Assembly: GCF_041886205.1 (NCBI RefSeq) | Contig: NZ_CP169029.1 | Reading direction: 5' to 3' (one strand) | Origin: Escherichia coli | GTDB taxonomy: Bacteria; Pseudomonadota; Gammaproteobacteria; Enterobacterales; Enterobacteriaceae | Length of the DNA stretch: 64,000 nucleotides | In this document: positions 1 through 64,000 of the stretch, piece after piece | Layout: each line of letters begins with the position of its first letter | Position numbering within the stretch: position 1 is the first letter of the stretch | Translations under genes and position numbers: made by a program | Notes under the pieces: generated by a model | Databases searched by the model: none | Seen by the model: only the letters and a program-made list of their open reading frames with translations | What the model was told of the DNA's origin: nothing

Positions 1-164
<164 letters not shown>

Positions 165-196
165 TTAGCGGGGGAAGCAAAATGCCTCCCCCGGTT

Positions 197-214
197 GTAC
201 TCGCTAAAGAGTAC
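197..214. promoter_or_regulatory. TrpR operator-like near-palindrome GTACTCGCTAAAGAGTAC in trpR promoter region
   Basis: 18-bp near-palindrome resembling trp operator consensus GTACTAGTTAACTAGTAC, about 50 bp upstream of the trpR start. Confidence 0.55.
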
Positions 215-238
215 GATAGCATATCATAAACGTGCGGA

Positions 239-2176
239 TCAGTAACGACGTCCCCATTCCGTGGCGCTCATCAACGTCGGTTTATCCCCCATGAAATAGC
301 GGTAGTAAGCGTCATAAGCCAGCACGTTCTTCACATAACCGCGCGTCTCGGAGAACGGAATACTCTCGACAAATGCCACAGCGTCGATACGCCCGGCGCT
401 GTTGCCAAGCCAGGTTCGCACCCGTCCAGGTCCGGCGTTATAAGCTGCTGAGGAGAAAATACGGTTATTGCCAAACTGCTGATAAACATATTGCAGGTAA
501 CTGGTGCCAATGTTGATATTCGTTTCCGGATCCAGCAATTGCCCAGGGCTGCTATAACCAGGAATAGAGAACATCTTCACCGTATGGGTCGCTGTACCAG
601 GCATAATCTGCATCAGGCCGCTGGCCCCTACCGGTGATTTCACTTTCGGATTCCAGGCGCTCTCCTGACGGGCAATCGCCATCACATAGCTTTGCGGGAT
701 CTCTTTCCCACTGGTGTAACGTTTGAAAAGATCGTTGTAAGCCAGCGGGAATCGCTCTTCCAGATGATCCCAAAGCTTCCCGGCGATCGTTGCCTGAACG
801 CTAAGATCCCACCATTGGTTATTGAAAGCATACCGAGCCAGTTGAGCCTGCTCTGTTTTTGACTTGCTCTTCACCAGATTGGCCCACTCGCTACGCGCGG
901 TGTTATCAAGATTCCAGTACATCAACTCGCGCACGCGCGCCATCTCCGGCCCCTGAGTCAGGGCGCTGTCAACATTCTGCGGCGCTTTATCAATCTTCAG
1001 CTCATACTCTTCTCCGATGCGTTGTGCTGCAACCATCGGGTAGAAACCACGCTGTTGCATGAGTTGATGCAAAATCTCTTTCGCTTCAGCTTCACGTCCG
1101 CGTTCCAGCAATAAATCCGCCTGCCAGTAACGCCATTCATCTTTCTCTTTTGCTTCCATCGGCAGACGCGCCAGCCAGGTATTCAGGCCGCGACGATCGC
1201 CGGTGCCAAGTGCCATTCGCACACGGCGTTCAATCAACGACGTGGATTGCGAGCGCATAATGGCGTCATCGCGCCATTTCGCCTGCTCGTCGGTGACATC
1301 GTTGCCCATCAAACGCCAGGCGACGATATCGCGCAGCTCCTGAATATGATCTTCATTAAGCTGCTGCGCCTGGGCAAGCGACGGGATCATCAGCCGTGCA
1401 TTTTCAGCATCCTGCCGCGCCACACTGGCAAACGCCACCGCCGCCATTTGACGGGTAAAATCGGTCGCTCCGGTTGTACGCGCGAAGGTCAGTACCGTAT
1501 TAGGGTTGTTCGCCAGTGAAATGATTGCCGAGGCGATAGTCTGGTAATCGGCAGGCATCTGCCCTGCCAGCACTGTTACCAGGCCAGTGTTACCCGCTTT
1601 CATCGCCAGACGGATACGCTCTAAATAAGCCAGCGGATCTTGTTTACCTGACGCACGCCAGACGCTAAATAACTTGTCACAGGCGTTAGGCTGGCTCTTG
1701 CCGGTTAGCCACAGCTCTTTCGCCCCTTGCCAGGCTTCTTCACTCTGCCCGGTGTTCCATTTCGCATAGTAGTAATTACATTGCGCTTCGGTAGTTCCGG
1801 GCTTTTCCGGGCTAAAGGCTAACAAGCCACGCCAGTCTTCACGCCGCGCCAGTTCATTGACGAAACGAGATTGCAGCGTGCGAGCGGGAGGAAGCGTGGG
1901 GTTAGCGCGAACAAAGTTAGTGACCGTCACCGCCGGTTGATTCATCAGATCATCGGTGATCTGGCGGTATTCCAGGTAGGGATAAAGCGGATAATCCTTC
2001 AGTCCAGGCATCATTTGTTCGACCACATCCATTTGTCGATTATCCCAGGCCTGCTTGATTTGCGCGTAACGGCTACGCTGCTCATCCAGTGAGTCGGCTC
2101 GCGCCACGCTGCTGACCGTCAGCAGACAGACACCGGCAGCCAACAGCCGCCAGGTAACTTGTTTGGCTTTTTCCAC
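239..2176 (-). CDS. slt: soluble lytic murein transglycosylase Slt70
   Basis: ORF 239..2206 translation matches Slt (signal peptide KQVTWRLLAAGVCLLTVSSVARA, C-terminal lysozyme-like domain); start trimmed to the conserved GTG at 2176. Confidence 0.9.
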   Translation of the reverse strand: MEKAKQVTWRLLAAGVCLLTVSSVARADSLDEQRSRYAQIKQAWDNRQMDVVEQMMPGLKDYPLYPYLEYRQITDDLMNQPAVTVTNFVRANPTLPPARTLQSRFVNELARREDWRGLLAFSPEKPGTTEAQCNYYYAKWNTGQSEEAWQGAKELWLTGKSQPNACDKLFSVWRASGKQDPLAYLERIRLAMKAGNTGLVTVLAGQMPADYQTIASAIISLANNPNTVLTFARTTGATDFTRQMAAVAFASVARQDAENARLMIPSLAQAQQLNEDHIQELRDIVAWRLMGNDVTDEQAKWRDDAIMRSQSTSLIERRVRMALGTGDRRGLNTWLARLPMEAKEKDEWRYWQADLLLERGREAEAKEILHQLMQQRGFYPMVAAQRIGEEYELKIDKAPQNVDSALTQGPEMARVRELMYWNLDNTARSEWANLVKSKSKTEQAQLARYAFNNQWWDLSVQATIAGKLWDHLEERFPLAYNDLFKRYTSGKEIPQSYVMAIARQESAWNPKVKSPVGASGLMQIMPGTATHTVKMFSIPGYSSPGQLLDPETNINIGTSYLQYVYQQFGNNRIFSSAAYNAGPGRVRTWLGNSAGRIDAVAFVESIPFSETRGYVKNVLAYDAYYRYFMGDKPTLMSATEWGRRY

Positions 2177-2304
2177 AAGCGCATCCTCTAAGTGTAAATA
2201 CATCAATGCAGCGTCATGCCGCGTAATAGATTTATGCTAACCAGTCATTGCCGTTTACGCCACGTTACGGACACTTTTTTACTTTTATACTCTAAATAAT
2301 TCGA

Positions 2305-2430
2305 GTTGCAGGAAGGCGATAAGTGAGTGAGTCCCCAGGAGCTTACAGAAGTAAGTGACTGGGGTGAGCGAGCGTAAGCGCAGCACATGCAACTTGAAGT
2401 ATGACGAGTATACTGCGAGGGTGATCGACC
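2305..2430. repeat. ERIC/IRU enterobacterial repetitive intergenic element
   Basis: Contains the ERIC core CCCCAGGAGCTTACAGAAGTAAGTGACTGGGGTGAGCGAGCG with its internal inverted repeat; sits in the slt-ettA intergenic region. Confidence 0.6.
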
Positions 2431-2511
2431 GGCTGGGATTAGATAAGGAAACAGGCTACACTTCGCCTTTGAAAACTCATCATCACGATAAACATAGAGG
2501 CGAAGTCCAAC

Positions 2512-4179
2512 GTGGCTCAATTCGTTTATACCATGCATCGTGTCGGCAAAGTTGTTCCGCCGAAACGTCATATTTTGAAAAACATCTCTCTGAGTTTCTT
2601 CCCTGGGGCAAAAATTGGTGTCCTGGGTCTGAACGGCGCGGGTAAGTCTACCCTGCTGCGCATTATGGCGGGCATTGATAAAGACATCGAAGGTGAAGCA
2701 CGTCCGCAGCCAGACATCAAGATTGGTTATCTGCCGCAGGAACCGCAGCTGAACCCGGAACACACCGTGCGTGAGTCCATTGAAGAAGCGGTTTCTGAAG
2801 TGGTTAACGCCCTGAAACGCCTGGATGAAGTGTATGCGCTGTACGCCGATCCGGATGCCGATTTTGACAAGCTGGCCGCTGAACAAGGCCGTCTGGAAGA
2901 GATCATTCAGGCTCACGACGGTCATAACCTGAACGTACAGCTGGAGCGTGCGGCGGATGCGCTGCGTCTGCCAGATTGGGACGCGAAAATCGCTAACCTC
3001 TCCGGTGGTGAGCGTCGTCGCGTGGCGTTGTGCCGCCTGCTGCTGGAAAAACCAGACATGCTGCTGCTCGACGAACCGACCAACCACCTGGATGCCGAAT
3101 CCGTGGCGTGGCTGGAACGCTTCCTGCACGACTTCGAAGGCACCGTGGTGGCGATTACTCACGACCGTTACTTCCTCGATAACGTTGCAGGCTGGATCCT
3201 CGAACTGGACCGCGGTGAAGGTATTCCGTGGGAAGGTAACTACTCCTCCTGGCTGGAGCAGAAAGATCAGCGTCTGGCGCAGGAAGCTTCACAAGAAGCG
3301 GCGCGTCGTAAGTCGATCGAGAAAGAGCTGGAGTGGGTACGTCAGGGAACTAAAGGCCGCCAGTCGAAAGGTAAAGCACGTCTGGCACGCTTTGAAGAGC
3401 TGAACAGCACCGAATATCAGAAACGTAACGAAACCAACGAACTGTTTATTCCACCTGGACCGCGTCTGGGCGATAAAGTGCTGGAAGTCAGCAACCTGCG
3501 TAAATCCTACGGTGATCGCCTGCTGATTGATGACCTGAGCTTCTCGATCCCGAAAGGGGCAATCGTCGGGATCATCGGTCCGAACGGCGCGGGTAAATCG
3601 ACCCTGTTCCGTATGATCTCTGGTCAGGAACAGCCGGACAGCGGCACCATCACTTTAGGTGAAACGGTGAAACTGGCATCGGTTGATCAGTTCCGTGACT
3701 CAATGGATAACAGCAAAACCGTTTGGGAAGAAGTTTCCGGCGGGCTGGATATTATGAAGATCGGCAACACCGAGATGCCAAGCCGCGCCTACGTTGGCCG
3801 CTTTAACTTTAAAGGGGTTGATCAGGGTAAACGCGTTGGTGAACTTTCCGGTGGTGAGCGCGGTCGTCTGCATCTGGCGAAGCTGCTGCAGGTTGGCGGC
3901 AACATGCTGCTGCTCGACGAACCAACCAACGACCTGGATATCGAAACCCTGCGCGCGCTGGAAAACGCCCTGCTGGAGTTCCCGGGCTGCGCGATGGTTA
4001 TCTCGCACGACCGTTGGTTCCTCGACCGTATCGCCACGCACATTCTGGACTACCAGGATGAAGGTAAAGTTGAGTTCTTCGAAGGTAACTTTACCGAGTA
4101 CGAAGAGTACAAAAAACGCACGCTGGGCGCAGACGCGCTGGAGCCGAAGCGTATCAAGTACAAGCGTATTGCGAAGTAA
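2512..4179 (+). CDS. ettA: energy-dependent translational throttle ABC-F ATPase EttA (YjjK)
   Basis: 555 aa with two ABC cassettes (Walker A GLNGAGKST and GPNGAGKST, signature LSGGERRR and LSGGERGR); GTG start. Confidence 0.93.
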   Translation: MAQFVYTMHRVGKVVPPKRHILKNISLSFFPGAKIGVLGLNGAGKSTLLRIMAGIDKDIEGEARPQPDIKIGYLPQEPQLNPEHTVRESIEEAVSEVVNALKRLDEVYALYADPDADFDKLAAEQGRLEEIIQAHDGHNLNVQLERAADALRLPDWDAKIANLSGGERRRVALCRLLLEKPDMLLLDEPTNHLDAESVAWLERFLHDFEGTVVAITHDRYFLDNVAGWILELDRGEGIPWEGNYSSWLEQKDQRLAQEASQEAARRKSIEKELEWVRQGTKGRQSKGKARLARFEELNSTEYQKRNETNELFIPPGPRLGDKVLEVSNLRKSYGDRLLIDDLSFSIPKGAIVGIIGPNGAGKSTLFRMISGQEQPDSGTITLGETVKLASVDQFRDSMDNSKTVWEEVSGGLDIMKIGNTEMPSRAYVGRFNFKGVDQGKRVGELSGGERGRLHLAKLLQVGGNMLLLDEPTNDLDIETLRALENALLEFPGCAMVISHDRWFLDRIATHILDYQDEGKVEFFEGNFTEYEEYKKRTLGADALEPKRIKYKRIAK

Positions 4180-4188
4180 TGCGTAAAA

Positions 4189-4342
4189 TGCCGGATGCGG
4201 CGCGAACGCCTTATCCGGCCTACAAAACCAGCAATTTCAATACGTTGTAAAACTGTAGGCCTGATAAGACGCGGTAAGCGTCGCATCAGGCATTGAGCAC
4301 CGAATGCCGGATACGGCGTGAACGCCTTTTCCGGCCTACAAC
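4189..4342. repeat. REP/BIME cluster (about three REP units in alternating orientation)
   Basis: Repeated GCCGGATGCGGCG..ACGCCTTATCCGGCCTACAA units and their inverse in the convergent ettA/nadR intergenic region. Confidence 0.65.
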
Positions 4343-4486
4343 AGCCTTAGTATCCGCAATTTCGTAGCGGGTCACCCGTGCTGATTCTTTTAAACCTTGT
4401 TTAATCTCGACAGCCTCTTCCAGAGAGGTTTTCAACTCATCAAAAAAACTCATTTTATACCTCGCCTTTGAGCAGTTTCGTCACGG

Positions 4487-5719
4487 TTACCTCTGCTCCC
4501 CCATCATCTCCCGCACCAGCTCCACGCAGCGCAGGAAACGGCTGTCATAATCGTCCTCTTCAACCCGCACGAATTCGATATTGTTCTCTTCCAGCATCTC
4601 CACCAGCAAGTTCTGGAACTCTTTGCGATCCACCGAACTGCCGAGACTGCGTAAACCATCCGCCACCCACGGCGTGTTGTTCTCCAGCAGGATCACCAGA
4701 TCGAAACGGTATTCATCAATCAGCGCCTGCACGAACGGATGCTCACGCCCTTCGTACTTTTTGCAGAACGCCTGGGTAGTGACAAAATCAGTGTCAATAA
4801 ACGCCACTTTATTGGCGTATTTCACTGCAAAATCAATGTATTGTGCGTGGCCCAGCGCGATTTTATCGTAATCGGAATACTGCAATGCGATCTCATCACC
4901 GCCGAGGTGTGAAAAGACATAATCGCGACCATATTCCCACGCACTGGTGGTATTGAAGATATTGGCAAGTTTGTTTACCAGGGTGGATTTACCGCTCGAC
5001 TCGCCGCCAAGGATCGCCACGGTACGCACAAAGAAAGGCTTCACTTCCGTAGGAATATATTCCCAGTAGCGGAACGGGTTTTCGCGGATCTGCGCACCGC
5101 TGATACTCATAAAGGTACGCTTCGGATCGACCAGCACCGTCTCGATCCCCAGATGTTCCATATACTGTGACGCATCGGCTTCTTCCGAGGTGTAGATCAG
5201 ATCCGGCAGGATCCCCTTTTCAGCCATAAACTTTTTGATGCCGTTGCTCCACACATCCCAGCCGTGTGGATACGGCTCCATGCCCTCTTCGTTGAAGGCA
5301 TGAATGCGAATATTTTTCTGATATTTAAAGGTTTGTAATAACCAGCGCAAACGATCCGGCACCGTGGGCTGCTGCGACATGGCACTGTCTTCGAACAACG
5401 CGCGGTCACGGGTATCGTCAAAACCCATAATGATATGCAGCTCGTCAACCTGACTACAGGCGCGCTGGATAAGGTAGATATGTCCGGTATGCAGCGGGTA
5501 AAACTTACCGAATACGATGCCGATCGTTTTCTTCTGCCGGGGAAATTCAAGCCCCAAAAAACGGTGCAATGCCTCCAGCTTTTGTGCGCTGGGGCTTTTA
5601 ATTTTGGCGTTCAGTAACTGGCTTAAATACCCTTTGGTCATACCGCTGGCATCAGCTACCTGCTGTAGCGTGCAGCCCTGTTGCTTGATGGCAGTTTTCA
5701 GGTAATCAAATGACGACAT
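4487..5719 (-). CDS. nadR: NadR: NAD repressor / NMN adenylyltransferase / ribosylnicotinamide kinase
   Basis: Translation MSSFDYLKTAIKQQGCTLQQVADASGMTKGYLSQLLN (HTH) plus nucleotidyltransferase HTGH and P-loop GGESSGKST; start trimmed to conserved ATG at 5719. Confidence 0.92.
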   Translation of the reverse strand: MSSFDYLKTAIKQQGCTLQQVADASGMTKGYLSQLLNAKIKSPSAQKLEALHRFLGLEFPRQKKTIGIVFGKFYPLHTGHIYLIQRACSQVDELHIIMGFDDTRDRALFEDSAMSQQPTVPDRLRWLLQTFKYQKNIRIHAFNEEGMEPYPHGWDVWSNGIKKFMAEKGILPDLIYTSEEADASQYMEHLGIETVLVDPKRTFMSISGAQIRENPFRYWEYIPTEVKPFFVRTVAILGGESSGKSTLVNKLANIFNTTSAWEYGRDYVFSHLGGDEIALQYSDYDKIALGHAQYIDFAVKYANKVAFIDTDFVTTQAFCKKYEGREHPFVQALIDEYRFDLVILLENNTPWVADGLRSLGSSVDRKEFQNLLVEMLEENNIEFVRVEEDDYDSRFLRCVELVREMMGEQR

Positions 5720-5739
5720 ATCTCCCTCCGTATCTCTCA

Positions 5740-7122
5740 TTATAAGTCGTCGAACACGCTAAGCGCGTCGGAGAGTTTTTTAACGCCAAAAATCTGCATC
5801 CCTTCCGGCGCTTTTTTCGGCACATTAGCCGCCGGAACAATCGCCCGGCGAAAACCGTGTTTCGCCGCTTCAGAGATTCGTTCCTGACCGCTGGGCACCG
5901 GGCGGATCTCCCCTGCCAGCCCGACTTCACCAAACACCACCAGATCCTGCGGCAGCGGTCTGTCGCGCAGGCTGGAAACCATCGCCAGCAGTAACGCTAA
6001 GTCGGCACTGGTTTCGGTTACCTTCACGCCGCCGACCACGTTCACAAACACATCCTGATCGGCCATTTGCAGACCACCGTGACGGTGCAACACAGCCAGC
6101 AGGATTGCCAGACGGTTTTGTTCCAGCCCCACTGCCACGCGGCGTGGGTTCGCCATCATCGAGTGATCGACCAGCGCCTGAATCTCCACCAGCAGTGGAC
6201 GCGTTCCTTCCCATACCACCATCACTGAGCTACCGGAGGTCACTTCATCGCCGCGACTTAAGAAAATTGCCGAAGGGTTGCTGACTTCACGCAGCCCCTG
6301 TTCGGTCATCGCGAATACGCCCAGCTCATTCACCGCGCCGAAGCGGTTTTTATGGCTGCGTAAAGTGCGAAAACGGGAGTCGGCATCACCATCCAAAAGC
6401 ACCGAACAGTCGATACAGTGTTCCAGCACTTTAGGGCCAGCCAGTGAGCCATCTTTGGTTACGTGCCCAACCATGACAATCGCCACACCGCGCGTTTTGG
6501 CGAAGCGCGTCAGATAAGCCGCTGTTTCACGCACCTGCGCCACGCTGCCTGGCGATGATTGTACATCCGCCATATGCATCACCTGGATCGAGTCAATTAC
6601 CATCAGCTTCGGTTGCTCTTCTTCGGCAATCAGGCAGATCTGTTCGATGCTGGTTTCCGACAACATATTGAGATTGTCAGTCGGCAGGCCAAGGCGATGA
6701 GCGCGCATTGCCACCTGTTGCAGCGACTCTTCGCCAGTGACATACAGCGTTTTCATCTGCTGGGCCAGTTTGCACAGCGTTTGCAGCAACAGCGTGGATT
6801 TCCCGGCACCTGGGTTACCGCCAATCAGAATGGCGCTTCCCGGCACCACACCGCCGCCTAGTACGCGGTCGAACTCTTTAAATCCGGTGGAAAAACGCGG
6901 CAGCTCTTCAAGGCTGATATCGGAAAGTTTCTGGACTTTTGCCACCCCTGCGCTACCGGCATAGCCACTGAGACGCTCGTTACGCGCCACCGTTGGCGAC
7001 GCTGCAAGACGCACCTCGGTGATGGTGTTCCAGGCATGACAGGCGCTGCACTGCCCCTGCCAGCGCGGATAATCGGCCCCGCATTCATTACAAACAAAGG
7101 CGCGTTTTGGAGCTTTTGCCAC
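5740..7122 (-). CDS. radA: DNA repair protein RadA (Sms)
   Basis: C4 zinc finger CNECGADYPRWQGQCSACHAWN, RecA-like Walker A GNPGAGKST and Lon-like C-terminus; start trimmed to GTG at 7122. Confidence 0.92.
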   Translation of the reverse strand: MAKAPKRAFVCNECGADYPRWQGQCSACHAWNTITEVRLAASPTVARNERLSGYAGSAGVAKVQKLSDISLEELPRFSTGFKEFDRVLGGGVVPGSAILIGGNPGAGKSTLLLQTLCKLAQQMKTLYVTGEESLQQVAMRAHRLGLPTDNLNMLSETSIEQICLIAEEEQPKLMVIDSIQVMHMADVQSSPGSVAQVRETAAYLTRFAKTRGVAIVMVGHVTKDGSLAGPKVLEHCIDCSVLLDGDADSRFRTLRSHKNRFGAVNELGVFAMTEQGLREVSNPSAIFLSRGDEVTSGSSVMVVWEGTRPLLVEIQALVDHSMMANPRRVAVGLEQNRLAILLAVLHRHGGLQMADQDVFVNVVGGVKVTETSADLALLLAMVSSLRDRPLPQDLVVFGEVGLAGEIRPVPSGQERISEAAKHGFRRAIVPAANVPKKAPEGMQIFGVKKLSDALSVFDDL

Positions 7123-7170
7123 GGTGTACCTCGTTAATGCTATGCCGCCCGCAGGATGACGGGCGAGCAA

Positions 7171-8139
7171 TTACTTCTGATTCAGGCTGCCAGAGAGGAT
7201 GCAGAATACCCCCATCAGGTCAGCGTGACGGATGGTGACTTCCGTCTTTTCATTCACTTTTGGCTTGGCATGGTAGGCAATCCCCAGCCCTGCCGCTTTG
7301 ATCATCGGCAGGTCATTGGCTCCATCGCCAATCGCCACGGTCTGCGCCAGCGGGATTTCATACTCCTGCGCGAGGCGCGTCAGGGTTTTCGCTTTATATT
7401 GCGCGTCTACGATGTCGCCGATCACATTGCCGGTAAATTTACCGTCCATGATCTCCAGTTCATTGGCTACCACGGCGGTCAGGCGCAGCTTGTCGCGCAG
7501 GTATTCAGCAAAGAAAGTAAAGCCGCCGGAGGCAATCGCCACTTTCCAGCCCAGCGTTTCCAGCTTGAGCACCAGTTGCGTTAAGCCTGGCATCAGCGGC
7601 AGATTTTCACGCACCTGTTGCAGAATATTGGCGTCAGCGCCTTTCAGCGTCGCCACGCGGCTGCGCAGGCTGGCGGTAAAATCGAGTTCGCCGCGCATCG
7701 CCCGTTCGGTTACTTCCGCCACCATCTCGCCCGTTCCGGCCAGTTTGGCAATTTCATCAATACATTCAATCTGGATGGCGGTGGAGTCCATATCCATCAC
7801 CAGCAAACCCGGCGTGCGCAGATGCGGGATTTTCCCCAGCGGCGCGACATCCAGTTGCGCTTCATGGGCCAGGCGCGTAGCCCGCGCGGTGAGTGAACCT
7901 GCCAGACGAATCACCTGATAATCTTCCACGCACCAGGCGGCAACAATCACCATCGCCGCGCCCAGTTTGCTCTGGTATTGGGTCAGACGTTGTTTATCCA
8001 GCCCACGACCATACAGCAGCCAGCCGCTACGACCTGCGTGGTAATCCAGTGGCATCACTTCATCACCACTTAATGAAAGAGGCAGACCCGGCCATAAAGA
8101 GACATCTTCAGGCAGGTCGCACCAGGTAATGTTAGGCAT
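7171..8139 (-). CDS. serB: phosphoserine phosphatase SerB (HAD family)
   Basis: Translation MPNITWCDLPEDVSLWPGL... with HAD motif DMDST; start trimmed from the 368-aa ORF to conserved ATG at 8139. Confidence 0.92.
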   Translation of the reverse strand: MPNITWCDLPEDVSLWPGLPLSLSGDEVMPLDYHAGRSGWLLYGRGLDKQRLTQYQSKLGAAMVIVAAWCVEDYQVIRLAGSLTARATRLAHEAQLDVAPLGKIPHLRTPGLLVMDMDSTAIQIECIDEIAKLAGTGEMVAEVTERAMRGELDFTASLRSRVATLKGADANILQQVRENLPLMPGLTQLVLKLETLGWKVAIASGGFTFFAEYLRDKLRLTAVVANELEIMDGKFTGNVIGDIVDAQYKAKTLTRLAQEYEIPLAQTVAIGDGANDLPMIKAAGLGIAYHAKPKVNEKTEVTIRHADLMGVFCILSGSLNQK

Positions 8140-8244
8140 TAAGGCTCCTGTAAAATCGTTCGAAGCAGGGAAAATAACGCATGAGGCTACCTTGTATCCA
8201 TTGCTTCTGGCAACATTAAGTCTCAAATTTTCAAAGGGTGGAAG

Positions 8245-8889
8245 ATGGCTCGCACAAAACTGAAATTCCGGCTGCATCGGGCAGTGATTGTCCTGTTCTG
8301 TCTTGCCTTGTTAGTGGCGCTGATGCAGGGGGCGTCATGGTTTAGTCAAAACCACCAGCGACAGCGTAATCCACAGCTGGAAGAACTGGCCCGCACCCTG
8401 GCGCGTCAGGTGACGCTGAACGTTGCACCGCTGATGCGTACCGACTCACCGGATGAAAAACGCATTCAGGCGATCCTCGATCAGTTAACGGATGAAAGCC
8501 GTATCCTCGACGCGGGCGTGTATGACGAACAAGGCGATCTTATCGCCCGTTCTGGCGAAAGCGTCGAAGTGCGCGACCGGCTGGCGCTCGACGGTAAAAA
8601 AGCGGGCGGTTATTTTAACCAGCAGATTGTCGAGCCAATTGCGGGGAAAAACGGACCGCTCGGCTATCTACGCCTGACGCTCGACACTCACACGCTCGCC
8701 ACCGAAGCCCAACAGGTGGATAACACCACTAACATTTTACGCCTGATGTTGCTGCTCTCGCTTGCAATCGGCGTAGTGCTGACCCGCACGCTGCTACAGG
8801 GTAAACGTACCCGCTGGCAGCAATCGCCCTTCCTGTTAACCGCCAGCAAACCGGTGCCGGAAGAGGAAGAAAGCGAGAAAAAAGAGTGA
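8245..8889 (+). CDS. ytjB: membrane protein YtjB (Smp)
   Basis: 214-aa ORF with N-terminal TM segment, matches YtjB/Smp from memory; conserved position between serB and lplA. Confidence 0.85.
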   Translation: MARTKLKFRLHRAVIVLFCLALLVALMQGASWFSQNHQRQRNPQLEELARTLARQVTLNVAPLMRTDSPDEKRIQAILDQLTDESRILDAGVYDEQGDLIARSGESVEVRDRLALDGKKAGGYFNQQIVEPIAGKNGPLGYLRLTLDTHTLATEAQQVDNTTNILRLMLLLSLAIGVVLTRTLLQGKRTRWQQSPFLLTASKPVPEEEESEKKE

Positions 8890-8916
8890 CCCATTACTAC
8901 AAGAAAGGAAATCGTT

Positions 8917-9933
8917 ATGTCCACATTACGCCTGCTCATCTCTGACTCTTACGACCCGTGGTTTAACCTGGCGGTGGAGGAGTGTATTTTTCGCCAGATG
9001 CCCGCCACGCAGCGCGTTCTGTTTCTCTGGCGCAATGCCGACACGGTAGTGATTGGTCGCGCGCAGAACCCGTGGAAAGAGTGTAATACCCGGCGGATGG
9101 AAGAAGATAACGTCCGCATGGCGCGGCGCAGTAGCGGTGGCGGCGCGGTGTTCCACGATCTCGGCAATACCTGCTTTACCTTTATGGCTGGCAAGCCGGA
9201 GTACGATAAAACCATCTCCACGTCGATTGTGCTCAATGCGCTGAACGCGCTTGGCGTCAGCGCCGAAGCGTCCGGACGTAACGATCTGGTGGTGAAAACC
9301 GTCGAAGGCGACCGCAAAGTCTCAGGCTCGGCCTATCGCGAAACCAAAGATCGTGGCTTCCACCACGGCACTTTGCTGCTCAATGCCGACCTTAGCCGCC
9401 TGGCAAACTATCTCAATCCGGATAAAAAGAAACTGGCGGCGAAAGGCATTACGTCGGTACGTTCCCGCGTGACCAACCTCACCGAGCTGTTGCCGGGGAT
9501 CACCCATGAGCAGGTTTGCGAGGCCATAACCGAGGCCTTTTTCGCTCATTATGGCGAGCGTGTAGAAGCGGAAATCATCTCCCCGGACAAAACGCCAGAC
9601 TTGCCGAACTTCGCCGAAACCTTTGCCCGCCAGAGTAGCTGGGAATGGAACTTCGGTCAGGCTCCGGCATTCTCGCATCTGCTGGATGAACGCTTTACCT
9701 GGGGCGGCGTGGAACTGCATTTCGACGTTGAAAAAGGCCATATCACCCGCGCCCAGGTGTTTACCGATAGCCTCAACCCCGCGCCGCTGGAAGCCCTCGC
9801 CGGACGACTGCAAGGCTGCCTGTACCGCGCAGATATGCTGCAACAAGAGTGCGAAGCGCTGTTGGTTGACTTCCCGGAACAGGAAAAAGAGCTACGGGAG
9901 TTGTCGACGTGGATAGCGGGGGCGGTGCGGTAA
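8917..9933 (+). CDS. lplA: lipoate-protein ligase A
   Basis: 338-aa [28 protein letters not shown]... matching LplA. Confidence 0.93.
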
Positions 9934-9964
9934 CTCGCTGATTAAAATATCCAAGGAAGGAAAT

Positions 9965-10228
9965 ATGATCGATCTGGAGAACCAGGAACGGGAGATTATC
10001 AATTTAATGTTCAGCCAGGGTATATCCTGGCTAGCCGCCGTGCGTATCAGGCATAAATTATCGCTTGCTGAAGTAAGTAAAATGTTAGGTATCTCGATTA
10101 ATTCTCTAAAACAGATCGAAAAGACGGAACGGCTTAGCTCAAACATCAAAAGCAAAATGGCAGAAATTTATGGTTGTCCATCAGAGTTGCTGATATGCCC
10201 TTCCTGGATGACGGCTGAACATAAATGA
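9965..10228 (+). CDS. short XRE-type HTH protein; probable N-terminal remnant of the HipA-like kinase gene yjjJ
   Basis: 87-aa ORF with HTH signature LSLAEVSKMLGISINSLKQIE; the lplA-deoD gap is only about 450 bp, too short for a full-length yjjJ (K-12 YjjJ is about 440 aa, from memory). Confidence 0.45.
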   Translation: MIDLENQEREIINLMFSQGISWLAAVRIRHKLSLAEVSKMLGISINSLKQIEKTERLSSNIKSKMAEIYGCPSELLICPSWMTAEHK

Positions 10229-10326
10229 ATAGATTCGTGAATAGATACTTGAATGGATTTTATTTTCTATCCATATGAAAAATAATAGTAAATCTATAAA
10301 TCAGTTGCTATTGATGAATAGATACT

Positions 10327-10356
10327 AAAAAGCCGGAGCAGTCTCCCACTCCGGCT
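10327..10356 (-). terminator. rho-independent terminator downstream of deoD (deo operon end)
   Basis: Hairpin AGCCGGAG-loop-CTCCGGCT followed by a T-run on the minus strand, immediately 3' of deoD. Confidence 0.6.
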
Positions 10357-10388
10357 TCACACGACAATCGCCTTTCAGCGAAACACAA

Positions 10389-11108
10389 TTACTCTTTATC
10401 GCCCAGCAGAACGGATTCCAGTGCGATTTTGATCATGTCGTTGAAGGTGGTCTGACGCTCAGCGGCAGTGGTCTGCTCGTGAGTGCGGATGTGGTCAGAC
10501 ACGGTACAGATGGTCAGGGCTTTCGCGCCAAATTCTGCAGCGACGCCGTAGATACCAGCCGCTTCCATTTCCACGCCGAGGATGCCGTATTTTTCCATCA
10601 CGTCGAACATTTCGCCGTCCGGAGAGTAGAACAGGTCAGCGGAGAACAGGTTACCCACGCGAGCATCAACGCCCAGTGCTTTAGCCGCGTCTACCGCGTT
10701 ACGCACCATGTCAAAGTCAGCGATAGCGGCAAAGTCATGGTCTTTAAAACGGATGCGGTTAACTTTGGAATCGGTGCAGGCACCCATACCGATAACGACG
10801 TCGCGTAGTTTTACGTGCGGCAGAACTGCGCCACAGGAACCCACGCGGATAATTTTCTTCACGCCGAAATCGGTGATCAGTTCTTTGGTGTAGATGGAGC
10901 AGGACGGGATACCCATACCGTGACCCATTACGGAAATTTTGCGGCCTTTGTAAGTACCGGTGAAGCCCAGCATACCGCGAACGTTGTTCACTTCACGGGC
11001 ATCTTCAAGGAAAGTTTCAGCAATATACTTCGCACGCAGCGGGTCGCCTGGCATCAAAACTACGTCAGCGAAATCGCCCATTTCTGCATTAATGTGTGGG
11101 GTAGCCAT
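10389..11108 (-). CDS. deoD: purine nucleoside phosphorylase DeoD
   Basis: Translation [33 protein letters not shown]... (239 aa); start trimmed to ATG at 11108. Confidence 0.93.
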
Positions 11109-11164
11109 TGTTTTATCCTTTTTGTGACATAACAAAGGCGGAGTCAACGCTCCGCCCAAATCCA

Positions 11165-12409
<1,245 letters not shown>

Positions 12410-12439
12410 TCAAATTTAAATGATCAGATCAGTATACCG

Positions 12440-13762
12440 TTATTCGCTGATACGGCGATAGACAGTTGGTGTGCTTTCCGGTGCTTTATCGGCAAGTTTA
12501 ATTGCCGCTTTCACCGCTTTCGCCGCTTCCTGCCAGCTGTTTTCGTCTTTCGCGTGGATAACCGCCAGCGGACGCTGACCGTCTACCTGGTCGCCCAAAC
12601 GCGCCATATCAGTAAAGCCGACGCTGTAATCGATGGTGTCAGATGCCTGACGACGACCGCCGCCCATTGCAACCACTGCCATCCCCAGCGCGCGGGTATC
12701 CATTTCACTGACAAAACCTTCGGTATCAGCATAGACTGCTTTCGTCAGCATCGCTGTCGGCAGATACTTCGCGTAGTTCTCAACGAAGTCGGTCGGGCCT
12801 TTTTGTGCCGCTACCATACGACCAAAGACTTCTGCCGCTTTACCGTTGTCCAGCACCGCCTGCAATTTCGCGCGCGCTTCGGCGTCATCTTTCGCCAGTT
12901 TGCCGGAGATCAGCATCTCCACACACAGCGCCATTGTGACATCAAACAGACGCGGGTTACGATATTCACCCGTCAGGAACTGCACCGCTTCACGAACTTC
13001 AACCGCGTTACCGGCACTGGAGGCCAGCACCTGATTCATATCGGTGAGCAGCGCGGTGGTGCGCACGCCAGCGCCGTTAGCCACGCCAACAATCGCTTCA
13101 GCAAGGGCTTCAGAGAGTTCGTAGGTCGGCATAAATGCACCGCTACCCACTTTCACGTCCATCACCAGCGCATCCAGACCTTCCGCCAGTTTCTTCGCCA
13201 GGATCGAGGCAGTGATCAGCGGGATGGAGTCCACGGTTGCGGTAATATCACGGGTCGCGTAGAAACGTTTATCCGCCGGAGCCAGTGAGCTGGTCTGACC
13301 GATAATCGCCACGCCGACGTCTTTAATAATTTCGCGGAAACGGTTGTCATCCGGGAAAATGTCGAAGCCAGGGATGGATTCCAGTTTGTCGAGCGTACCG
13401 CCAGTATGACCGAGGCCGCGACCGGAGATCATCGGAATATAGCCGCCGCAGGCAGCGACCATCGGCCCCAACATCAGCGAAGTGACGTCGCCGACGCCAC
13501 CAGTGGAATGTTTATCAACAATCGGGCCATTCAGATGCAGGCTTTTCCAGTCGAGAACGGTTCCTGAATCTCGCATCGCCATGGTCAGCGAGACACGCTC
13601 AGGCATTGTCATATCGTGGAAGAAAATGGTCATCGCGAGGGCGGCAATCTGCCCTTCGGAGATAGTGTTGTCGCGAATACCGTTGATAAAGAAACGAATT
13701 TCTTCATCGCTCAGCGCATGACCATCACGTTTTTTACGAATAATTTCTTGTGCGAGAAACAA
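12440..13762 (-). CDS. deoA: thymidine phosphorylase DeoA
   Basis: 440-aa [32 protein letters not shown]... matching DeoA. Confidence 0.93.
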
Positions 13763-13798
13763 GGTAACCTCCCGTGGAAAAGAGTATGAGGCGGCTTT

Positions 13799-13882
13799 TG
13801 CCGGATGCGTCTACGCCTTATCCGGCCTACGGGTAGATACGTCTCGTAGGCCTGATAAGCGCAGCGCATCAGGCGTAAAGCA
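13799..13882. repeat. REP element pair (BIME) in deoC-deoA intergenic region
   Basis: GCCGGATGCGTCTACGCCTTATCCGGCCTAC followed by the inverted copy GTAGGCCTGATAAGCGCAGCGCATCAGGCG. Confidence 0.6.
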
Positions 13883-13888
13883 TCTTAC

Positions 13889-14668
13889 TTAGTAGCTGCT
13901 GGCGCTCTTACCGTCGCCGTGGCCCAGCGCTTTCAACAGGCTTGCCAGCAGGCTGGAAGCGCCAAAGCGGTAGTGACGCGCATCTGCCCAGTCAGCACCG
14001 AACAGTTCATCTGCAATCGCGAGATATTTCTGCGCATCTTCCGCAGTACGCACGCCGCCCGCTGGTTTGAAACCAACGGTTTTTTCTACGCCCATATCAC
14101 GGATCACTTCCATCATGATGCGCGCGCTTTCCGGCGTCGCGTTCACAGCCACTTTACCGGTAGAGGTTTTGATGAAGTCCGCACCCGCTTTGATGGAGAT
14201 TTCAGACGCTTTACGGATCAGCGCTTCGTCTTTTAGTTCGCCGGTTTCGATGATCACTTTCAGCAGTACATTCGCTGCCGCGCAAGCCTCTTTACAGGCT
14301 TTCACCAGGTCAAAACCAACCTGCTCGTTACCCGCCATCAGCGCGCGGTACGGGAACACCACGTCAACTTCATCGGCACCGTAGGCGATTGCCGCACGGG
14401 TTTCTGCCAGCGCGATTTCGATGTCGTCGTTACCGTGTGGGAAGTTGGTTACCGTAGCAATACGGATTTCCGGGGTGCCCTGCTCTTTCAGTGTTTTGCG
14501 AGCAATCGGGATAAAGCGAGGATAGATACAGATAGCGGCGGTATTGCCGACCGGAGTTTTGGCCTGATGACACAGAGCAATTACTTTCTCGTCGGTGTCG
14601 TCGTCATTCAGGGTGGTCAGGTCCATCAATTTCAGTGCACGCAGGCTGCTTGCTTTCAGATCAGTCAT
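13889..14668 (-). CDS. deoC: deoxyribose-phosphate aldolase DeoC
   Basis: Translation [29 protein letters not shown]... (259 aa); start trimmed to ATG at 14668. Confidence 0.93.
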
Positions 14669-14712
14669 TTCATTCTCCTGGCTTGTCGCCAATAAAATTC
14701 ACCTTGCGAGTT

Positions 14713-14728
14713 TGTTAGTATTCTAACA
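14713..14728. promoter_or_regulatory. DeoR operator O2 (deoP2), palindrome TGTTAGTATTCTAACA
   Basis: 16-bp near-perfect palindrome 45 bp upstream of the deoC start; exactly 599 bp centre-to-centre from a second such palindrome, matching the known deoP1-deoP2 operator spacing. Confidence 0.6.
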
Positions 14729-14925
14729 TCTACTCCGCAACACACTTCGATATACATCACAATTAAGGAAATCTACTTACAAGTTTGCATCACTGTAATG
14801 CGATCTGGTTCAAATAATTCACTTTCAAATGAATGCGTCAGTGGTGGCAAACGCATCAGGATCAAAGTGAACATCACGAAACTTCTTACAATGGCGCATC
14901 ACCTTCGGCATAAAAGGAAAAGAAG

Positions 14926-16476
14926 ATGCCCACTTCTCATGAAAATGCACTGCAACAACGTTGCCAGCAAATTGTCACCAGCCCAGTGCTTAGCCCGGAG
15001 CAGAAGCGCCATTTTCTGGCTCTGGAAGCAGAAAACAATCTGCCTTATCCGCAGCTTCCTGCCGAAGCCCGCCGCGCGCTGGATGAGGGTGTAATCTGCG
15101 ATATGTTTGAAGGTCATGCGCCGTACAAACCGCGCTATGTCTTACCCGATTACGCCCGTTTTCTGGCGAACGGTTCCGAATGGCTGGAGCTGGAAGGCGC
15201 GAAAGATCTTGATGACGCACTCTCTCTGCTGACCATTCTTTACCACCACGTACCGTCGGTCACATCGATGCCGGTCTACCTGGGGCAACTGGATGCGTTG
15301 TTGCAACCGTATGTTAGAATTATAACACAAGACGAGATCGATGTTCGAATAAAACGTTTCTGGCGTTACCTCGACAGAACCCTGCCAGACGCCTTTATGC
15401 ACGCCAATATCGGCCCGTCTGATTCGCCCATTACCCGCGCGATCTTACGTGCAGACGCAGAGTTGAAGCAGGTTTCACCGAACCTGACCTTTATCTACGA
15501 TCCTGAAATCACCCCTGATGACCTGCTGCTGGAAGTGGCGAAGAACATCTGTGAATGTAGCAAACCGCACATCGCCAACGGTCCGGTGCATGATAAAATT
15601 TTCACAAAAGGGGGCTACGGGATTGTGAGCTGTTACAACTCACTGCCGCTGGCGGGTGGTGGCAGCACGCTGGTACGCCTTAACCTGAAAGCCATTGCCG
15701 AGCGCAGCGAATCGCTGGATGACTTCTTTACGCGCACTCTACCGCACTACTGCCAGCAGCAGATCGCCATCATCGATGCGCGGTGTGAATTCCTCTATCA
15801 ACAATCACACTTCTTTGAGAATAGCTTCCTGGTGAAAGAAGGGCTGATTAACCCTGAACGTTTTGTGCCAATGTTTGGCATGTATGGGCTGGCGGAAGCG
15901 GTTAACTTGCTGTGTAAGAAAGAAGGGATTGCCGCGCGCTACGGTAAAGAAGCCGCCGCAAATGAAGTGGGTTATCGCATCAGCGCGCAACTGGCGGAGT
16001 TTGTCGCCAATACCCCCGTGAAATATGGCTGGCAAAAACGCGCCATGTTACACGCACAGTCGGGGATCAGTTCCGATATCGGCACCACGCCGGGCGCGCG
16101 TTTACCCTATGGCGATGAGCCAGATCCGATCACCCATCTGCAAACTGTCGCCCCGCATCATGCTTATTATTATTCCGGCATCAGCGACATTCTGACGCTC
16201 GACGAAACCATCAAACGTAACCCGCAGGCGCTGGTACAGCTTTGCCTCGGTGCCTTTAAAGCCGGAATGCGTGAATTTACTGCCAATGTCAGCGGTAACG
16301 ATCTGGTTCGCGTTACCGGTTATATGGTGCGTTTGTCGGATTTAGAAAAATATCGCGCCGAAGGTTCACGCACCAACACCACCTGGCTGGGCGAAGAAGC
16401 CGCACGCAACACTCGTATTCTGGAACGCCAGCCGCGCGTGATAAGCCATGAACAGCAGATGCGCTTTAGTCAGTAA
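14926..16476 (+). CDS. yjjI: glycyl-radical-enzyme family protein YjjI (PFL-like, unknown substrate)
   Basis: 516-aa ORF with C-terminal glycyl-radical-type motif RVTGY; followed by its cognate activase gene. Confidence 0.85.
15312..15327. promoter_or_regulatory. DeoR operator O1 (deoP1), palindrome TGTTAGAATTATAACA
   Basis: 16-bp near-palindrome 599 bp from O2; lies inside the annotated 5' part of yjjI. Confidence 0.55.
15591..15606. promoter_or_regulatory. possible DeoR distal operator OE (TGATAAAATTTTCACA)
   Basis: Weaker palindrome 279 bp beyond O1 (878 bp from O2), matching the remembered OE spacing. Confidence 0.4.
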
Positions 16477-17311
16477 GATTATCCCCTTCTCCTGCGTTGA
16501 CGGGCCAGGCAGTCGTCTGGCTCTGTTTTTGCAGGGCTGCAATCTGCGCTGCAAAAACTGTCACAATCCGTGGACGATGGGACGTTGCAATGACTGTGGG
16601 GAGTGCGTGCCACAGTGTCCGCATCAGGCATTGCAGATTGTTGACGGCAAAGTGGTGTGGAACGCTGTGGTTTGCGAGCAGTGTGATACCTGCCTGAAGA
16701 GGTGTCCGCAACATGCCACGCCAATGGCGCAATCCATGAGCGTGGACGAAGTGCTTAGCCATGTCCGCAAAGCGGTGCTGTTTATTGAAGGGATAACGGT
16801 AAGCGGCGGCGAAGCCACGACCCAACTGCCGTTTGTAGTGGCGCTGTTTACTGCTATCAAAAACGATCCGCAACTGCGCCACCTCACCTGCCTGGTGGAT
16901 AGTAACGGCATGTTGAGCGAAACCGGCTGGGAAAAATTACTCCCGGTGTGTGACGGCGCAATGCTCGATCTCAAAGCGTGGGGGAGCGAATGTCATCAGC
17001 AATTAACCGGACGCGATAATCAGCAGATTAAGCGCAGCATCTGTTTGCTGGCAGAGCGCGGTAAGCTGGCGGAACTGCGTTTGCTGGTGATCCCTGGCCA
17101 GGTGGATTATTTGCAACACATCGAAGAACTGGCGGCGTTTATCAAGGGACTCGGCGATGTTCCGGCACGCCTGAACGCGTTTCATGCCCACGGCGTGTAT
17201 GGCGAGGCGCAAAGCTGGGCGAGCGCCACGCCGGAAGACGTTGAGCCGTTGGCTGATGCGTTAAAGGTGCGCGGGGTGAGCCGGTTGATATTTCCGGCGC
17301 TCTATTTGTGA
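16448..17311 (+). CDS. yjjW: glycyl-radical enzyme activating protein (radical SAM with ferredoxin-like Cys clusters) YjjW
   Basis: 287-aa ORF with several CxxC clusters ([32 protein letters not shown]); overlaps the yjjI 3' end by 29 nt. Confidence 0.85.
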
Positions 17312-17515
17312 CATGCCGGATACGGCCTACGGTTCGGCACAGACTTGTAGGCATGATAAGACGCGACAAGCGTCGCATCAGGCATTGTGCGCCAACTGCC
17401 GGATGCGGCGTGAACGCCTTATCCGGCCTACGGTTCGGCACAAACCTGTAGGCATGATAAGACGCGACAAGCGTCGCATCAGGCATTATGCGCCGACTGC
17501 CGGATGCTGCCTACG
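17312..17515. repeat. BIME: two near-identical tandem REP-containing units of about 90 bp
   Basis: Unit CGGCCTACGGTTCGGCACA-ACCTGTAGGCATGATAAGACGCGACAAGCGTCGCATCAGGCATT-TGCGCC-ACTGCCGGATGC occurs twice in tandem between the convergent yjjW and yjjV. Confidence 0.7.
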
Positions 17516-17524
17516 AAGGGTAAA

Positions 17525-18307
17525 CTACCCACTAACGCTAAACACCGCATACGTATTATTAAGCAACACTTCGGCAATCTCATCTTCTGGTTCCGGGCGC
17601 AACTCGCAAAGCACGTCAAACACCCGCGCAGCCTGTTCCGGGCGGTTAGGCTGCCCCTGAAAGCCGTTGAGCGGCATATCCGGCGCGTCGGTTTCCAGCA
17701 ACAACGATGCCAGCGGTAATTTTGCGATGACATCGCGGGTTTTACTGGCGCGTGGATAGGTGATAGTACCGCCTACGCCGATTTTGTAGCCCAGCTGTAA
17801 AAACCGCTCGGCCTGTTGCAGGCTGCCGGAAAAACCGTGAACCACGCCAGTGCGCGATAAATCGTGGCGTTTAAGATGCATCGCCAGTTTGTCGTGTGTG
17901 CGCCGTGAATGCAGGATCACCGGCAGATCGTAGCGTTTCGCCAGTTTCAGTTGTTCGTCGAGTAACCACTGCTGCCTCTCAAATTGCGGATCGTCGCCGA
18001 AGAGATCCAGACCGATCTCCCCCACCGCCACCACCTTCGCCGGACGCCTTTCCAGCGCCTGCTGTAGCTGATCAAGAGACACATCGCTATGTTTTTCCAA
18101 CATACCAGGATGCAAGCCCAATGCGGCATACAGCGGTTGATATTTTTCCGCTAACGCCTGCACGCGGGCAAAATTTTCCGCCTCGGTTGCCGGAACAATG
18201 ATCTTGCCTACGCCCGCTTGTGCCGCGCGTTGCAGGCTGGCCTCTTCATCGCCACTAAACGGCGGAAAATCAAAATGGCAGTGGGTGTCGATAAAACGGC
18301 AAATCAA
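17525..18307 (-). CDS. yjjV: TatD-family metal-dependent hydrolase/DNase YjjV
   Basis: 260-aa ORF beginning MICRFIDTHCHFDFPPF (TatD HxH metal motif). Confidence 0.88.
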   Translation of the reverse strand: MICRFIDTHCHFDFPPFSGDEEASLQRAAQAGVGKIIVPATEAENFARVQALAEKYQPLYAALGLHPGMLEKHSDVSLDQLQQALERRPAKVVAVGEIGLDLFGDDPQFERQQWLLDEQLKLAKRYDLPVILHSRRTHDKLAMHLKRHDLSRTGVVHGFSGSLQQAERFLQLGYKIGVGGTITYPRASKTRDVIAKLPLASLLLETDAPDMPLNGFQGQPNRPEQAARVFDVLCELRPEPEDEIAEVLLNNTYAVFSVSG

Positions 18308-19377
18308 GCCAGATCCTCATTGTTAAATGTCGGGTCGTTCGCCTGCGGAGCATCGCTCACTTCGGCAACCAGCGTATCGTTGGCGACTGGCGCAGGCGGA
18401 ATAACGATCGATTCCGGCGTCACCACTGGCACCAGATGGCGGGTAAGCGGCGCTTTTTCAGTTAATAGCTTGCCAACCGTGGCGAGGAAATATCGCCCGC
18501 ATAAACGCCCAAGTTTATAGTCTTCACGCAGCGCCGGAATCCGACTGCCAAGCGCGATACTATGTAATGGCTTCGGTGGATAAATTTCGAATATCCGCAG
18601 CTTGCCCGGTGGTTTCTCAATAAATTGCTGGATGTCACGATAGCTGGTTTCATGATGCTGCACCAGATTGACCAGCGGCTGCAGGCTACTGTCACCCAGC
18701 CAGCGTTCCATGCGTTTGAACCACTGCGGCGTGTAGTACATTTGTGACGGCACAGTGCGAATGACGACCAACGTTTTAGCGCCCTGCCTTGCCGCCTCTT
18801 TAACCGGAATCGCATCACTGATCCCGCCATCCAGGTAGTTAATGCCTTCCAGCGACACTCCGCTACGATAAAAGCCAGGTATCGCACTGGAGGCGCGAAT
18901 CACATCCAGCCAGTTTTGTTTGGTTGGTAAAAAGTAATTCGGCGCATAGTCATCCTGACGACAGGCGCACATATAAAACGATTTGCCGCTGTCAAACAAC
19001 CGCGCGGCGGTATCCATTTGCAACGGCATCTGACTTGCGGTGGCCTCCACCAGCCAGTCGAGATCGATAAGATTTCCTCCACGCACAAAGCGCAATGGAT
19101 CGAAAAATTCGCGTTTTGTGGTATAGCGCATGATGACTTTGCGCGCGTAACCGGGCTGATTGCAGATATACGCCGAGAGGTTCTGCGCCCCGGCAGATGT
19201 GCCGAGATAAAGATCGAAAGGATTAAACTGCGCGCGCATAAACTCATCCAGCACGCCAGCCGTGAAAATTCCACGCTGTCCGCCGCCTTCGCACACCAGA
19301 GCTATTCGTCCAGGCTGGAACGGCCTTAGCGACAACGGCGCAATATTACCAAGCGTTACAGGTATTCGCTGCCCCAC
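18304..19377 (-). CDS. yjjU: patatin-like phospholipase YjjU
   Basis: Patatin motifs GGGQRG and GTSAG; start trimmed to GTG at 19377 (357 aa); 4-nt overlap with yjjV start. Confidence 0.88.
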   Translation of the reverse strand: MGQRIPVTLGNIAPLSLRPFQPGRIALVCEGGGQRGIFTAGVLDEFMRAQFNPFDLYLGTSAGAQNLSAYICNQPGYARKVIMRYTTKREFFDPLRFVRGGNLIDLDWLVEATASQMPLQMDTAARLFDSGKSFYMCACRQDDYAPNYFLPTKQNWLDVIRASSAIPGFYRSGVSLEGINYLDGGISDAIPVKEAARQGAKTLVVIRTVPSQMYYTPQWFKRMERWLGDSSLQPLVNLVQHHETSYRDIQQFIEKPPGKLRIFEIYPPKPLHSIALGSRIPALREDYKLGRLCGRYFLATVGKLLTEKAPLTRHLVPVVTPESIVIPPAPVANDTLVAEVSDAPQANDPTFNNEDLA

Positions 19378-19498
19378 CTCTGCCTTCCTGTTTTTGTTGT
19401 GAAAGAATGACAAAGTAACGCAATTTATTATTCGCTAAAACCGCAAAAGCCAGTCCGCTGGACTGGCTTTGGATAAAATTTTCTTAATGGTCTGAAAT

Positions 19499-19660
19499 CT
19501 AGGGTCGTTTTCGGCCCATGAACAAACTCACCAGGAACAGAATAATCCCGACGACAAAGACAATTTTAGCTGCGCCTGCAGCGGTACCGGCCAGACCACC
19601 AAACCCAAGTGCGGCGGCGATTAACGCGATAACCAGAAATATGATGCCCCAACGAAACAT
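19499..19660 (-). CDS. ytjA: small membrane protein YtjA (DUF1328)
   Basis: Translation [53 protein letters not shown] (53 aa) from ATG at 19660. Confidence 0.8.
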
Positions 19661-19786
19661 AAGCGTCTCCTTTACCATAGTTAATGTCACCGCTTGATAT
19701 GAGCGTGAAAATCACTCAATGCGATATTTTTAGTGTGGTGCACATCGCGCCTCCCGACAAAGTTCGGGAGGACGAATTACGACGAA

Positions 19787-20392
19787 TTACTTAGTTTTCA
19801 GATCATTTTTAACGCTTTTCACACCATCTACCGCTTTGGCGATACTTTCAGCACGGTCGCTCTGTGCCTGGGAATCGACGGTACCGGAGAGCTGAACCAC
19901 GCCGTCGGTGGTTTCAACTTTCACATGACGGGAAGGGACGATATCGTCCGCCAGCAGTTTGGCTTTGATTTCACTGGTGGTGGCGGTGTCACCCGCGTAG
20001 CCCTTCACCGAGCCTTCTTTAGCGTCGCGAACGTGCAGTTTGTCGCTGACAGAGGTCACCCCTTCAACGCCTTTCGCCACTTTCACTGCCTCTTCGGCCT
20101 GGGCCTGGCTTTCAACGAAACCGCTCAGGGTCACGACTTTTTGATCGGTTTTTACAGAGATATCGGTGCTCTTGATGTTGTCATGATCCACCAGGGCCGC
20201 CTTCACTTTCGCGGTGATGGCGCTGTCATCCATGAAATTACCGACTTTATTCATAGAGCTATCGACTTTTTGCCCTGCGCTTTCATTGGTAGTCTGTGCG
20301 TTGTTTTCCGCGTAGGCAGAGCCGGTCGCGACGGCAGAGGTCAACATTACAGCCAGCAGAGTTTTCGAAATCTTCAGTCTTGTCATAGTCAT
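19787..20392 (-). CDS. osmY: osmotically inducible periplasmic protein OsmY (two BON domains)
   Basis: Translation [34 protein letters not shown]... (201 aa); start trimmed to ATG at 20392. Confidence 0.92.
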
Positions 20393-20748
20393 CGATTTAT
20401 TCCTGTATGTTTGCTCGTAATTTGAGCCTGGCAACACGAGGTTGCATTGCTGAATAGGGAGAGACTTCACCCTCTACAGAAGTCAATGGTCGCCATCACA
20501 AAAGCGATGGGTGATGAATAACGACCATTACAGCCTCTGAATCAGTTATTAATATCGGTAGAATGACAATCGACGGCTTTAGATACTGATATCTACGCAT
20601 TGAACGGTATTTAACGCCGTCAGAAATGTCATTACTTTGTTAAATATAGATCACAATTTTGAAACCGCTCGGGATATCAGCGAAAACATAAGCAAAAGTG
20701 AATGTTTTAAGAACATTCCGTAAGCGGCTAATAAGGAAGGGAAATTGA

Positions 20749-20774
20749 CAGGGCGCAGCGGCTACCGCGCCCTG
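20749..20774 (-). terminator. hairpin terminator downstream of prfC
   Basis: GC-rich inverted repeat CAGGGCGC..GCGCCCTG immediately 3' of the prfC stop on the minus strand. Confidence 0.45.
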
Positions 20775-20784
20775 GAGGCAAGAA

Positions 20785-22374
20785 TTAATGCTCGCGGGTC
20801 TGGTGGAACTGAACGTCCGGATAACGTTCCTGCGCCAGGCGCAGGTTGACCATGCTGGTAGCGATGTAAGCGAGGTTATCGCCGCCATCAAGCGCCAGTT
20901 GGCTTTCGTTCTTACGCTTGAACTCTTCGAATTTCTTCGCGTCCGCACATTCTACCCAGCGGGCAGTGGCAACGTTGACTGATTCATATACTGCTTCAAC
21001 GTTGTATTCGCTCTTCAGGCGCGATACCACCACATCAAACTGCAGCACACCAACAGCACCAACGATCAAATCGTTGTTGGAGATCGGACGGAACACCTGC
21101 ACCGCGCCCTCTTCGGAAAGCTGTACCAGCCCTTTGAGCAGCTGTTTTTGCTTCAGCGGATCTTTCAGGCGGATACGACGGAACAGTTCTGGTGCGAAGT
21201 TCGGAATACCGGTGAACTTCATCATCTCACCCTGGGTAAAGGTGTCGCCGATCTGAATAGTGCCGTGGTTGTGCAGGCCGAGGATATCGCCCGGATACGC
21301 TTCTTCAACGTGCGAACGGTCGCCCGCCATAAAGGTCAGCGCGTCGGAGATAACCACATCTTTCGCAGTACGCACCTGGCGCAGCTTCATGCCTTTTTCA
21401 TATTTACCGGATACTACGCGCATAAACGCCACGCGGTCGCGGTGTTTCGGGTCCATGTTGGCCTGAATTTTAAATACGAAGCCGGTAAATTTGTCTTCGC
21501 TCGCCTCTACGGTACGGGTATCAGTCTGACGCGGCATCGGCGCAGGGGCCCACTCCACCAGGCCATCCAGCATATGATCAACGCCGAAGTTACCCAGCGC
21601 AGTACCGAAGAATACCGGAGTGATTTCGCCCGCAAGGAACAATTCTTTGTCGAACTCGTTAGACGCGCCTTTCACCAGTTCCAGTTCGTCACGTAGCTGC
21701 TGTGCCAGATCTTCACCAACCGCAGCGTCGAGATCCGGGTTATTCAGCCCTTTAACAATACGGACTTCCTGAATCGTGTGGCCTTTACCGCTCTGATAGA
21801 GATAGGTTTCGTCTTTATAAAGGTGGTAAACGCCTTTAAACAGCTTGCCGCAGCCAATCGGCCAGGTGATCGGTGCGCAGCCGATTTTCAGCTCGTTCTC
21901 AACTTCATCGAGCAGTTCCATCGGGTCGCGGATATCACGGTCAAGTTTGTTCATAAAGGTGAGGATCGGCGTGTCGCGCAGACGGGTAACTTCCATCAGC
22001 TTACGGGTACGATCTTCAACACCTTTTGCGGCGTCGATAACCATCAGGCAGCAGTCCACCGCCGTCAGGGTACGATAGGTATCTTCCGAGAAGTCTTCGT
22101 GCCCCGGGGTGTCTAGCAGGTTAACCAGGCAATCGTGATACGGAAACTGCATCACAGACGTAGTAATGGAGATCCCACGCTGCTTTTCCATCTCCATCCA
22201 GTCCGACTTAGCGTGCTGGTTGGAACCACGGCCTTTTACTGTACCGGCGGTCTGAATGGCCTGTCCGAACAGCAGCACCTTCTCGGTGATGGTAGTCTTA
22301 CCGGCGTCCGGGTGAGAAATAATGGCAAAAGTGCGGCGCTTCGCCACCTCTTGCAAATAAGGAGACAACGTCAT
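20785..22374 (-). CDS. prfC: peptide chain release factor 3 (RF3), translational GTPase
   Basis: Translation [32 protein letters not shown]... (529 aa); start trimmed to ATG at 22374. Confidence 0.93.
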
Positions 22375-22464
22375 AATTCTTTCTTCTTGAGTAAGCGGCA
22401 TCGCGCCGCGCTTGTTGAAAACGAAAAATTGCGGCTATTTTACCCATCAACGGGGGGGAGGCAA

Positions 22465-23142
22465 TCAGTGTTTACACAGGAGCTGCTCCAGTTCGTGCAA
22501 CGAAGAAACGGTCCAGGTGGGCGCGATGCCTTCTGGTTGCTCGCGATGGTGCGCATTCAGCCAGCAGGTCGCAAGCCCGGCGTTGATGCCACCGAGAATA
22601 TCGGACTCGGCAGTGTCGCCAACCATCAGCACGCGTGAACGGTCAGGATTGCCCGCCTGTTCCAGCGCATAATCGAAAATTTTCTTATTCGGTTTGGCAA
22701 CGCCAACTTCTTCGGAAATCACCAGCAAATCGAAGTAATCACGCAGGCCCGTGCGTTCCAGACGCACTTGCTGCAAGGCGCTAAAGCCGTTGGTGATGAT
22801 GCCGATTTTAGCGTTGCCACGAATGGCGTTAAGCAGGGAAACCGCCCCCGGAAGCGGCGTGCAGATTTCCGCCATCGCATTAATAAAGGCATCGTTAAGC
22901 AAGCCTGCTTCAACTTTCAGCCGTTCGGCCCAGCTCTCAAAACGCCCGTGCTGAAGCTGTAATGAAGTGATCGCGCCGTTTTGATAATCCACCCACAGTG
23001 GCTTGTTAACGGCCTGATAGTCCTGAAAATCTTCAGCGGTAAAGGTGACGCTGTAATCAAGAAACATCCGCTGCAGGCCGGTGAATGAGTCAAATGTAAA
23101 CAGCGTTTCATCGGCATCAAAGAAAATCCAGTCCCACTTCAT
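22465..23142 (-). CDS. yjjG: HAD-family pyrimidine 5'-nucleotidase YjjG
   Basis: 225-aa [18 protein letters not shown] (HAD motif I DxDxT). Confidence 0.9.
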
Positions 23143-23156
23143 TATTCCACCTTGTC

Positions 23157-23603
23157 TTACATACTGATTGGCAACGCCATGATGATGGCGTCTTCGCGAC
23201 CGTCCGTGGTGGGGTAGTAATTGCGGCGAATCGTCGCCTCGTTAAAGCCTAAACTTTCGTACAGGGCAATGGCGGCAGCGTTTGAAGCACGGACTTCCAG
23301 CCATAGTGTCGCCACGCCGCGTTTTTCCAGTTCGTCGATCAGATGTTCCAGCAGCGCCCTTCCCAATCCCTGACGCTGATAGTCAGGATCGACCGCAATA
23401 TTGAACAATGTAGCTTCATCCAGCACCACTTGCGTAATCGCAAACGCCGCCATTTTGCCGTTTTGCGTTAACTGAAAGTTGAGATAACGCTCGCCCTGGT
23501 TGCTGGCAAAGGTTTTTTCACTCCACGGAAAGGCGTGGGCGCGTTGTTCAATGTGGTAAGCCGCTGGTAAATCAGTCGTTTCGAGGGAAGAAATCGTGTT
23601 CAT
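23157..23603 (-). CDS. rimI: ribosomal protein S18 alanine N-acetyltransferase RimI (GNAT)
   Basis: 148-aa GNAT ORF with motif [10 protein letters not shown]. Confidence 0.9.
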
Positions 23604-23985
23604 ATGTGCAAATTTGTTGCCATAACGCGGCGCGTGCCGTTGGGTTTGCCCGTAATTCGGTGAGCGCCGGTGATGCCACCTGAGCGCCTTCCAGTGATAG
23701 CGGTTCGTCAGTACCCAACCGCCAGCTGTTGCAGCGACTGCCTTGCGGCAGCATCGCGATTTTTTCTGGCGTCAGTTGCAGCACTTGATCGGGGCTGACG
23801 GTTAATGCGCGCAGAACATCGCTCACTAAAGGATCAGTCAGGGCGGGAAGATCGTTTGCCACCATCACCAGACGGACGTGTGCCGGGATCGCAATGGCAA
23901 TCTCCCCCTGCAACGCGCCAGGGCGACGCAGCGACCACTGGGTAATGCCCAGTTGCTGTAACTGCCAGTCTCGTCGGGATGTCAT
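23572..23985 (-). CDS. holD: DNA polymerase III psi subunit HolD
   Basis: 137-aa ORF MTSRRDWQLQQLGITQWSLRRPGALQGEIAI...; 32-nt overlap with rimI as in E. coli. Confidence 0.9.
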   Translation of the reverse strand: MTSRRDWQLQQLGITQWSLRRPGALQGEIAIAIPAHVRLVMVANDLPALTDPLVSDVLRALTVSPDQVLQLTPEKIAMLPQGSRCNSWRLGTDEPLSLEGAQVASPALTELRANPTARAALWQQICTYEHDFFPRND

Positions 23986-24087
23986 AGCGAATCGCTCCTG
24001 TTGTCAGGGGCGCAAATATAGCAAATTCGTCGATACCGCGCCAACATATGGCTATAATCGCCGCCAGTATCAATTGAGGAGCATTCC

Positions 24088-25119
24088 ATGTCTGCATTTA
24101 CCCCGGCAAGTGAAGTCTTGCTGCGTCACAGTGATGATTTCGAACAAAGCCGTATTCTGTTTGCCGGAGACTTACAGGATGACCTGCCCGCGCGTTTAGA
24201 TACCGCGGCCAGCCGTGCTCATACCCAGCAATTCCACCACTGGCAGGTATTAAGCCGCCAGATGGGGGATAACGCCCGTTTCAGTCTGGTCGCCACGGCG
24301 GATGACGTCGCAGATTGCGATACGCTGATTTACTACTGGCCGAAGAACAAACCGGAAGCCCAGTTCCAGTTGATGAATTTACTTTCTCTGCTGCCGGTGG
24401 GGACGGATATTTTTGTCGTTGGCGAGAACCGCAGCGGCGTGCGCAGCGCCGAGCAGATGCTGGCAGATTATGCGCCGTTGAATAAAGTCGACAGCGCTCG
24501 TCGCTGTGGCCTCTATTTTGGTCGTCTGGAAAAACAGCCGGTATTTGATGCCGATAAATTCTGGGGCGAATACAGCGTCGATGGCCTGACAGTCAAAACG
24601 CTGCCTGGCGTGTTTAGCCGCGACGGTCTGGATGTCGGTAGCCAGTTGCTACTCTCGACGTTAACCCCGCACACGAAAGGTAAAGTGCTGGATGTCGGCT
24701 GTGGCGCGGGTGTGCTTTCAGTTGCCTTTGCGCGCCATTCACCGAAAATTCATCTCACCTTGTGCGATGTCTCTGCCCCGGCGGTAGAAGCCAGCCGTGC
24801 GACGCTTGCGGCCAACGGTGTTGAAGGTGAAGTCTTTGCCAGCAACGTCTTTTCCGAGGTGAAAGGTCGTTTTGATATGATCATCTCCAACCCGCCGTTC
24901 CACGATGGGATGCAAACCAGCCTGGATGCGGCGCAAACGCTGATTCGCGGCGCGGTGCGTCATCTTAATAGCGGCGGCGAGCTGCGAATTGTAGCGAACG
25001 CCTTCCTGCCTTATCCGGACGTGCTGGATGAGACATTTGGCTTCCACGAAGTGATCGCGCAAACAGGGCGCTTCAAGGTGTATCGCGCCATTATGACCCG
25101 CCAGGCGAAGAAAGGTTAA
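24088..25119 (+). CDS. rsmC: 16S rRNA (guanine1207-N2)-methyltransferase RsmC
   Basis: 343-aa ORF with SAM-binding motif [11 protein letters not shown] and NPPFH methyltransferase motif. Confidence 0.92.
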
Positions 25120-25136
25120 TTATCTCGCCGAATACC

Positions 25137-25175
<39 letters not shown>

Positions 25176-25239
25176 ACCTGCACGTTAGTTTCCTGATGGA
25201 CATTTTTCCAGCAATTACACCTCCGGCGATAATTAACTA

Positions 25240-25267
25240 TTGACGAAAAGCTGAAAACCACTAGAAT
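25240..25267 (+). promoter_or_regulatory. sigma70 promoter of the leu tRNA operon (TTGACG -35, 16 bp spacer, TAGAAT -10, GC-rich discriminator)
   Basis: TTGACGaaaagctgaaaaccacTAGAATgcgcctcc about 40 bp upstream of the first tRNA; AT-rich UP-like sequence upstream. Confidence 0.65.
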
Positions 25268-25308
25268 GCGCCTCCGTGGTAGCAATTCTTTTTAAGAATT
25301 GATGGTAT

Positions 25309-25395
25309 GCGAAGGTGGCGGAATTGGTAGACGCGCTAGCTTCAGGTGTTAGTGTCCTTACGGACGTGGGGGTTCAAGTCCCCCCCCTCGCACCA
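25309..25395 (+). tRNA. leuV: tRNA-Leu (anticodon CAG), 87 nt, ends CCA
   Basis: GCGAAGGTGGCGGAATTGGTAGACGCGCTAGCTTCAGGTGTTAGTGTCCTTACGGACGTGGGGGTTCAAGTCCCCCCCCTCGCACCA; type II tRNA with long variable arm. Gene name by operon order. Confidence 0.93.
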
Positions 25396-25423
25396 AAAAC
25401 CACGTTGATATTGCTCGCACTGG

Positions 25424-25510
25424 GCGAAGGTGGCGGAATTGGTAGACGCGCTAGCTTCAGGTGTTAGTGTTCTTACGGACGTGGGGGTTCAAGTCCCCCC
25501 CCTCGCACCA
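25424..25510 (+). tRNA. leuP: tRNA-Leu (anticodon CAG), 87 nt; one-base difference in variable arm (TCTTACGG vs CCTTACGG)
   Basis: Second tandem copy, identical except one variable-arm base. Confidence 0.9.
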
Positions 25511-25544
25511 AACGAGGCGATATCAAAAAAAGTAAGATGACTGT

Positions 25545-25631
25545 GCGAAGGTGGCGGAATTGGTAGACGCGCTAGCTTCAGGTGTTAGTGTCCTTACGGA
25601 CGTGGGGGTTCAAGTCCCCCCCCTCGCACCA
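25545..25631 (+). tRNA. leuQ: tRNA-Leu (anticodon CAG), 87 nt
   Basis: Third tandem copy identical to the first. Confidence 0.9.
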
Positions 25632-25669
25632 ATTATCTTTACTTCCTTTCTTGTTTCTTCCTTGATTTT

Positions 25670-25906
25670 TCATCCCTGATTCAAATTCATTATCATCAGC
25701 ATGATGCCAGCAATAAGCGCCAGGCACGATGGTAGCAAAACGTAATGCCGTAACTGTTTGTGATACAGCATCACCGGCGTCAATACTAATCCCATCAGAA
25801 TGACAATCCGCCATTGATCAGGCGATAAATCCGCATACATCAGCCCTGCAATCAGCAATCCTGGCAGCAACACTCCCCAGCCACTGCCCAGCGTACGTTG
25901 CAACAT
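25670..25906 (-). CDS. yjjZ: small membrane protein YjjZ
   Basis: Translation MLQRTLGSGWGVLLPGLLIAGLMYADLSPDQWRIV... (78 aa) from ATG at 25906. Confidence 0.75.
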   Translation of the reverse strand: MLQRTLGSGWGVLLPGLLIAGLMYADLSPDQWRIVILMGLVLTPVMLYHKQLRHYVLLPSCLALIAGIMLMIMNLNQG

Positions 25907-25924
25907 GGTTTCATCTCTTTCATT

Positions 25925-26031
25925 GATAATGATAACCAATATCATATGATAATTTTTATCATTTGCAAGCCAGAGAAATCCCTTGCTATCGGATAAACCT
26001 ATCGCTAGGATTAGCAATCATTATCATTTAG
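25925..26031. promoter_or_regulatory. Fur boxes in the divergent yjjZ/fhuF promoter region
   Basis: GATAATGATAACCAATATCATATGATAAT and GCAATCATTATCATTTAG match the Fur consensus GATAATGATAATCATTATC; fhuF is a known Fur target. Confidence 0.6.
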
Positions 26032-26046
26032 ATTACTATCCCGATT

Positions 26047-26835
26047 ATGGCCTATCGTTCCGCACCGCTCTATGAAGATGTTATCTGGCGAACGCATCTC
26101 CAGCCACAGGATGCTGGGCTTGCACAAGCCGTACGTGCGACGATCGCCAAACATCGTGAACATTTGCTCGAGTTTATCCGCCTGGATGAACCCGCTCCGC
26201 TTAACGCCATGACGCTGGCGCAATGGTCATCACCGAATGCGCTAAGTTCTCTACTCGCGGTCTATTCCGATCATATCTATCGCAACCAACCAACGATGAT
26301 CCGCGAGAACAAACCGCTGATCTCACTATGGGCACAATGGTATATCGGCCTGATGGTGCCACCATTAATGCTGGCGCTACTGACGCAGGAAAAGGCATTA
26401 GATGTGTCGCCGGAACATTTCCACGTTGAGTTTCACGAAACCGGCCGTGCCGCCTGTTTCTGGGTCGATGTGTGTGAAGATAAAAACGCAACACCACATT
26501 CGCCGCAGCAGCGAATGGAAACGTTAATCAGCCAGGCGCTGGTTCCGGTTGTGCAGGCACTAGAAGCGACCGGAGAGATCAACGGCAAACTTATCTGGAG
26601 TAATACCGGTTATTTGATCAACTGGTATCTCACTGAGATGAAGCAACTGCTCGGCGAGGCGACGGTTGAATCGCTGCGCCATGCCCTCTTTTTTGAGAAA
26701 ACGCTCACGAACGGTGAAGATAATCCACTCTGGCGTACCGTGGTACTGCGCGACGGCCTGCTGGTGCGCCGCACTTGCTGCCAGCGTTATCGCTTACCGG
26801 ATGTGCAGCAATGTGGCGATTGTACGCTGAAATGA
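26047..26835 (+). CDS. fhuF: ferric-siderophore reductase FhuF (2Fe-2S)
   Basis: 262-aa ORF with C-terminal CCQRYRLPDVQQCGDC cluster motif. Confidence 0.9.
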   Translation: MAYRSAPLYEDVIWRTHLQPQDAGLAQAVRATIAKHREHLLEFIRLDEPAPLNAMTLAQWSSPNALSSLLAVYSDHIYRNQPTMIRENKPLISLWAQWYIGLMVPPLMLALLTQEKALDVSPEHFHVEFHETGRAACFWVDVCEDKNATPHSPQQRMETLISQALVPVVQALEATGEINGKLIWSNTGYLINWYLTEMKQLLGEATVESLRHALFFEKTLTNGEDNPLWRTVVLRDGLLVRRTCCQRYRLPDVQQCGDCTLK

Positions 26836-26872
26836 AAGCACTGCCGGGGAAGTAAACCCGGCATAATGCGGA

Positions 26873-27550
26873 TTAATAGGGATGCAACACATTACTTGCT
26901 TCGCAATGCCGCATACATAACAGAATATCTGCGGCCTCCAACAACCCTGCATCAGAACTGACGCCCAGTTTCGACATCACATTAAATTTATGTGCACGGA
27001 TCGTTTTGATATTGCGTTTAAGCTGCTCGGCAATTTGTGTCATTGAGTAGCCACGCGACATAAAGCGCAATATTTCTCTCTCCGTCGGGCTTAACGTCCG
27101 GCTTTGGTTAATGTACCACTGATTGTTCAGTCGGTCGGTCGCCTGACGTACACCATTTAATGACAAAAAGAGTTCCTGATGAAAAATCTCCAGCGTTGAC
27201 GCTTTACTTAATACACCGTCCAGCGGTGATGGCGACAATGAACCAATCAGCCGAGCTTCAATATCATCATCCGCAATAACTAAACGCCGGGTACGCGGAA
27301 ACTTAATCGCCAGTTCAGTCAGGCAAGATAATCCCTCTCTGCGCTCACTTCTCATGGCAGAAAAAGAAAAAATGACCGCCGCAAATGAGATCCGCGACAT
27401 GGCATCCTGAAATGACTCCTGACTGGTATAGGTATGGAGCTTATAAGGGTTACCCGCAAACTTTCTGAATAAACTCTCAATACCGATACTGCTCATGACG
27501 CATTTTTCTATGAGTGCGACATTTCTCTTCTTAATTCGGCTGTGTTCCAT
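26873..27550 (-). CDS. bglJ: LuxR-type transcriptional activator BglJ
   Basis: 225-aa ORF with C-terminal LuxR HTH ([25 protein letters not shown]). Confidence 0.88.
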
Positions 27551-28233
27551 TCTGCGGCATCTCCATAAACAGAAGGCAAGTTAAGTTCTCTTGCACCCTG
27601 CGCGCTATTTATCCATGCATACATTTCAGCGTTGCTGTGAATTGCCAGTCGACGCATCGCACTGTTTTTTTGGGCGCTGATAGTTTTATTACTTTTCTTA
27701 AGCAACGAAGCTATCTGGTTGATGCCCCATCCTTTACCTAATAGCCGCAGTACCTTGCGCTCTGAAAGAGTGAGAATGACGGAGCGATAGCTAAAATCAT
27801 GAGTTTCAGTCATTGCCGGAGAGGTCAGCATGGCGCTGATACGCTCTGCGTGCGTATTGCCGGAACGTACGGTCTTGACCAGATTCTCAATGGGTTCAAC
27901 ATCAGACAATAACGTCGCCGTAGGGCACATGAGCAATTCTACTGCCTGGGAATACCAGGAGCGTGACACCATGAAAACCCAGTGAATTTCCCGATATTGT
28001 GAAATTAAAGAATAATAATGCTCACAAACAGAACGTGGATCTTCACTTTCACCGGCTAAATCAGCAATGACTAATCCGGAACGACGTAATTGTAATAAGG
28101 TAAGGTCCTCCGCAGAGGCGCTGGATATTATTTCATATTCAGGGAAGTGAGTCCTCATGACCTCTTTTAACCCTGCTTGCATAACAGGTATTTTACTGAT
28201 AACAATTCCATTTTTGCAGCATCCTGGCAACAT
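27508..28233 (-). CDS. yjjQ: LuxR/FixJ-type regulator YjjQ
   Basis: 241-aa ORF with C-terminal HTH ([23 protein letters not shown]); overlaps bglJ start (operon). Confidence 0.88.
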
Positions 28234-28851
28234 ATTTCCTCCACATCCACTGTCTAAAAATCATGATGGTTTATTCAGGATATTCATTCCTTAAATGTTT
28301 CCAGCAAATTAATAGATTAAGCGAATAAATTATCCTTAGCATTCACTTTCATATCAGCATACTCCTGCTGCACAACAACTCCACTGCATGTGTCAGAAGG
28401 TTAGCATCAAATGATAACCTGGTGAAATAGCCTGGAGACATTTAAAATATCTACATTAAGTTGTTAGGAATACTTAATGAAAAACAGAAATCACATTCAT
28501 TTAATTTATAATTAAATGATATCCCTTCCCGCAGAATGAAAAATCACACAACCAATATTTATTCAATGAAATCTGATGGTTTTAACTTGTTAACATTAAA
28601 AAACGTGCCCGGTTATCTATAATCCTGATTCGTAAAGGCCAAACAATAAATTCATTATAGTGATAATATTCATGTGATAGTTTGTTTGCGGCGAGAGATA
28701 ATTCGCTTTTTATCACCGAGCTTGTCCCGATAACCAGGATTAATCAGCGCAATTTTGATCTTAACCTACCGCAAAACAACCGTGCTTCATGATACAAATG
28801 GATTCTCATTATCTGAACAATACGCAGCACGTCTATGACAAAGGGCGAGTT

Positions 28852-30086
<1,235 letters not shown>

Positions 30087-30192
30087 AATTGCCTCGCTTA
30101 AGCACACGGATGAGAGACAGCCTCCTCTCCTCCGTGTGTTACTATAAAAGTTATCTCCCTTCTCGTTCATCGTTCCATATTTGAGAAACAGT

Positions 30193-30732
30193 ATGTCTTC
30201 CAGAGTTTTGACCCCGGACGTCGTTGGTATTGACGCCCTGGTACACGATCACCAAACCGTTCTGGCAAAAGCTGAAGGCGGTGTGGTTGCCGTATTTGCT
30301 AACAATGCCCCGGCGTTTTATGCCGTCACGCCTGCACGCCTGGCTGAACTGCTGGCGCTGGAAGAAAAGCTGGCGCGTCCGGGAAGCGATGTCGCTCTGG
30401 ACGATCAACTCTATCAGGAACCGCAAGCCGCTCCCGTTGCTGTACCCATGGGGAAATTCGCCATGTATCCGGACTGGCAACCCGATGCCGACTTTATCCG
30501 CCTGGCGGCGCTATGGGGCGTGGCACTAAGAGAGCCGGTGACCACCGAAGAACTGGCCTCATTCATTGCCTACTGGCAGGCGGAAGGTAAAGTCTTTCAC
30601 CATGTACAGTGGCAACAAAAACTGGCGCGCAGCCTGCAAATCGGTCGTGCCAGCAACGGCGGACTGCCGAAACGAGATGTGAATACGGTCAGCGAACCTG
30701 ACAGCCAAATTCCACCAGGATTCAGAGGGTAA
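30193..30732 (+). CDS. dnaT: primosomal protein DnaT
   Basis: Translation [30 protein letters not shown]... (179 aa) from ATG at 30193. Confidence 0.92.
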
Positions 30733-30734
30733 CG

Positions 30735-31472
30735 ATGAAAAACGTTGGCGACCTGATGCAACGCCTGCAAAAAATGATGCCTGCCCATATCAAACCTGCT
30801 TTCAAAACGGGTGAAGAACTACTGGCCTGGCAGAAAGAACAAGGGGCGATCCGCTCCGCCGCTCTCGAACGTGAAAATCGGGCGATGAAAATGCAGCGCA
30901 CCTTTAACCGCTCCGGTATTCGTCCACTGCATCAGAACTGCTCCTTTGAGAACTATCGCGTTGAGTGTGAAGGGCAAATGAATGCGTTAAGCAAAGCGCG
31001 CCAGTATGTCGAAGAGTTTGACGGCAACATCGCCAGCTTCATCTTTTCTGGTAAGCCAGGAACCGGCAAAAACCATCTGGCGGCAGCAATCTGCAACGAG
31101 CTGCTGCTACGCGGTAAATCCGTATTGATCATCACCGTGGCCGATATTATGTCGGCGATGAAAGATACCTTCAGGAATAGCGGTACCAGCGAAGAACAAC
31201 TGCTTAACGATCTGAGCAACGTTGATCTGCTGGTGATCGATGAGATCGGCGTGCAGACCGAATCGAAATACGAAAAAGTGATCATCAACCAGATCGTCGA
31301 TCGCCGCTCTTCTTCCAAACGCCCAACCGGGATGCTGACCAACAGTAATATGGAAGAGATGACCAAGTTGCTGGGCGAACGCGTGATGGACCGTATGCGC
31401 CTGGGTAACAGTTTGTGGGTGATCTTCAACTGGGATAGCTACCGTAGCCGGGTAACGGGTAAAGAGTATTAA
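30735..31472 (+). CDS. dnaC: replicative helicase loader DnaC
   Basis: 245-aa ORF with Walker A GKPGTGKNHLAAA and Walker B LLVIDEIG; 2-nt gap after dnaT. Confidence 0.93.
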   Translation: MKNVGDLMQRLQKMMPAHIKPAFKTGEELLAWQKEQGAIRSAALERENRAMKMQRTFNRSGIRPLHQNCSFENYRVECEGQMNALSKARQYVEEFDGNIASFIFSGKPGTGKNHLAAAICNELLLRGKSVLIITVADIMSAMKDTFRNSGTSEEQLLNDLSNVDLLVIDEIGVQTESKYEKVIINQIVDRRSSSKRPTGMLTNSNMEEMTKLLGERVMDRMRLGNSLWVIFNWDSYRSRVTGKEY

Positions 31473-31520
31473 TCCCCGTTTCTGGCGGTATACTGCGACA
31501 CAATTCCACCTTGAGTAATG

Positions 31521-32015
31521 ATGATGAAAACTGTTAAACATCTTCTGTGCTGTGCCATTGCCGCCAGCGCATTAATTTCCACCGGGGTGCATGCTGCGTC
31601 CCGGAAAGATGCGCTCTCCAGCGCCGCCAGCGAACTTGGCAACCAAAACAGCACGACACAGGAAGGCGGTTGGTCGCTCGCGTCATTAACTAACTTGCTT
31701 AGCAGCGGGAACCAGGCCTTAAGCGCAGATAACATGAACAACGCCGCAGGCATTCTGCAATACTGCGCGAAGCAAAAGCTGGCTTCGGTAACCGATGCCG
31801 AAAACATCAAGAATCAGGTACTGGAAAAACTGGGCCTGAACAGTGAAGAGCAAAAAGAAGACACCAACTATCTGGATGGCATTCAGGGTTTGCTGAAAAC
31901 TAAAGATGGTCAGCAACTCAATCTGGATAATATCGGAACGACTCCGCTGGCAGAAAAGGTGAAAACCAAAGCCTGCGATCTGGTGTTAAAGCAGGGGCTG
32001 AACTTCATTTCCTGA
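31521..32015 (+). CDS. yjjA: secreted protein YjjA (signal peptide)
   Basis: ORF MMKTVKHLLCCAIAASALISTGVHAASRKD... (164 aa; the ORF track starts one ATG earlier at 31518). Confidence 0.8.
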   Translation: MMKTVKHLLCCAIAASALISTGVHAASRKDALSSAASELGNQNSTTQEGGWSLASLTNLLSSGNQALSADNMNNAAGILQYCAKQKLASVTDAENIKNQVLEKLGLNSEEQKEDTNYLDGIQGLLKTKDGQQLNLDNIGTTPLAEKVKTKACDLVLKQGLNFIS

Positions 32016-32268
32016 ACCGCGAAACGCCGCGTTTTAGCTGTTACCCGGCTGACGCGGCTCTCTCCTGCCTTTTTCCCTGCTCCTGGACGGTTTTCCCCCT
32101 GTTACACGGGAAGCGACCGCGATCAAAAAAGTCTGTTTATAAACTAATTCCTAACAACATCGCATTTTTTTGACACTAGAATTGCAGCAATATGGCGACG
32201 CCATTACATTGTGCTTCTCAAAAAGCTTAAACGTTGGCTAAACAGCCCGGTTTAGTGAGGATCGCCCG

Positions 32269-34560
32269 TTGTCAGAACTACTCTCTTTCGCCCTTTTTCT
32301 CGCCTCTGTGCTGATTTACGCATGGAAAGCGGGACGTAACACCTGGTGGTTTGCAGCCACATTAACGGTGCTGGGGCTATTTGTCGTTTTAAATATCACC
32401 CTGTTTGCCAGCGACTATTTTACTGGCGATGGTATTAACGACGCGGTTCTCTATACCTTAACCAACAGCCTGACCGGTGCTGGCGTCAGCAAATACATCC
32501 TGCCGGGTATCGGCATTGTGCTGGGGCTGACGGCGGTGTTCGGTGCGCTGGGCTGGATCCTGCGCCGTCGTCGTCATCATCCGCACCATTTTGGTTACAG
32601 CCTGCTGGCGCTCTTACTGGCGCTGGGTTCGGTGGACGCCAGCCCGGCATTTCGTCAGATAACGGAACTGGTGAAATCCCAGTCACGCGATGGCGACCCG
32701 GACTTTGCGGCTTATTATAAAGAGCCGTCGAAAACTATCCCTGACCCGAAACTCAACCTGGTTTATATCTATGGCGAAAGTCTCGAGCGAACCTATTTTG
32801 ATAACGAAGCTTTCCCGGATCTCACGCCTGAACTGGGCGCGTTGAAAAATGAAGGCCTTGATTTCAGCCACACGCAGCAGCTGCCAGGAACGGATTACAC
32901 GATTGCGGGCATGGTGGCTTCTCAGTGCGGCATTCCGCTTTTTGCCCCATTTGAAGGTAACGCCTCCGCTTCTGTTTCCAGCTTCTTCCCGCAGAACATC
33001 TGTCTGGGCGATATCCTGAAAAACTCGGGTTATCAGAACTATTTCGTGCAGGGCGCGAATCTGCGTTTTGCCGGTAAAGATGTGTTCCTGAAGTCGCATG
33101 GCTTCGACCACTTATACGGCTCAGAAGAGCTGAAAAGCGTGGTGGCCGACCCGCACTATCGCAACGACTGGGGATTCTACGACGATACCGTTCTCGATGA
33201 AGCGTGGAAAAAGTTTGAAGAGCTTTCCCGTTCTGGTCAGCGATTCTCACTGTTTACCCTGACAGTCGATACCCATCACCCGGATGGTTTTATCTCGCGT
33301 ACCTGTAACCGCAAAAAATATGATTTTGACGGTAAACCGAATCAGTCATTCAGCGCGGTAAGTTGCAGCCAGGAGAACATCGCGACGTTTATCAACAAAA
33401 TCAAAGCGTCACCGTGGTTTAAAGATACTGTCATCGTCGTCTCTTCTGACCATTTAGCGATGAACAACACGGCGTGGAAATACCTTAATAAGCAGGATCG
33501 CAATAACCTGTTTTTTGTCATTCGTGGCGACAAGCCGCAGCAAGAGACGCTGGCAGTGAAGCGTAACACGATGGATAACGGCGCGACGGTGCTGGACATT
33601 CTCGGTGGCGATAACTATCTCGGACTTGGTCGTAGCAGTTTATCCGGGCAGTCAATGTCGGAAATCTTCCTCAATATCAAAGAGAAAACATTGGCGTGGA
33701 AGCCGGATATCATCCGCCTGTGGAAATTCCCTAAAGAGATGAAAGAGTTCACCATCGACCAGCAGAAAAACATGATTGCCTTCTCGGGTAGCCATTTCCG
33801 TTTGCCGCTGCTGTTGCGGGTTTCAGACAAACGCGTGGAACCGCTGCCGGAAAGCGAATACTCAGCACCGCTGCGTTTCCAGTTGGCCGATTTCGCTCCA
33901 CGCGACAATTTCGTCTGGGTTGACCGTTGCTATAAGATGGCACAACTCTGGGCTCCGGAACTGGCACTCTCCACCGACTGGTGTGTCTCGCAGGGGCAGC
34001 TTGGCGGTCAGCAAATTGTCCAGCATGTTGATAAAACAATGTGGAAGGGCAAAACGGCATTTAAAGATACGGTCATCGACATGGCGCGTTACAAAGGCAA
34101 TGTCGATACGCTGAAGATTGTTGATAACGATATTCGCTACAAAGCCGACAGTTTCATCTTTAACGTCGCCGGTGCGCCAGAAGAGGTGAAACAGTTTAGC
34201 GGGATTTCCCGTCCGGAGTCGTGGGGCCGCTGGTCCAACGCGCAGCTGGGCGATGAAGTAAAAATCGAGTACAAGCATCCGCTGCCGAAGAAATTTGACC
34301 TGGTGATTACCGCCAAAGCATACGGCAATAACGCCAGCCGTCCTATTCCGGTACGCGTAGGCAATGAAGAACAAACTCTTGTGCTGGGCAATGAAGTGAC
34401 CACCACCACACTGCATTTCGATAACCCAACCGATGCCGACACACTGGTAATTGTGCCGCCGGAACCTGTCTCAACCAACGAAGGGAATATCCTCGGACAC
34501 TCGCCGCGTAAGCTCGGGATCGGCATGGTGGAAATTAAAGTTGTGGAACGTGAAGGGTAA
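32269..34560 (+). CDS. opgB: phosphoglycerol transferase I (osmoregulated periplasmic glucan biosynthesis)
   Basis: 763-aa [27 protein letters not shown]... with N-terminal TM segments and sulfatase-like domain; TTG start. Confidence 0.92.
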
Positions 34561-34699
34561 TTCCTGACTGATGTGTAGGTCGCATAAGGTGCGACCTACA
34601 CACCTTCTCCGGCCTACAAAACATCATTGAGAAACAGAAAAAAAACAGCGCCCAACACTTCCCCGGACGCTGCATGGCAACTTTAATAATCTCGCCTTA

Positions 34700-35722
34700 T
34701 CAGAAAGTAATTACACCCTTAATCAACTCACGATTGTTAATCACATCGCGCTCGTAGGTTTCTGCCAGCGTGGCGAACGGATAGCGATGGGTTAACATCA
34801 TGTCAGCAGTGATTTTTCCTTCCGCCATCAGTCGACCGACTTTAGCAAAATCTTCCGGCGTGGCGTTGCGGCTGCCCATCATCGTCGTTTCTTTTTTATG
34901 GAATTCCGGATCGGAGAACTGCAACTCACCTTTAAACAGGCCGACAAATACCACCGTGCCGCCGTGACGAATCAGATTCACGGTGTTATTCATCGCATGT
35001 TGATTACCTGTCGCGTCGATCACTTTCTGCGCCAGCGAACCACCAAACTGCGCCCGCAGCTGCGCGTCAAAATCTTCGGCTGACGGGTCCAGCACGGGCA
35101 ACTCCAGACGCGTTGCCACATGTTCACGGCGCGCCGGACTGGTATCCGCCACCACCACCTGTGCGCCATCGGCTTTAGCGATTGCCGCCGCGCCCAGACC
35201 GATTGGCCCCGCCCCGACCACCAGCACCTGCTCGCCGGGAGCAATGGCTGCGCGACGCACTGCATGAGCGCTAATAGCGAAAGGTTCAATCAATGCTGCC
35301 GCCTGCGGGTCAATACCGTCTGCGGGCAAAATGTTCGCCACCGGCACGCTCAAATACTCACTAAAACCGCCATCCTGATGCACGCCAATGACTGAAATTT
35401 TTTCACAGCAATTGGTACGCCCGCTTTTACACGCCGGGCATTGCTGACAGGCAACATAAGGGATCACAGCAACTTGCTGACCATTTTTAAGATCAGCAAT
35501 ATTTTTACCCAGCCCAACAATCTCCCCACATATTTCATGGCCTAAAACCCGTGGATAACTAAAAAAAGGTTGATTTCCACCCCAGGCATGAATATCGGTA
35601 CCGCAAATCCCGACAGACTTAATTTTTATTAATGCTTCATTGTCACCCGGAATAGGTATCTCGCGTTGTTTCCAGACTAATTCTTTCGGCTGCTGGCAAA
35701 TTAAAACATTCATCGTAGACAT
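34700..35722 (-). CDS. lgoD: L-galactonate 5-dehydrogenase (Zn-dependent MDR family)
   Basis: Translation MSTMNVLICQQPKELVWKQREIPIPGDNEALIKIKSVGICGTDIHAWGG... (340 aa) with Rossmann motif VVGAGPIGLG. Confidence 0.88.
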   Translation of the reverse strand: MSTMNVLICQQPKELVWKQREIPIPGDNEALIKIKSVGICGTDIHAWGGNQPFFSYPRVLGHEICGEIVGLGKNIADLKNGQQVAVIPYVACQQCPACKSGRTNCCEKISVIGVHQDGGFSEYLSVPVANILPADGIDPQAAALIEPFAISAHAVRRAAIAPGEQVLVVGAGPIGLGAAAIAKADGAQVVVADTSPARREHVATRLELPVLDPSAEDFDAQLRAQFGGSLAQKVIDATGNQHAMNNTVNLIRHGGTVVFVGLFKGELQFSDPEFHKKETTMMGSRNATPEDFAKVGRLMAEGKITADMMLTHRYPFATLAETYERDVINNRELIKGVITF

Positions 35723-35860
35723 GATTCGGCTCTCCATTTTTTGTTGCCTTAGATATCAATGAAAATGAAAAATGGCAGCGGAACGGAAAATCTGTTTTGT
35801 GAAAACACACGCATAAAAATGTTTTAAATCGGGTTTTAATGGACTCACAAGGAGGAAAAT

Positions 35861-36775
35861 ATGAGTCGTTCACAAAATTTACGCCACAATGTGATTAACC
35901 AGGTCATTGATGATATGGCGCGGGGTCATATCCCTTCCCCACTTCCATCGCAAAGTGCGCTGGCGGAAATGTACAACATCAGCCGCACCACAGTGCGTCA
36001 TATTCTCAGCCATTTACGCGAATGCGGCGTCTTGACGCAGGTTGGAAACGACTATGTTATTGCGCGTAAACCTGACCACGATGACGGTTTCGCCTGTACT
36101 ACCGCTTCAATGAGTGAACAAAACAAAGTGTTTGAGCAGGCTTTTTTCACGATGATAAACCAGCGTCAGTTACGCCCTGGGGAAACTTTTTCTGAACTGC
36201 AACTGGCGCGGGCCGCGGGTGTCAGCCCGGTGGTTGTAAGAGAATATCTTTTAAAATTCGGCCGTTATAATCTAATTCAAAGCGAAAAGCGCGGCCAGTG
36301 GAGCATGAAGCAATTCGATCAATCCTACGCCGAGCAGCTGTTTGAGCTACGCGAAATGCTCGAAACACATTCACTTCAGCACTTTCTCAACCTGCCTGAT
36401 CATGATCCCCGCTGGCTGCAGGCGAAAACCATGCTCGAACGTCATCGGCTACTGCGTGACAACATCGGCAATAGCTTTCGCATGTTCTCGCAACTTGACA
36501 GAGATTTTCACTCCTTACTGCTTTCGGCTGCCGACAATATCTTTTTTGATCAATCGCTTGAGATCATCTCAGTCATCTTTCATTTTCACTATCAATGGGA
36601 CGAAAGCGATCTTAAACAGCGCAATATCATTGCCGTCGATGAGCATATGACCATTCTCAGCGCTCTGATTTGCCGCAGTGACCTTGATGCCACCCTTGCG
36701 CTCCGTAACCATTTGAATTCAGCTAAACAATCAATGATTCGATCCATTAATGAGAACACGCGTTATGCTCATTAA
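35861..36775 (+). CDS. lgoR: GntR-family regulator of L-galactonate catabolism
   Basis: 304-aa ORF with N-terminal GntR HTH (LPSQSALAEMYNISRTTVRHIL); divergent from lgoD. Confidence 0.85.
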   Translation: MSRSQNLRHNVINQVIDDMARGHIPSPLPSQSALAEMYNISRTTVRHILSHLRECGVLTQVGNDYVIARKPDHDDGFACTTASMSEQNKVFEQAFFTMINQRQLRPGETFSELQLARAAGVSPVVVREYLLKFGRYNLIQSEKRGQWSMKQFDQSYAEQLFELREMLETHSLQHFLNLPDHDPRWLQAKTMLERHRLLRDNIGNSFRMFSQLDRDFHSLLLSAADNIFFDQSLEIISVIFHFHYQWDESDLKQRNIIAVDEHMTILSALICRSDLDATLALRNHLNSAKQSMIRSINENTRYAH

Positions 36776-36989
36776 GTACGGATTAAAAACAGCAAACTAT
36801 TAGCGGGTGCACGGTTTTATCAAAAGATAAATACCGGGAAATTCCCGCTTACCTATGCTCACAATCAGTCGACTAAAAATGTTTTTGTGAGCGGTAGTAA
36901 AGTCCTAAAACTTTAACCTGCCGTTAATGTCAACCTTGCGTAATGCACAATTACGTAAACAATTAAAATTATAAATACAGGAGTCCGGC

Positions 36990-38351
36990 GTGGAAAAAGA
37001 AAATATCACCCTCGATCCGCGTTCTTCATTTACTCCATCTTCGTCGGCAGATATTCCCGTGCCACCAGATGGATTAGTTCAACGCAGTACCCGAATTAAA
37101 CGCATTCAAACCACCGCCATGTTGTTATTATTTTTTGCGGCGGTAATCAATTATCTCGACCGCAGTTCGCTGTCGGTAGCAAATTTAACGATTCGTGAAG
37201 AATTGGGATTAAGTGCCACCGAAATCGGCGCTTTGCTCTCCGTGTTTTCACTCGCTTACGGCATTGCGCAACTTCCTTGCGGCCCACTATTGGATCGTAA
37301 AGGCCCACGCCTGATGCTGGGACTGGGGATGTTCTTCTGGTCACTGTTCCAGGCCATGTCTGGCATGGTGCACAGCTTTACGCAGTTCGTGTTGGTGCGT
37401 ATCGGTATGGGGATTGGTGAAGCGCCGATGAACCCATGCGGTGTAAAAGTCATTAACGACTGGTTCAACATCAAAGAGCGCGGACGCCCGATGGGCTTCT
37501 TCAACGCAGCTTCTACCATTGGCGTTGCCGTAAGCCCACCGATTCTGGCGGCGATGATGCTGGTGATGGGCTGGCGCGGGATGTTTATTACCATTGGTGT
37601 ACTGGGGATTTTTCTCGCCATCGGCTGGTATATGCTCTATCGCAACCGCGAGCACGTAGAACTGACTGCCGTTGAACAAGCTTATCTCAATGCAGGTAGC
37701 GTCAATGCCCGCCGAGATCCGCTCAGTTTTGCCGAATGGCGCAGCTTGTTCCGTAACCGCACAATGTGGGGAATGATGCTCGGATTCAGTGGCATCAACT
37801 ACACTGCGTGGCTGTATCTGGCCTGGCTTCCTGGTTACCTGCAAACAGCCTATAACCTGGATTTAAAAAGCACAGGGTTGATGGCGGCTATCCCTTTCCT
37901 GTTTGGGGCTGCCGGGATGCTGGTCAACGGTTACGTTACCGACTGGCTGGTCAAAGGGGGAATGGCTCCGATTAAAAGCCGTAAGATCTGCATTATTGCC
38001 GGGATGTTCTGTTCTGCCGCCTTTACGCTGATAGTACCACAAGCGACAACATCCATGACGGCGGTTCTGCTGATTGGCATGGCACTGTTCTGTATTCACT
38101 TTGCCGGAACATCCTGCTGGGGCTTGATCCACGTCGCAGTTGCTTCTCGCATGACTGCGTCGGTGGGCAGTATCCAGAACTTTGCCAGCTTCATCTGCGC
38201 CTCTTTCGCGCCGATCATTACTGGTTTTATTGTTGATACCACCCACTCATTCCGTCTGGCACTAATCATCTGCGGTTGCGTCACCGCAGCGGGGGCACTG
38301 GCGTACATCTTCCTGGTTCGTCAGCCGATCAACGACCCACGTAAAGATTAA
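36990..38351 (+). CDS. lgoT: MFS L-galactonate transporter
   Basis: 453-aa ORF with 12-TM hydropathy; GTG start. Confidence 0.85.
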   Translation: MEKENITLDPRSSFTPSSSADIPVPPDGLVQRSTRIKRIQTTAMLLLFFAAVINYLDRSSLSVANLTIREELGLSATEIGALLSVFSLAYGIAQLPCGPLLDRKGPRLMLGLGMFFWSLFQAMSGMVHSFTQFVLVRIGMGIGEAPMNPCGVKVINDWFNIKERGRPMGFFNAASTIGVAVSPPILAAMMLVMGWRGMFITIGVLGIFLAIGWYMLYRNREHVELTAVEQAYLNAGSVNARRDPLSFAEWRSLFRNRTMWGMMLGFSGINYTAWLYLAWLPGYLQTAYNLDLKSTGLMAAIPFLFGAAGMLVNGYVTDWLVKGGMAPIKSRKICIIAGMFCSAAFTLIVPQATTSMTAVLLIGMALFCIHFAGTSCWGLIHVAVASRMTASVGSIQNFASFICASFAPIITGFIVDTTHSFRLALIICGCVTAAGALAYIFLVRQPINDPRKD

Positions 38352-38399
38352 TCTCCCTATGCCCGATAACATTTTGCTTATCGGGCATTTTTATGGCGA

Positions 38400-40064
38400 T
38401 TAAAACGTTTCCCAGTTCTCACCGCTATCTGCCACGGCCATTTTACGCGGCGCAGCTGGCATCACGGTTTTTACCACAGCCGATGTTTCACGCTGCTGTT
38501 GCTGCTGTTGCTGAATCCGGAACACTGCCACAGCTTCGGTCAGGCGACTGGCCTGCTCTTCCAGCGCGGCGGCGGCAGCGGCAGACTCTTCCACCAACGC
38601 GGCGTTCTGTTGAGTTACCCGGTCCATCTCAGCAACCGCTAAGCCAACCTGATCGATACCGCGGCTCTGCTCATCAGAAGCAGAAGCAATTTCGCCCATA
38701 ATGTCCGTCACGCGGGTCACGGCGCTGACAATCTCCGCCATTGTTTCCCCGGCGCTTTCGACCAGCGTAGAGCCAACATCCACTTTCCCCACCGAGTCTT
38801 CAATCAGGCTTTTAATTTCACGAGCCGCCTGGGCGCTGCGCTGGGCCAGATTACGCACTTCACCCGCGACCACCGCAAAACCGCGCCCTTGCTCACCCGC
38901 ACGCGCAGCCTCAACCGCCGCGTTCAAAGCCAGAATATTGGTCTGGAAGGCAATGCCGTCAATTACGCTGATAATATCGGCGATTTTCTGCGAACTGGTG
39001 GAAATATCGCGCATAGTCTGCACCACGTTATCTACCACTTTGCCGCCGCGTTGCGCCGTTTCAGAAGCACTTAACGCCAGGTGGCTGGCCTGGCGCGCAT
39101 TCTCGGCGTTCTGTTTCACCGTTGCGGTCAGTTGCTCCATGCTGGCTGCCGTCTCTTCCAGCGAAGCGGCCTGTTGCTCGGTGCGCGAAGAGAGATCGTT
39201 ATTGCCGGTGGCGATTTCGCTGGCACCGCTATAGATGGCATTGGCCCCGTTGCGCACATCACCGACGGTACGCATCAGCTCTCCCTGCATATGGCGCAAA
39301 CTCTCTGCCAGTTGCCCCATCTCATTAGAGCCATCCACCTCAATCGGTTTCACCAGATCGCCGCCTGCAATATGACGAATGCTGTCAATCAGGCGATTCA
39401 TTGGCGCTACCAGCGAGGCTTTAATACCGAACCAGACGGCGAAGATGACCGCCAGTACGACGATCATCACGCCCACCAGAATCCACATCGCCTGGCTGTA
39501 GGAGGCATTGTTATCGCTGACGGCGATATCATAGAGCCGATCGTTTTGCTCCATGTAAGCCACATACTGCTTCTCGAAACCGTCCTGATATCCCTGGGTC
39601 GGCTGATCAAAGAACTCGTTGATTTTGCCTGCACCTAACAGTTGGATCAGCTCCGCCAGCGCATTGTGATAAATATCGTAATTACGTTTGATCTCTGCCG
39701 CTGCGGCGGTGCTCTGACGCGGGTCACGCGGCAACGCTTCGTAATCCGCCCAGTTTTTTTCCGCCTGTTTCAGCGAAATACTGGCACTCTGCATCAGCTC
39801 AGCAACGGTTGAACCGCTACCAATATTATTCTGATCCATCATGTAGCGGATACCCGCGCGGTTGAGGGTGTTACGCGTCTGCAACAACGCGACCCAGCTG
39901 CCATTCAGCGTGGATTGCTGCTGGCGAATGGTTTGTAAAACAGTGAAATTTTCTTTGTCATTCTTTAAGGCATTAAAGAACAGACCGCCTGATGTCAGTT
40001 GTAAAAGGCCAAAAACGGCCAAAACCAGCAGTAAGCTGGTCACGATCTTGATACGTTTTAACAT
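38400..40064 (-). CDS. tsr: methyl-accepting chemotaxis protein I (serine chemoreceptor) Tsr
   Basis: 554-aa [37 protein letters not shown]... with HAMP and MCP signalling domain and C-terminal NWETF; carries a longer poly-Gln run (Q7) than I remember for K-12. Confidence 0.92.
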
Positions 40065-40095
40065 GGTTTCTCTTTCCTGTGGACCGACATCAGGA

Positions 40096-40122
40096 TTTTC
40101 GGCCTGAAATGAGAAAACTTTA
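40096..40122 (-). promoter_or_regulatory. sigma28 (FliA)-type promoter of tsr
   Basis: On the minus strand TAAAG-N15-GCCGAAAA matches class III flagellar promoter consensus TAAA-N15-GCCGATAA about 30-60 bp upstream of the tsr start. Confidence 0.55.
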
Positions 40123-40292
40123 TAGGTAGCGACTTGAAACTGGTTAATTTTACCTCACTTTTTTAATTTTTGTTCAAAAATACAATAACCACTTATTGAT
40201 ACATTTTCTTTTCTTATTTTTTTCACACGAATTGTATCTATTTTGAACGAAATATTTTATAGAGTGTGGAATTTTAAGAAAGGACATCTGAA

Positions 40293-40835
40293 ATGTTAAA
40301 CCGTGACTTCGATCATCTCTCAACGCTATTACATCTCTTTTTTGAACGTGAGGATATTTGCCAAAAGCTTAATATTATTGACCAAAACAATATCACCGGT
40401 TGGGAAGTGTGGTTCCAGGTAGAATTTGCTAATATGCTCTGCTCAACAGACCATGAATGGTGGCGTGAACAGGCACTTTCCTGTGATATGCGCAAAAAAC
40501 CTGAACGCCCGACACTACGCACAGATTTCTTACTACGTAAAAAAGGCTGGGCGCAAGATAGCTATATCGCGCTTGAAATAAAACAAAACAGTGACGCGAC
40601 CAGTTGTGTTAAAAATATGATCGCAGACTTAGAAAAAAGCGCCAAAATCAAACGTTCAGAACTCGAGTTACGCAGTTTCTGGACCCTGGGTATCACCCCT
40701 GTGATAGACAGAGAAAGGCTGGATTCTCTCATCGATTGCTATTTAGATGAGAAATTTTATCTTACTAAATCTCGTAAAAAACACGTTTTACTTAAAGAAA
40801 TAAATAATACACCATATTCCTATATTGTTATTTAA
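40293..40835 (+). CDS. hypothetical 180-aa protein with PD-(D/E)xK-like motif (D..ExK: RTDFLL ... YIALEIKQ); AT-rich orphan
   Basis: Intact ATG ORF in an AT-rich (roughly 38-40% GC) segment between divergent tsr and btsT; no recognised family from memory. Confidence 0.4.
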   Translation: MLNRDFDHLSTLLHLFFEREDICQKLNIIDQNNITGWEVWFQVEFANMLCSTDHEWWREQALSCDMRKKPERPTLRTDFLLRKKGWAQDSYIALEIKQNSDATSCVKNMIADLEKSAKIKRSELELRSFWTLGITPVIDRERLDSLIDCYLDEKFYLTKSRKKHVLLKEINNTPYSYIVI

Positions 40836-40943
40836 TATTTATAGCATGAATATAATTTTTATATGAGTTACACAACCGAGGGCTAAAAATCGCTTCGGTT
40901 GTGATCATCATCACATAAATAACCTTCATAAACCTTGCTCAAA

Positions 40944-40992
40944 ACCGCTCAACCGCAAAACTGACCGCTTACGTCCCTAAAATAACCACTCA
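40944..40992 (+). promoter_or_regulatory. BtsR (YehT, LytTR) binding site: three direct repeats ACCGCTCA / ACCGCTTA / ACCACTCA spaced 12-13 bp
   Basis: Matches the ACC(G/A)CT(C/T)A direct-repeat motif described for the yjiY (btsT) promoter; about 140 bp upstream of btsT. Confidence 0.5.
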
Positions 40993-41127
40993 GTTATTTA
41001 CCTTACTTTACGCGCGCGTAACTCTGGCAACATCACTGCAGGATAGCGGTCAATTTACCTCCTCAAACGCAACGCAAACCTAGAACGGCTTCGGCCAACG
41101 ATTAATCAATACATGCCAGGTTTTACT

Positions 41128-43278
41128 ATGGATACTAAAAAGATATTCAAGCACATACCCTGGGTGATTCTCGGAATCATCGGTGCATTCTGCCTCGCGG
41201 TAGTTGCATTACGTCGGGGGGAGCACGTCAGCGCCCTGTGGATCGTGGTCGCCTCTGTGTCGGTGTATCTGGTGGCGTATCGCTACTACAGTCTGTACAT
41301 CGCCCAGAAGGTGATGAAACTCGACCCCACGCGCGCGACGCCTGCGGTTATTAACAACGACGGTCTGAACTACGTTCCGACCAACCGTTACGTGTTGTTT
41401 GGTCACCACTTCGCCGCTATCGCCGGTGCTGGTCCGCTGGTCGGTCCGGTTCTCGCCGCACAGATGGGCTACCTGCCTGGCACGCTGTGGCTGCTGGCGG
41501 GGGTAGTACTGGCCGGTGCGGTTCAGGACTTTATGGTGCTGTTTATCTCCTCTCGCCGTAACGGCGCATCTCTCGGTGAGATGATCAAAGAAGAGATGGG
41601 GCCAGTTCCGGGGACTATCGCGCTGTTTGGCTGTTTCTTAATCATGATCATCATCCTCGCCGTTCTGGCGCTGATTGTGGTTAAAGCCCTGGCCGAAAGT
41701 CCGTGGGGTGTCTTCACCGTTTGCTCAACCGTACCGATTGCGCTGTTTATGGGTATCTACATGCGCTTTATCCGTCCGGGGCGTGTGGGTGAAGTCTCTG
41801 TCATTGGTATCGTGCTGCTGGTTGCCTCTATCTACTTCGGTGGCGTGATTGCTCACGATCCGTACTGGGGTCCGGCACTGACCTTTAAAGACACCACCAT
41901 TACCTTCGCGCTGATTGGCTATGCGTTTGTTTCCGCACTGCTGCCGGTGTGGCTGATCCTCGCACCGCGCGACTATCTGGCAACCTTCCTGAAAATCGGC
42001 GTTATCGTCGGCCTGGCGCTGGGTATCGTGGTGCTGAACCCGGAACTGAAAATGCCTGCGATGACCCAGTACATTGACGGTACTGGCCCGCTATGGAAAG
42101 GCGCTCTGTTCCCGTTCCTGTTCATCACCATCGCCTGTGGTGCGGTATCTGGCTTCCACGCGCTGATCTCTTCCGGTACGACGCCGAAACTGCTGGCTAA
42201 TGAAACCGACGCGCGTTTCATTGGCTACGGCGCAATGCTGATGGAGTCCTTCGTGGCGATTATGGCGCTGGTTGCTGCATCCATCATCGAACCGGGTCTT
42301 TACTTCGCGATGAATACCCCGCCTGCTGGCCTTGGCATCACCATGCCTAACCTGCATGAAATGGGTGGCGAGAACGCGCCGATCATCATGGCGCAGCTGA
42401 AAGACGTTACCGCACACGCGGCAGCGACAGTCAGCTCCTGGGGCTTCGTGATTTCGCCAGAGCAGATCCTGCAAACCGCGAAAGACATTGGTGAGCCTTC
42501 TGTCCTGAACCGTGCAGGTGGTGCGCCGACGCTGGCGGTAGGTATCGCTCACGTGTTCCACAAAGTGCTGCCGATGGCTGACATGGGCTTCTGGTATCAC
42601 TTCGGTATTCTGTTCGAAGCCCTGTTCATCCTGACCGCGCTGGATGCGGGTACTCGTTCTGGCCGCTTTATGCTGCAAGACCTGCTGGGTAACTTCATCC
42701 CGTTCCTGAAAAAAACCGACTCTCTGGTTGCCGGTATCATCGGTACTGCGGGCTGTGTGGGTCTGTGGGGCTACCTGCTGTATCAGGGCGTGGTCGATCC
42801 GCTGGGCGGCGTTAAGAGCCTGTGGCCGCTGTTCGGTATTTCCAACCAGATGCTGGCAGCCGTAGCGCTGGTACTGGGCACCGTTGTGCTGATTAAGATG
42901 AAGCGCACCCAATACATCTGGGTAACTGTTGTTCCGGCTGTATGGCTGCTTATCTGCACCACCTGGGCGCTGGGTCTGAAACTGTTCAGCACCAACCCGC
43001 AGATGGAAGGCTTCTTCTACATGGCAAGCCAGTACAAAGAGAAGATTGCTAACGGTACTGACCTGACGGCGCAGCAGATTGCCAACATGAACCACATCGT
43101 TGTGAACAACTACACCAACGCGGGCCTGAGTATTCTGTTCCTGATTGTGGTGTACAGCATCATCTTCTACGGTTTCAAAACCTGGCTTGCGGTGCGTAAC
43201 AGCGACAAACGTACTGACAAAGAAACACCGTACGTTCCAATCCCGGAAGGCGGCGTGAAGATCTCTTCGCACCACTAA
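41128..43278 (+). CDS. btsT: pyruvate/H+ symporter BtsT (CstA family)
   Basis: Translation MDTKKIFKHIPWVILGIIGAFCLAVVALRRG... (716 aa), polytopic membrane protein; start trimmed to ATG at 41128. Confidence 0.92.
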   Translation: MDTKKIFKHIPWVILGIIGAFCLAVVALRRGEHVSALWIVVASVSVYLVAYRYYSLYIAQKVMKLDPTRATPAVINNDGLNYVPTNRYVLFGHHFAAIAGAGPLVGPVLAAQMGYLPGTLWLLAGVVLAGAVQDFMVLFISSRRNGASLGEMIKEEMGPVPGTIALFGCFLIMIIILAVLALIVVKALAESPWGVFTVCSTVPIALFMGIYMRFIRPGRVGEVSVIGIVLLVASIYFGGVIAHDPYWGPALTFKDTTITFALIGYAFVSALLPVWLILAPRDYLATFLKIGVIVGLALGIVVLNPELKMPAMTQYIDGTGPLWKGALFPFLFITIACGAVSGFHALISSGTTPKLLANETDARFIGYGAMLMESFVAIMALVAASIIEPGLYFAMNTPPAGLGITMPNLHEMGGENAPIIMAQLKDVTAHAAATVSSWGFVISPEQILQTAKDIGEPSVLNRAGGAPTLAVGIAHVFHKVLPMADMGFWYHFGILFEALFILTALDAGTRSGRFMLQDLLGNFIPFLKKTDSLVAGIIGTAGCVGLWGYLLYQGVVDPLGGVKSLWPLFGISNQMLAAVALVLGTVVLIKMKRTQYIWVTVVPAVWLLICTTWALGLKLFSTNPQMEGFFYMASQYKEKIANGTDLTAQQIANMNHIVVNNYTNAGLSILFLIVVYSIIFYGFKTWLAVRNSDKRTDKETPYVPIPEGGVKISSHH

Positions 43279-43327
43279 CCGTGTTTAGCCCCGCTTCGGC
43301 GGGGCTTTGTTCTTATCAGAGTGAACT

Positions 43328-43531
43328 ATGTTTGGTAACTTAGGACAGGCAAAAAAATATCTCGGCCAGGCGGCGAAGATGTTGATTGGCATTCCAGACT
43401 ACGACAACTACGTCGAGCATATGAAGACCAACCATCCCGACAAACCGTACATGAGCTATGAAGAATTCTTCCGCGAACGCCAGAACGCGCGCTACGGCGG
43501 CGATGGTAAAGGCGGTATGCGCTGTTGTTAA
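43328..43531 (+). CDS. yjiX: small protein YjiX (DUF466)
   Basis: 67-aa [51 protein letters not shown]... Confidence 0.85.
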
Positions 43532-43541
43532 TGGAGAGAGC

Positions 43542-44498
43542 ATGAACCCGATTGCAGTTACCCTACTCACCGGTTTTTTAGGCGCGGGAAAAACCACCCT
43601 GCTGCGCCATATTCTTAATGAACAACACGGCTACAAGATTGCCGTGATTGAAAACGAATTCGGCGAAATCTCCGTTGATGATCAATTGATTGGTGATCGC
43701 GCAACGCAGATCAAAACGCTGACCAACGGCTGCATCTGCTGTTCGCGCTCCAACGAGCTGGAGGACGCGCTACTCGACCTGCTGGATAATCTCGACAAGG
43801 GCAATATTCAGTTCGATCGTCTGGTCATTGAATGCACCGGCATGGCCGATCCCGGCCCGATTATTCAGACCTTTTTCTCCCATGAGATTTTATGCCAGCG
43901 CTACCTGCTGGACGGCGTGATTGCGCTGGTGGATGCGGTACATGCCGATGAGCAGATGAACCAGTTCACCATCGCCCAGTCACAGGTTGGCTACGCCGAC
44001 CGTATTCTGCTGACTAAAACCGACGTCGCAGGCGAAGCAGAAAAACTGCGTGAACGCCTGGCGCGCATCAACGCCCGTGCACCGGTCTACACCGTTACCC
44101 ACGGCGACATCGACCTGGGCCTGCTGTTCAACACCAACGGTTTTATGCTGGAAGAAAACGTCGTCAGCACCAAACCGCGTTTCCACTTTATCGCGGATAA
44201 ACAAAACGATATTTCGTCGATTGTGGTGGAACTGGATTACCCGGTAGATATCAGCGAAGTTTCCCGGGTGATGGAAAACCTGCTGCTGGAATCGGCGGAT
44301 AAACTGCTGCGTTACAAAGGGATGCTGTGGATTGACGGCGAACCTAACCGCCTGCTGTTCCAGGGCGTCCAGCGCCTCTACAGCGCCGACTGGGACAGGC
44401 CATGGGGCGATGAAAAACCGCATAGCACGATGGTGTTTATCGGGATTCAGTTGCCGGAGGATGAGATTCGGGCAGCGTTTGCGGGGTTGAGGAAGTAA
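43542..44498 (+). CDS. yjiA: COG0523-family GTPase YjiA (metal chaperone-like)
   Basis: Translation MNPIAVTLLTGFLGAGKTTLLRHILNEQHGYKIAVIENEFGE... with CxCC motif GCICC (318 aa); start trimmed to ATG at 43542. Confidence 0.9.
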   Translation: MNPIAVTLLTGFLGAGKTTLLRHILNEQHGYKIAVIENEFGEISVDDQLIGDRATQIKTLTNGCICCSRSNELEDALLDLLDNLDKGNIQFDRLVIECTGMADPGPIIQTFFSHEILCQRYLLDGVIALVDAVHADEQMNQFTIAQSQVGYADRILLTKTDVAGEAEKLRERLARINARAPVYTVTHGDIDLGLLFNTNGFMLEENVVSTKPRFHFIADKQNDISSIVVELDYPVDISEVSRVMENLLLESADKLLRYKGMLWIDGEPNRLLFQGVQRLYSADWDRPWGDEKPHSTMVFIGIQLPEDEIRAAFAGLRK

Positions 44499-44832
44499 TT
44501 ACCTTAACCTACTCATACGAAGCGGACGAGGATAAAATCCTATCATTTTCCGTTCGCTTCATTATTTTATTTTCTTTCCAATGCCCATTCAAATTAAAAA
44601 TATAACTCTGCCATAACTTCCTGAACACAGATGTAATTACATTGCCACCTCTCATACTTTTAAAAACGATCCATATGACAAGTCGTCCTATTGGGGCGTG
44701 ATAGATGTATTAATTTCCAAATATGCAAACATTCTGATACAGTCCCAAAAAGAAAATAATTACCAACCCAGATAATCAGCAAATAAATTAATGACAGTTG
44801 AATTATAATCAACACGAATACAAGAGATTAAC

Positions 44833-46683
44833 ATGGCAACAATAATCCCAACAATCAGTAGCTGCAACGATAAAATTACTGCCGGAGAGAAAAGGCTGGC
44901 AAGAATTCTGGAAAGAGGACTAGGCGAAGAGTGCTGCTGTTGGTATGACATTCCCACGGGTGATAAGCATCTTCACCCAGATTTTATGATACTTTCGCCA
45001 GAAAAAGGCATTATTTTTCTCGAGGTAAAAGATTGGTTTATTACAAAAATAAAAAAAGCCAACAAGTCTAATGTGTGGTATGAGACACAAAATGGCATTC
45101 AATCTTTAAAGAATCCGATAGAACAAGTTAGGCGATATGCTTTCGAAGCTGTAAACCAGTTAAAAAAAGACCCCCTATTGCGCCAACAGGATGATCGTTA
45201 CAATGGCAATCTTCTTTTCCCCTATGGATATGGCGTCTACTTTAGTAATATTACACGAGAAGCATTAAATAATAAATTTACTCAAGAAGAGCTGCTCGGG
45301 ATCTTCCCATCAGATCTCATCATCTGCAAAGACGAACTAAATGAATTCATGTCAAAAGAGGATGTTTCATCTAAAATACATTCGTTAATTAAATATGACT
45401 TCAAATGTCATGCTACACAAGAACAGTTGAACAGGATTAGATGGCACTTATACCCCGATGTCAGAATAGAAAGGGAAAAGAGAAGTAAAAACCGTGATGA
45501 ATTGAGTGTCGATGCACCAACCATCATTTCTATCCTGGATACTCAACAGGAACAACTTGCCAGGAGTATGAGAGATGGCCACCGAATCATTCATGGTGTT
45601 GCAGGTTCAGGGAAGACATTGATCCTCTATCATCGCTGTCAGGAATTAGCGAAAAAAAATGACAGCGAAAAGCCAATACTTGTCATTTGCTACAATATTA
45701 CTTTAGCCAAAAAACTTCGGTCGATGTTCATCAATCATCCCTTTGCAGAGAAAATAAAGGTTAAAAATTTTCATGCATGGTGTTTCCAACAAATTAAAGA
45801 AAACAAGATCACCATTCCAGAAGGGGATAATATTTTTGAAAATATGGAGCAAGCGTTGACTGATGGTTTCAACACAGGAAAAATAAAACCAGAACAATAC
45901 AGCGCTGTATTAATTGATGAAGGACATGATTTTAAGCCCGAATGGTTAAAAATCCTTGCAAAAATGACTGACTCTCAGGACGAGAATTTGCTATTCCTTT
46001 ATGATGATGCTCAGTCAATTTACCAAAAAAAGAAAGCATTAGACTTTACACTGTCCAGCGTAGATATTAAAGCGACAGGGCGCACAACTATTCTTAATAT
46101 AAATTATAGAAACACACAGCAAATCCTACACTTTGCCAGTTGCATTGCATTTAATTATCTTAATAGCCATATCGATAGTTCTTTAACCTATCATAAACCT
46201 GCTGCGGGAGGAATGAATGGCGATTATCCCAACCTTGAACATTTCGACACACAGGACGAAGAAATAGCAAGAGCAGTCAAATGGATTACAGAGCAAAATG
46301 AACAAGGGATTCCGTGGTCTGAAATTGCTATACTAAGTCCATCAACTCATACCCTTTCTAACTCTCTAAGTTCTGTACTTGAATCGAAAAACATCCCCTT
46401 TAATCTTATTGTAAGCTCTGCAGATAAAAAATCCTGGACGCCAGAACAAGAGCGTGTTTCTGTGATGCCATTACCCAGCAGCAAAGGGCTTGAGTTTCAC
46501 TCAGTTGTCATTATTGACGCAGCGAGAACACGGGATAATAGCGATGATTTGAGTGAGGATATAAAGAGACTCTATGTAGGTTTTACCCGAGCACGTTGCA
46601 ATCTCTTGGTAACCTTGCACGGTGAAGGTGCGTTAAATGAGCATCTACTAAAAACCTATGAGCAAAGCCCACAATATATGTAA
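44833..46683 (+). CDS. NERD-like nuclease domain fused to SF1 (UvrD-like) helicase; candidate Nhi-like defence protein
   Basis: 616 aa. N-terminal NERD-like block (GEKRLARILERGLG ... HPDFMILSPEKGIIFLEVKDW); helicase Walker A HGVAGSGKT, Walker B LIDEGHDF, motif VI VGFTRAR. AT-rich (about 35% GC). Occupies the slot where K-12 has mrr-hsdRMS. Confidence 0.75.
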   Translation: MATIIPTISSCNDKITAGEKRLARILERGLGEECCCWYDIPTGDKHLHPDFMILSPEKGIIFLEVKDWFITKIKKANKSNVWYETQNGIQSLKNPIEQVRRYAFEAVNQLKKDPLLRQQDDRYNGNLLFPYGYGVYFSNITREALNNKFTQEELLGIFPSDLIICKDELNEFMSKEDVSSKIHSLIKYDFKCHATQEQLNRIRWHLYPDVRIEREKRSKNRDELSVDAPTIISILDTQQEQLARSMRDGHRIIHGVAGSGKTLILYHRCQELAKKNDSEKPILVICYNITLAKKLRSMFINHPFAEKIKVKNFHAWCFQQIKENKITIPEGDNIFENMEQALTDGFNTGKIKPEQYSAVLIDEGHDFKPEWLKILAKMTDSQDENLLFLYDDAQSIYQKKKALDFTLSSVDIKATGRTTILNINYRNTQQILHFASCIAFNYLNSHIDSSLTYHKPAAGGMNGDYPNLEHFDTQDEEIARAVKWITEQNEQGIPWSEIAILSPSTHTLSNSLSSVLESKNIPFNLIVSSADKKSWTPEQERVSVMPLPSSKGLEFHSVVIIDAARTRDNSDDLSEDIKRLYVGFTRARCNLLVTLHGEGALNEHLLKTYEQSPQYM

Positions 46684-46705
46684 AAATGATAAATGATCTC
46701 CATAA

Positions 46706-46730
46706 CGCCCGGTAACGCGGTACCGGGCGA
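46706..46730 (+). terminator. hairpin downstream of the NERD-helicase gene
   Basis: Inverted repeat GCCCGGTAACGCGGTACCGGGC about 25 bp after the stop codon. Confidence 0.4.
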
Positions 46731-46827
46731 AATGAATGCATATCTAAGATATTAGTCACGCCTGATAGCCGCTACCAAAAACACCATCATCTCCCTCGCA
46801 TCTTTGCGGTGATAAAATCGTACCATT

Positions 46828-47121
46828 TTGCTGTTAAATTCCAGCGCGTTAGCCGCTGGAATTAACAAGATCAGACTTCCGGCAACGAAGAGCCAGTTAT
46901 TACAAAAATTACTGGCAAAAGAGATAAAAAGCATTGTTGACAACACATCGAAATATCCTGACTGGAGTAAACACGATGATATTAAAGCGAAACTGAAAGT
47001 TGAACTTATTCTGCTTCTACACAAGCATAAGTTCCCGTCAGTAGCGAATGATGATGTTTATATGGGTGTGCTGGCACAGGCAGAGAGTTTTAAAGAACAT
47101 CATATGAGTCCTATAAATTAA
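46828..47121 (+). pseudogene. 97-aa remnant ORF; C-terminal part resembles the helical C-terminal region of type I restriction R subunits (from memory)
   Basis: In-frame stops immediately upstream; segment IKAKLKVELILLLHKHKFPSVANDDVYMGVLAQAESFKEH; AT-rich. Family assignment unverified. Confidence 0.3.
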
Positions 47122-47240
47122 TCATGAAGGCTGGATACACTTTGTTATCCGGCCATTGTGAATTAACGTTAATTTTTCTTCCAAATCTTTCCAGTAACGC
47201 TTTTATTATTTTCTATTTTTAGCTGGACTTTCCCTGTATT

Positions 47241-47260
47241 TACTGATGATATGTCCAGGT
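47241..47260. promoter_or_regulatory. LexA (SOS) box-like site upstream of symE: TACTGATGATATGTCCAGGT (CTG-N10-CAG core)
   Basis: CTG-N10-CAG core about 75 bp upstream of the symE ATG; symE is known to be LexA-regulated. Confidence 0.45.
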
Positions 47261-47299
47261 ATTTAGCGCGGTGCGGATGTGCGCCAACACACCCGCACC

Positions 47300-47376
47300 A
47301 CTCATCACAATCACTATTTTCAAGGAATAGCAGTTATGACTGACACGCATTTTATTGCACAACCGTTCGAAGCAGA
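47300..47376 (-). ncRNA. symR: expected location of the antisense sRNA SymR (antitoxin) overlapping the symE 5' end
   Basis: Placed from established knowledge that SymR is encoded antisense to the symE translation start; exact ends not verifiable from sequence alone. Confidence 0.3.
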
Positions 47377-47677
47377 AGTCTCCCCGGCAAATAACCGTCA
47401 ATTAACCGTGAGTTATGCGAGCCGCTACCCGGATTACAGCCGTATTCCCGCCATCACCCTGAAAGGTCAGTGGCTGGAAGCCGCCGGTTTTGCCACCGGC
47501 ACGGCGGTAGATGTCAAAGTAATGGAAGGCTGTATTGTCCTCACCGCCCAACAACCCGCCGCCGAAGAGAGCGAACTGATGCAGTCGCTGCGCCAGGTGT
47601 GCAAACTGTCGGCGCGTAAACAAAAGCAGGTGCAGGATTTTATTGGGGTGATTGCCGGTAAACAGAAAGTCGCCTGA
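47336..47677 (+). CDS. symE: SOS-induced toxin SymE (AbrB-fold endoribonuclease-like)
   Basis: Translation [72 protein letters not shown]... (113 aa) from ATG at 47336. Confidence 0.9.
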
Positions 47678-47685
47678 TAAATTGA

Positions 47686-47709
47686 CCCGGTAGCGCCAGT
47701 GCTACCGGG
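47686..47709. terminator. bidirectional hairpin terminator between convergent symE and the DUF262 gene
   Basis: Stem CCCGGTAGC / GCTACCGGG with 6-nt loop, 9 nt after the symE stop and 15 nt after the minus-strand gene stop. Confidence 0.55.
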
Positions 47710-47723
47710 TATTATTCGCCACG

Positions 47724-49817
47724 TTATACCAACGCGCTCTCCATCTGTTTTTCAAATGCCTGACGAATTAATCCCATAATGTAAGGAAGTTGTGCGAGGT
47801 CGCTGAAACCAATTTCCACATCACCATTACCCCAGCGCCCAATATTTGTCACATCTTTGGCAATACCTTTCGGATCGACCAGTTCATGAAACTGCATATT
47901 AAGCGACAATCGCAGTCGGCTTTTTTGCGGCACAACATCAACAAAATTCGTTTCAGCTTTAAACGCAATATACAGCTTTAAAACTTCCTGCGTGATCCCT
48001 GCGTCCAGGCGCATAACTTCATCGCGAAGATGATCGAATAACACCCGGCTATGCGAACCATCAGCAAGAAAAGGATAATCACTCAGGCTGTAACTGGTTT
48101 TGTTTTCTGGCTGCCCCCGATAAACAGCTAAAACCTCTTCAGAAAGAGAAGGCGCTTGCCAGACCTGAACCGCGAGATCGGCCAGACGATCGGCTCGGGC
48201 GTGAATGGCGGCTTCATCCCATTTTTCGCACTGTCCAAGACCGATATTCAAATAAAGCGGGCTATGTTTAAAGCCATCTTCAATATCGCGTTTTTCCGCG
48301 AAAGGTCTGTCACTGTAGCGGGAGTTATAGCGCGTTAAAGTGAGATTCCCCAACGTATGTAACAGTTCTTTATGCACACGCTGCCAGTCGCTTCCCAGCT
48401 CTTCACGCCATTTAGCCGACAGATTTTCGTTCTGCGGCATAATGTGCTCAATCGTAAACTCTTCCACGCGCTCTCTGCGTTTATCGTTTTCCAGTCGTCG
48501 TAACCAGTAGCTGCGGCTGCGGAAGTTATAGAGATCGCGCACTTTTAATTCCCGTTTAAATTCATCATCGTTGGGGAAACGACGATATGAAGGCAGGTTC
48601 ATAAAATGTACCTGAATACTTTCCAGATATTTTTCTTTATTAATGACCTTATAAAAAGTGGCAAACGTCTTGTTAAGAGAATTCGTCGGAATCGCACATA
48701 CTGCACGGCGGAAAACATAAGATTCAATTAAACGAATTATGCTCAGGAAATCTTCGTGAGACAAATCGTCATTTTTATAGTCATGATAAAGCGCCAGTAA
48801 GAAAGGATACGCCACATCAACCTTTAACTCGCGCAAATCCTGAAAAGCCGTAGCAAGCGATTTGTCACTTTCTTTTCCCAATGCCATTGCACAGTAATAC
48901 TCCGCGTAGATATGAATATCTTCAACCAGCCGATCTACGCCTTTTTCAGCAACACTCTGGCTGCGGGCATGGAGTTTAAATGCCTCATAGACTTCATCTG
49001 TCCGAGGGATCTCCCCCGTTTTTACCGTCAGATAATGACGCATAAAACTGTCAAAATATTCGCTGTAACCTTGCTGACCAAAGGCGACTTCCATTGGACG
49101 CCAGTGATCTTCATACAACCGGGTTTGATGCTCTGGTTCGAGACCCATCAGAATAAAATTGCGCACCAGATCGGCCTGACTTAACGCCTTACCGGTGGAG
49201 TTCATACTTTCAAAAATCAGTTGCGGATTATCCTGACCACGATTAAGCGCCACATCGACAATTAATAACTTTGCTAACCCTCGACATAAGGGAATCAAGT
49301 CATCCCCGAGTTTGGCAATTTGCTCATCAAAGAAAGTAAAGTTTTCCATTATTCGATGGGAATAGTTTTCTGGCATTGGTCTTTGTTTTATTAACGCCAG
49401 CAAACTGTCTTTATCAGTCTCGGTCAGCAGTAATTTAAAACCTTTCTCGCCGGACTCATAAGGATTGAGCAAATAATAATTACGCAATTTCATTGCCGAA
49501 AAGCCATCAAAAACTTCGTCTTCGCCAAGATGGCGCGATAAAGCCTCAATCAGCAACATTGCGGTCGTCAGCCGCTGCTGACCATCAATGACCAGCAACG
49601 GAGAAATACCAGAAACCTGATACAACCCCTGCTCAATATAAACAACCGAACCGATAAAATGCGCTGATATATCGTCACGCTTTCCGGCACGAATGATGTC
49701 GTCCCAAAGTTGCCGACATTGTTGCCCGGTCCATGAATAGGTGCGTTGATAAATGGGAATAACAAACTGCTGCGAACGTTTTAAAAAATCGAGTAGGCGG
49801 GCTTCTGTAGCTTTCAT
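47724..49817 (-). CDS. DUF262/DUF1524 (GmrSD/BrxU-like) putative type IV restriction endonuclease with an extra C-terminal module
   Basis: 697 aa. N-terminal ParB/DUF262 signatures IPIYQRTYSW and DGQQRLTT; His-Me finger-like segment EHIMPQ...LGNLTLT; about 120-aa C-terminal extension (YIAFKAETNFVDVVPQKSRLRLSLN...). Sits where K-12 has mcrBC. Confidence 0.75.
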   Translation of the reverse strand: MKATEARLLDFLKRSQQFVIPIYQRTYSWTGQQCRQLWDDIIRAGKRDDISAHFIGSVVYIEQGLYQVSGISPLLVIDGQQRLTTAMLLIEALSRHLGEDEVFDGFSAMKLRNYYLLNPYESGEKGFKLLLTETDKDSLLALIKQRPMPENYSHRIMENFTFFDEQIAKLGDDLIPLCRGLAKLLIVDVALNRGQDNPQLIFESMNSTGKALSQADLVRNFILMGLEPEHQTRLYEDHWRPMEVAFGQQGYSEYFDSFMRHYLTVKTGEIPRTDEVYEAFKLHARSQSVAEKGVDRLVEDIHIYAEYYCAMALGKESDKSLATAFQDLRELKVDVAYPFLLALYHDYKNDDLSHEDFLSIIRLIESYVFRRAVCAIPTNSLNKTFATFYKVINKEKYLESIQVHFMNLPSYRRFPNDDEFKRELKVRDLYNFRSRSYWLRRLENDKRRERVEEFTIEHIMPQNENLSAKWREELGSDWQRVHKELLHTLGNLTLTRYNSRYSDRPFAEKRDIEDGFKHSPLYLNIGLGQCEKWDEAAIHARADRLADLAVQVWQAPSLSEEVLAVYRGQPENKTSYSLSDYPFLADGSHSRVLFDHLRDEVMRLDAGITQEVLKLYIAFKAETNFVDVVPQKSRLRLSLNMQFHELVDPKGIAKDVTNIGRWGNGDVEIGFSDLAQLPYIMGLIRQAFEKQMESALV

Positions 49818-49913
49818 TCTGACGTCTTTCCGTGAAGCGATGATTTCGCAATAATAACCGCTTCCTTGTGGAGGTTATAGAGAAATCCTGTTTATCCGCG
49901 ATGAATTGCCCCC

Positions 49914-50078
49914 TCACTCCACATCCTCCCTACGTAACCCAATATCCCTCAACCGCTCATCACTCATCTGCTGTAACACTCGTCGGGTCTGCATTTGCCG
50001 CCGCCAACGCCTCACCGCCTGCCAGAGTTGCACAAGTCTGATAAACGGCGTTTTGGCTTTGTTTTCGTGAAATTCCAT
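49914..50078 (-). CDS. yjiS: small DUF1127 protein YjiS
   Basis: 54-aa ORF (too short for the ORF track) MEFHENKAKTPFIRLVQLWQAVRRWRRQMQTRRVLQQMSDERLRDIGLRREDVE with GAGGAGG RBS 7 nt upstream. Confidence 0.7.
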   Translation of the reverse strand: MEFHENKAKTPFIRLVQLWQAVRRWRRQMQTRRVLQQMSDERLRDIGLRREDVE

Positions 50079-50254
50079 CTGCTGCCTCCTCATCTTTCAG
50101 AGGCTTCATCATCCGCCTTCTGGCAGTTCACAATACAGATGCAAATATTAGTTTTATTTAACATACAGACAGGTTAAAACAGCATCTGCATCCGGTTTTT
50201 TAGCCTCATCTGTACCGGTTTTTCTTTCTGTATGGGCCAAATAAGGAATACAGC

Positions 50255-51667
50255 ATGACGCGTTATCAACATCTGGCGACTCTACTTGCCGAGCGGATTG
50301 AGCAAGGGCTGTATCGTCACGGGGAGAAATTGCCGTCGGTGCGCAGCTTAAGTCAGGAGCACGGCGTCAGCATCAGCACCGTGCAACAGGCGTATCAGAC
50401 GCTGGAAACGATGAGGCTCATCACTCCGCAGCCGCGTTCGGGTTATTTTGTCGCACAACGTAAAGCCCAGCCGCCTGTACCGCCGATGACGCGTCCGGTG
50501 CAGCGCCCGGTGGAAATTACCCAGTGGGATCAGGTGCTGGATATGCTGGAGGCGCATAGCGACAGTTCCATTGTTCCGTTAAGCAAAAGCACGCCGGATG
50601 TCGAAACGCCCAGCCTGAAACCGCTGTGGCGGGAGCTAAGCCGGGTGGTGCAGCATAATCTACAAACCGTTCTCGGTTATGACTTGTTAGCCGGTCAGCG
50701 AGTGTTGCGAGAGCAGATTGCCCGCCTGATGCTCGACAGCGGCTCGGTGGTCACCGCCGATGACATCATCATCACCAGCGGCTGCCATAACTCGATGTCG
50801 CTGGCGTTAATGGCGGTGTGTAAACCGGGCGATATTGTCGCGGTCGAATCCCCCTGTTATTACGGTTCGATGCAGATGCTGCGCGGCATGGGCGTGAAAG
50901 TGATTGAAATCCCAACCGATCCAGAAACTGGCATCAGCGTCGAAGCGCTGGAACTGGCGCTGGAACAGTGGCCGATTAAAGGCATCATTCTGGTGCCAAA
51001 CTGTAATAATCCGCTGGGATTTATTATGCCGGACGCACGCAAACGGGCCGTTCTCTCTCTCGCTCAGCGTCATGATATTGTGATTTTTGAAGATGATGTC
51101 TACGGCGAACTGGCAACGGAGTATCCGCGCCCGCGGACCATCCATTCATGGGATATCGACGGGCGAGTGTTGTTGTGCAGCTCGTTCAGTAAAAGTATTG
51201 CTCCAGGCCTGCGCGTGGGTTGGGTCGCACCGGGGCGTTATCACGATAAACTGCTGCATATGAAATACGCCATCAGCAGCTTTAATGTGCCGTCCACGCA
51301 AATGGCGGCGGCAACGTTTGTGCTGGAAGGTCACTATCATCGCCATATCCGGCGGATGCGGCAGACTTATCAGCGCAATCTGGCGCTTTATACCTGCTGG
51401 ATACGGGAATATTTTCCCTGCGAAATCTGTATTACGCGCCCGAAAGGCGGATTTTTACTGTGGATCGAATTGCCTGAACAGGTCGATATGGTTTGCGTTG
51501 CGCGGCAGCTGTGCCGCATGAAAATCCAGGTGGCGGCAGGCTCGATTTTCTCGGCTTCCGGCAAATATCGTAATTGTCTGCGCATCAACTGCGCTTTGCC
51601 GCTCAGCGAAACCTATCGCGAAGCACTGAAGCAAATTGGCGAAGCCGTGTATCGGGCAATGGAATGA
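50255..51667 (+). CDS. yjiR: MocR-like regulator YjiR (GntR HTH fused to PLP aminotransferase fold)
   Basis: 470-aa ORF with N-terminal HTH (LPSVRSLSQEHGVSISTVQQAYQTLE) and aminotransferase-like C-terminal domain. Confidence 0.88.
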   Translation: MTRYQHLATLLAERIEQGLYRHGEKLPSVRSLSQEHGVSISTVQQAYQTLETMRLITPQPRSGYFVAQRKAQPPVPPMTRPVQRPVEITQWDQVLDMLEAHSDSSIVPLSKSTPDVETPSLKPLWRELSRVVQHNLQTVLGYDLLAGQRVLREQIARLMLDSGSVVTADDIIITSGCHNSMSLALMAVCKPGDIVAVESPCYYGSMQMLRGMGVKVIEIPTDPETGISVEALELALEQWPIKGIILVPNCNNPLGFIMPDARKRAVLSLAQRHDIVIFEDDVYGELATEYPRPRTIHSWDIDGRVLLCSSFSKSIAPGLRVGWVAPGRYHDKLLHMKYAISSFNVPSTQMAAATFVLEGHYHRHIRRMRQTYQRNLALYTCWIREYFPCEICITRPKGGFLLWIELPEQVDMVCVARQLCRMKIQVAAGSIFSASGKYRNCLRINCALPLSETYREALKQIGEAVYRAME

Positions 51668-51783
51668 ATTCGAAATAGTGGCGAAGCACCTGATTTACTC
51701 TCAAGAATCGCCTGTAACTCGTTTTATCTTTATAGCGACATCGCCACGTTCCGGCATGGCTTAGGCAAAGTGCGCTTTGTTCA

Positions 51784-51885
51784 TGCCGGATGCCATGTGA
51801 ACGCCTTACCAGGTCTACAAAATCTTTAAAGTTCAATATATTTAATGGGTTATGTAGACCTGATAAGCGTAGCGCATCAGGCTGC
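51784..51885. repeat. REP element pair (BIME) downstream of yjiR
   Basis: GCCGGATGCCATGTGAACGCCTTACCAGGTCTACAA and inverted copy GTAGACCTGATAAGCGTAGCGCATCAGGC. Confidence 0.6.
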
Positions 51886-51909
51886 TTTGCGTTTGTCATC
51901 AGTCTCTGA

Positions 51910-52866
51910 TTAGTACTCGATCCATGGATCGCGCTTGCTTTCAGGCAAGGGCTGATCTAATGCCTGCATTTGCTCTGCCGAAAGTCCGGTATATCGTTGT
52001 ATCCATTCAGGATCGGCCCCATTCTGCAACAACAATCGGAGGAGGCTCCGTTCCCCTTCTACTTTCCCTTCTTTCCTCCCCCTCTCCCTTCCCAACAGCC
52101 ATCCATCATTATGAATTCGCTCTGCAATTGTCATTATTCGCTCCCTGTGGTGTGGCATTCGCCTGGTAAGTTCGCTGATAAACGCCTTAAAACGCGCTTC
52201 ATCGCCAGTCAGTAAAATGTAATTTAACAGCGCAGTTATCTGGCTGTCATTAGCACACTCTGTAACCAGTAATACTACCAGTTGATCGATAAGCTCCATC
52301 AGATCGCGCTGGCGAATATGCTTTTGGATCAACTCCAACAGAGCGACTCTGCGATGCTGCACAATCACGTCGTCTGGCACGACAGTGATATCCACCAGCG
52401 GGAACGCGGCGGTATAAAGCTTCCGTGCGGTAGTCGGGTCGGCAAATTCGTCCAGCCAGCACAGGGACCAGGGATAAGGACTACGGCTACCGTGATAAAA
52501 CAGCATCGGGATGACCAGCGGTAGCGGCCGGCGTTTATCATGCTCAATATGGCGCTGCATCACCGCCATGGAATATCGCATCAGGCGAAAGGCCATATGA
52601 ATATCCTCACGGCTCTGATGTTCAATCACTACGTAAATATAACCACCACCTTCACGGGTCTTTACCGACCACAGAATATCGGAGTGTAGCGCCCGCAATT
52701 TTTCATCGACAAAGCTGGCGGATTCCAGTTTTAAACTGTCGAGATCGCACTGTTCACGTAAATCTTTAGGTAAGTGGATCTCCATAAAATCCCGCGCGGT
52801 GTCAGGGTGCATGAGAAAGGACTTAAATAATGCGTCATGCGGCGTGCTGGTCGTGAAGTTTGTCAT
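51910..52866 (-). CDS. rpnD: Rpn-family (YhgA-like, PD-(D/E)xK) recombination-promoting nuclease, apparently full length
   Basis: 318-aa [36 protein letters not shown]... at the yjiP/yjiQ position; the K-12 locus is split, from memory. Confidence 0.75.
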
Positions 52867-53332
52867 GGCGATCCGTCACCTGTAGATAAGATGGCCCGAC
52901 TGTAGCGACTAACAAAACCATTCTCACCCGGCAATTTCTCGTTCCCCGAGGTGCTTTCCAGGCTATTTTTGTTCCTCTGCAAACGATACATTTTTCCGGA
53001 AACAGGCTCGCGTTTTACATTTCCTGTACCCGGCAGATATTCCCCTTTCCACCGCGCTCTTTTGATTAACCGCAAATTTTAATTACACTTAAGGTGTATA
53101 TTTTCTATGCAACCCATCAATTAAAGAGGTGTAATGTGCTGATGACTATTTGTAATCGTTATACATTCTGACCTGGAGTCAGAAGGTATTTCTCTGTCTG
53201 TGTGTTCACAGGCAGTGTGGTTGATTACATGAAATTCAGTACATTTGTCCTTCTCGCCTGCCCTTCGTCATTACCGACGGTATTGAATTTCGTTTTCCCC
53301 GTTGGGGTTCTCCGGACAAGGAGTTGTTTGTT

Positions 53333-54565
53333 ATGCCACGTTTTTTTGCCCGCCATGCCGCCACGCTGTTTTTCCCGATGGCGTTGATTTTGTATGACTT
53401 TGCCGCGTACCTGTCGACGGATCTGATCCAGCCGGGGATCATTAATGTGGTCCGTGATTTTAATGCCGATGTCAGTCTGGCCCCGGCAGCCGTCAGTCTC
53501 TATCTCGCGGGCGGTATGGCGTTACAGTGGCTGCTGGGGCCGCTTTCCGACAGGATTGGCCGCAGGCCGGTGCTGATTACCGGGGCGCTAATATTTACCC
53601 TTGCCTGCGCTGCGACAATGTTCACAACGTCTATGACACAGTTTCTTATCGCGCGTGCAATTCAGGGCACCAGTATCTGTTTTATTGCCACCGTTGGTTA
53701 TGTCACGGTGCAGGAGGCGTTCGGCCAGACAAAAGGGATCAAGTTGATGGCGATTATCACCTCCATCGTACTGATAGCGCCGATTATTGGCCCGCTTTCC
53801 GGCGCAGCTCTGATGCACTTTGTGCACTGGAAAGTCCTTTTTGCCATCATTGCAGTTATGGGTTTTATCTCATTTGTTGGCTTACTGCTGGCGATGCCAG
53901 AGACGGTGAAGCGCGGCGCGGTTCCATTTAGCGCCAAAAGCGTCTTGCGCGATTTTCGTAATGTCTTTTGCAATCGGCTGTTCCTCTTTGGCGCAGGAAC
54001 CATCTCTTTAAGCTATATCCCAATGATGAGTTGGGTGGCTGTCTCGCCGGTGATCCTGATCGACGCGGGCGGCTTAACAACTTCGCAGTTCGCCTGGACA
54101 CAGGTTCCGGTGTTCGGCGCGGTGATTGTCGCGAATGCCATCGTGGCGCGATTTATCAAAGATCCGACCGAACCGCGCTTTATCTGGCGTGCTATACCCA
54201 TTCAACTGGTCGGCCTCGCGCTGTTGATTATCGGCAATCTGCTGTCACCGCACGTCTGGCTGTGGTCGGTGCTGGGCACCAGTTTGTATGCTTTCGGGAT
54301 TGGTTTGATCTTCCCGACCTTATTCCGCTTTACGCTGTTTTCCAATAACTTACCGAAAGGGACCGTCTCCGCATCGCTGAATATGGTGATCCTGATGGTG
54401 ATGTCTGTCTCGGTCGAAATCGGTCGCTGGCTGTGGTTTAACGGCGGTCGCTTGCCGTTTCATCTATTAGCCGTCGTGGCGGGCGTTATCGTCGTTTTCA
54501 CCCTGGCGGGATTGCTTAATCGCGTGCGCCAACATCAGGCTGCCGAGCTGGCGGAGGAGCGGTGA
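53333..54565 (+). CDS. mdtM: MFS multidrug efflux transporter MdtM
   Basis: Translation [36 protein letters not shown]... (410 aa) from ATG at 53333. Confidence 0.9.
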
Positions 54566-54605
54566 TTTTTGCGCGATCCTGCCGTCAGGCTCTATTCTTA
54601 ACGTT

Positions 54606-55886
54606 ATGAATAAACTCATTGAACTCAGACGCGCCAAAATGTTGGCGCTCTCTTTACTGCTTATCGCCGCTGCTACCTTTGTCGTTACGCTGTTTTTGCC
54701 ACCCAATTTTTGGGTGAGCGGCGTGAAGGCGATTGCTGAAGCGGCGATGGTCGGCGCGCTGGCGGACTGGTTTGCGGTGGTGGCGCTGTTTCGCCGCGTG
54801 CCAATTCCGATCATTTCTCGTCATACGGCGATTATCCCGCGTAATAAAGACCGGATTGGCGAAAATCTCGGTCAGTTCGTGCAGGAAAAATTTCTCGATA
54901 CCCAGTCGCTGGTGGCATTGATTCGACGTCACGAACCGGCGTTGTTGATTGGCAACTGGTTTAGTCAGCCGGAGAACGCCCGCCGCGTTGGTCAGCATCT
55001 GTTGCAGATCATGAGCGGTTTTCTTGAACTGACCGATGATGCACGTATTCAGCGCCTGCTTAAGCGCGCGGTCCATCGGGCGATTGATAAGGTCGATCTT
55101 TCCGGAACCAGTGCGTTGATGCTGGAGAGTATGACCAAAAACGATCGTCATCAGGTGCTGCTCGATACGCTGATCGCACAGTTGATCGCCCTTCTCCAGC
55201 GCGATAAATCGCGCAAGTTTATTGCCCAGCAAATTGTTCGCTGGCTGGAGAGCGAGCATCCGCTGAAAGCCAAAATTTTGCCTACTGAATGGCTGGGCGA
55301 ACATAGCGCGGAGTTGGTTTCTGACGCGGTGAATTCTTTGCTTGATGATATCAGCCGCGATCGTGCGCATCAGATCCGTCATGCGTTTGATCGCGCCACT
55401 TTTGCCCTGATCGACAAGCTGAAAAACGATCCGGAAATGGCAGCGCGAGCCGATGCCGTAAAAAGTTATCTGAAAGAAGATGAAGCTTTTAACCGCTATC
55501 TCAGTGAATTGTGGGGGGATTTACGGGAATGGCTGAAAGCGGATATCAACAGTGAAGATTCTCGTGTGAAAGAACGTATCGCGCGGGCGGGTCAATGGTT
55601 TGGCGAAACGTTAATTGCCGATGATGCCTTGCGGGCATCGTTAAATGGTCACCTGGAACAAGCCGCGCACCGCGTCGCGCCTGAGTTTTCCGCATTCCTG
55701 ACGCGCCACATCAGCGATACAGTAAAAAGCTGGGATGCTCGGGATATGTCGCGGCAAATCGAGTTAAATATCGGCAAAGATCTGCAGTTTATCCGTGTCA
55801 ACGGTACGCTGGTTGGCGGTTGTATTGGGCTAATTTTATATTTGTTGTCGCAGCTCCCGGCCTTGTTCCCCCTCGGCAATTTTTAG
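54606..55886 (+). CDS. yjiN: DUF445 inner membrane protein YjiN
   Basis: 426-aa [39 protein letters not shown]... Confidence 0.85.
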
Positions 55887-56001
55887 AAATCCATGAAAAA
55901 CTAAGTGGCTAACCGCGAGAGAGATCAAATAAAACACACTAAAAGAATGGTAATAATGTGGCCTCTTTTCATTATCTCCCGTGGTACGGGGAAGGAAAAT
56001 C

Positions 56002-57926
<1,925 letters not shown>

Positions 57927-57930
<4 letters not shown>

Positions 57931-58181
57931 AAGAGTTTTTATTTTTATTTCACTCCACAGTCGGCGTCATACAAACCCGCAAAGCGTTGCAGGCAGCGGG
58001 CATGACTTTTCGCGTCAGCGATATTCCCCGTGATTTACGCGGCGGCTGCGGGTTATGCATTTGGCTGACCTGTCAGCCCGGCGAGGAAATACAATGGGTG
58101 ATCCCTGGGCAGACCGAAGCGATATATTGCCAGCAGGGCAGCGACTGGCTGTGCGTGGTGCATTACGATGCAGAAGCGTGA
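57927..58181 (+). CDS. small DUF3343-like protein translationally coupled to yjiL
   Basis: 84-aa ORF MKEFLFLFHSTVGVIQTRKALQAAGMTFRVSDIPRDLRGGCGLCIWL... whose ATG overlaps the yjiL stop (ATGA). Confidence 0.6.
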
Positions 58182-58500
58182 ACCAGGTAATAAGACCTTT
58201 AAATATAACGCCCGGATAATTGGCTGCGTATAATCCTGCATGAAGGAAGTTGTATAAACTATCTCGCTTGCCGTGAAATATTTCCCGTCCACAAAATGAG
58301 CGATTTTTGATAGCACCTTGCTATTGCGCGTCTAAAATACAATAAACATTGTATTATACTTAAAACATAATTATGCATAGAGAAATAAAATGATTACCGG
58401 GTGTGGTAATGATAAAGATAAGTTTCAGTGTGAAGATTATCTTTACCCCCCATGATTATTTTAGATTTAGAAGAACATTTCACAATTCAAGGATAAAAAT

Positions 58501-64000: not shown

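Follow-up and report, generated by a model that had tools for sequence, protein, structure and literature searches.

Operators that lie within coding sequence are well established for the lac and gal operons. lac O2 is located inside lacZ, lac O3 at the end of lacI, and gal OI inside galE, and as in the deo system these operators cooperate with the promoter-proximal operator by looping. The deo operators of Escherichia coli, the distances of 599 and 279 bp between them, and the looping mediated by DeoR are already known from textbook work of 1985-1989. The two deo promoters are located 599 bp apart (PMC3334521), O1 and O2 are separated by about 600 bp with OE placed about 300 bp further upstream, and DNA looping has been reported for this arrangement (PMC8053113). 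The DeoR palindromes have been quoted as TGTTAGAA-TACTAACA and TGTTAGAA-TTCTAACA (PMC5326754), and one of the deoCABD promoters has been stated to be "in an upstream gene, yjjI" (PMC6389913). Here we examined the corresponding region within a 64,000-nucleotide stretch of an E. coli genome (assembly GCF_041886205.1, contig NZ_CP169029.1), hereafter referred to as the window. A preliminary description of the window had claimed that three DeoR-type palindromes with the textbook O2-O1-OE spacing lie partly inside the annotated yjjI coding region, and that either promoter and operator elements are embedded in coding sequence or the true yjjI start is located further downstream. The genes and operators of the locus are the following:

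13889 to 14668, minus strand: deoC, the first gene of deoCABD (open reading frame listing, together with the annotation of K-12 and of 6EVA, a 99.9% identical strain)
14926 to 16476, plus strand: yjjI, 516 codons, encoding a YjjI-family glycyl radical enzyme (PF11230, TIGR04040, a conserved ATG, and an AlphaFold2 mean pLDDT of 91.7)
16448 to 17311, plus strand: yjjW, encoding the YjjI activase (TIGR04041, 395 bits)
14713 to 14728: deoO2, TGTTAGTATTCTAACA on the plus strand and TGTTAGAATACTAACA on the deo strand, palindromic at 7 of 8 pairs; the putative deoP2 extended -10 overlaps it
15312 to 15327: deoO1, TGTTAGAATTATAACA on the plus strand and TGTTATAATTCTAACA on the deo strand, palindromic at 7 of 8 pairs; the putative deoP1 extended -10 overlaps it
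15591 to 15606: deoOE, the distal operator, TGATAAAATTTTCACA on the plus strand and TGTGAAAATTTTATCA on the deo strand, with 6 of 8 palindromic pairs

All three 16-mers were found exactly as described, with start-to-start spacings of precisely 599 bp (O2-O1) and 279 bp (O1-OE), and both O1 and OE do indeed fall within the first 230 codons of the divergent 516-aa yjjI ORF. O1 occupies codons 129-134 (encoding V130-R131-I132-I133-T134) and OE occupies codons 222-227 (encoding D223-K224-I225-F226-T227). As the 279 bp between them amounts to exactly 93 codons, the two operators are placed in the same codon phase. The assignment of the palindromes to deo O2, O1, and OE was borne out by the published palindromes (PMC5326754) as well as by the published spacing (PMC3334521, PMC8053113), and the described DeoR sites thus match those of the window rather than departing from them. 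The published palindromes agree with O2 exactly and with O1 except for a single strain-specific base. The set is of textbook form in its spacing, but not in O1, which differs here by one base (window position 15322) from the perfect palindrome of K-12 MG1655. As a whole, the deoCABD set matches the DeoR operator type TGTTAGAA.TTCTAACA, a 16-bp palindrome. A search of the 64 kb with the perfect palindrome, allowing ≤3 mismatches, returned only O2 and O1 (0.18 matches expected). With the three-site consensus and ≤2 mismatches, only O2, O1, and OE were found (6 strand-matches vs 0.71 expected, a number reached in 0 of 100 shuffled sequences), a search that is partly circular because the consensus was built from these same three sites. 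A full-text literature search with the exact operator strings yielded only unrelated primer sequences among the top-ranked matches listed, and the loopometer supplement contained no operator sequences.

The deoC-yjjI-yjjW region was matched in 5,424 of 5,426 complete E. coli genomes, where it is annotated as deoC, yjjI, and yjjW, and the K-12 MG1655 sequence is colinear with it at 99.0% identity (27 substitutions and 0 gaps over 2.8 kb). O2 and OE are identical to their K-12 counterparts, with OE at the homologous position. yjjI and deoC are divergent and separated by a 257-bp intergenic region that contains O2, and the 3' end of yjjI overlaps yjjW by 29 bp. Among 80 yjjI loci, deoC was the divergent neighbor in 74; two of the remaining six were uninformative due to incomplete flanks, and the other four were Proteus loci in which yjjI-yjjW occurs without deoC. 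yjjW was found in 79 of the 80 loci, the lone exception being a sequence (L025) that stops short of the yjjI 3' end. In Proteus, yjjI directly follows serB-smp, which indicates that the deoCABD-yjjJ-lplA block is absent there. O2 is retained with 0-3 changes in most genera, 203-226 bp upstream of the yjjI ATG, and O2 and O1 lie between 589 and 612 bp apart in the different genera, the exact value of 599 bp being specific to E. coli. O1 is a perfect palindrome in 50 of the 68 other loci located beside deoC and is 1-2 bases off in the others, and OE is identical in 56 of these 68.

Putative promoter elements occur at the same coordinates. On the deo strand, the putative deoP2 extended -10 reads TGT TAGAAT (hexamer 14720-14725) and lies within O2, and the putative deoP1 extended -10 reads TGT TATAAT (hexamer 15319-15324) and lies within O1, such that TGnTA(G/T)AAT is common to O1 and O2 when the deoC strand is read. 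P2 would start near 14713 and, by way of the 599-bp repeat, P1 would start near 15312. With such a start, the P1 leader would be about 644 nt in length, of which about 387 nt would be antisense to the yjjI coding sequence. Neither P1 nor P2 was called in a sigma-70 and terminator consensus scan of positions 14600-15700, which is to be expected of a simple scan given their weak -35 and extended -10 elements, and we judged the scan to be uninformative. Several additional elements were placed around the promoters:

14746 to 14761, minus strand: CRP site 1 of deoP2, TGTGATGTATATCGAA (motif scan)
14799 to 14814, minus strand: probable CRP site 2 of deoP2, TTTGAACCAGATCGCA (motif scan, 2 mismatches)
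14852 to 14892, plus strand: putative yjjI promoter, with an FNR-like box CGCATCAGGATCAA at 14852-14865 and a -10 TACAAT at 14887-14892 (proposed from the sequence)
15337 to 15365, minus strand: region upstream of the deoP1 -10, at the -35/UP position, with lowered synonymous variation

CRP sites 1 and 2 are 53 bp apart center to center, with site 2 upstream and both at the expected distance from O2, a spacing that fits the known tandem CRP sites of deoP2 at -40/-93. A 16-mer identical to CRP site 1 is the CRP ChIP-seq motif of a yjjI/deoC intergenic peak in ETEC (PMC4287617). The same study places a second CRP ChIP-seq peak within yjjI, 544 bp from the intergenic peak (PMC4287617), which would put it roughly at O1/P1. 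As for yjjI itself, the gene is directly activated by FNR and has an FNR ChIP peak (PMC3688515), which falls at about window position 14833 after coordinate conversion.

Overall, we consider it very probable that this locus is the known deoCABD control region, with P1, O1, and OE situated within the genuine coding sequence of the divergent yjjI gene and with nucleotides in dual use. In this arrangement, P1 and P2 would act as tandem extended -10 promoters 599 bp apart, each with its -10 covered by a 16-bp operator (O1 and O2, respectively), and with OE located 279 bp further upstream of O1. Multimeric DeoR bound to O1, O2, and OE would loop the intervening DNA and thereby shut both promoters, until deoxyribose-5-phosphate releases DeoR; the binding, looping, and induction are taken from the literature (PMC8053113, PMC5326754), whereas the present analysis demonstrates the operators with their spacing, the fact that yjjI is coding, and the additional constraint on its nucleotides. 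Since P1, O1, and OE lie inside the yjjI coding sequence, the same nucleotides would serve two purposes. The codons of O1 and OE would specify YjjI residues in loops or at helix ends, where the protein family permits variation, and the DNA itself would be held almost invariant by selection for recognition by DeoR and RNA polymerase. The P1 transcript would also cross the putative yjjI promoter, and the O1-O2 loop would enclose this promoter together with the 5' end of yjjI.

This geometry raises an additional, non-exclusive possibility, namely that the embedded deo elements also control yjjIW and that nucleoside availability modulates its expression. DeoR occupying O1 and OE could act as an obstacle to RNA polymerase elongating through yjjI, and P1 could drive antisense transcription over the yjjI promoter. 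P1 (about 15312, minus strand) does point toward the yjjI start codon at 14926 and toward the putative promoter of that gene at about 14852-14900, the divergent deoC-yjjI arrangement recurs in the great majority of loci, as described above, and the O2-O1 distance is held within its narrow range. However, our literature search revealed no expression link between DeoR and yjjI and no paper naming both, nor any that combines the terms intragenic, deoCABD, and promoter, and yjjI is instead co-expressed with anaerobic FNR/nitrate genes (PMC3228777, PMC3688515). The conserved deoC-yjjI synteny could also result from simple inheritance. Thus, we regard control of yjjIW by the deo elements as a tentative proposal that is rather unlikely on present evidence. 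A more specific version, in which bifunctional deo elements might couple YjjI-YjjW to deoxynucleosides through DeoR looping and a roadblock at O1/OE combined with deoP1 antisense transcription over the yjjI promoter and the first 129 codons, seems slightly more doubtful still. If it were correct, the juxtaposition of deoC and yjjI would be regulatory, perhaps even metabolic, rather than accidental, and the variant base in O1 (see below) would be predicted to shift the expression of both deo and yjjIW.

If DeoR operators are embedded in yjjI, their conservation should exceed that imposed by the protein. We examined synonymous codon entropy in 7-codon windows of a codon alignment of 65 deoC-adjacent enterobacterial yjjI sequences. 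The lowest value in the entire gene was found at OE (0.02 bits, z = -4.0) and the second lowest at O1 (0.13 bits, z = -3.6), relative to a gene mean of 1.10 bits. After amino acid normalization, a permutation null for the gene-wide minimum gave P < 0.0005 for O1 and P = 0.001 for OE, in a test that assumes exchangeable columns on a single common tree and draws upon an uneven set of taxa with many Citrobacter and Enterobacter. A third synonymous dip at codons 507-513 corresponds to the 29-bp overlap with yjjW (P = 0.046). Codons 138-144, which correspond to the P1 -35/UP position just upstream of O1, were also lowered (z = -2.5 to -2.6) and were not significant on their own (P = 0.21). Positions 15350-15365 constitute the most conserved 16-mer of yjjI, and the conservation upstream of the P1 -10 is partly attributable to a conserved KRFWRY peptide that is common to Proteus. 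It should be noted that a dip at codons 295-301 (15808-15828) was considered as a potential extra site and rejected, as it is less widely conserved and yielded P = 0.57 once the degeneracy of F, E, and N was taken into account.

Conservation of the nucleotides at codons 129-135 and 222-228 might alternatively derive from constraint upon the YjjI protein, mRNA structure, or codon usage rather than from operator function. Within enterics, amino acid conservation at O1 and OE is indeed high (0.94-0.95), and part of the flanking conservation, the KRFWRY peptide, extends to Proteus. In the wider YjjI family, however, the same segments are among the least conserved: in distant homologs, the modal-residue fraction was 0.36 at O1 and 0.34 at OE, compared with 0.52 for the gene as a whole and 0.59-0.75 for the flanks, and both segments adjoin indel positions. 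The AlphaFold2 model places them at helix ends and loops. At these sites, Proteus YjjI has comparable residues (YVG.LT and QDAVFGK), but the DNA that encodes them is unrelated and departs from the perfect-palindrome operator consensus at 6-12 bases. The O1 codons are rare ones (AGA, CTA, which is ATA in the window strain, and ACA), a scan of positions 14300-16000 against Rfam gave no match at E ≤ 1, and what is conserved at the DNA level coincides exactly with the DeoR palindrome given in print (PMC5326754). O1 and OE therefore reside in parts of YjjI that tolerate any sequence, and the sequence there is dictated by DNA rather than protein. Likewise, the occurrence of YVRILT and DKIFTK in deoC-adjacent enterobacterial YjjI, at two loops that are variable in the family, can be attributed to codons that double as operators. 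From these comparisons, O1 and OE are conserved beyond what their host coding sequence requires, and we consider it highly improbable that protein, mRNA structure, or codon usage explains the conservation in place of operator function.

The dual-use reading further depends upon the 5' half of yjjI being translated, and several comparisons indicate that it is. PF11230 aligned with residues 22-504 over its whole 485-position model (732 bits, E 3e-220), and TIGR04040 aligned with residues 11-504 (786.5 bits vs a cutoff of 498.3). The yjjI ATG and the N-terminal peptide occur at the same position in the 80 loci, from Escherichia to Proteus. For codons 1-230, nucleotide entropy was 0.38 at the first, 0.25 at the second, and 1.19 at the third codon position, with a ratio of third-position to first- and second-position entropy of 3.8; in codons 231-516, the three values were 0.34, 0.23, and 1.20 and the ratio was 4.2. 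The similarity of these values points to equal purifying selection on YjjI in both parts of the gene. In a search of 1.84 billion representative proteins, full-length YjjI homologs were about 490-530 aa in length, and 17 homologs with 33-57% identity all aligned from the N-terminus, with 16 invariant residues within residues 1-230 and an overall conservation of 0.53 for this portion and 0.51 for the remainder. AlphaFold2, when run on the homolog alignment, predicted a single confident structure for all 516 residues (mean pLDDT as listed above, pTM 0.91), with block pLDDT values of 78-98 across residues 1-230. The RVxG glycyl-radical motif is likewise intact, as all 19 sequences compared share R462 and G465, and the local sequence is LVRVTGY. 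Thus, the conservation and coding signal of codons 1-230, which the preliminary description had proposed to check, proved to be the same in periodicity as in the rest of the gene and to include conserved residues. Of the two options it had offered, the embedding of operators in coding sequence stood, and the downstream yjjI start did not. A misannotated yjjI start, with the protein beginning downstream of OE and with O1, OE, and P1 in a noncoding leader, would suit the usual view of promoters and operators as intergenic elements and could call upon further in-frame ATG codons downstream, but has next to no chance of being correct given where the family alignments begin, the ATG shared with Proteus, the invariant residues, the uniform periodicity, and the confidently folded N-terminal 230 residues. 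By these comparative criteria, it is confirmed that yjjI is annotated correctly and that O1 and OE, together with the upstream deo promoter placed in yjjI by earlier work (PMC6389913), are located inside genuine coding sequence.

The single departure of O1 from the K-12 MG1655 sequence is a polymorphism within E. coli. At window position 15322, the deo strand has T in the window and G in MG1655 (TGTTAGAATTCTAACA). The T allele converts the -10 hexamer from TAGAAT to the consensus TATAAT, renders the palindrome imperfect, and changes YjjI residue 133 from leucine to isoleucine. It is a minority allele: of the 5,086 complete E. coli genomes that gave a match, 90 contained the exact 59-mer around it, and all 72 aligned loci of other genomes lacked T at this position. 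Its carriers include BW25113, Keio-derived strains, and C600, whereas MG1655 and W3110 both carry G. Over the roughly 50 kb from hsdS to deoD, BW25113 and MG1655 exhibited only three differences: the hsdR stop, the yjjP stop, and the base at 15322. This suggests that the O1 base came into BW25113 along with hsdR514. The window strain differs from BW25113 by 35 mismatches in 3,059 bp and is not K-12, so the T allele exists on at least two haplotypes. BW25113-derived strains differ from MG1655 in their O1/P1 allele, and if the deo elements did also govern yjjIW, the effect predicted above would concern the window strain, BW25113, and C600 alike. A more practical consequence of the dual-use arrangement is that yjjI knockouts or recoded versions, such as the Keio yjjI deletion, also remove deoP1, O1, and OE.

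What is described here is the K-12 deo regulatory region, and its layout was known before this analysis: genome annotation shows deoP1 within yjjI, and the same has been stated in print (PMC6389913). Our analysis therefore has little bearing on discovery; it settles the question of the start site in favor of the existing yjjI annotation. We see the synonymous-constraint analysis as a neat demonstration and not as a discovery in its own right, yet it provides a clean quantitative example of dual-use DNA, in which two operator-sized stretches account for the strongest synonymous constraints in a 516-codon gene and occupy the loops that YjjI can most easily do without. Compared with the K-12 deoCABD region, the window has the same locus, gene order, O2 and OE sequences, 599 and 279 bp spacing, P2 CRP sites, and placement inside yjjI, and it differs by the one O1 base (T in place of G at 15322, deo strand) and the resulting L133 to I substitution in YjjI. 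Within the YjjI family (TIGR04040/PF11230 and, for the activase, TIGR04041), the protein encoded here is full length and above the curated cutoffs, has the RVTG motif and an overlapping activase gene, and has nothing atypical about it. The locus also differs from the lac and gal systems. In those operons, only auxiliary operators are intragenic, and they reside in the operon's own gene or in the regulator gene, whereas in deo an unrelated divergent neighbor accommodates a complete promoter together with the primary operator of that promoter and a distal operator, and the P1 transcript is antisense to this neighbor.

The O1 operator of deoCABD lies inside the yjjI coding sequence and overlaps the predicted -10 element of deoP1; within it, the window strain differs from MG1655 by one base. 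The features considered are as follows (window positions).

14852-14892, putative class II FNR promoter of yjjI (half-site ATCAA in CGCATCAGGATCAA, with the -10 element TACAAT)
15249-15264, weak CRP motif assigned to the yjjI-internal peak (CGTACCGTCGGTCACA)
about 15249-15300, yjjI-internal CRP peak region (ETEC ChIP-seq)
15322, single-base difference from MG1655, inside O1, the deoP1 -10 element and yjjI codon 133
15808-15828, raw synonymous-entropy dip, yjjI codons 295-301 (FFENSF; z = -2.7)
16444-16476, yjjI/yjjW overlap (29 bp shared)

On the deo strand, sequence comparison revealed a T at 15322 in the window strain versus a G in MG1655, which turns the deoP1 -10 element from TAGAAT into the consensus TATAAT, abolishes the perfect palindrome of O1 by affecting half-site position 6, and changes YjjI L133 to I. 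The T allele would probably make P1 stronger and its repression looser. The 59-mer around this base has exact matches in 90 of 5,086 complete E. coli genomes, among them BW25113, Keio derivatives, and C600; it is absent from MG1655 and W3110, and none of the other species examined has the T allele. When BW25113 (L084, 4562000-4611900) was compared with MG1655 (L085, 4572000-4621900), only three bases were found to differ across the ~50 kb from hsdS to deoD: two are stops, in hsdR (hsdR514) and yjjP, and the third is the O1 position. That so few differences separate the two strains suggests that the O1 allele of BW25113 was co-transferred with hsdR514 out of another K-12 lineage.

A CRP ChIP-seq study in ETEC (PMC4287617) reported a peak "within yjjI"; its offset of 544 bp from the CRP peak at deoP2 places it roughly at O1/P1. 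This signal could have arisen indirectly, through DeoR looping or through RNA polymerase at P1, rather than from a genuine CRP site. The O1-O2 loop encloses the whole putative FNR promoter of yjjI, whose -10 element lies about 41.5 bp downstream of the FNR box centre. This arrangement is possibly that of a class II promoter, and an FNR ChIP peak reported in the literature (PMC3688515) converts to a window position close by, at about 14833. Elsewhere in yjjI, the third-strongest dip in synonymous variation corresponds to the yjjW overlap (codons 507-513, P = 0.046). The dip at codons 295-301 lost significance once two-fold codon degeneracy was corrected for (P = 0.57), and more distant genera do not share it.

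Among the comparison loci L003-L078, the O2-O1 distance ranges from 589 to 612 bp among genera, and the 599-bp distance occurs only in Escherichia and Salmonella. Allowing ≤3 mismatches, O2 had no match in the intergenic region upstream of yjjI in ten loci (Kluyvera, Pseudocitrobacter, Yokenella, an unclassified Enterobacteriaceae isolate, Hafnia, and Edwardsiella); an eleventh, L012, is uninformative due to its truncated upstream flank. In Proteus (L079-L082), yjjI has no operator-like sequences, and serB and smp are followed directly by yjjI-yjjW (e.g., L080:953-2989), without the deoCABD-yjjJ-lplA segment that lies between these pairs in E. coli. The Proteus yjjI locus provides an outgroup for dating the rise of P1, O1, and OE.

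Follow-up and report, generated by a model that had tools for sequence, protein, structure and literature searches.

We found that the serine chemoreceptor gene tsr carries, at the junction between the last helix of the receptor's cytoplasmic bundle and its C-terminal tether, an in-frame 9-base repeat. We studied it in a 64,000-nucleotide stretch of Escherichia coli DNA (contig NZ_CP169029.1), referred to here as the window. Our reading, to which we give a probability of about 80%, is that the window holds the majority allele of ancestral length, encoding seven glutamines (Q7), that copy number changes by slippage or an equivalent process, and that the resulting variation is near-neutral. The polymorphism is a minor case of a familiar type of variation and its alleles are plain in public genomes; a full-text search of the literature found no description of a tsr repeat polymorphism.

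The gene occupies positions 38400..40064 on the minus strand, with its stop codon at 38400..38402, and encodes a receptor of 554 residues, as determined from the list of open reading frames, an NCBIfam match and the neighbouring genes. In a profile search the product scored 1223.7 bits against the Tsr equivalog PRK15041 (cut-off 947), with residues 1-554 aligned to positions 1-554 of a profile that is itself 554 positions long. The runner-up was the Tar profile (PRK15048) with a score of 751, under its cut-off of 900. According to the window open reading frames and annotation, tsr is flanked by lgoT and btsT, the same neighbours as in K-12 MG1655 and in strain 6EVA, and a tsr annotation lies under the match in 5,382 E. 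coli genomes. Judged from sequence, the gene is identified as Tsr by every test applied. The translated product ends in NWETF, a pentapeptide of the xWxxF type, and residue 547 is G in the window and E in K-12. Several minor observations concern the same gene. Residue 535 (codon 38460..38462) is Met in the window and in 6EVA, a strain from human faeces in Singapore, and Thr in all other alleles examined. The window and 6EVA are close but not identical, with 99.7% identity over 40250..40880. The last 241 nt of the window gene are matched at an identity of at least 99% in only 3 of the 5,382 genomes. The tsr 3' end occurs twice in two genomes, and three of its matches fall on records classed as plasmids. 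An antisense open reading frame on the plus strand, at 38393..38701, runs across the repeat and was taken to be a side effect of the GC-rich coding strand.

The glutamine repeat lies at 38493..38513 and reads CTGCTGTTGCTGCTGTTGCTG on the plus strand. On the gene strand (minus) it consists of a lead CAG (38511..38513) followed by two copies of CAACAGCAG, unit 1 at 38502..38510 and unit 2 at 38493..38501, as defined from the sequence, Tandem Repeats Finder (TRF) and codon comparison. The gene-strand codons CAG CAA CAG CAG CAA CAG CAG encode Q518-Q524 in the context FRI-Q7-RETS. An earlier note on this DNA had reported a glutamine run at 38490-38515 in a minus-strand tsr of 554 residues, within the tether ahead of the NWETF docking site; both the run and its placement are confirmed by the sequence, the open reading frame and the PRK15041 match, with the run at the very start of the tether. 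The best TRF description of the stretch has a period of 9, 2.4 copies, 100% matches and a score of 44, and a weaker description of the same stretch has a period of 3, 78% matches and a score of 30. CAA stands at every third codon, and the run is not one uninterrupted triplet. Because the window contains eight arrays with a score of at least 44, where 30 shuffles that preserve dinucleotides have 0.63 on average, the tsr repeat is non-random, yet not exceptional in the window. With at least two perfect tandem units and alleles that differ by whole units (TRF and the allele series described below), it is a short, in-frame coding VNTR, an ordinary repeat polymorphism in a presumably disordered linker.

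Comparison with other E. coli strains reveals a series of alleles built on the same unit. MG1655 and VTB96935v have CAG followed by one copy of CAACAGCAG (Q4; codons CAG CAA CAG CAG in MG1655), two copies are present in the window, 6EVA, O157:H7, CFT073 and 2013C-3492 (Q7), and three in NY1601 and N64 (Q10). Alleles with one, two, three and four units (Q4, Q7, Q10 and Q13) give products of 551, 554, 557 and 560 residues with tethers of 30, 33, 36 and 39 residues, respectively. The earlier note had given K-12 Tsr as a 551-residue protein with a shorter glutamine run, which is correct: MG1655 Tsr has 551 residues and Q4, and the rest of its tether is nearly identical to that of the window. The length polymorphism among E. 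coli strains that the note expected is likewise real, as K-12 and other strains do not share a single run length.

To count the alleles we used 5,426 complete E. coli genomes, of which 5,382 hold the tsr 3' end, and allele-specific megablast queries made up of the run with 30-nt flanks, at E-value limits that block alignments with a 9-nt gap. Q7 was assigned to 4,056 genomes (75%) and Q4 to 1,211 (22.5%), percentages that are not population frequencies, as K-12/B laboratory derivatives and clinical clones are over-represented among RefSeq complete genomes. Q10 was found in 68 genomes and Q13 in 3, and an imperfect form of Q7 length, QQEQQRQ, in 40, O6:H16 strains included. In total 5,378 of the 5,382 genomes were classified, leaving at most 4, and Q1, an allele with no full unit, was found by allele-specific megablast in none of the 5,426. 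These counts depend on E-value thresholds rather than on the read sequence of each genome, so that an allele 3 nt longer or shorter could have been assigned to the adjacent length class. The evidence that such alleles are absent therefore comes from the protein variants, from the metagenome contigs and from individual rows: each of the 183 genome rows among the matches listed spans the exact query length.

Metagenomes were scanned with the pattern GTGTTCCGGATT-N{9,39}-CGTGAAACATCGGC, in which the unit size is left free. The 120 contigs returned have spacers of 12 nt (29 contigs), 21 nt (86) and 30 nt (5), and no other spacer length within 9-39 nt occurs among them. The corresponding proportions, 24% Q4, 72% Q7 and 4% Q10, are similar to those of the RefSeq census, for a sample outside which CFT073-type alleles (GAAGCA) fall, because the pattern needed exact flanks. 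Among 133 Tsr protein variants retrieved there is no Q5, Q6, Q8 or Q9, and unusual total lengths are due to start calls that differ or to an alanine run elsewhere in the protein. All length alleles thus differ by 9-base units, not by 3. A CAG to CAT change (Gln to His) in the penultimate codon of the run, equivalent to 38496..38498, is common (loci L103-L194): 11 of the 120 metagenome contigs and several protein clusters have QQQQQHQ, and QQHQ and QQQQQQQQHQ (Q8HQ) also occur. The haplotype nearest to Q8HQ is a QQQQQHQ one, with 7 mismatches in 900 nt, and the QQHQ copy has a flanking background different from that of QQQQQHQ, with a TRAP transporter as neighbour. These His-marked alleles were considered as proof of slippage on one haplotype and serve this purpose only in part, given the different background of QQHQ; the His substitution may have arisen twice or been moved by recombination.

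Orthologues from other Enterobacteriaceae have overall lengths of 553-557 residues and an imperfect two-unit motif at the position of Q7. In Enterobacter cloacae the codons are CAG CAG GAA CAG CAG AAA GCG (QQEQQKA), and Leclercia has QQDQQKA and Citrobacter werkmanii QHDQQRA. QQAQQRQ is the motif of L035, a divergent Escherichia that is labelled as E. coli and shows 95% protein identity; L203 (P0120), an E. coli-like allele, has CAG CAA GAG CAG CAA CGC CAG, the form also present in the 40 complete genomes with an imperfect run. Imperfect units appear to hold their length: QQEQQRQ has the two-unit length in all 40 of these genomes, with at most 4 genomes of the census unclassified, and in the outgroup genera all imperfect runs are at or near two-unit length. 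Since the outgroups carry the imperfect two-unit motif, the 9-base periodicity would be older than E. coli and the seven-codon length ancestral. Fitch parsimony also gives a root state of 7. This polarity rests on L035, L203 and the other genera, with no E. albertii, E. fergusonii or Salmonella among the matches listed, and a protein search seeded with L035 gave only two further non-coli-type variants. Perfect units appear to be confined to E. coli proper, and on these sequences K-12 Q4 is best described as the loss of one unit, and Q10 and Q13 as gains. Alternatively, the ancestral imperfect form could have been shortened to Q4 by a deletion before a duplication produced Q7, a history that would explain the perfection of both units, with some Q4 allele as the intermediate.

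The same lengths are found on different chromosomal backgrounds. Downstream of the tsr stop codon (below 38400 in the window) lies either lgoT, as in the window and K-12, or a TRAP-transporter operon, as in CFT073, N64 and VTB96935v (loci L003, L005 and L007); the 3' end of tsr therefore borders a variable region. Copies adjacent to lgoT include MG1655 with Q4, O157 with Q7 and NY1601 with Q10, and copies adjacent to the TRAP transporter include VTB96935v with Q4, CFT073 with Q7 and N64 with Q10. For a tree we took 92 full-length tsr copies with the run masked, of which 76 have standard length and represent 68 haplotypes. The neighbour-joining tree, rooted on L035, is shallow, with few substitutions per branch. 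Fitch parsimony requires at least 10 length changes on the 68 haplotypes, compared to 15-24 with shuffled tips, and intragenic recombination could explain part of the scatter and inflate the count of 10. The resolved changes are 7 to 4 seven times, 7 to 10 twice and 4 to 7 once. Only 2 substitutions in 1,644 nt separate the closest pair of haplotypes with different alleles, Q4 and Q7, and none of the 68 masked haplotypes occurs with two length alleles, as would be expected of a hypermutable contingency locus if tsr were one. Length alleles have thus recurred on different haplotypes, both on the tree and on the lgoT and TRAP backgrounds, as in other VNTRs, and recombination may contribute to this. 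Repeat length is heritable over long periods, changing occasionally and mostly through loss.

The pattern of alleles suggests a mechanism in which slipped-strand mispairing between the perfect 9-base units, or an equivalent unequal exchange, would change the copy number. A shift by 3 bases would create mispairs, and a shift by 9 bases would pair perfectly over 12 bases. CAA at every third codon would in this way prevent slippage in the 3-base register, which would explain why only 9-base steps are seen. Contraction to one unit would remove the substrate of the repeat, making Q4 close to a dead end and accounting for why Q1 is never seen.

The tether extends from I517 to E549 (38418..38516, minus strand; 33 residues), as given by the coordinates of the open reading frame and by the tether start defined previously (PMC10561060). 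It is followed by the NWETF pentapeptide, residues 550-554 (38403..38417, minus strand; from the translation), the docking site of CheR and CheB (PMC10561060, PMC7390727). In an alignment of 26 sequences (A1), N550, W551, E552, T553 and F554 are invariant, and between F515 and N550 the only conserved column is K541. The run, residues 518-524, comes directly after F515-R516-I517. An AlphaFold2 model of the monomer based on the 26-sequence alignment has low confidence overall (mean pLDDT 69.8, pTM 0.37). Over residues 511-530 its pLDDT drops from about 70 to less than 50, it stays under 50 in residues 526-554, and the last helix is drawn, at low confidence, through the run to residue 528. The model thus places the run at the transition from helix to tether.

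What one unit should do to the reach of the adaptation enzymes can be estimated from previous work. The tether of K-12 Tsr starts at R516/I517 and has 30 residues (PMC10561060). When the Tar tether was set to 22, 29, 34 or 46 residues, the peak of the CheR distribution moved by 0.128 ± 0.048 nm per residue, or 0.233 ± 0.100 nm per residue in a second model, and the contour length of the tether is 0.36 nm per residue (PMC10561060). By these values one repeat unit should lengthen the contour by about 1.1 nm and move the peak of CheR reach by about 0.4-0.7 nm. The methylation sites of Tsr are about 1.05 nm apart along the helix (PMC10561060), and because the predicted shift is smaller than one heptad spacing between them, the polymorphism is probably neutral or has a weak influence on the kinetics of adaptation. 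According to one argument, Tsr has a shorter linker than Tar (30 compared to 34 residues) in keeping with the smaller mean distance to its methylation sites (PMC10561060). This comparison applies to the K-12 allele and not to the majority form of 33 residues. For the species, the K-12 tether is not typical, since the tether of three quarters of sequenced E. coli, at 33 residues, nearly reaches the 34 of Tar. As quantitative models of chemotactic adaptation rely on K-12 Tsr with its 30-residue tether, the allele series is a reason for caution. The natural Q4, Q7, Q10 and Q13 alleles also offer ready-made, minimally perturbing variants for applying models of tether length to Tsr.

Three other accounts of the origin of the allele pattern can be compared with slippage between 9-base units. 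That a few ancient alleles were scattered by homologous recombination at the tsr 3' end, and not produced by repeated slippage, is unlikely in our estimation. Such an account would fit the position of the tsr stop codon, which abuts a variable junction, and the QQHQ and QQQQQHQ alleles on different backgrounds. It would also fit the mosaic-like L203-type allele, in which 16 of the 46 differences fall in the last 111 nt, a distribution that suggests a recombination breakpoint within the tether-coding part. The tree was made from tsr itself, and imported alleles should carry their flanking sequence along; Q4 is nevertheless spread over about seven distinct local clades, a Q4 haplotype lies just the 2 substitutions mentioned above from a Q7 haplotype, and Q8HQ is closest to QQQQQHQ, which fits a gain on the latter background. 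The account given in the earlier note, a CAG/CAA trinucleotide microsatellite expanded in this strain from a normal, K-12-like short run, is very improbable. The run is indeed built of CAG and CAA codons only, TRF also reports the period-3 array, and the K-12 run is indeed shorter. However, the period-9 array is the perfect one and all alleles are 9 bases apart, with only 12, 21 and 30 nt among spacers that could have taken any length from 9 to 39 nt. Trinucleotide slippage is contradicted by the lack of any allele one codon longer or shorter in the 120 contigs, the 133 protein variants and the 183 listed rows. Nor is Q7 an expansion, because it is the allele of three quarters of the complete genomes and has the length of the outgroup sequences; K-12 would have the contracted form. 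Finally, short repeats can be mis-assembled, and nothing more specific than this speaks for a sequencing or assembly artefact in a low-complexity stretch. We give this practically no weight, as the same 21 nt are present in 4,056 complete genomes and in 73 independent metagenome contigs, and 21 nt is far below any read length.

A further alternative accepts the 9-base unit and concerns its consequence. Copy number could be an adaptive tuning knob, under selection through the reach of CheR and CheB along and between receptors, by which lineages would tune the speed or precision of their adaptation to serine. In Tar, a change of the tether from 22 to 46 residues has a measurable influence on how CheR is distributed and on how precise adaptation is (PMC10561060), and truncation of the linker is reported to impair receptor function (Li & Hazelbauer 2006, as cited in PMC10561060 and PMC7390727). 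Moreover, the tsr alleles have become frequent and are found repeatedly, on more than one background, and the closest genera keep a total protein length of 553-557 residues although the sequence of the linker diverges freely. On the other hand, the predicted change in reach is just 0.4-0.7 nm per unit, a contraction bias together with the absence of Q1 is what mutation alone would give, and with no flanking haplotype among 68 carrying two alleles the turnover is slow and not switch-like. Selection of this kind seems to us quite unlikely. In a related proposal, the repeat would have originated within E. coli out of an older, imperfect QQx-QQx form, and the quantised tether series would measurably tune CheR/CheB reach and, through it, how fast or how precisely cells adapt to serine; this is speculative and also unlikely. 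If it were true, the published geometry arguments based on a 30-residue linker would hold for a minority of the species only, and K-12, on which nearly all quantitative models of chemotaxis are based, would be atypically short.

The flexible C-terminal tethers of pentapeptide-bearing chemoreceptors were reportedly the subject of work by Bartelli and Hazelbauer in 2011. The window Tsr shares with K-12 Tsr the gene, the lgoT and btsT neighbours, the domain architecture and the NWETF end, and differs from it in having two units (Q7, 33 residues) where K-12 has one (Q4, 30 residues). In eukaryotic polyglutamine tracts, CAA interruptions stabilise CAG repeats. The tsr run resembles these tracts in being a glutamine run of mixed codons in which interruptions would suppress 3-base slippage, but it is only 4-13 glutamines long and its regularly placed CAA codons create a 9-base slipping unit. 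In the comparison with such tracts we saw no sign of instability within a lineage (two alleles in 0 of 68 haplotypes) or of an aggregation-related function. With bacterial coding VNTRs and contingency loci the tsr repeat has in common a perfect short tandem repeat within a gene, whose copy number varies from strain to strain and has changed repeatedly. Unlike contingency loci, it has 1-4 copies and a slow turnover. With a unit length divisible by three, it never turns the gene off, and there is no sign of phase variation, as all alleles keep the reading frame and the NWETF end. Like the tethers of the pentapeptide receptors Tar, Tsr and Tcp (Ortega & Krell 2020, PMC7390727), the segment is an unconserved linker of about 30-35 residues that ends in xWxxF and recruits CheR and CheB. 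The lengths in the literature vary between receptors and species, whereas tsr varies within one species, in 3-residue steps set by a DNA repeat.

The window tsr contains a second indel hotspot at about 38560..38610, an alanine run at residues ~487-503, where TRF reports 3.2 copies of GCGGCA at 38566..38584. The region lies, as we presume, between the methylation sites E493 and E502 (K-12 numbering). Among the 92 full-length copies, six metagenome contigs, mostly of the QQQQQHQ haplotype, have a 3-nt deletion (A6 to A5), and deletions of 33 nt and 49 nt also occur. A 6-nt deletion is present in L091 and also in protein P0093 of 552 residues, and the complete genome 2013C-3492 has a 33-nt tandem duplication giving a product of 565 residues that is annotated as intact. 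Indels in the methylation helix would be more surprising than indels in the tether. Between tsr and btsT, an open reading frame for 180 residues at 40293..40835 (plus strand) is called a hypothetical protein in 6EVA. It has no Pfam match and is present in 362 of 5,426 complete E. coli genomes, O55:H7 included, and it appears to be a small accessory insertion adjoining tsr.

Other repeats lie elsewhere in the window. An open reading frame at 58501..60768 (plus strand; 755 residues) has pentapeptide-repeat-like segments (…NFSGKVLTGVNFTGSDLSNA…) and two internal tandem arrays, one at 59997..60162 with 18 copies of a 9-base unit (PQIPEIP-type) and one at 60486..60675 with 7.9 copies of a 24-base unit (EKQANNST x7). 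These coding VNTRs are much larger than that of tsr. At 25309..25632 an array with a period of 121 bases and 2.7 copies, whose unit resembles a tRNA gene with its spacer, is probably a tandem tRNA-Leu cluster. An array at 17323..17507, with a period of 101 bases and 1.8 copies, resembles intergenic repeats of the REP/BIME type.

Follow-up and report, generated by a model that had tools for sequence, protein, structure and literature searches.

Here we report that the spacer between the divergent tsr and btsT genes in a strain of Escherichia coli encodes what we are confident is a single-domain protein of the PD-(D/E)xK fold, with an intact and conserved catalytic motif and with no linked partner gene. 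None of Pfam, NCBIfam, PHROGs and PADLOC has a model for the family to which this protein belongs, which is an undescribed PD-(D/E)xK family. Its gene is an autonomous one-gene module that occurs as an integron cassette in Vibrionaceae, as a moron of Pseudomonas-type prophages and as a low-GC islet, the islet form being that of Enterobacteriaceae, Acinetobacter and Xenorhabdus, where it is flanked by core genes. The reading that we favour, at somewhat less than an even chance, is that of an autonomous metal-dependent endonuclease directed at foreign nucleic acid in a type IV- or exclusion-like manner, of which the activity, the substrate and the role in defence are what we infer.

All coordinates refer to the window, the whole stretch of 64,000 nucleotides of contig NZ_CP169029.1 (RefSeq assembly GCF_041886205.1) that was analysed. 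The open reading frame has a GC content of 38.9%, compared with 50.3% for the window, and is flanked by DNA that falls to 27-30% GC. Its neighbours are tsr, on the minus strand at 38400..40064, and btsT, the start of which is at 41128 as annotated in the nearly identical genome EC6622. The features of the locus are as follows.

40096..40122, minus strand: sigma-28-type tsr promoter, with the -35 element TAAAGTTT at 40115-40122, a spacer of N11 and the -10 element GCCGAAAA at 40096-40103
40124..40944, no strand: variable segment of 821 bp, delimited by the BLAST breakpoints against K-12 and present or absent as a unit
40124..40277, plus strand: AT-rich upstream region of 27-30% GC, part of the cassette and diverged between genera
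40278..40284, plus strand: ribosome-binding site GAAAGGA, with its AGGA Shine-Dalgarno sequence at 40281-40284 and the ATG 8 nt downstream
40293..40835, plus strand: open reading frame of 180 aa with an ATG start, the stop codon being included in the CDS
40871..40903, plus strand: hairpin with an 11-bp stem, 36 nt past the stop codon (-19.5 kcal/mol, z -5.4)
40900-40915, plus strand: CRP-like palindrome TGTGATCATCATCACA, assigned to CRP by consensus only
40945-40995, plus strand: YehT/BtsR-binding repeats in the btsT regulatory DNA, recognised by their match to a published fragment

The element at 40096..40122 we take to be of the sigma-28 type, following the established FliA promoter consensus; it is kept in 8 of 8 aligned genomes, lies outside the cassette and marks its left boundary. 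Homology to K-12 ends at 40123, directly upstream of the -35 element of this promoter, and restarts at 40945, at the start of the YehT-binding fragment, such that 821 bp in the window stand against 136 unrelated bp in K-12, in which BLAST detected no similarity to the segment that might identify them as a cassette remnant. Since both breakpoints fall at promoter edges, the segment fits exactly between the divergent tsr and btsT promoters and damages neither of them. The right-hand boundary is defined by the fragment that Jung and co-workers used as the site at which YehT (BtsR) binds the yjiY (btsT) promoter (PMC4847170), which matches window positions 40945-40995. No terminal inverted or direct repeats were found around the 821-bp segment, and an IS, MITE or transposon origin of the E. 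coli copy is therefore rejected. These observations bear out a preliminary description of this DNA, made from the letters alone, which had placed an ATG-started frame of 180 aa in an AT-rich segment between the sigma-28 promoter of tsr and the BtsR-bound promoter of btsT, both of which lie just outside the variable segment, and had supposed that K-12 has no such gene.

The full segment is present in 362 of 5,426 complete E. coli genomes (6.7%), in one chromosomal copy each. In all carriers the gene is annotated in RefSeq as a hypothetical protein, for example as WP_000934391.1 in O157:H7, and this gene is carried by every O157:H7 genome listed in the sample; the sequence itself is thus not new. 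Of the further proposal that the segment is an unannotated or strain-specific insertion, strain specificity stands, the absence of annotation does not, and insertion is not established. Entries from E. marmotae and E. ruysiae fall in the same protein cluster as the E. coli protein, and in Citrobacter and Phytobacter a gene of the family occupies the tsr-btsT slot as it does in E. coli. Because the slot is filled in these four taxa, the gene is at least as likely to have been lost from K-12-like lineages as to have been imported into the E. coli slot, although import is conceivable. Protein identity to Citrobacter is 78-80% for the open reading frame, 86% for Tsr, 95% for BtsT and 92-93% for LgoT and YjiA, a pattern compatible with the long residence of a faster-evolving gene in the slot and its loss in most E. 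coli. In B-type strains the same slot is filled by the hpa gene cluster, which identifies the spacer as a site of recurrent variation. Furthermore, a second E. coli allele, carried by strain GF43, differs from that of the window with a dS of 0.74, compared with only 0.05-0.08 for tsr and btsT, and a sliding comparison confines this divergence to approximately 40065-40960, with 98-100% identity outside. Such confinement to the cassette suggests that the AT-rich leader and the open reading frame together form a unit of allelic exchange, or else represent an old polymorphism.

The probability of encountering 180 stop-free codons at the base composition of the segment is approximately 2e-6, which excludes a chance origin of the frame. 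In every pair with unsaturated dS, pairwise Nei-Gojobori estimates of dN/dS are approximately 0.03-0.08 (0.083 for the window against O157, 0.038 for the window against GF43 and 0.024-0.034 for Citrobacter pairs), and these low ratios, together with the existence of homologues, place the reading frame under selection. Both its N-terminus and its ribosome-binding site are kept between genera; the remaining upstream spacer has diverged, and AAGAAAGGA / AAAGGAT is the sole upstream block kept across Escherichia, Citrobacter and Phytobacter (alignment A4). A frame that comes without function, Pfam family, clear promoter or intrinsic terminator might be thought spurious or decaying, a piece of AT-rich non-coding spacer left open by accident. 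However, in addition to the stop-free probability and the dN/dS values, homologues of 72-80% identity share its length of 180 aa, its homologue clusters number in the hundreds, and its structure is predicted with confidence, all of which effectively refutes such an explanation and leaves it next to no chance. The frame of 180 aa is a genuine coding gene under strong purifying selection, of constant length and with homologues from Citrobacter to Campylobacterota.

When 5.8 billion proteins were searched by sequence, 40 homologues were returned, nearly all of them 180 aa in length, from hosts such as Citrobacter (79% identity), Serratia fonticola, Enterobacter, and Pseudomonas and Aeromonas (39-44%). 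Among 1.84 billion cluster representatives (50% identity), a profile search retrieved 319 clusters at E <= 1e-3, with 64 at E <= 1e-30; full-length members of the family are nearly all 175-195 aa. Two alignments were assembled, A1 of 21 homologues (39-97% identity) and A2 of 79 representatives (24-45% identity). The predicted motif residues are E38 in GWEVWFQVEF, D78 in RTDFLL, and E95 and K97 in YIALEIKQ. All four are invariant in A1, as are Q42, E44, Q98, D112, K115, S122, R127, S128 and W130, while in A2 it is E44 and D112 that are invariant and E38, D78, E95 and K97 that are at least 90% conserved.

Neither NCBIfam nor PHROGs contained a match to the protein, and profile searches with the 79 family members likewise gave nothing usable. 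The only Pfam signal was to the N-terminal domain of TnsA (TnsA_N, PF08722), at 15.2 bits (E 0.033) against a gathering threshold of 26.5 bits. In PADLOC-DB 2.0 the best E-values, 0.0014 for an orphan methyltransferase model over the C-terminal 65 residues and 0.0093, are at noise level, and searches of PDB chains by sequence and by profile returned nothing, or a chance match to a ribosomal protein. No characterised member or mention of the family was found in the searchable literature. Candidate domain fusions were also considered and rejected: the longer homologues P0069, P0134 and P0167 are read-through or mis-called frames with no Pfam domain. One of them is joined to what was identified by eye as a fragment of a REP-associated tyrosine transposase (IS200-like).

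AlphaFold2, run on A1, produced a model with a mean pLDDT of 89.8 and a pTM of 0.87, comprising an N-terminal helical hairpin (residues 2-31), a core and a small C-terminal subdomain. Its elements, helix 38-50, strands 54-64, 74-83 and 90-98, helix 102-116 and strand 125-136, make up the alpha-beta-beta-beta-alpha-beta mixed-sheet core of PD-(D/E)xK proteins. The conserved residues occupy the positions that the motif of this superfamily prescribes, with E38 and E44 as the acidic residues on alpha-1 (helix 38-50), D78 as that on beta-2 (strand 74-83), and E95-x-K97 as the (D/E)-x-K element on beta-3 (strand 90-98). Foldseek comparisons with the PDB and with viral models (BFVD) matched almost only PD-(D/E)xK proteins, the best E-values being only 3.6e-3 (PDB) and 3.4e-4 (viral models), and the TM-scores 0.3-0.4. 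The conserved motif, the model and its structural neighbours together support, at the level of the superfamily, the minimal PD-(D/E)xK nuclease fold that had been guessed from three motif-like stretches, and the coding status that had been claimed with it is equally borne out. The model also supports E38, D78, E95 and K97 as the predicted catalytic residues.

In size and overall topology the closest counterparts are the small type IIP enzymes OkrAI, BamHI, BstYI and BglII, which are alike in fold over 130-137 aligned residues, with an identity of just 7-11%. This resemblance, and the proximity of the gene to a classical E. coli restriction hotspot, raise the possibility of an orphan type II-like restriction enzyme, protected by an unlinked or host-wide methylase (Dam, Dcm) or left as a relic of a restriction-modification system without its methylase. 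Evidence on this point comes from a genome scan with A1 as query and one genome per species, which yielded 51 loci from Gamma- and Betaproteobacteria and one Campylobacterota metagenome-assembled genome, and from an all-against-all clustering of the 605 proteins encoded by open reading frames within 7 kb of these loci. No conserved partner gene emerged: no neighbour cluster occurred in more than 7 of the 51 loci, recurrence being seen only within a genus, and Pfam searches of the 150 nearest non-redundant neighbours placed no family in more than 3 proteins among the top 25 of 160 families listed. A PADLOC summary of the 150 nearest neighbours likewise gave no conserved partner. Type II systems have an adjacent methyltransferase, whereas the family has none in any context examined; there is no recurrent methyltransferase cluster among the 605 proteins of the 51 loci, none among the top 25 of 160 families listed, and no cognate methyltransferase at the window locus, and the Vibrio cassette contains the family gene only. 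Moreover, Dam and Dcm are not common to all of the hosts (Acinetobacter, Pseudomonas, Campylobacterota), the specificity elements of type II enzymes are unrecognisable here, and the family is conserved across classes at approximately 40%, many positions being invariant, which is more than is usual for such enzymes. We consider an orphan type II-like enzyme very unlikely.

Other known systems also differ from the family. Matches to TnsA at E < 0.01 were obtained for only 2 of the 79 members, the C-terminal domain of TnsA is missing, and neither Tn7-like tnsBCD genes nor transposon ends were found near the open reading frame, the neighbours of which are tsr and btsT; among the 51 loci there are no recurrent transposition genes. 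The nuclease domains of Wolbachia CinB and CidB reside within proteins of 650-730 aa that are neutralised by the cognate CinA and CidA, while the family protein, at 8-9% identity to them, is single-domain and has no partner gene. Similarly, SduA of Shedu has an N-terminal sensor or regulatory domain and the NucC effector a cA3 pocket, in contrast to the family protein, which has no sensor or regulatory domain.

The contexts of the homologues show the gene to be mobile in three settings. In Vibrio genomosp. F10 (L043) it stands alone between two VCR-type attC sites; in V. hepatarius (L040) it lies inside an array with 9 or more attC sites, one of them upstream; and in V. harveyi and Photobacterium galatheae an attC site is found just upstream of it. 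An open reading frame bounded by attC sites, as expected of an integron cassette, was found only for the homologues of Vibrionaceae and not for the E. coli copy. A scan of IMG/VR retrieved 8 viral contigs with a family gene, seven of them of 57-62% GC. In five of the eight (L064, L067, L068, L069 and L070) the gene adjoins the packaging genes on the opposite strand, and PHROG scans of representatives (L067, L069 and L064) identified this block as the small and large terminase subunits, portal and head morphogenesis genes; L071 has a looser map, with a terminase small subunit nearby and no large subunit found. On the other side of the gene L067 encodes holins and NinB, an HNH endonuclease and an IS element occur in the same phage gap, and the genomic locus of P. 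japonica (L023) shows the succession of gene sizes and strands that is seen in the phage contigs. An opposite-strand position between lysis and terminase genes is typical of a prophage moron. The prophage link comes from the IMG/VR scan only; when INPHARED phages and PLSDB plasmids were searched by tblastn with the E. coli protein, nothing was returned.

Elsewhere the neighbours are mostly housekeeping genes, such as those for aconitase, UbiD, LeuA and Omp85. The gene lies downstream of aconitase in five species of Acinetobacter, and Acinetobacter, Xenorhabdus and Citrobacter each have one stable site within the genus. In most hosts with usable flanks (flank GC 32-62%) its GC content is 5-15 points below that of the flanks, and approximately 7 of the 51 loci are truncated or frameshifted copies. 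In Serratia fonticola it shares an integrase-bounded island with a type I HsdR, and in a betaproteobacterium it adjoins SIR2-HerA.

A selfish explanation has to be weighed against these contexts. A free-standing homing-type endonuclease would cut the empty allele and be copied in by repair, with no need of a benefit to the host, and several properties of the gene are what such a cycle predicts: a single gene with sharp boundaries between conserved genes, empty alleles that are common in the same species, a second E. coli allele whose recombination breakpoints lie right at the cassette edges, the fraction of decayed copies given above, and phage copies that adjoin terminase genes, a classic site of free-standing homing endonucleases, with HNH and IS elements in the gap. 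The empty targets of such an enzyme would be the K-12-like tsr-btsT spacer, a phage without the cassette and an empty integron site. Against it, dN/dS is held at 0.03-0.08 through long vertical descent in one slot in Escherichia, Citrobacter and Phytobacter. Just 6.7% of the E. coli genomes are carriers, there is no indication of a recent sweep, and the alleles are old (dS 0.11-0.74) and not near-identical across backgrounds. In addition, homing enzymes of the PD-(D/E)xK type are rare, and integron cassettes are mobilised by IntI instead. Taken together, homing appears quite improbable.

The same purifying selection, with many residues invariant across Gamma- and Betaproteobacteria, is what might be expected of a host nuclease for DNA or RNA processing, either a structure-specific enzyme of repair or recombination or an RNase, that is dispensable, patchily lost and not directed against foreign nucleic acid. 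Such a role is also consistent with the stable position of the gene beside housekeeping genes within genera, and with its being tolerated without a methyltransferase or immunity partner. It sits poorly with the GC deficit in most hosts and with the integron and prophage-moron contexts and within-species polymorphism, which are signatures of accessory genes. Nor is there an operon or regulon link to repair genes, and the gene is absent from K-12, from Salmonella LT2-type reference genomes and from most E. coli. A host processing role is, in our view, distinctly unlikely.

We prefer the foreign-DNA endonuclease because the cassette and moron contexts, the restriction and SIR2-HerA neighbours, the GC deficit and the polymorphism make up the pattern of a gene involved in conflict with mobile DNA. 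In E. coli, accessory status is indicated by the presence/absence polymorphism and by a diverged second allele that is confined to the cassette. Approximately 3.7 kb downstream of the open reading frame, past btsT, yjiX and yjiA, begins the yjiA-mdtM hotspot, which here contains restriction genes, its content being a NERD-domain UvrD-like helicase, SymE and a GmrSD-family type IV restriction enzyme. The protein would act as a divalent-metal-dependent endonuclease, probably as a homo-oligomer by analogy with the small type II enzymes that it resembles. Its target would be nucleic acid of a kind not presented by its own host, for example foreign DNA that is modified, replicating or marked in some other way, and the outcome would be a single-gene barrier to phages or other mobile DNA, serving as a type IV enzyme or as a superinfection-exclusion gene.

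Several observations weigh against a defensive role. No PADLOC model scored above noise and no PHROG family matched. Neither the accession numbers nor the peptide strings occur in the validated E. coli defence lists of the DefensePredictor supplements, and the family does not appear among the systems of the papers on integron defence cassettes and prophage morons, in the text and supplements searchable, where those on V. cholerae and mobile integrons contain no obviously matching cassette. The neighbourhoods consist mostly of housekeeping genes, and recognised defence genes adjoin few of the 51 loci, which makes classical defence-island enrichment weak. The stable site within Acinetobacter, Xenorhabdus and Citrobacter also counts against defence, and so large a number of invariant residues is seen more typically in proteins with a conserved cellular function than in restriction enzymes, which evolve fast. 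The protein is single-domain and has no recognisable modification-sensing or reader domain for discriminating self from non-self, the gene has no convincing promoter in the scans made, and DNA as AT-rich as this may be silenced. A more ambitious version of the idea, in which this would be a minimal immune gene of approximately 180 aa, comprising the nuclease core and a few short helices and strands beside it, that works with no methyltransferase, sensor or partner through a novel means of discrimination and is common to integrons, prophages and all O157:H7, we regard as doubtful.

Fixed in the O157:H7 lineage, the gene is found also in other Escherichia, in Citrobacter, Acinetobacter and Vibrio and in Pseudomonas prophages, and has had neither a name nor a profile model. 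A stand-alone predicted nuclease that is tolerated without a protective methylase raises the questions of how the host genome is spared and what is attacked, which are easily tested because K-12 provides a null background, naturally lacking the gene, which is just 543 bp long. If it is a defence gene, it would be among the smallest of such genes, and the tsr-btsT spacer would constitute a second variable slot beside the classical immigration-control region. Otherwise it would still represent an uncharacterised and conserved family of predicted nucleases. One more orphan nuclease fold will not surprise the specialist; it is the minimal size, the autonomy, the three mobile contexts and the fixation in O157:H7 that stand out.

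With regard to expression, no convincing promoter was recognised upstream of the open reading frame, where no sigma-70-like site was found on the plus strand and scan matches occurred at the number expected by chance; the AT-rich region at 40124..40277 presumably holds the promoter of the cassette. A scan for intrinsic terminators after the frame gave none, its matches also being at chance level. The hairpin at 40871..40903 has no U tract, and the 3' arm of its stem extends into the CRP-like site. It is likely to be a 3'-end or terminator-like element, at which the transcript may end before the btsT control region is reached. A hairpin also occurs at the corresponding position in Citrobacter, with other letters in its stem, and a palindrome equivalent to TGTGATCATCATCACA is retained by all alleles, those of K-12 and BL21 included (alignment A5).

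The spacer between tsr and btsT is a multi-allelic slot, comprising 136 bp in K-12, an 821-bp cassette in the window (40124-40944) that carries an AT-rich leader and the gene for a stand-alone PD-(D/E)xK-fold protein, and the hpa (4-hydroxyphenylacetate) cluster in B-type strains (locus L003, BL21, 1-3300). The hpa cluster stops at the same CRP/BtsR control region of btsT that borders the cassette, and BL21 has approximately 125 bp of additional sequence directly before the btsT start. A second, deeply diverged E. coli allele of the cassette was identified in strain GF43 (locus L062, 2772-3640, aligned with window 40065-40960). Divergence between GF43 and the window is sharply limited to the cassette, with a dS of 0.74 compared to 0.05-0.08 for the flanking tsr and btsT genes. 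On the tsr flank, GF43 carries a TRAP transporter gene, as does Citrobacter braakii, while the window carries lgoT.

Downstream of the ORF stop codon, within window 40871-40915, lies a hairpin with an 11-bp stem, a folding energy of -19.5 kcal/mol and a z-score of -5.4, which lacks a U tract and whose 3' arm adjoins a perfect CRP-like palindrome, TGTGATCATCATCACA. A hairpin was also found at the equivalent place in Citrobacter and, since its stem letters differ, it seems that structure rather than sequence has been conserved. At the opposite end of the ORF, no site in the region resembles a sigma-70 promoter more closely than TTAACA-17-TAAAAT (10/12; window 40271-40299, minus strand), which overlaps the start codon and is directed towards tsr. 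This candidate site could give rise to a transcript antisense to the 5' leader of the ORF, or serve as a second tsr promoter, but the number of such matches equals chance expectation.

Among the 51 genome loci possessing the family gene, approximately 7 (L033, L039, L046, L054, L057, L058 and L059) carry truncated or frameshifted copies, represented by fragments of 96-136 aa, two of them adjacent in L057, which indicates recurrent decay of the gene beside its strong conservation elsewhere. In two prophage contigs, a transposase (phrog_513) sits in the interval that separates the family gene from the small terminase subunit (L064, 4325-5727; L071, 4834-5442), and in one of the two this interval also holds an HNH endonuclease. 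This suggests that accessory or selfish genes in general use the junction as a landing site.

Further downstream in the window, the yjiA-mdtM 'immigration control' slot (44500-53073) contains the following features:

44833-46683, plus strand, NERD-domain UvrD-like helicase
47279-47677, plus strand, SymE toxin homologue
47724-49817, minus strand, type IV restriction enzyme of the GmrSD family, carrying a DUF5655 tail
within 44500-53073, GntR/aminotransferase regulator
within 44500-53073, YhgA-like (Rpn) protein

In EC6622, otherwise the closest genome (99.2-99.4% identity across window 17.4-44.5 kb), this slot holds only a frameshifted brnT-brnA pair and IS1. The tsr gene of EC6622 differs from that of the window in length alone: tsr spans 1656 nt in K-12 and GF43, 1665 nt in the window and O157:H7, and 1674 nt in EC6622. 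A glutamine run near the Tsr C-terminus (window ~38490-38530, tsr 3' end, minus strand) varies in length among strains, and this variation looks like a CAG/CTG-type codon-repeat polymorphism.

Follow-up and report, generated by a model that had tools for sequence, protein, structure and literature searches.

An Allele of the Escherichia coli Immigration Control Region in which symE Lies between a Rare NERD-Helicase Gene and a Common GmrSD-Type Gene

Introduction

The Immigration Control Region (ICR) of Escherichia coli is a cassette-like variable locus, in which alternative restriction segments are found between yjiS and yjiA (PMC3874153, PMC4498929, PMC12707154). These papers cite Sibley & Raleigh 2004 for the cassette-like variation. 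In some strains, including SMS-3-5, mcrBC is replaced by a gmrSD homologue; the SMS-3-5 gene is EcSMS35_4888 (PMC4437046, Fig. 8 legend). An ICR homologue named in the literature is only ~24% identical to Eco94GmrSD (PMC4437046). Eco94GmrSD and BrxU carry out NTP-stimulated cleavage of DNA containing 5hmC or glucosyl-5hmC (PMC4437046, PMC12707154).

The ICR of K-12 also contains symE, whose repression by LexA has been reported (PMC3874152). SymE is an SOS-induced type I toxin; it is now described as a protein that binds DNA and condenses the nucleoid (Thompson et al. 2022, cited in PMC11894785). The NERD domain, which occurs in another protein discussed below, is listed also for Nhi-like and Mokosh type I systems (PMC10952713).

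The window analyzed here is a 64,000-nucleotide stretch of E. coli DNA. Its positions 44499-50254 are an allele of the known ICR ('hotspot 36') in which symE is flanked by a rare NERD-helicase gene and a common GmrSD-type gene. This is an ordinary allele of a known system, and the locus itself adds little, being one more allele of a defence island studied for thirty years. Its sole under-described part is the NERD-helicase, a candidate defence gene.

Framework Genes and Slot Boundaries

The framework genes btsT-yjiX-yjiA precede the variable part and yjiS-yjiR-rpn-mdtM-yjiN follow it, which places the locus at the ICR. The preliminary description of this DNA gave the gene order as yjiA, NERD-helicase, remnant ORF, symE, DUF262-DUF1524 gene, yjiS and yjiR, and all of these were found at their positions and in their orientations. 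The framework genes and the two slots are as follows:

43542-44498, + strand: yjiA (COG0523 GTPase), left framework gene, from the PGAP annotation of the near-identical strain 6EVA
44499-47205, no strand: left variable slot, 2.7 kb, in the place of K-12 mrr-hsdR-hsdM-hsdS; no K-12 homology
47674-49908, no strand: right variable slot, 2.2 kb, in the place of K-12 mcrB-mcrC-yjiV-yjiT; no K-12 homology
49914-50078, - strand: yjiS (DUF1127), right framework gene; homology to K-12 starts again at 49909, 5 nt past its stop codon
50255-51667, + strand: yjiR (GntR/aminotransferase fusion), framework gene, from gene order and annotation

In a blastn comparison with K-12 MG1655, homology was limited to 40945-44498, 47205-47673 and 49909-56000. 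The anchors named earlier (yjiA, symE, yjiS and yjiR) all have K-12 homology. Because this homology is confined to three blocks, both intervening segments differ from K-12, as had been claimed of the two cassettes. The flanks are 98.2% (the 40945-44498 block) and 95.0% (the other flank) identical to K-12. Homology on the left stops exactly at the yjiA stop codon (44498), and the alignment that had been proposed for mapping the cassette edges puts each of them no more than a few bases from the stop codon of yjiA, symE or yjiS. Both slot boundaries are thereby mapped to the base pair. The K-12 segments replaced are mrr-hsdRMS (about 7.9 kb) and mcrBC-yjiV-yjiT (about 7.6 kb). G+C content marks the slots as foreign in composition: it is 0.35-0.47 there (about 0.35-0.43 in the left one), compared with 0.52-0.59 in the flanks.

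The restriction and defence content of the site varies between strains. Six contents were compared, written here as left slot / center / right slot:

K-12: mrr-hsdRMS (IA) / symE / mcrBC
O157:H7: split GmrSD-like gene and hsdRMS (IB) / symE / the same GmrSD as in the window
Nissle 1917: brnTA-REase-hsdMSR (ID) / symE / empty
E2348/69: window-type NERD-helicase and scar / symE / empty
E. coli C: DUF262 gene and hsdR N-terminal stub, without symE
Window: NERD-helicase and type ID scar / symE / GmrSD

K-12 and the window share the site, the framework genes, the symE/symR module inside, and a sharply bounded replacement of defence genes. They differ in the cassettes: K-12 has mrr and EcoKI (type IA) on the left and McrBC with yjiTV on the right, whereas the window has the NERD-helicase and a type ID scar on the left and GmrSD on the right. 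SMS-3-5 has the same architecture as the window, and the whole 5.7-kb interval is 96.7% identical. The window haplotype is about 3% diverged from every other copy except that of strain 6EVA. E2348/69 carries the same helicase, scar and symE; in contrast to the window, it lacks the GmrSD cassette and has a different symE 3' end and downstream hairpin. The architecture matches the published picture of the ICR, in which the exchange of McrBC for GmrSD is already in print.

The symE/symR Block

The central block contains the following features:

47206-47673, + strand: conserved symE/symR block, defined by homology; it holds the promoter with the LexA box, symR, and the coding sequence of symE as far as 4 nt ahead of the stop codon
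47243-47258, + strand: LexA-type box CTG-N10-CAG (TACTGATGATATGTCCAGGT) in the symE promoter, from a pattern search and a relaxed scan
47265-47341, - strand: symR antisense RNA antitoxin (Rfam RF01809, 88.4 bits against a gathering score of 61, E = 9.6e-17)
47336-47677, + strand: symE (NCBIfam NF010128, 227 bits against a cutoff of 132, residues 1-112 of 113)

The block is 93.6% identical to K-12 and 95.6% to O157:H7, with its left edge at 47205/47206 in both. The SymE protein scores above the curated family threshold and has 94.7% amino-acid identity to K-12 SymE. The match to symR is full length (1-77) and overlaps the symE start codon at 47336, the arrangement of a cis-antisense RNA. The predicted LexA operator is kept in K-12, O157:H7 and E2348/69 (four other alleles in the total count). 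It is the only LexA-type box detected by the pattern search and relaxed scan in 44400-50300, and neither nuclease gene has one upstream. Compared with the K-12 module, nothing substantive differs except the immediate downstream sequence, including a hairpin, since that sequence is part of the neighboring cassette. The module is most likely the usual one: repressed by LexA, blocked by an antisense RNA and responsive to DNA damage.

The Right Slot: a GmrSD-Family Gene with its Own Palindrome

Two features occupy the right slot:

47685-47710, no strand: perfect palindrome (10-bp stem, 6-nt loop) separating the stop codons of the convergent symE and GmrSD genes, from fold results
47724-49817, - strand: intact GmrSD-family type IV restriction homologue, 697 aa (Pfam GmrSD_N, GmrSD_C and DUF5655; PADLOC)

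The gene lies 96 nt downstream of yjiS on the same strand. One chain carries both DUF262 (PF03235, E = 4.1e-34, residues 9-222) and DUF1524 (PF07510, E = 1.6e-26, residues 415-547), followed by a C-terminal DUF5655. The motif DGQQR is found at residues 78-82, and the HNH-type domain has IEHIMPQN at 456-463, with an N-rich motif at 489-503 formed by LGNLTL (489-494) and RYNSRYSD (496-503). The matching PADLOC models are Orf5/HEC-06/mREase_IV/SspE. The best solved relative is the DUF262 protein 9jfl (E = 1.3e-12), with which the EH motif aligns. The window protein has in common with Eco94GmrSD, BrxU and the SspE-type DUF262 proteins a DUF262 domain with DGQQR and a DUF1524 HNH-type domain. It also resembles the GmrSD family in being a single chain and in its defence-island location, next to type I restriction-modification (R-M) genes in many genomes. 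The extra C-terminal DUF5655 sets it apart from these proteins, and a literature search found no biochemically characterised member of this subfamily of about 700 aa with DUF5655. The protein may be an NTP-stimulated, modification-dependent HNH endonuclease acting against phage DNA with modified cytosines.

This gene is common. The protein is 98% identical to the 697-aa representative of a 3852-member sequence cluster, and an orthologue (82%) is present in a Citrobacter ICR, convergent with hsdR. The O157:H7 copy is split by a 1-nt deletion at gene position 801, which the window copy does not have. The annotation of 6EVA splits the gene, whereas the open reading frame in the window is uninterrupted.

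The symE and GmrSD genes are convergent and 46 nt apart. They had been described as sharing one terminator hairpin. A single perfect hairpin does lie between them, with a fold energy between -20 and -23 kcal/mol on each strand (z about -2.8); its role as a terminator is conjectural. A consensus terminator scan made no call there on either strand because the U-tract is poor: the tails read UAUUAUUC on the + strand and CAAUUUAU on the - strand, with the O157:H7 copy better on the + strand (CAUUUUUC). The same hairpin is present in O157:H7, while the K-12, E2348/69 and Nissle-type alleles each have another one at this place. On sequence comparison, the palindrome is assigned to the GmrSD cassette and not to the symE block.

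The Left Slot: Origin from a Type ID hsd Array

The right-hand end of the left slot holds remains of an earlier occupant:

46911-47121, + strand: type ID hsdR scar, the last ~70 codons (PADLOC REase_I, positions 959-1026 of 1029)
47122-47161, + strand: strong hairpin directly after the stop codon of the scar (-19.0 kcal/mol, z = -5.85; none of 200 shuffles folds as well)

The mechanical open reading frame of this segment, 46828-47121 on the + strand, starts in unrelated junction sequence and then enters the scar; hsdR identity begins at query position 161. About 980 other E. coli genomes have a full-length hsdR whose 3' end shows 94-96% nucleotide identity to the scar, which PGAP treats as a pseudogene without an N-terminus. 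A type ID R-M system was rejected: hsdR is reduced to its last ~70 codons, and no hsdM or hsdS lies between yjiA and symE in the window. The hairpin at 47122-47161 is presumably the old hsdR terminator, and it stands between the left slot and the symE promoter. The ICR of E. coli C is also marked by an hsdR stub, in that case the N-terminal part.

Nissle 1917 has an intact type ID hsdR directly upstream of symE. The left cassette arose by replacement of a type ID hsd array: a Nissle-type ancestral array (brnTA, a restriction endonuclease and type ID hsdM-hsdS-hsdR) was swapped for the NERD-helicase cassette. Everything between the yjiA stop codon and a point 70 codons short of the hsdR end was exchanged, while the scar and its presumed terminator stayed behind.

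The NERD-Helicase Gene

The cassette that replaced the array consists of one gene and a hairpin:

44833-46683, + strand: NERD (PD-(D/E)xK) nuclease fused to an SF1 UvrD-like helicase, standalone, intact, 616 aa (Pfam, PADLOC)
46706-46729, + strand: hairpin with a 9-bp stem (CGCCCGGTA/TACCGGGCG), 23 nt past the helicase stop codon (-19.7 kcal/mol, z = -3.05)

The hairpin is conserved in E2348/69, and the consensus terminator scan made no call on it. Pfam places NERD at residues 17-110 and AAA_19/UvrD/UvrD_C over residues 236-596. The PADLOC model PDLC01087 ('C3a187 NERD+UvrD') matches with E = 2.7e-140, residues 1-599 aligning with positions 1-547 of 559, so that an N-terminal NERD domain and a C-terminal UvrD-like helicase are joined in one protein over the full length of the model. 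The nuclease and ATPase motifs comprise P49-D50, E64-V65-K66, Walker A (G258/G260/K261/T262), Walker B (D362-E363) and T585-R586. An AlphaFold2 model (pLDDT 79) gave Foldseek matches to UvrD/PcrA/Rep, SLFN11, GajB and Dna2.

The protein resembles Nhi and Nhi-like factors, GajB of Gabija and, by fold, the eukaryotic SLFN11 and Dna2, in which an SF1 helicase is combined with a nuclease domain in one chain or as a partner. Only sections of the helicase core align with the Nhi and GajB models, and the dedicated NERD+UvrD model matches far better. Identity with Nhi was rejected, as the PADLOC Nhi model covers residues 235-436 only (model 183-339 of 470, E = 3.6e-9). Gabija was rejected as well, the GajB-model match being partial and limited to helicase motifs (E = 7.5e-21); no GajA-like partner is adjacent, and the cassette has no second gene. 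By its domains, the protein may load onto foreign or aberrant DNA as an ATP-driven translocase and break this DNA down with its PD-(D/E)xK domain.

The NERD-UvrD helicase may be a single-gene defence system native to the enterobacterial ICR. An alternative, judged unlikely, is that it has no role in defence and is a decaying passenger or a DNA-repair accessory helicase, the left slot being effectively emptied. PGAP names the gene only '3'-5' exonuclease', no experimentally validated family matches it over its full length in profile searches, and the literature yielded neither a paper nor an experimental characterisation of the NERD+UvrD family under the names searched. Signs of decay can also be seen: the gene is interrupted by IS insertions in some genomes, and strain 6EVA, the nearest public genome (15.7 kb compared, 7 differences), carries a premature stop codon there, so that selection on the helicase may be weak in some lineages. 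However, the open reading frame is intact in the window and in most of the 100 cassette-bearing E. coli genomes, and the catalytic residues of both the nuclease and the ATPase do not vary among 32 homologues, whose identity goes as low as 42%. The full-length PADLOC match also speaks against a passenger, as do orthologues in the same defence island of other genera. At 58-63% identity, these adjoin yjiA in Enterobacter kobei and yjiR in Klebsiella aerogenes. A Photobacterium orthologue neighbors a PLD-helicase/methyltransferase pair as well as a type III R-M system, and paralogues are found on plasmids. The ICR of Escherichia, Enterobacter and Klebsiella thus houses the NERD-nuclease/UvrD-helicase as a conserved one-gene occupant. 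Experimental work on it was not found, which makes it a sensible choice for a phage-defence assay.

Assortment of the Cassettes and the Place of symE

Cassettes were counted in 5426 complete E. coli genomes. The NERD-helicase cassette occurs as a unit in 100 of them, always single-copy and chromosomal, and the GmrSD cassette in 1351, of which 1285 have the same symE junction. The symE block was matched in 2859 genomes, about 47% having no symE match at the search sensitivity used; the symE-GmrSD junction thus has a base rate of 1285/2859 among symE-positive genomes. The cassettes assort independently of each other and of other alleles, at about chance frequency.

The reading held with high confidence is that the ICR is a fixed chromosomal site of exchanged defence cassettes, with two independent slots around symE/symR and each unit acting alone. 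Exchange probably proceeds by recombination in the conserved framework genes. The right slot carries a common single-gene cassette, GmrSD with DUF5655, whose own palindrome abuts symE. The NERD-helicase, symE/symR and GmrSD would be adjacent because they share an insertion site, and not a mechanism.

The preliminary description had raised the question of whether SymE/SymR is functionally coupled to the neighboring defence genes. Such coupling, to whichever nucleases fill the adjoining slots, is very improbable. It would work, for example, as an SOS-triggered brake: a resident restriction enzyme cuts the chromosome, SOS is induced, and SymE compacts the nucleoid and limits self-damage or autoimmunity, which would be why the module is kept at the center of the island. 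If this were true, the ICR would be a functional unit of an interchangeable weapon and a fixed safety catch. The central position of symE in K-12, O157:H7, Nissle 1917, E2348/69 and the window, whatever the cassettes, fits the brake, as do its conserved LexA-type box and the DNA binding and nucleoid condensation reported for SymE (PMC11894785). Low-level GmrSD expression is, moreover, expected to cause double-strand damage and SOS (PMC4437046, discussion).

However, the comparison of genomes gives a clearly negative answer on symE being tied to particular neighbors. Random association with symE across strains, together with a lack of co-regulation, had been set beforehand as the ground for dropping the coupling idea, and the random association is what was found. 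E. coli C has a DUF262 gene in its ICR yet no symE, and the ICR-type loci of Enterobacter kobei, Klebsiella aerogenes and Citrobacter carry orthologues of the nuclease genes with no symE within 7-8 kb. The large share of genomes without a symE match also counts against coupling. Conversely, symE stands beside an empty right slot in about 59 of the 100 helicase genomes and in most type ID genomes. A sign of shared regulation was looked for in the sequence and none was seen: the LexA-type box is at symE only, and hairpins separate the NERD-helicase, symE and GmrSD units. As far as the sequence can tell, nothing ties the nuclease genes functionally to symE.

That the NERD-helicase and GmrSD are a cooperating pair selected together, for example with GmrSD making the first cut in modified phage DNA and the helicase-nuclease degrading from the ends, is the least probable reading: both genes are intact in the window and occur together in 40 genomes of at least three sequence haplotypes, about twice expectation over all genomes (odds ratio 2.0, p about 0.001, phylogeny ignored), yet the association is gone within symE-positive genomes (odds ratio 0.81, p = 0.36, phylogeny ignored), and the excess is attributed to the need of both for a symE-bearing ICR and to clonal sampling. 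The right slot is empty in about 59% of helicase genomes, 97% of GmrSD genomes have no NERD-helicase, and in other taxa each gene is present without the other. The commonest partner beside the window-type GmrSD family is a type I hsd system.

Architecture of the locus

The locus is the Immigration Control Region (ICR) of E. coli, the defence-island site between yjiA and yjiS-yjiR. The gene order read in the preliminary description matches the ORF listing and family searches. The helicase gene (NERD nuclease plus UvrD-type helicase) and the GmrSD gene (a type IV restriction homologue) are both uninterrupted ORFs in the window.

Genes of the locus, in window positions
Ending at 44498: yjiA (ORF listing)
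44833-46683, plus strand: NERD-helicase, 616 aa; Pfam NERD at residues 17-110, UvrD-type SF1 helicase domains at residues 236-596
46828-47121, plus strand: remnant ORF, 97 codons; C-terminal 70 residues match positions 959-1026 of 1029 (the extreme C-terminus) of the type I restriction subunit R model
47265-47341, minus strand: symR, antisense RNA of symE; 88.4 bits (gathering score 61)
47336-47677, plus strand: symE; 227 bits (curated cutoff 132)
47724-49817, minus strand: GmrSD gene, 697 aa; GmrSD_N (DUF262), GmrSD_C (DUF1524) and DUF5655
Following the GmrSD gene in window order, minus strand: yjiS (ORF listing and annotation of 6EVA, the nearest public strain)
Following yjiS, plus strand: yjiR (ORF listing and 6EVA annotation)

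Comparison with K-12 MG1655 by blastn gives three conserved blocks. The first (40945-44498, 98.2% identity) ends exactly at the yjiA stop codon; the second (47205-47673, 93.6%) comprises the symE promoter, symR and symE to 4 nt before its stop; and the third (49909-56000, 95.0%) begins 5 nt past the yjiS stop codon. Consequently, the locus contains two separate variable slots, both with a G+C content below that of their flanks.

Variable slots
44499-47205, 2.7 kb: left slot, in the place of K-12 mrr-hsdR-hsdM-hsdS
47674-49908, 2.2 kb: right slot, in the place of K-12 mcrB-mcrC-yjiV-yjiT

The symE block has this left edge (47206) in the comparison with O157:H7, too. A search of the cassette edges for direct or inverted repeats, as marks of site-specific recombination, returned only short matches at chance level.

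The reading of this interval as one that keeps the K-12 anchors around non-K-12 cassettes is right, but, as published descriptions of the ICR make clear, it was already known. One of them describes restriction-system segments alternating at one defined place between yjiS and yjiA (PMC3874153). A recent survey found the ICR in 8,424 of 9,040 closed Enterobacteriaceae genomes; GmrSD occurred at 12% of these loci, and their toxin-antitoxin systems included symE-symR (PMC12707154). According to a figure legend, many strains, SMS-3-5 among them, have a gmrSD homologue in place of mcrBC in their ICR (PMC4437046, Fig. 8 legend); SMS-3-5 is 96.7% identical to the window across the whole interval. yjiA, mrr, symE and hsdR are all absent from the main text of a paper on E. 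coli defence islands (PMC10121019).

Origin of the left cassette

About 980 other complete E. coli genomes carry an intact hsdR whose 3' end shares 94-96% identity with the remnant ORF from 46911 onwards. In Nissle 1917, the corresponding array consists of brnA-brnT, a restriction endonuclease gene, hsdM, hsdS and hsdR, with symE directly after it. Taken together, these two observations indicate that the helicase cassette replaced such an array. The replaced span runs from the stop codon of yjiA to a point 70 codons short of the end of a type ID hsdR. The replacement left behind the hsdR scar and, directly after it, a strong hairpin (47122-47161, z = -5.85). The helicase and the scar are inseparable, as all 100 complete E. 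coli genomes carrying one also carry the other.

The ICR of E. coli C differs: it reads yjiA, a DUF262 gene, an N-terminal hsdR stub and yjiS, and lacks both symE and the helicase. It represents another deletion of this type. The possibility that its 'hsdR remnant' is the helicase/scar allele of the window was ruled out, as the genome shows a different allele.

Association of the cassettes with each other and with symE

Population counts were made in 5426 complete E. coli genomes.

Genomes carrying each element
Helicase cassette: 100
GmrSD cassette: 1351
symE-GmrSD junction: 1285
symE block: 2859
Whole interval with both cassettes: 40
Helicase genomes with an empty right slot of the E2348/69 type: about 59

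The whole allele is uncommon, with both cassettes in 40/5426 genomes and the helicase in 100/5426. Across all genomes, the helicase and GmrSD cassettes co-occur in two-fold excess (p about 0.001, uncorrected for clonal sampling), as would be expected if both cassettes need a symE-bearing ICR. Within symE-positive genomes the association is absent (40/100 vs 1245/2759, odds ratio 0.81, p = 0.36). About 37 further genomes combine a type ID hsdR 3' end, symE and the GmrSD cassette; therefore, most cassette combinations exist.

Orthologues in other genera are found at ICR positions as well. Those of the helicase (58-63% identity) adjoin yjiA in Enterobacter kobei and yjiR in Klebsiella aerogenes, and the Citrobacter ICR contains a GmrSD orthologue (82% identity) convergent with hsdR. 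A tblastn search with SymE found no match in these Enterobacter kobei, Klebsiella aerogenes and Citrobacter loci. Type I hsd systems are the commonest neighbours of the GmrSD family, and in Oceanimonas the two are apparently arranged as an operon. The suggested functional coupling of symE to its neighbours thus finds no support in the comparative data, given the independent assortment of the cassettes and the orthologues without symE.

In other E. coli strains, the left slot beside yjiA also holds DUF262/GmrSD-type genes. These include a 699-aa GmrSD paralogue that shares 76% identity with the window protein and is divergent from hsdM (L016/L017, allele P0141), a split DUF262 and HNH pair in O157:H7 (L003 787-2438) and an intact 550-aa DUF262 protein in E. 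coli C (L022 23502-25154). Some strains therefore have GmrSD-like genes on both sides of symE.

Regulatory signals and hairpins

Within 44400-50300, symE alone has a LexA-type box (47243-47258), a site also conserved in K-12, O157:H7 and E2348/69; a relaxed scan found none upstream of the helicase or GmrSD gene. A hairpin follows each unit: the helicase (46706-46729), the scar (47122-47161) and the convergent symE/GmrSD pair (47685-47710). A consensus terminator scan called none of the three. The last was previously proposed to be a shared terminator. The hairpin itself is real, a perfect 10-bp palindrome that is stable on both strands and lies 8 nt beyond the stop codon of symE and 14 nt beyond that of the GmrSD gene, but it has no good U-tract and is a putative terminator. 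The hairpin at this symE 3' position is different in the K-12, E2348/69 and Nissle-type alleles, while O157:H7 has that of the window; the window hairpin is part of the GmrSD cassette.

Exactly two copies of the palindrome CCCGGTA...TACCGGG are present in the 64-kb window (46708-46727 and 47686-47709), against a chance expectation of none; the first lies after the helicase gene and the second between symE and GmrSD. Related palindromes (CCCGGTAGCGCTGACGCTTACCGGG and similar) occur in Klebsiella aerogenes beside yjiS and after yjiR (L008 5885 and 7699), in Enterobacter kobei between cstA and yjiX (L006 6603) and, as CCCGGT...ACCGGG, in K-12 after symE (L002 14472). They may be REP-like elements marking ICR gene ends. 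In Rfam, symR alone was matched, with nothing for the palindromes.

The NERD-helicase

The nuclease motif PD...EVK (P49, D50, E64, V65, K66), Walker A (G258, G260, K261, T262) and Walker B (D362, E363) are invariant in 32 homologues, down to 42% identity. The AlphaFold2 model (pLDDT 79) resembles UvrD/PcrA/Rep, and its whole-chain architecture is also like that of the nuclease-helicase proteins SLFN11 and Dna2 and like that of GajB; among solved structures, only generic UvrD/PcrA/Rep-type matches were found. The protein matches a dedicated PADLOC model, 'NERD+UvrD' (E = 2.7e-140), whereas the Nhi and GajB models match it only partially. The protein would most likely use ATP to translocate along foreign or aberrant DNA, and this movement would be coupled to cutting by its NERD domain.

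Paralogues (about 40% identity) are located on E. coli and Vibrio plasmids. Phage genomes yielded no paralogue, only two weak partial matches in Vibrio phages. Literature searches under C3a187, NERD+UvrD and NERD-helicase found nothing on the family, and 'cluster 187' is absent from the UG/Abi paper. The gene is an under-described candidate for a defence function.

In Photobacterium damselae (L011-L013), the helicase orthologue adjoins smpB and is divergent from a methyltransferase and PLD/SNF2-helicase pair; close by are either integrase/transposase genes or a type III R-M system. The locus appears to be a separate defence island associated with tmRNA.

The GmrSD homologue and its annotation

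In its DUF262 NTP-binding domain the GmrSD homologue contains the DGQQR motif, and in its HNH-type DUF1524 domain an EH...N...N motif. Characterised relatives are NTP-stimulated endonucleases that cut modified-cytosine DNA (PMC4437046, PMC12707154), and by analogy the homologue would act in the same way. Its subfamily differs in an extra C-terminal DUF5655 and is unusually conserved (70-83% identity across many Gammaproteobacteria); a search for a characterised DUF5655-bearing member found none.

The nearest public genome, 6EVA (NZ_CP138428.1), shows 7 differences from the window over 15.7 kb. Among them is C to T at 45418, an annotated internal stop that makes the helicase a pseudogene in 6EVA; the window copy is intact. 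The GmrSD ORF of 6EVA is identical in DNA to that of the window and uninterrupted, yet PGAP annotates it as a DUF1524 CDS and a DUF262 pseudogene. For the window this split was rejected, since the reading frame is unbroken there and the protein matches the family model over its full length. In O157:H7 the gene is genuinely broken by a 1-nt deletion at gene position 801, and the split in 6EVA may have been carried over from this frameshifted form. Two feature names also cover the cassette in many other genomes, and intact copies may be under-reported.

Observations outside the slots

An 821-bp low-G+C segment (40124-40944) in the tsr-btsT interval is absent from K-12 and present in 362/5426 complete E. 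coli genomes, O157:H7 among them. Its single 180-aa ORF (40293-40835, plus strand), annotated as 'hypothetical protein', has marginal matches only (TnsA-like endonuclease N-terminal domain, E = 0.054). The segment may be a small additional variable slot just outside the ICR.

The gene rpn (rpnD / yjiP-yjiQ), encoding a recombination-promoting PD-(D/E)xK nuclease, is intact in the window (318 aa, 51910-52866, minus strand), whereas K-12 has a pseudogene and O157:H7 strain 3384 a frameshifted copy. When a repaired K-12 rpn was over-expressed, RecA-independent recombination reportedly increased and SOS was induced (PMC4498929).

Follow-up and report, generated by a model that had tools for sequence, protein, structure and literature searches.

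The 697-codon gene on the minus strand at 47724..49817 of the analysed stretch of Escherichia coli DNA (64 kb in length, hereafter the window) probably encodes a single-chain GmrSD-family type IV, that is modification-dependent, restriction endonuclease and belongs to the cassettes of the E. coli Immigration Control Region (ICR). This reading is based on its domains and motifs, its matches to defence families, the ICR context, purifying selection on the gene and a published orthologue. By analogy with Eco94GmrSD and BrxU, the N-terminal DUF262 domain would bind and hydrolyse NTP and thereby gate a conformational or oligomeric cycle, after which the C-terminal His-Me finger would cut incoming phage DNA carrying modified bases, whether of the hmC, glucosyl-hmC or another type. 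More tentatively, a third domain, DUF5655, may tune which DNA is accepted or may regulate the enzyme.

The gene was described by He et al. 2015 as a GmrSD homologue of the ICR, and it corresponds to the CLS_001 cluster of Silas et al. 2025. The gene itself, its location in the ICR and the lack of McrBC there have already been published, and its C-terminal module is already a Pfam family. Our analysis adds the conservation of this tail, the swapping of modules at the tail, a cross-phylum identity of 60-70% and the frequent placement of the gene inside type I restriction-modification (R-M) operons.

Domain architecture and catalytic residues

The open reading frame begins with ATG and contains no internal stop, as seen from the ORF list and the translation. 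Its coordinates agree exactly with the 697-aa protein given in the preliminary description, which had left the strand unstated. The following features were assigned:

47724..49817, minus strand: whole gene, 697-aa single-chain GmrSD-family protein (ORF list, translation, three Pfam domains)
49152..49793, minus strand: GmrSD_N / DUF262 (ParB-like NTPase), aa 9-222 (Pfam PF03235, 4.1e-34)
49572..49586, minus strand: DGQQR nucleotide-hydrolysis motif, aa 78-82 (invariant in 46 homologues)
48576..49151, minus strand: all-helical middle region joining the two catalytic domains, aa 223-414 (AlphaFold model, pLDDT mostly >85)
48177..48575, minus strand: GmrSD_C / DUF1524 His-Me-finger (HNH-like) nuclease, aa 415-547 (Pfam PF07510, 1.6e-26)
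48432..48449, minus strand: EHIMPQ, the (D/E)HxxP catalytic motif, aa 457-462 (motif match)
48345-48347, minus strand: N491, which together with N498 provides the partner Asn residues of EHIMPQ (alignment)
48048..48176, minus strand: variable linker, aa 548-590 (least conserved segment; residues 569-574 with pLDDT <50)
47748..48047, minus strand: DUF5655 (PF18899) C-terminal domain, aa 591-690 (Pfam 3.6e-13, model positions 13-108/109)
47724-47726, minus strand: stop codon (translation)

All four motifs on which the earlier assignment had been built were recovered in the translation: IPIYQRTYSW at aa 20-29, which includes the QR.YSW motif of the DUF262 domain at aa 24-29, DGQQRLTT at aa 78-85, EHIMPQ at aa 457-462 and LGNLTLT at aa 489-495. 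The proposed fusion of DUF262 and DUF1524 was borne out by the profile search, which placed the protein in the GmrSD family through PF03235 (4.1e-34) and PF07510 (1.6e-26). Furthermore, no degeneration of the catalytic motifs was found. Across 46 aligned homologues of full length (27-82% identity), D78-G79-Q80-Q81-R82, P461 and N491 are invariant, and E457, H458 and N498 are kept in at least 90% of the sequences. Mutagenesis has shown the equivalents of these residues to be indispensable in characterized members of the family: D507, H508 and N522 of Eco94GmrSD, corresponding to the nuclease motif, are essential for cleavage (PMC4437046). In BrxU, both NTP hydrolysis and phage resistance depend on Q101 and R102 of the DGQQR equivalent, and D474 and H475 are further equivalent residues found to be required (PMC8565348). 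The full-length AlphaFold model reached a pLDDT of 87.5 and a pTM of 0.71.

Comparison with models of defence systems revealed a match of the PADLOC Orf5 model PDLC02693 to the first 553 residues (1.9e-223), and the 697-aa protein also matched the PADLOC models HEC-06, mREase_IV and SspE. A name search did not trace the system from which the label 'Orf5' originates, and an NCBIfam search of the 697-aa protein matched no family model. Consensus scans for promoters and terminators flanking the gene gave scores no better than those of shuffled sequence.

Location in the ICR and earlier descriptions of the gene

The gene is placed between yjiA and yjiS, the anchor genes of the ICR, in the order yjiA, helicase-like gene, hsdR remnant, symE, the gene under study, yjiS and yjiR. 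The same order is present in strain 6EVA, whose copy is 100% identical to that of the window. The directly adjoining symE (NCBIfam 4.6e-68) is convergent with the gene, and the antisense RNA of symE, symR (Rfam, 88 bits), likewise lies directly next to the gene, at 47265-47341. The type I system of the window is reduced to a C-terminal remnant of hsdR at 46828-47121. In K-12 the corresponding interval reads yjiS, yjiT, yjiV (pseudogene), mcrC, mcrB and symE. The gene had been said to occupy the chromosomal position of mcrBC, and this holds: it sits between symE and yjiS, where K-12 has yjiT-yjiV-mcrCB. Since the symE-yjiS interval of K-12 holds mcrC and mcrB, the gene belongs to the McrBC side of the ICR. 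It is a reasonable inference from this placement that the gene may be a functional replacement of mcrBC with a different modification specificity.

A diverged GmrSD homologue has been reported by He et al. 2015 in the ICR of APEC O1, UTI89, CFT073, 536 and other strains, with symE, hsdSMR, mrr and yjiA as neighbours and with McrBC absent (PMC4437046, section 17, Fig. 8). The APEC O1 representative, APECO1_2080, has UTI89_C5048 and c5421 as orthologues and was described as about 24% identical to Eco94GmrSD. A different preference for sugar modifications, or a different immunity to inhibitors, was suggested for it by the authors (PMC4437046). APECO1_2080 is the same gene as ours, with 96.9% DNA and 98% protein identity to the window copy and the same place beside symE. 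The 733 aa quoted for it in 2015 reflect a longer start call than the one giving 697 aa. The neighbourhood in APEC O1 contains hsdRMS and mrr, whereas the window has neither adjacent to the gene. A 2025 EcoSal Plus review also notes that a GmrSD homologue replaces McrBC in some ICRs and that GmrSD is present in 12% of ICRs.

According to Silas et al. 2025 (PMC12373910), CLS_001 is the largest enterobacterial GmrSD cluster, with 116 members, and one representative from each of 15 groups, CLS_001 among them, was synthesised and tested on T2, T4 and T6, five new ones being active. CLS_001 includes WP_001531297, a 76%-identical E. coli allele found in strain CH4794, and WP_001513533, an accession that falls between those of symE (WP_001513534) and Rpn (WP_001513532), which flank the gene in MS8345. 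From this position in the numbering, WP_001513533 is probably the former full-length annotation of the MS8345 copy. Among complete E. coli genomes (5,426 searched by megablast), the gene was matched in 1,480, with at least 80% of its length covered in 1,351 of these.

The C-terminal module DUF5655

The last part of the protein, about 120 aa, had been described as a domain that could not be placed. It is indeed a separate domain, but one that already carries a name, DUF5655 (PF18899, 3.6e-13). The PADLOC candidate system protein PDC-S18 also matches the last 100 residues separately (1.4e-24). A full-text search of the literature for DUF5655 brought up a single passing mention and no study of its function. 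In the predicted structure of aa 555-697 (pLDDT 89), a helix and a four-stranded sheet are followed by the conserved GRWGNGD loop, a fifth strand and, at the C-terminus, a long helix. The model superposes on solved members of the YdhG/YjbR-like fold at 9-15% identity, the best matches being YdhG/frataxin-like proteins and YjbR, among which there is no proven DNA-reader function. The YdhG-like (DUF1801) and YjbR-MmcQ (DUF419) proteins are small stand-alone alpha+beta proteins with no established link to restriction. Further fold neighbours are type III secretion chaperones, immunity proteins and the C-terminal 'double-wing' domain of T4 MotA, a DNA-binding domain of a transcription factor that belongs to the same fold class. 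No reader of the SRA, EVE or PUA type was among the structural matches listed for the DUF5655 model.

The conservation of DUF5655 equals that of the catalytic domains. Identity to close and distant homologues, respectively, amounts to 77% and 46% for DUF262, 72% and 44% for the middle region, 73% and 48% for DUF1524 and 76% and 49% for DUF5655, with 47% and 30% for the linker (aa 548-590). Moreover, among relatives that align over the first ~560 residues with 37-51% identity, other modules take the position of the domain. A homologue from Flavobacterium gelidilacus carries DUF4268 there (aa 696-830, 6e-35), two related proteins carry RAMA, and others have segments without an assigned family. 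DUF4268 has been recorded before as an extra domain of GmrSD proteins (Machnicka et al. 2015), and RAMA, which occurs in fusions with ParB and nuclease domains, has been proposed to read m6A or other modified bases (PMC4738411). DUF5655 may be an exchangeable accessory module that tunes DNA acceptance or regulates the enzyme: DUF4268, RAMA or unassigned sequence takes its place in relatives, its conservation is that of the catalytic domains, and T4 MotA has a DNA-binding domain of the same fold class. The position-for-position replacement of modules is the best argument for such an accessory role in specificity or regulation.

A profile search with the DUF5655 domain returned 2,333 representative proteins, and the strongest matches were almost all parts of GmrSD-type proteins. 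A stand-alone DUF5655 family was considered after a search with the C-terminal 143 aa had given mostly proteins of 140-250 aa. A Pfam scan of a sample dismissed it, as most of these proteins carry pieces of GmrSD_C or GmrSD_N and are fragments or split calls of the 700-aa gene. A few of the short DUF5655 matches are chimeras in which the gene call has taken in parts of type I R-M systems.

It is possible, though not probable, that DUF5655 does not read DNA at all and is a regulatory or protein-interaction module, which could be autoinhibitory, mediate oligomerisation, or act as sensor of, or decoy for, inhibitors that phages inject, like the Ip proteins. Its charge is on the acidic and not on the basic side (net charge -2 in the window protein, family mean -3.7), and this mildly acidic character is also the reason why a generic DNA-binding role is not favoured. 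The frataxin/YdhG proteins, secretion chaperones and immunity proteins among its fold neighbours point the same way, as do the highly specific injected inhibitors that target GmrSD enzymes (PMC12373910) and the dimer-to-monomer cycle through which BrxU is controlled (PMC8565348). On the other hand, a predicted modified-base reader, RAMA, takes the same position in relatives, the fold class also holds YjbR and the DNA-binding domain of MotA, and a domain caught up in an arms race with inhibitors would not usually be so highly conserved across phyla. We consider it unlikely that DUF5655 is a new specificity or sensor module that gives the clade a non-classical substrate preference or couples the nuclease to the state of type I methylation. 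The classical preference of GmrSD enzymes is for glc-hmC and hmC, and the YdhG/YjbR-like fold is unrelated to the SRA, EVE, PUA and winged-helix readers.

Relation to solved nucleases and linkage to type I R-M systems

Comparison with GmrSD, BrxU and SspE, which the preliminary description had recommended, showed that all share the DUF262-DUF1524 core, and the closest solved structures are all defence nucleases of this type. The first was DndI (9jfl, Foldseek E 3e-15, TM 0.51-0.58), followed by SspE and then by BrxU (7p9k, 1.7e-4). A sequence search of the solved structures detected only DndI (phmmer 1.3e-12) and SspE, with BrxU 7P9K not found at E<=1. DndI (9JFL) and SspE (6JIV/7DRR) are thus the best matches in both structure and sequence, yet their identity is only 16-18% and the likeness is that of the shared core. 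DndI lacks DUF5655 and ends where the DUF1524 domain of the window protein ends, which makes DUF5655 an addition to that core. Eco94GmrSD and the GmrSD of E. coli CT596 share with the window protein the single chain of DUF262 and DUF1524, the DGQQR motif and the (D/E)H-N-N motif. They differ from it in being 629 aa long, without a third domain and encoded by prophages, whereas the window gene lies in the ICR; both act on DNA with glc-hmC and hmC. BrxU has the same two-domain core and motifs, but comprises 580 aa, lacks DUF5655 and is embedded in BREX. No brx or pgl genes were present in the annotated neighbourhood of the window gene.

Phosphorothioate in self DNA is the mark sensed by DndI and SspE, which restrict unmodified invaders (PMC11662687). 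As they act on unmodified DNA, modification dependence cannot be assumed from the fold alone. The window protein could accordingly be imagined as a nuclease of their kind, attacking unmodified foreign DNA while self DNA is spared through a host modification, plausibly the m6A of a type I system, in the manner of an RloF-like, R-linked ORF. The linkage data bear on this alternative, along with the structural match to DndI.

Three-domain full-length homologues with at least 70% identity were found in Kiritimatiella, Psychrobacter, Halomonas, Oceanimonas and many metagenomes. Homologues in Chloroflexi, Planctomycetes, Actinobacteria and an archaeal metagenome-assembled genome (Methanococcoides, 65%) are 62-72% identical over ~692 residues. 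A scan of one genome per species gave more than 550 relatives. The clade keeps 60-70% identity across phyla, whereas hardly anything is shared among other GmrSD groups.

Across phyla the gene has a neighbourhood of defence islands and type I R-M systems. The Kiritimatiella copy lies within the operon, hsdM-hsdS-(gene)-hsdR, where stop and start codons overlap, and the Psychrobacter copy comes after hsdM-hsdS-hsdR-ygjP. A census of 82 loci from other species (ORF calling and phmmer), to be read as a lower bound as many contigs are short, showed hsdM or hsdR in 36 of them. A type I gene lay no more than 1.5 kb away in 33 of the 82, nearly always on the same strand, and embedded arrangements, either hsdM-hsdS-(gene)-hsdR or hsdM-(gene)-hsdS-hsdR, were often seen. 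That GmrSD homologues are linked to type I R-M has been published, as has the name RloF (PMC4619093). In other E. coli strains the gene adjoins hsdRMS-symE, but in the window only the hsdR remnant is left and the gene is nevertheless intact. The E. coli hsd neighbours also differ, being of the EcoKI type in APEC O1, of the EcoAI type in LH09-a and O157, or absent, as in the window, which argues against an obligate coupling to one methyltransferase. None of the modification genes sspABCD and dndBCDE occurs within the 64-kb window, and the identity to DndI is 18%. Hence, self-mark sensing appears quite improbable for the E. coli gene despite the operon-like linkage elsewhere, and restriction dependent on modification of the incoming DNA is retained as the probable function.

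Integrity, selection and RefSeq annotation

The reading frame is uninterrupted over 697 codons in the window and in 6EVA, LH09-a, TKEC21-59, APEC O1 and MS8345. Between the window gene and that of LH09-a there are nine synonymous codon differences and one non-synonymous, and the copies in 6EVA, TKEC21-59, APEC O1 and MS8345 share 98-100% protein identity with the window. The gene is under purifying selection, as this synonymous excess and the protein identity in four further strains indicate. At NCBI/GenBank the exact 697-aa sequence is held as one protein, 'DUF262 domain-containing protein [Escherichia coli]', from 159 contigs.

By contrast, the RefSeq annotation (PGAP) splits the locus in every record inspected into a 387-aa DUF1524 CDS, which starts at M311, and a fragment labelled 'DUF262 pseudogene, missing C-terminus'. 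True lesions exist in O157:H7 strains, where a 1-nt deletion near nt 801 yields ORFs of 293 and 387 aa, and in strain H34, where the gene is interrupted by an IS1 insertion. The split in RefSeq would be explained by protein models of the O157 type having been propagated onto intact genes. That the gene is decaying or inactive, as the RefSeq annotation and these two lesions might imply, is therefore very improbable against six full-length copies, mainly synonymous substitutions, the integrity of every catalytic motif and the single GenBank product.

Significance

With the gene and its locus already described, the remaining value lies in the function of the conserved DUF5655 tail, the conservation of the clade across phyla and the problem of RefSeq annotation. 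As RefSeq splits intact copies, defence finders that operate on proteins may under-count the gene. Few type IV restriction candidates of E. coli are commoner, with about one quarter of complete genomes carrying the gene in full length, and being so common it may affect which phages of the T-even-like or otherwise modified kind, those used in therapy among them, can infect natural isolates.

Conservation of the three-domain nuclease

The three-domain protein of E. coli (DUF262, DUF1524 and DUF5655) shares 62-72% identity over ~692 residues with its counterparts in Chloroflexi, Planctomycetes, Actinobacteria and an archaeal metagenome-assembled genome (loci L012-L050 from other genomes, e.g., L013 from Anaerolineales, L014 from Planctomycetales, L015 from Pseudonocardia and L017 from a Methanococcoides MAG). 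Contrary to this family, in which such identity is retained across phyla, other GmrSD clusters reportedly have almost nothing in common beyond the DGQQR motif. The high conservation could possibly be attributed to recent and wide horizontal spread together with type I restriction-modification (R-M) cassettes; alternatively, an unusually constrained target is a possible reason.

In many species the gene resides inside a type I R-M operon, arranged either as hsdM-hsdS-[gene]-hsdR or as hsdM-[gene]-hsdS-hsdR (L009, 4257-13961; L013, L016, L018-L021, L027 and L034). Because stop and start codons of the GmrSD and hsd genes overlap in these operon-embedded loci, the arrangement suggests that the nuclease would be co-translated with the R-M subunits.

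In relatives that share the DUF262-DUF1524 core, the position of DUF5655 is taken by other C-terminal modules (L090 from Flavobacterium gelidilacus, 10001-12505; L080, L081, L075 and L088). DUF4268 takes this place in the L090 protein (aa 696-830) and RAMA in two members of alignment A5, and the C-terminal segments of the L080 and L075 relatives gave no Pfam match.

Genomic neighbourhood in the window

[quoted passage not shown]

44833-46683, + strand, gene of a NERD and UvrD-like helicase protein (616 aa), between yjiA and the hsdR remnant
46828-47121, + strand, C-terminal remnant of HsdR, the type I restriction subunit (PADLOC REase_I, 1.7e-23, last ~70 profile residues)
47265-47677, convergent with the GmrSD gene, symE toxin gene with antisense symR (symE NCBIfam, 4.6e-68)
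47265-47341, - strand, symR antisense RNA (Rfam RF01809, 88 bits)
47685-47710, inverted repeat, ACCCGGTAGC-GCCAGT-GCTACCGGGT

Other E. coli strains have hsdRMS genes flanking the GmrSD gene; in the window these are deleted. The helicase gene, matched by PADLOC model C3a187 (2.7e-140) and more weakly by GajB, Nhi and AbiO, is probably a further defence cassette of the ICR. It is intact in the window; in the copy of strain 6EVA, codon Q196 is changed to a stop, and the annotation reads '3'-5' exonuclease, internal stop'. The 46-nt gap between the symE and GmrSD stop codons holds the inverted repeat, a perfect one of 10 bp, which may represent a terminator common to both genes.

Elsewhere in the window, tsr and btsT flank a 180-aa ORF (40293-40835, + strand) that is labelled 'hypothetical protein' in 6EVA and had no match in NCBIfam or PADLOC.

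Allelic variation and annotation in E. coli

In O157:H7 strains (e.g., FRIK944, L006 3001-5093) a 1-nt deletion near nt 801 yields two ORFs of 293 aa (DUF262) and 387 aa (DUF1524-DUF5655), a form that recalls the historical two-gene 'GmrS + GmrD' description. An IS1-family insertion interrupts the gene in E. coli PS2Canimalfeces12 (NZ_CP180600.1, 1845576-1848446). A second allele, WP_001531297, with 76% protein identity, is found in E. coli CH4794 (L007, 7996-10095), where the ICR is arranged differently (yjiA - BrnA antitoxin - Fic - [GmrSD gene]) and the gene is divergent from an hsdM-hsdS-hsdR operon.

Unlike this second allele, a single intact gene in RefSeq, the intact 697-codon ORF of the window type appears as two RefSeq (PGAP) features in all five intact genomes inspected. 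One, named 'GmrSD/DUF1524 domain-containing protein', begins at M311 and has 387 aa; the other is labelled 'DUF262 pseudogene, missing C-terminus'. Copies annotated in this manner are:

47724-49817, - strand, window
16001-18094, L001
6001-8094, L002 and L003
9001-11094, L005
3001-5094, L008

The same division apparently extends to most of 40 rows among the matches listed. Since the ORF is divided in RefSeq, defence-system surveys built on RefSeq proteins may overlook or under-count the GmrSD gene.

Follow-up and report, generated by a model that had tools for sequence, protein, structure and literature searches.

An uninterrupted copy of rpnD in Escherichia coli, probably encoding a DNA-cutting toxin with a small antidote protein of its own in the same reading frame

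The family has been described from the five rpn genes of Escherichia coli K-12. According to Zhong et al. 2023 (PMC10400941), each of the five contains a promoter and a site of translation initiation inside the gene, which give rise to RpnS, a small protein identical to the C-terminal tail. Internal transcription starts were located in all rpn genes from dRNA-seq, and all five K-12 RpnS proteins, RpnD-S included, were detected by tagging in the same study. There RpnS is presented as the cognate antitoxin of RpnL, the toxic full-length nuclease; antitoxin action and repeat specificity were demonstrated for RpnA, RpnB and RpnC. The E. coli RpnS tails are described in that text as carrying four-amino-acid repeats, which begin 8-20 residues after the RpnS methionine and vary in number between strains, the repeat number setting the specificity between the L and S products. 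The preliminary description of the locus studied here had mentioned internal small-protein or antitoxin functions as a proposal for the Rpn family; an internal small antitoxin protein is already documented for it (Zhong et al. 2023, PMC10400941).

The full-length proteins have been characterised as nucleases and toxins. RpnA shows DNA endonuclease activity in vitro (PMC5350276). K-12 RpnD, after repair of its broken gene ("yjiPc", Kingston et al. 2015/2017), is toxic and induces SOS, and deletion of 45 residues from its tail removes most of the activity (PMC4498929, PMC5350276).

The DNA analysed here, referred to as the window, is a stretch of 64,000 nucleotides from E. coli. The ORF list and its translation place an ORF of 957 nt (318 codons and a stop) at positions 51910-52866 on the minus strand, the strand not having been given earlier. 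This is an ordinary uninterrupted copy of E. coli rpnD, which probably encodes a DNA-cutting toxin together with a small antidote protein of its own in the same reading frame. The full-length product (RpnD-L, 318 aa) is a putative toxic PD-(D/E)xK DNA endonuclease. It matches Pfam PF04754 (Transposase_31/YhgA-like) with an E value of 1.7e-84 and 282.9 bits against a cut-off of 21. The match runs over residues 8-210 (positions 52237-52845, minus strand), includes the PD-(D/E)xK core and extends over positions 1-202 of the 203-position profile. A second match, with 165.8 bits against a cut-off of 52.1, is to NCBIfam TIGR01784 ([quoted passage not shown]). These scores, above the curated thresholds, place the protein in the Rpn/YhgA-like family (PF04754, TIGR01784, COG5464). 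The RpnA equivalog model NCBIfam NF007361 scores 370.3 bits, under its cut-off of 583, and the protein is therefore taken as the RpnD paralogue and not as RpnA.

Gene order agrees with this assignment. The 1.7 kb around the gene agrees at 100% identity with E. coli strain 6EVA, whose annotation gives the gene as an intact CDS of the Rpn family (WP_000181147.1); in 6EVA, in ME8067 and in MG1655, rpnD lies between yjiR and mdtM. The position between these two genes and the high identity to K-12 rpnD identify the gene as the rpnD orthologue. The single 318-aa ORF with an Rpn N-terminal region, reported in the preliminary description, is thus confirmed by the ORF and by both family profiles, and the proposed Rpn homologue at the yjiP/yjiQ position by the same profiles and the flanking genes. 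An Arg/Glu/Lys-rich C-terminal tail had also been claimed, and such a segment lies at codons 256-275.

The names attached to the family might suggest an insertion sequence transposase: the Pfam family is called Transposase_31, and database entries read "ISNCY family transposase" or "putative transposase". Against such a reading, the gene in the window has neither terminal inverted repeats nor direct repeats at its flanks, rpnD keeps the same place between yjiR and mdtM in the sampled strains with an intact locus, and its median copy number is one per genome. Zhong et al. (PMC10400941) likewise reported no evidence of autonomous transposition, and no autonomous transposase with an Rpn fold is known. 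The transposase reading is extremely improbable and was rejected on the missing flanking repeats, the fixed locus and the median single copy; with no repeats around the gene, the label is a relic of naming. In the yjiR-rpnD spacer, downstream of the rpnD stop, lies a pair of REP-like imperfect inverted repeats (51805-51867), which is not a transposon end. Long spurious ORFs cross this repeat, such as one of 98 aa at 51603-51899.

The preliminary description gave the K-12 locus as split and took the copy in the window to be intact, and the DNA alignment bears this out. In K-12, rpnD is broken by a single CAG to TAG change at codon 104, which leaves two ORFs of 103 aa (YjiP) and 190 aa (YjiQ); MG1655 (NC_000913.3) lists it as pseudogene b4584, and the ME8067 record gives it an "internal stop". 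The window keeps CAG (Gln) at this codon (52555-52557, minus strand). Alignment with K-12 yjiP/yjiQ thus finds the ORF free of the K-12 disruption and confirms it as an Rpn homologue. Selection points the same way. Among ten intact alleles, pN/pS is 0.14 for codons 1-244, which indicates purifying selection, and 0.71 for the tail after the repeats, with pS there (about 0.13) similar to that of codons 1-244. Purifying selection across alleles shows that the ORF has not arisen by chance; rpnD is kept in the species, its nuclease domain being conserved while its tail evolves fast.

The data nevertheless do not support the significance that had been implied for the intact state. Among 5,426 complete E. 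coli genomes searched, rpnD is present in 4,242. With 30-mers counted as matching only via an exact 28-nt word spanning codon 104, CAG was found in 3,445 genomes and TAG in 339. Among the matches listed, the TAG genomes were overwhelmingly K-12 laboratory derivatives, for example, MG1655, DH1, J53, MC4100 and NEB Turbo. It had been reported before that most strains encode a complete YjiP (Kingston et al. 2015). Intact rpnD is the norm of the species, and the broken K-12 copy is the exception. The exact protein of the window occurs on 526 contigs in public collections, and the cluster to which it belongs at 90% identity comprises 3,918 sequences. The gene in the window represents the normal state of a characterised gene. 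K-12 is unsuitable as the reference state for rpnD.

Aligned over the full length, the protein and K-12 RpnA share 54% identity, and the putative catalytic residues were assigned from this alignment. D11 (52834-52836), D63 (52678-52680), E82 (52621-52623) and Q84 (52615-52617), all on the minus strand with a codon span of 52615-52836, align with the same-numbered RpnA residues, as does R94 (52585-52587, minus strand). In an alignment of 39 homologues from Escherichia, Citrobacter, Salmonella and Klebsiella, the first four are invariant and R94 is nearly so. The RpnA substitutions D11A, D63A, E82A and Q84K abolished all activity (PMC5350276). RpnD in the window thus carries the catalytic set of the PD-(D/E)xK type, in which a Gln specific to this family replaces the Lys, together with R94.

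The full-length AlphaFold2 model, built from the 39-sequence alignment, is of low confidence (mean pLDDT 60, pTM 0.42), and in this model the elements follow the order alpha-beta-beta-beta-alpha-beta (E40-49, E62-70, E76-84, H91-109, E117-125). Such a predicted order suits a PD-(D/E)xK core. A Foldseek search of the PDB with the full-length model returned nothing below an E value of 0.2; the weak matches, which included tRNA-splicing and restriction endonucleases, were unusable.

One conserved feature differs in the window. The family motif PDDEI reads PDDVI (codons 164-168, 52363-52377, minus strand), as codon 167 is GTG (Val; 52366-52368, minus strand; E167V) where the family has Glu or Asp. 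At column 167, every residue aligned from the remaining 38 homologues is E or D, apart from gaps in two rows, and V167 occurs in the window sequence alone among the 39. Among complete genomes, the GTG version was found in 92 and the GAG (Glu) version in 3,058; the window shares PDDVI with ATCC 8739 and B-3008. PDDEI is a conserved feature of the family and not a formal criterion of membership, so that the assignment to Rpn stands. The motif is identical in all five K-12 paralogues and belongs to a non-core part of the domain (PMC5350276).

The substitution could mean that an intact ORF encodes an altered nuclease, attenuated or hyperactive, and that the locus is atypical, being, for example, mainly a producer of RpnD-S. 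The rarity of Val, both among the 39 homologues and as 92 genomes against 3,058, is consistent with this. So is the behaviour of the neighbouring residue in RpnA: D165A, beside the Glu of PDDEI, is hyperactive and 42-fold more toxic (PMC5350276), so that residue 165 strongly modulates activity and an effect of E167V is conceivable. However, V167 is fixed in a natural lineage including ATCC 8739 and B-3008, where the ORFs are still intact, and the rest of the N-terminal domain is under purifying selection. A locus altered in this manner is unlikely. A narrower suggestion, to which still less weight is given, is that E167V may tune nuclease activity in the ATCC 8739/6EVA lineage; as this mosaic allele also has a repeat tail of the longest class sampled among the complete genomes, it could then be a distinct variant in both activity and specificity.

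Within the same frame lies the putative intragenic antitoxin RpnD-S, a nested ORF of 74 aa and a stop (51910-52134, minus strand) that begins at an internal ATG, codon 245 (Met245; 52132-52134, minus strand). This start was assigned by alignment with RpnA Met244, which, according to Zhong et al. (PMC10400941), was proven by mutagenesis to be an internal start. A Shine-Dalgarno (SD) sequence, AGGGAG, identified by its pairing with the anti-SD sequence, is located 6 nt upstream of the ATG (52141-52146, minus strand). With a pairing energy of -7.4 kcal/mol, it ranks first when all 53 start-type codons of rpnD are compared; for the annotated start the value is -3.8. The preliminary description had proposed a search for an internal in-frame start producing a C-terminal small protein, and codon 245 answers to it in frame, in SD strength and in alignment with RpnA.

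Met245 is invariant in the 39 homologues, and the ATG lies at nt 733 in all in-frame alleles. The internal start and its SD are conserved in 13 of the 13 E. coli alleles examined, with AGGGAG in 11 and AGAGAG in two (CEC08123 and O157:H7). At the level of sequence, then, rpnD has an internal translation start with a ribosome-binding site.

A candidate internal sigma-70 promoter (ATGACA, an 18-nt spacer and TG-n-TAAATT; 52221-52250, minus strand) was found by a consensus scan. It is a weak match about 85 nt upstream of Met245, with a predicted transcription start near 52213, and is identical in K-12. The scan gave 4 sites against 2.7 expected, which is not above chance, and a sliding window of allelic diversity showed only a mild dip near the candidate, at nt 601-660.

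The 74-aa tail alone gave no DUF4351 or other family in a Pfam scan. Most RpnD homologues (P0001-P0120) carry a precomputed Pfam match to PF27070.1 besides PF04754. This model was absent from both local Pfam scans, that of the full protein and that of the tail, and possibly represents a more recent model for the C-terminal part of Rpn proteins.

The AlphaFold2 model of RpnD-S, also of low confidence (mean pLDDT 66), is all-helical (H3-17, H22-37, H42-49, H53-59). It shows a long kinked first helix (H3-37) and then two short ones, in the order expected from the RpnA-S crystal structure 7TH0, a three-helix bundle that dimerises through its long first helix. The RpnD-S sequence alone matches 7TH0 with an E value of 0.01 over 44 residues. 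Foldseek with the RpnD-S model found no PDB match with an E value below 3 and did not recover 7TH0. Matches of RpnD-S by phmmer to designed ankyrin repeats in the PDB were dismissed as a coincidence of the short motif "LLxxGADP".

A purine-rich tract of four-amino-acid (dodecamer) repeats occupies positions 52039-52101 on the minus strand and begins at residue 12 of RpnD-S, that is, 12 residues after Met245. The DNA alignment gives the window 36 bp more than K-12 rpnD, and since the difference falls in whole four-residue units, the tract has three more units than in K-12. Alleles of 306, 310, 314 and 318 aa differ by whole four-residue units in this tract, and the lengths of homologues also step by 4 aa. 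The 306-aa alleles (K-12, E2348/69) read YIKG-EQRI; the 310-aa allele (CEC08123) reads WLLG-REEG-EQRI; the 314-aa alleles (O91:H21, B-3008) have four units. The units of the 318-aa alleles (the window, O111 and ATCC 25922) end in [V/E]EG-E[R/K]SL, and this class makes up about a third of a spread sample and the largest protein cluster. Similar xxxG repeats are found in homologues from Citrobacter, Salmonella and Klebsiella. Both the starting residue and the whole-unit length steps agree with the hypervariable repeat of Zhong et al. 2023. Tandem Repeats Finder detected no array in rpnD, because the dodecamers have diverged too far from one another in their DNA.

The allele in the window is a mosaic. 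Its first 488 nt differ from B-3008 (ATCC 8739-type) at one site, and its tail after the repeats differs from O111 and ATCC 25922 also at one site, while the converse comparisons give 11 to 41 differing sites. Only 9 complete genomes have alleles at least 99% identical to it.

Inactivation of rpnD is not confined to K-12. In O157:H7-type genomes (279 genomes), the gene is inactivated by a 25-bp tandem duplication, the duplicated unit of which, ATGACGATTGCAGAGCGAATTCATA, falls exactly at the internal start (L007:1501-2458, O157:H7 86-24). RpnD-L is thereby frameshifted, and the second ATG recreates a complete RpnD-S ORF with a weaker SD upstream. Two alleles have sporadic frameshifts near codon 130 (L005:1501-2444 and L006:1501-2438), and one is truncated by IS1.

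In the two codon-130 frameshifts and the K-12 stop (L002:6312-7232), which are independent lesions, the RpnD-S ORF is intact and only RpnD-L is lost. These three losses fit decay that begins with the toxin, in a sample too small to exceed chance. Altogether, four of the five disrupted alleles spare RpnD-S; as 76% of rpnD lies upstream of the internal start, this proportion matches the chance expectation, and preferential sparing of RpnD-S was rejected. K-12 and O157:H7, both large clonal lineages without RpnD-L, each keep the RpnD-S ORF, and orphan antitoxins could be retained for a reason, the sample again being not above chance.

The gene lies two genes from a reduced immigration control region, at its edge. 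What remains of the region is symE/symR, an hsdR remnant, a pseudogenised 3'-5' exonuclease and a GmrSD-like ORF; between yjiA and yjiS none of hsdRMS, mcrBC or mrr is annotated, only the hsdR fragment and the pseudogenised exonuclease being left. The SymR antitoxin RNA, paired with symE, is found at 47265-47341 on the minus strand (Rfam RF01809, 88 bits). Zhong et al. (PMC10400941) reported rpn genes as enriched near defence genes, and the place of rpnD beside the immigration control region fits this report. PADLOC gave no model matching Rpn.

Several observations concern the surrounding DNA. At 47724-49817 on the minus strand, the window has an uninterrupted 697-aa DUF262/DUF1524 (GmrSD-like) ORF. 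It matches the PADLOC models Orf5 PDLC02693 (E 1.9e-223, aa 10-553) and PDC-S18 (aa 591-688), as well as type IV restriction and HEC-06 models. On the identical 6EVA sequence, PGAP splits it into a 387-aa DUF1524 CDS and an "incomplete" DUF262 pseudogene; the fused architecture is unusual, and the split is probably an artefact of the annotation. Between rpnD and mdtM, upstream of the latter, there is an 11-codon ORF (53136-53171, plus strand) identical to K-12 ytiE (b4823). Between 46774 and 53623 the window and 6EVA do not differ, and up to about 58100 they show a few scattered mismatches. From about 58100 to 59300 (L001 from about 12500 to the end), the two no longer line up without gaps, suggesting that the window differs from the 6EVA record by an indel or by divergent sequence around the genes from yjiL to the pentapeptide-repeat gene. 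Elsewhere in the window there are two matches to naRNA4, a REP-derived nucleoid-associated RNA (4258-4336 and 17350-17428, minus strand), and three tandem tRNA matches (25309-25628, plus strand), tRNA-Leu in the 6EVA annotation.

The border position also bears on another view, the earliest put forward for the family, by which rpnD would be mainly a recombination-promoting nuclease whose breaks stimulate RecA-independent replacement of the adjacent variable immigration control region; it would then serve in housekeeping or horizontal transfer and not as a toxin-antitoxin gene for defence. Overexpression of repaired RpnD raised RecA-independent recombination 4.5-4.7-fold (PMC5350276, PMC4498929), the gene borders a hypervariable region, and the allele in the window is itself a recombinant mosaic. 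However, that effect needed overexpression and came together with toxicity, and deletion of rpnA-D left the basal recombination frequency unchanged (PMC5350276). A role in toxin-antitoxin function or defence agrees better with the intragenic antitoxin, the diversification of the repeats and the reported clustering of rpn genes near defence genes. A main role in recombination is considered very unlikely, although the two views are not mutually exclusive. The preliminary description suggested that an intact copy may be active in recombination; the family is now read as a toxin-antitoxin or antiphage one and not as a dedicated recombination enzyme.

The reading preferred here, with a probability of about 0.85, is that rpnD in the window is a functional chromosomal toxin-antitoxin module in a single gene, a "gene within a gene", in which toxic RpnD-L is blocked by RpnD-S, the pairing is set by the repeats and release takes place under infection or stress. 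An intact ORF under purifying selection, the catalytic residues, an internal start with its SD and the variable repeats are what the nucleotide and protein sequences supply to this model. RpnD-L (318 aa) would be a Mg2+-dependent PD-(D/E)xK DNA endonuclease of little sequence specificity which, if unchecked, would damage DNA. A shorter transcript and the strong internal ribosome-binding site would direct initiation at Met245, so as to yield RpnD-S, whose 74 aa are identical to the C-terminal tail of RpnD-L. The long first helix of RpnD-S may then bind the tail of RpnD-L and hold the nuclease inactive as an L2S2 complex, and the number of four-residue repeats in this helix, three more than in K-12, would set the S/L pairing. 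RpnD-L would be freed by a trigger, for example phage infection or stress from alkaline conditions. For the allele in the window, we infer expression, nuclease activity and any phage defence.

The gene is best annotated as intact rpnD, a toxin gene with its antitoxin inside it, in place of a "putative transposase"; beyond this, the correction matters little. The series of alleles, from 306 to 318 aa and beyond, with the K-12 and O157:H7 inactivations, illustrates the published model of repeat diversification. It could also guide the choice of natural RpnD-L/RpnD-S pairs for experiments on specificity.

Three known systems can be compared with the gene in the window. Plasmid RpnP2-LS shares the two-product gene-within-a-gene architecture proposed for RpnD; RpnP2 is plasmid-borne, unlike the chromosomal rpnD, and is likened to it by description and not by sequence. 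According to Zhong et al. (PMC10400941), RpnP2-LS is the one Rpn system for which phage protection has been demonstrated (T-even phages, BASEL #40).

RpnA (YhgA) has D11, D63, E82, Q84 and R94 in common with RpnD of the window at 54% identity, but is its paralogue and not its orthologue. RpnA Met244 and Met245 of the window share the motif MTIAER, and from there the tails are collinear to the end of RpnA. RpnD-S has 74 aa as against 49 aa for RpnA-S, because it contains extra repeat units and a 13-residue C-terminal extension absent from RpnA.

The nearest relative is K-12 rpnD (yjiP/yjiQ, b4584). It occupies the same locus between yjiR and mdtM, is about 93% identical in nucleotides and has the same catalytic residues and the same internal ATG with SD at nt 733; the DNA alignment of the two is collinear, with a mean column identity of 95% when the flanks are included. 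Unlike the gene in the window, it has PDDEI where the window has PDDVI, and its tail has three fewer four-residue units (306 vs 318 aa), which makes its RpnD-S 62 aa long, and differs in the last ~12 residues (ERERYSWLKS). In K-12 the TAG at codon 104 has made a pseudogene of rpnD, and the RpnD-S ORF within it is intact.
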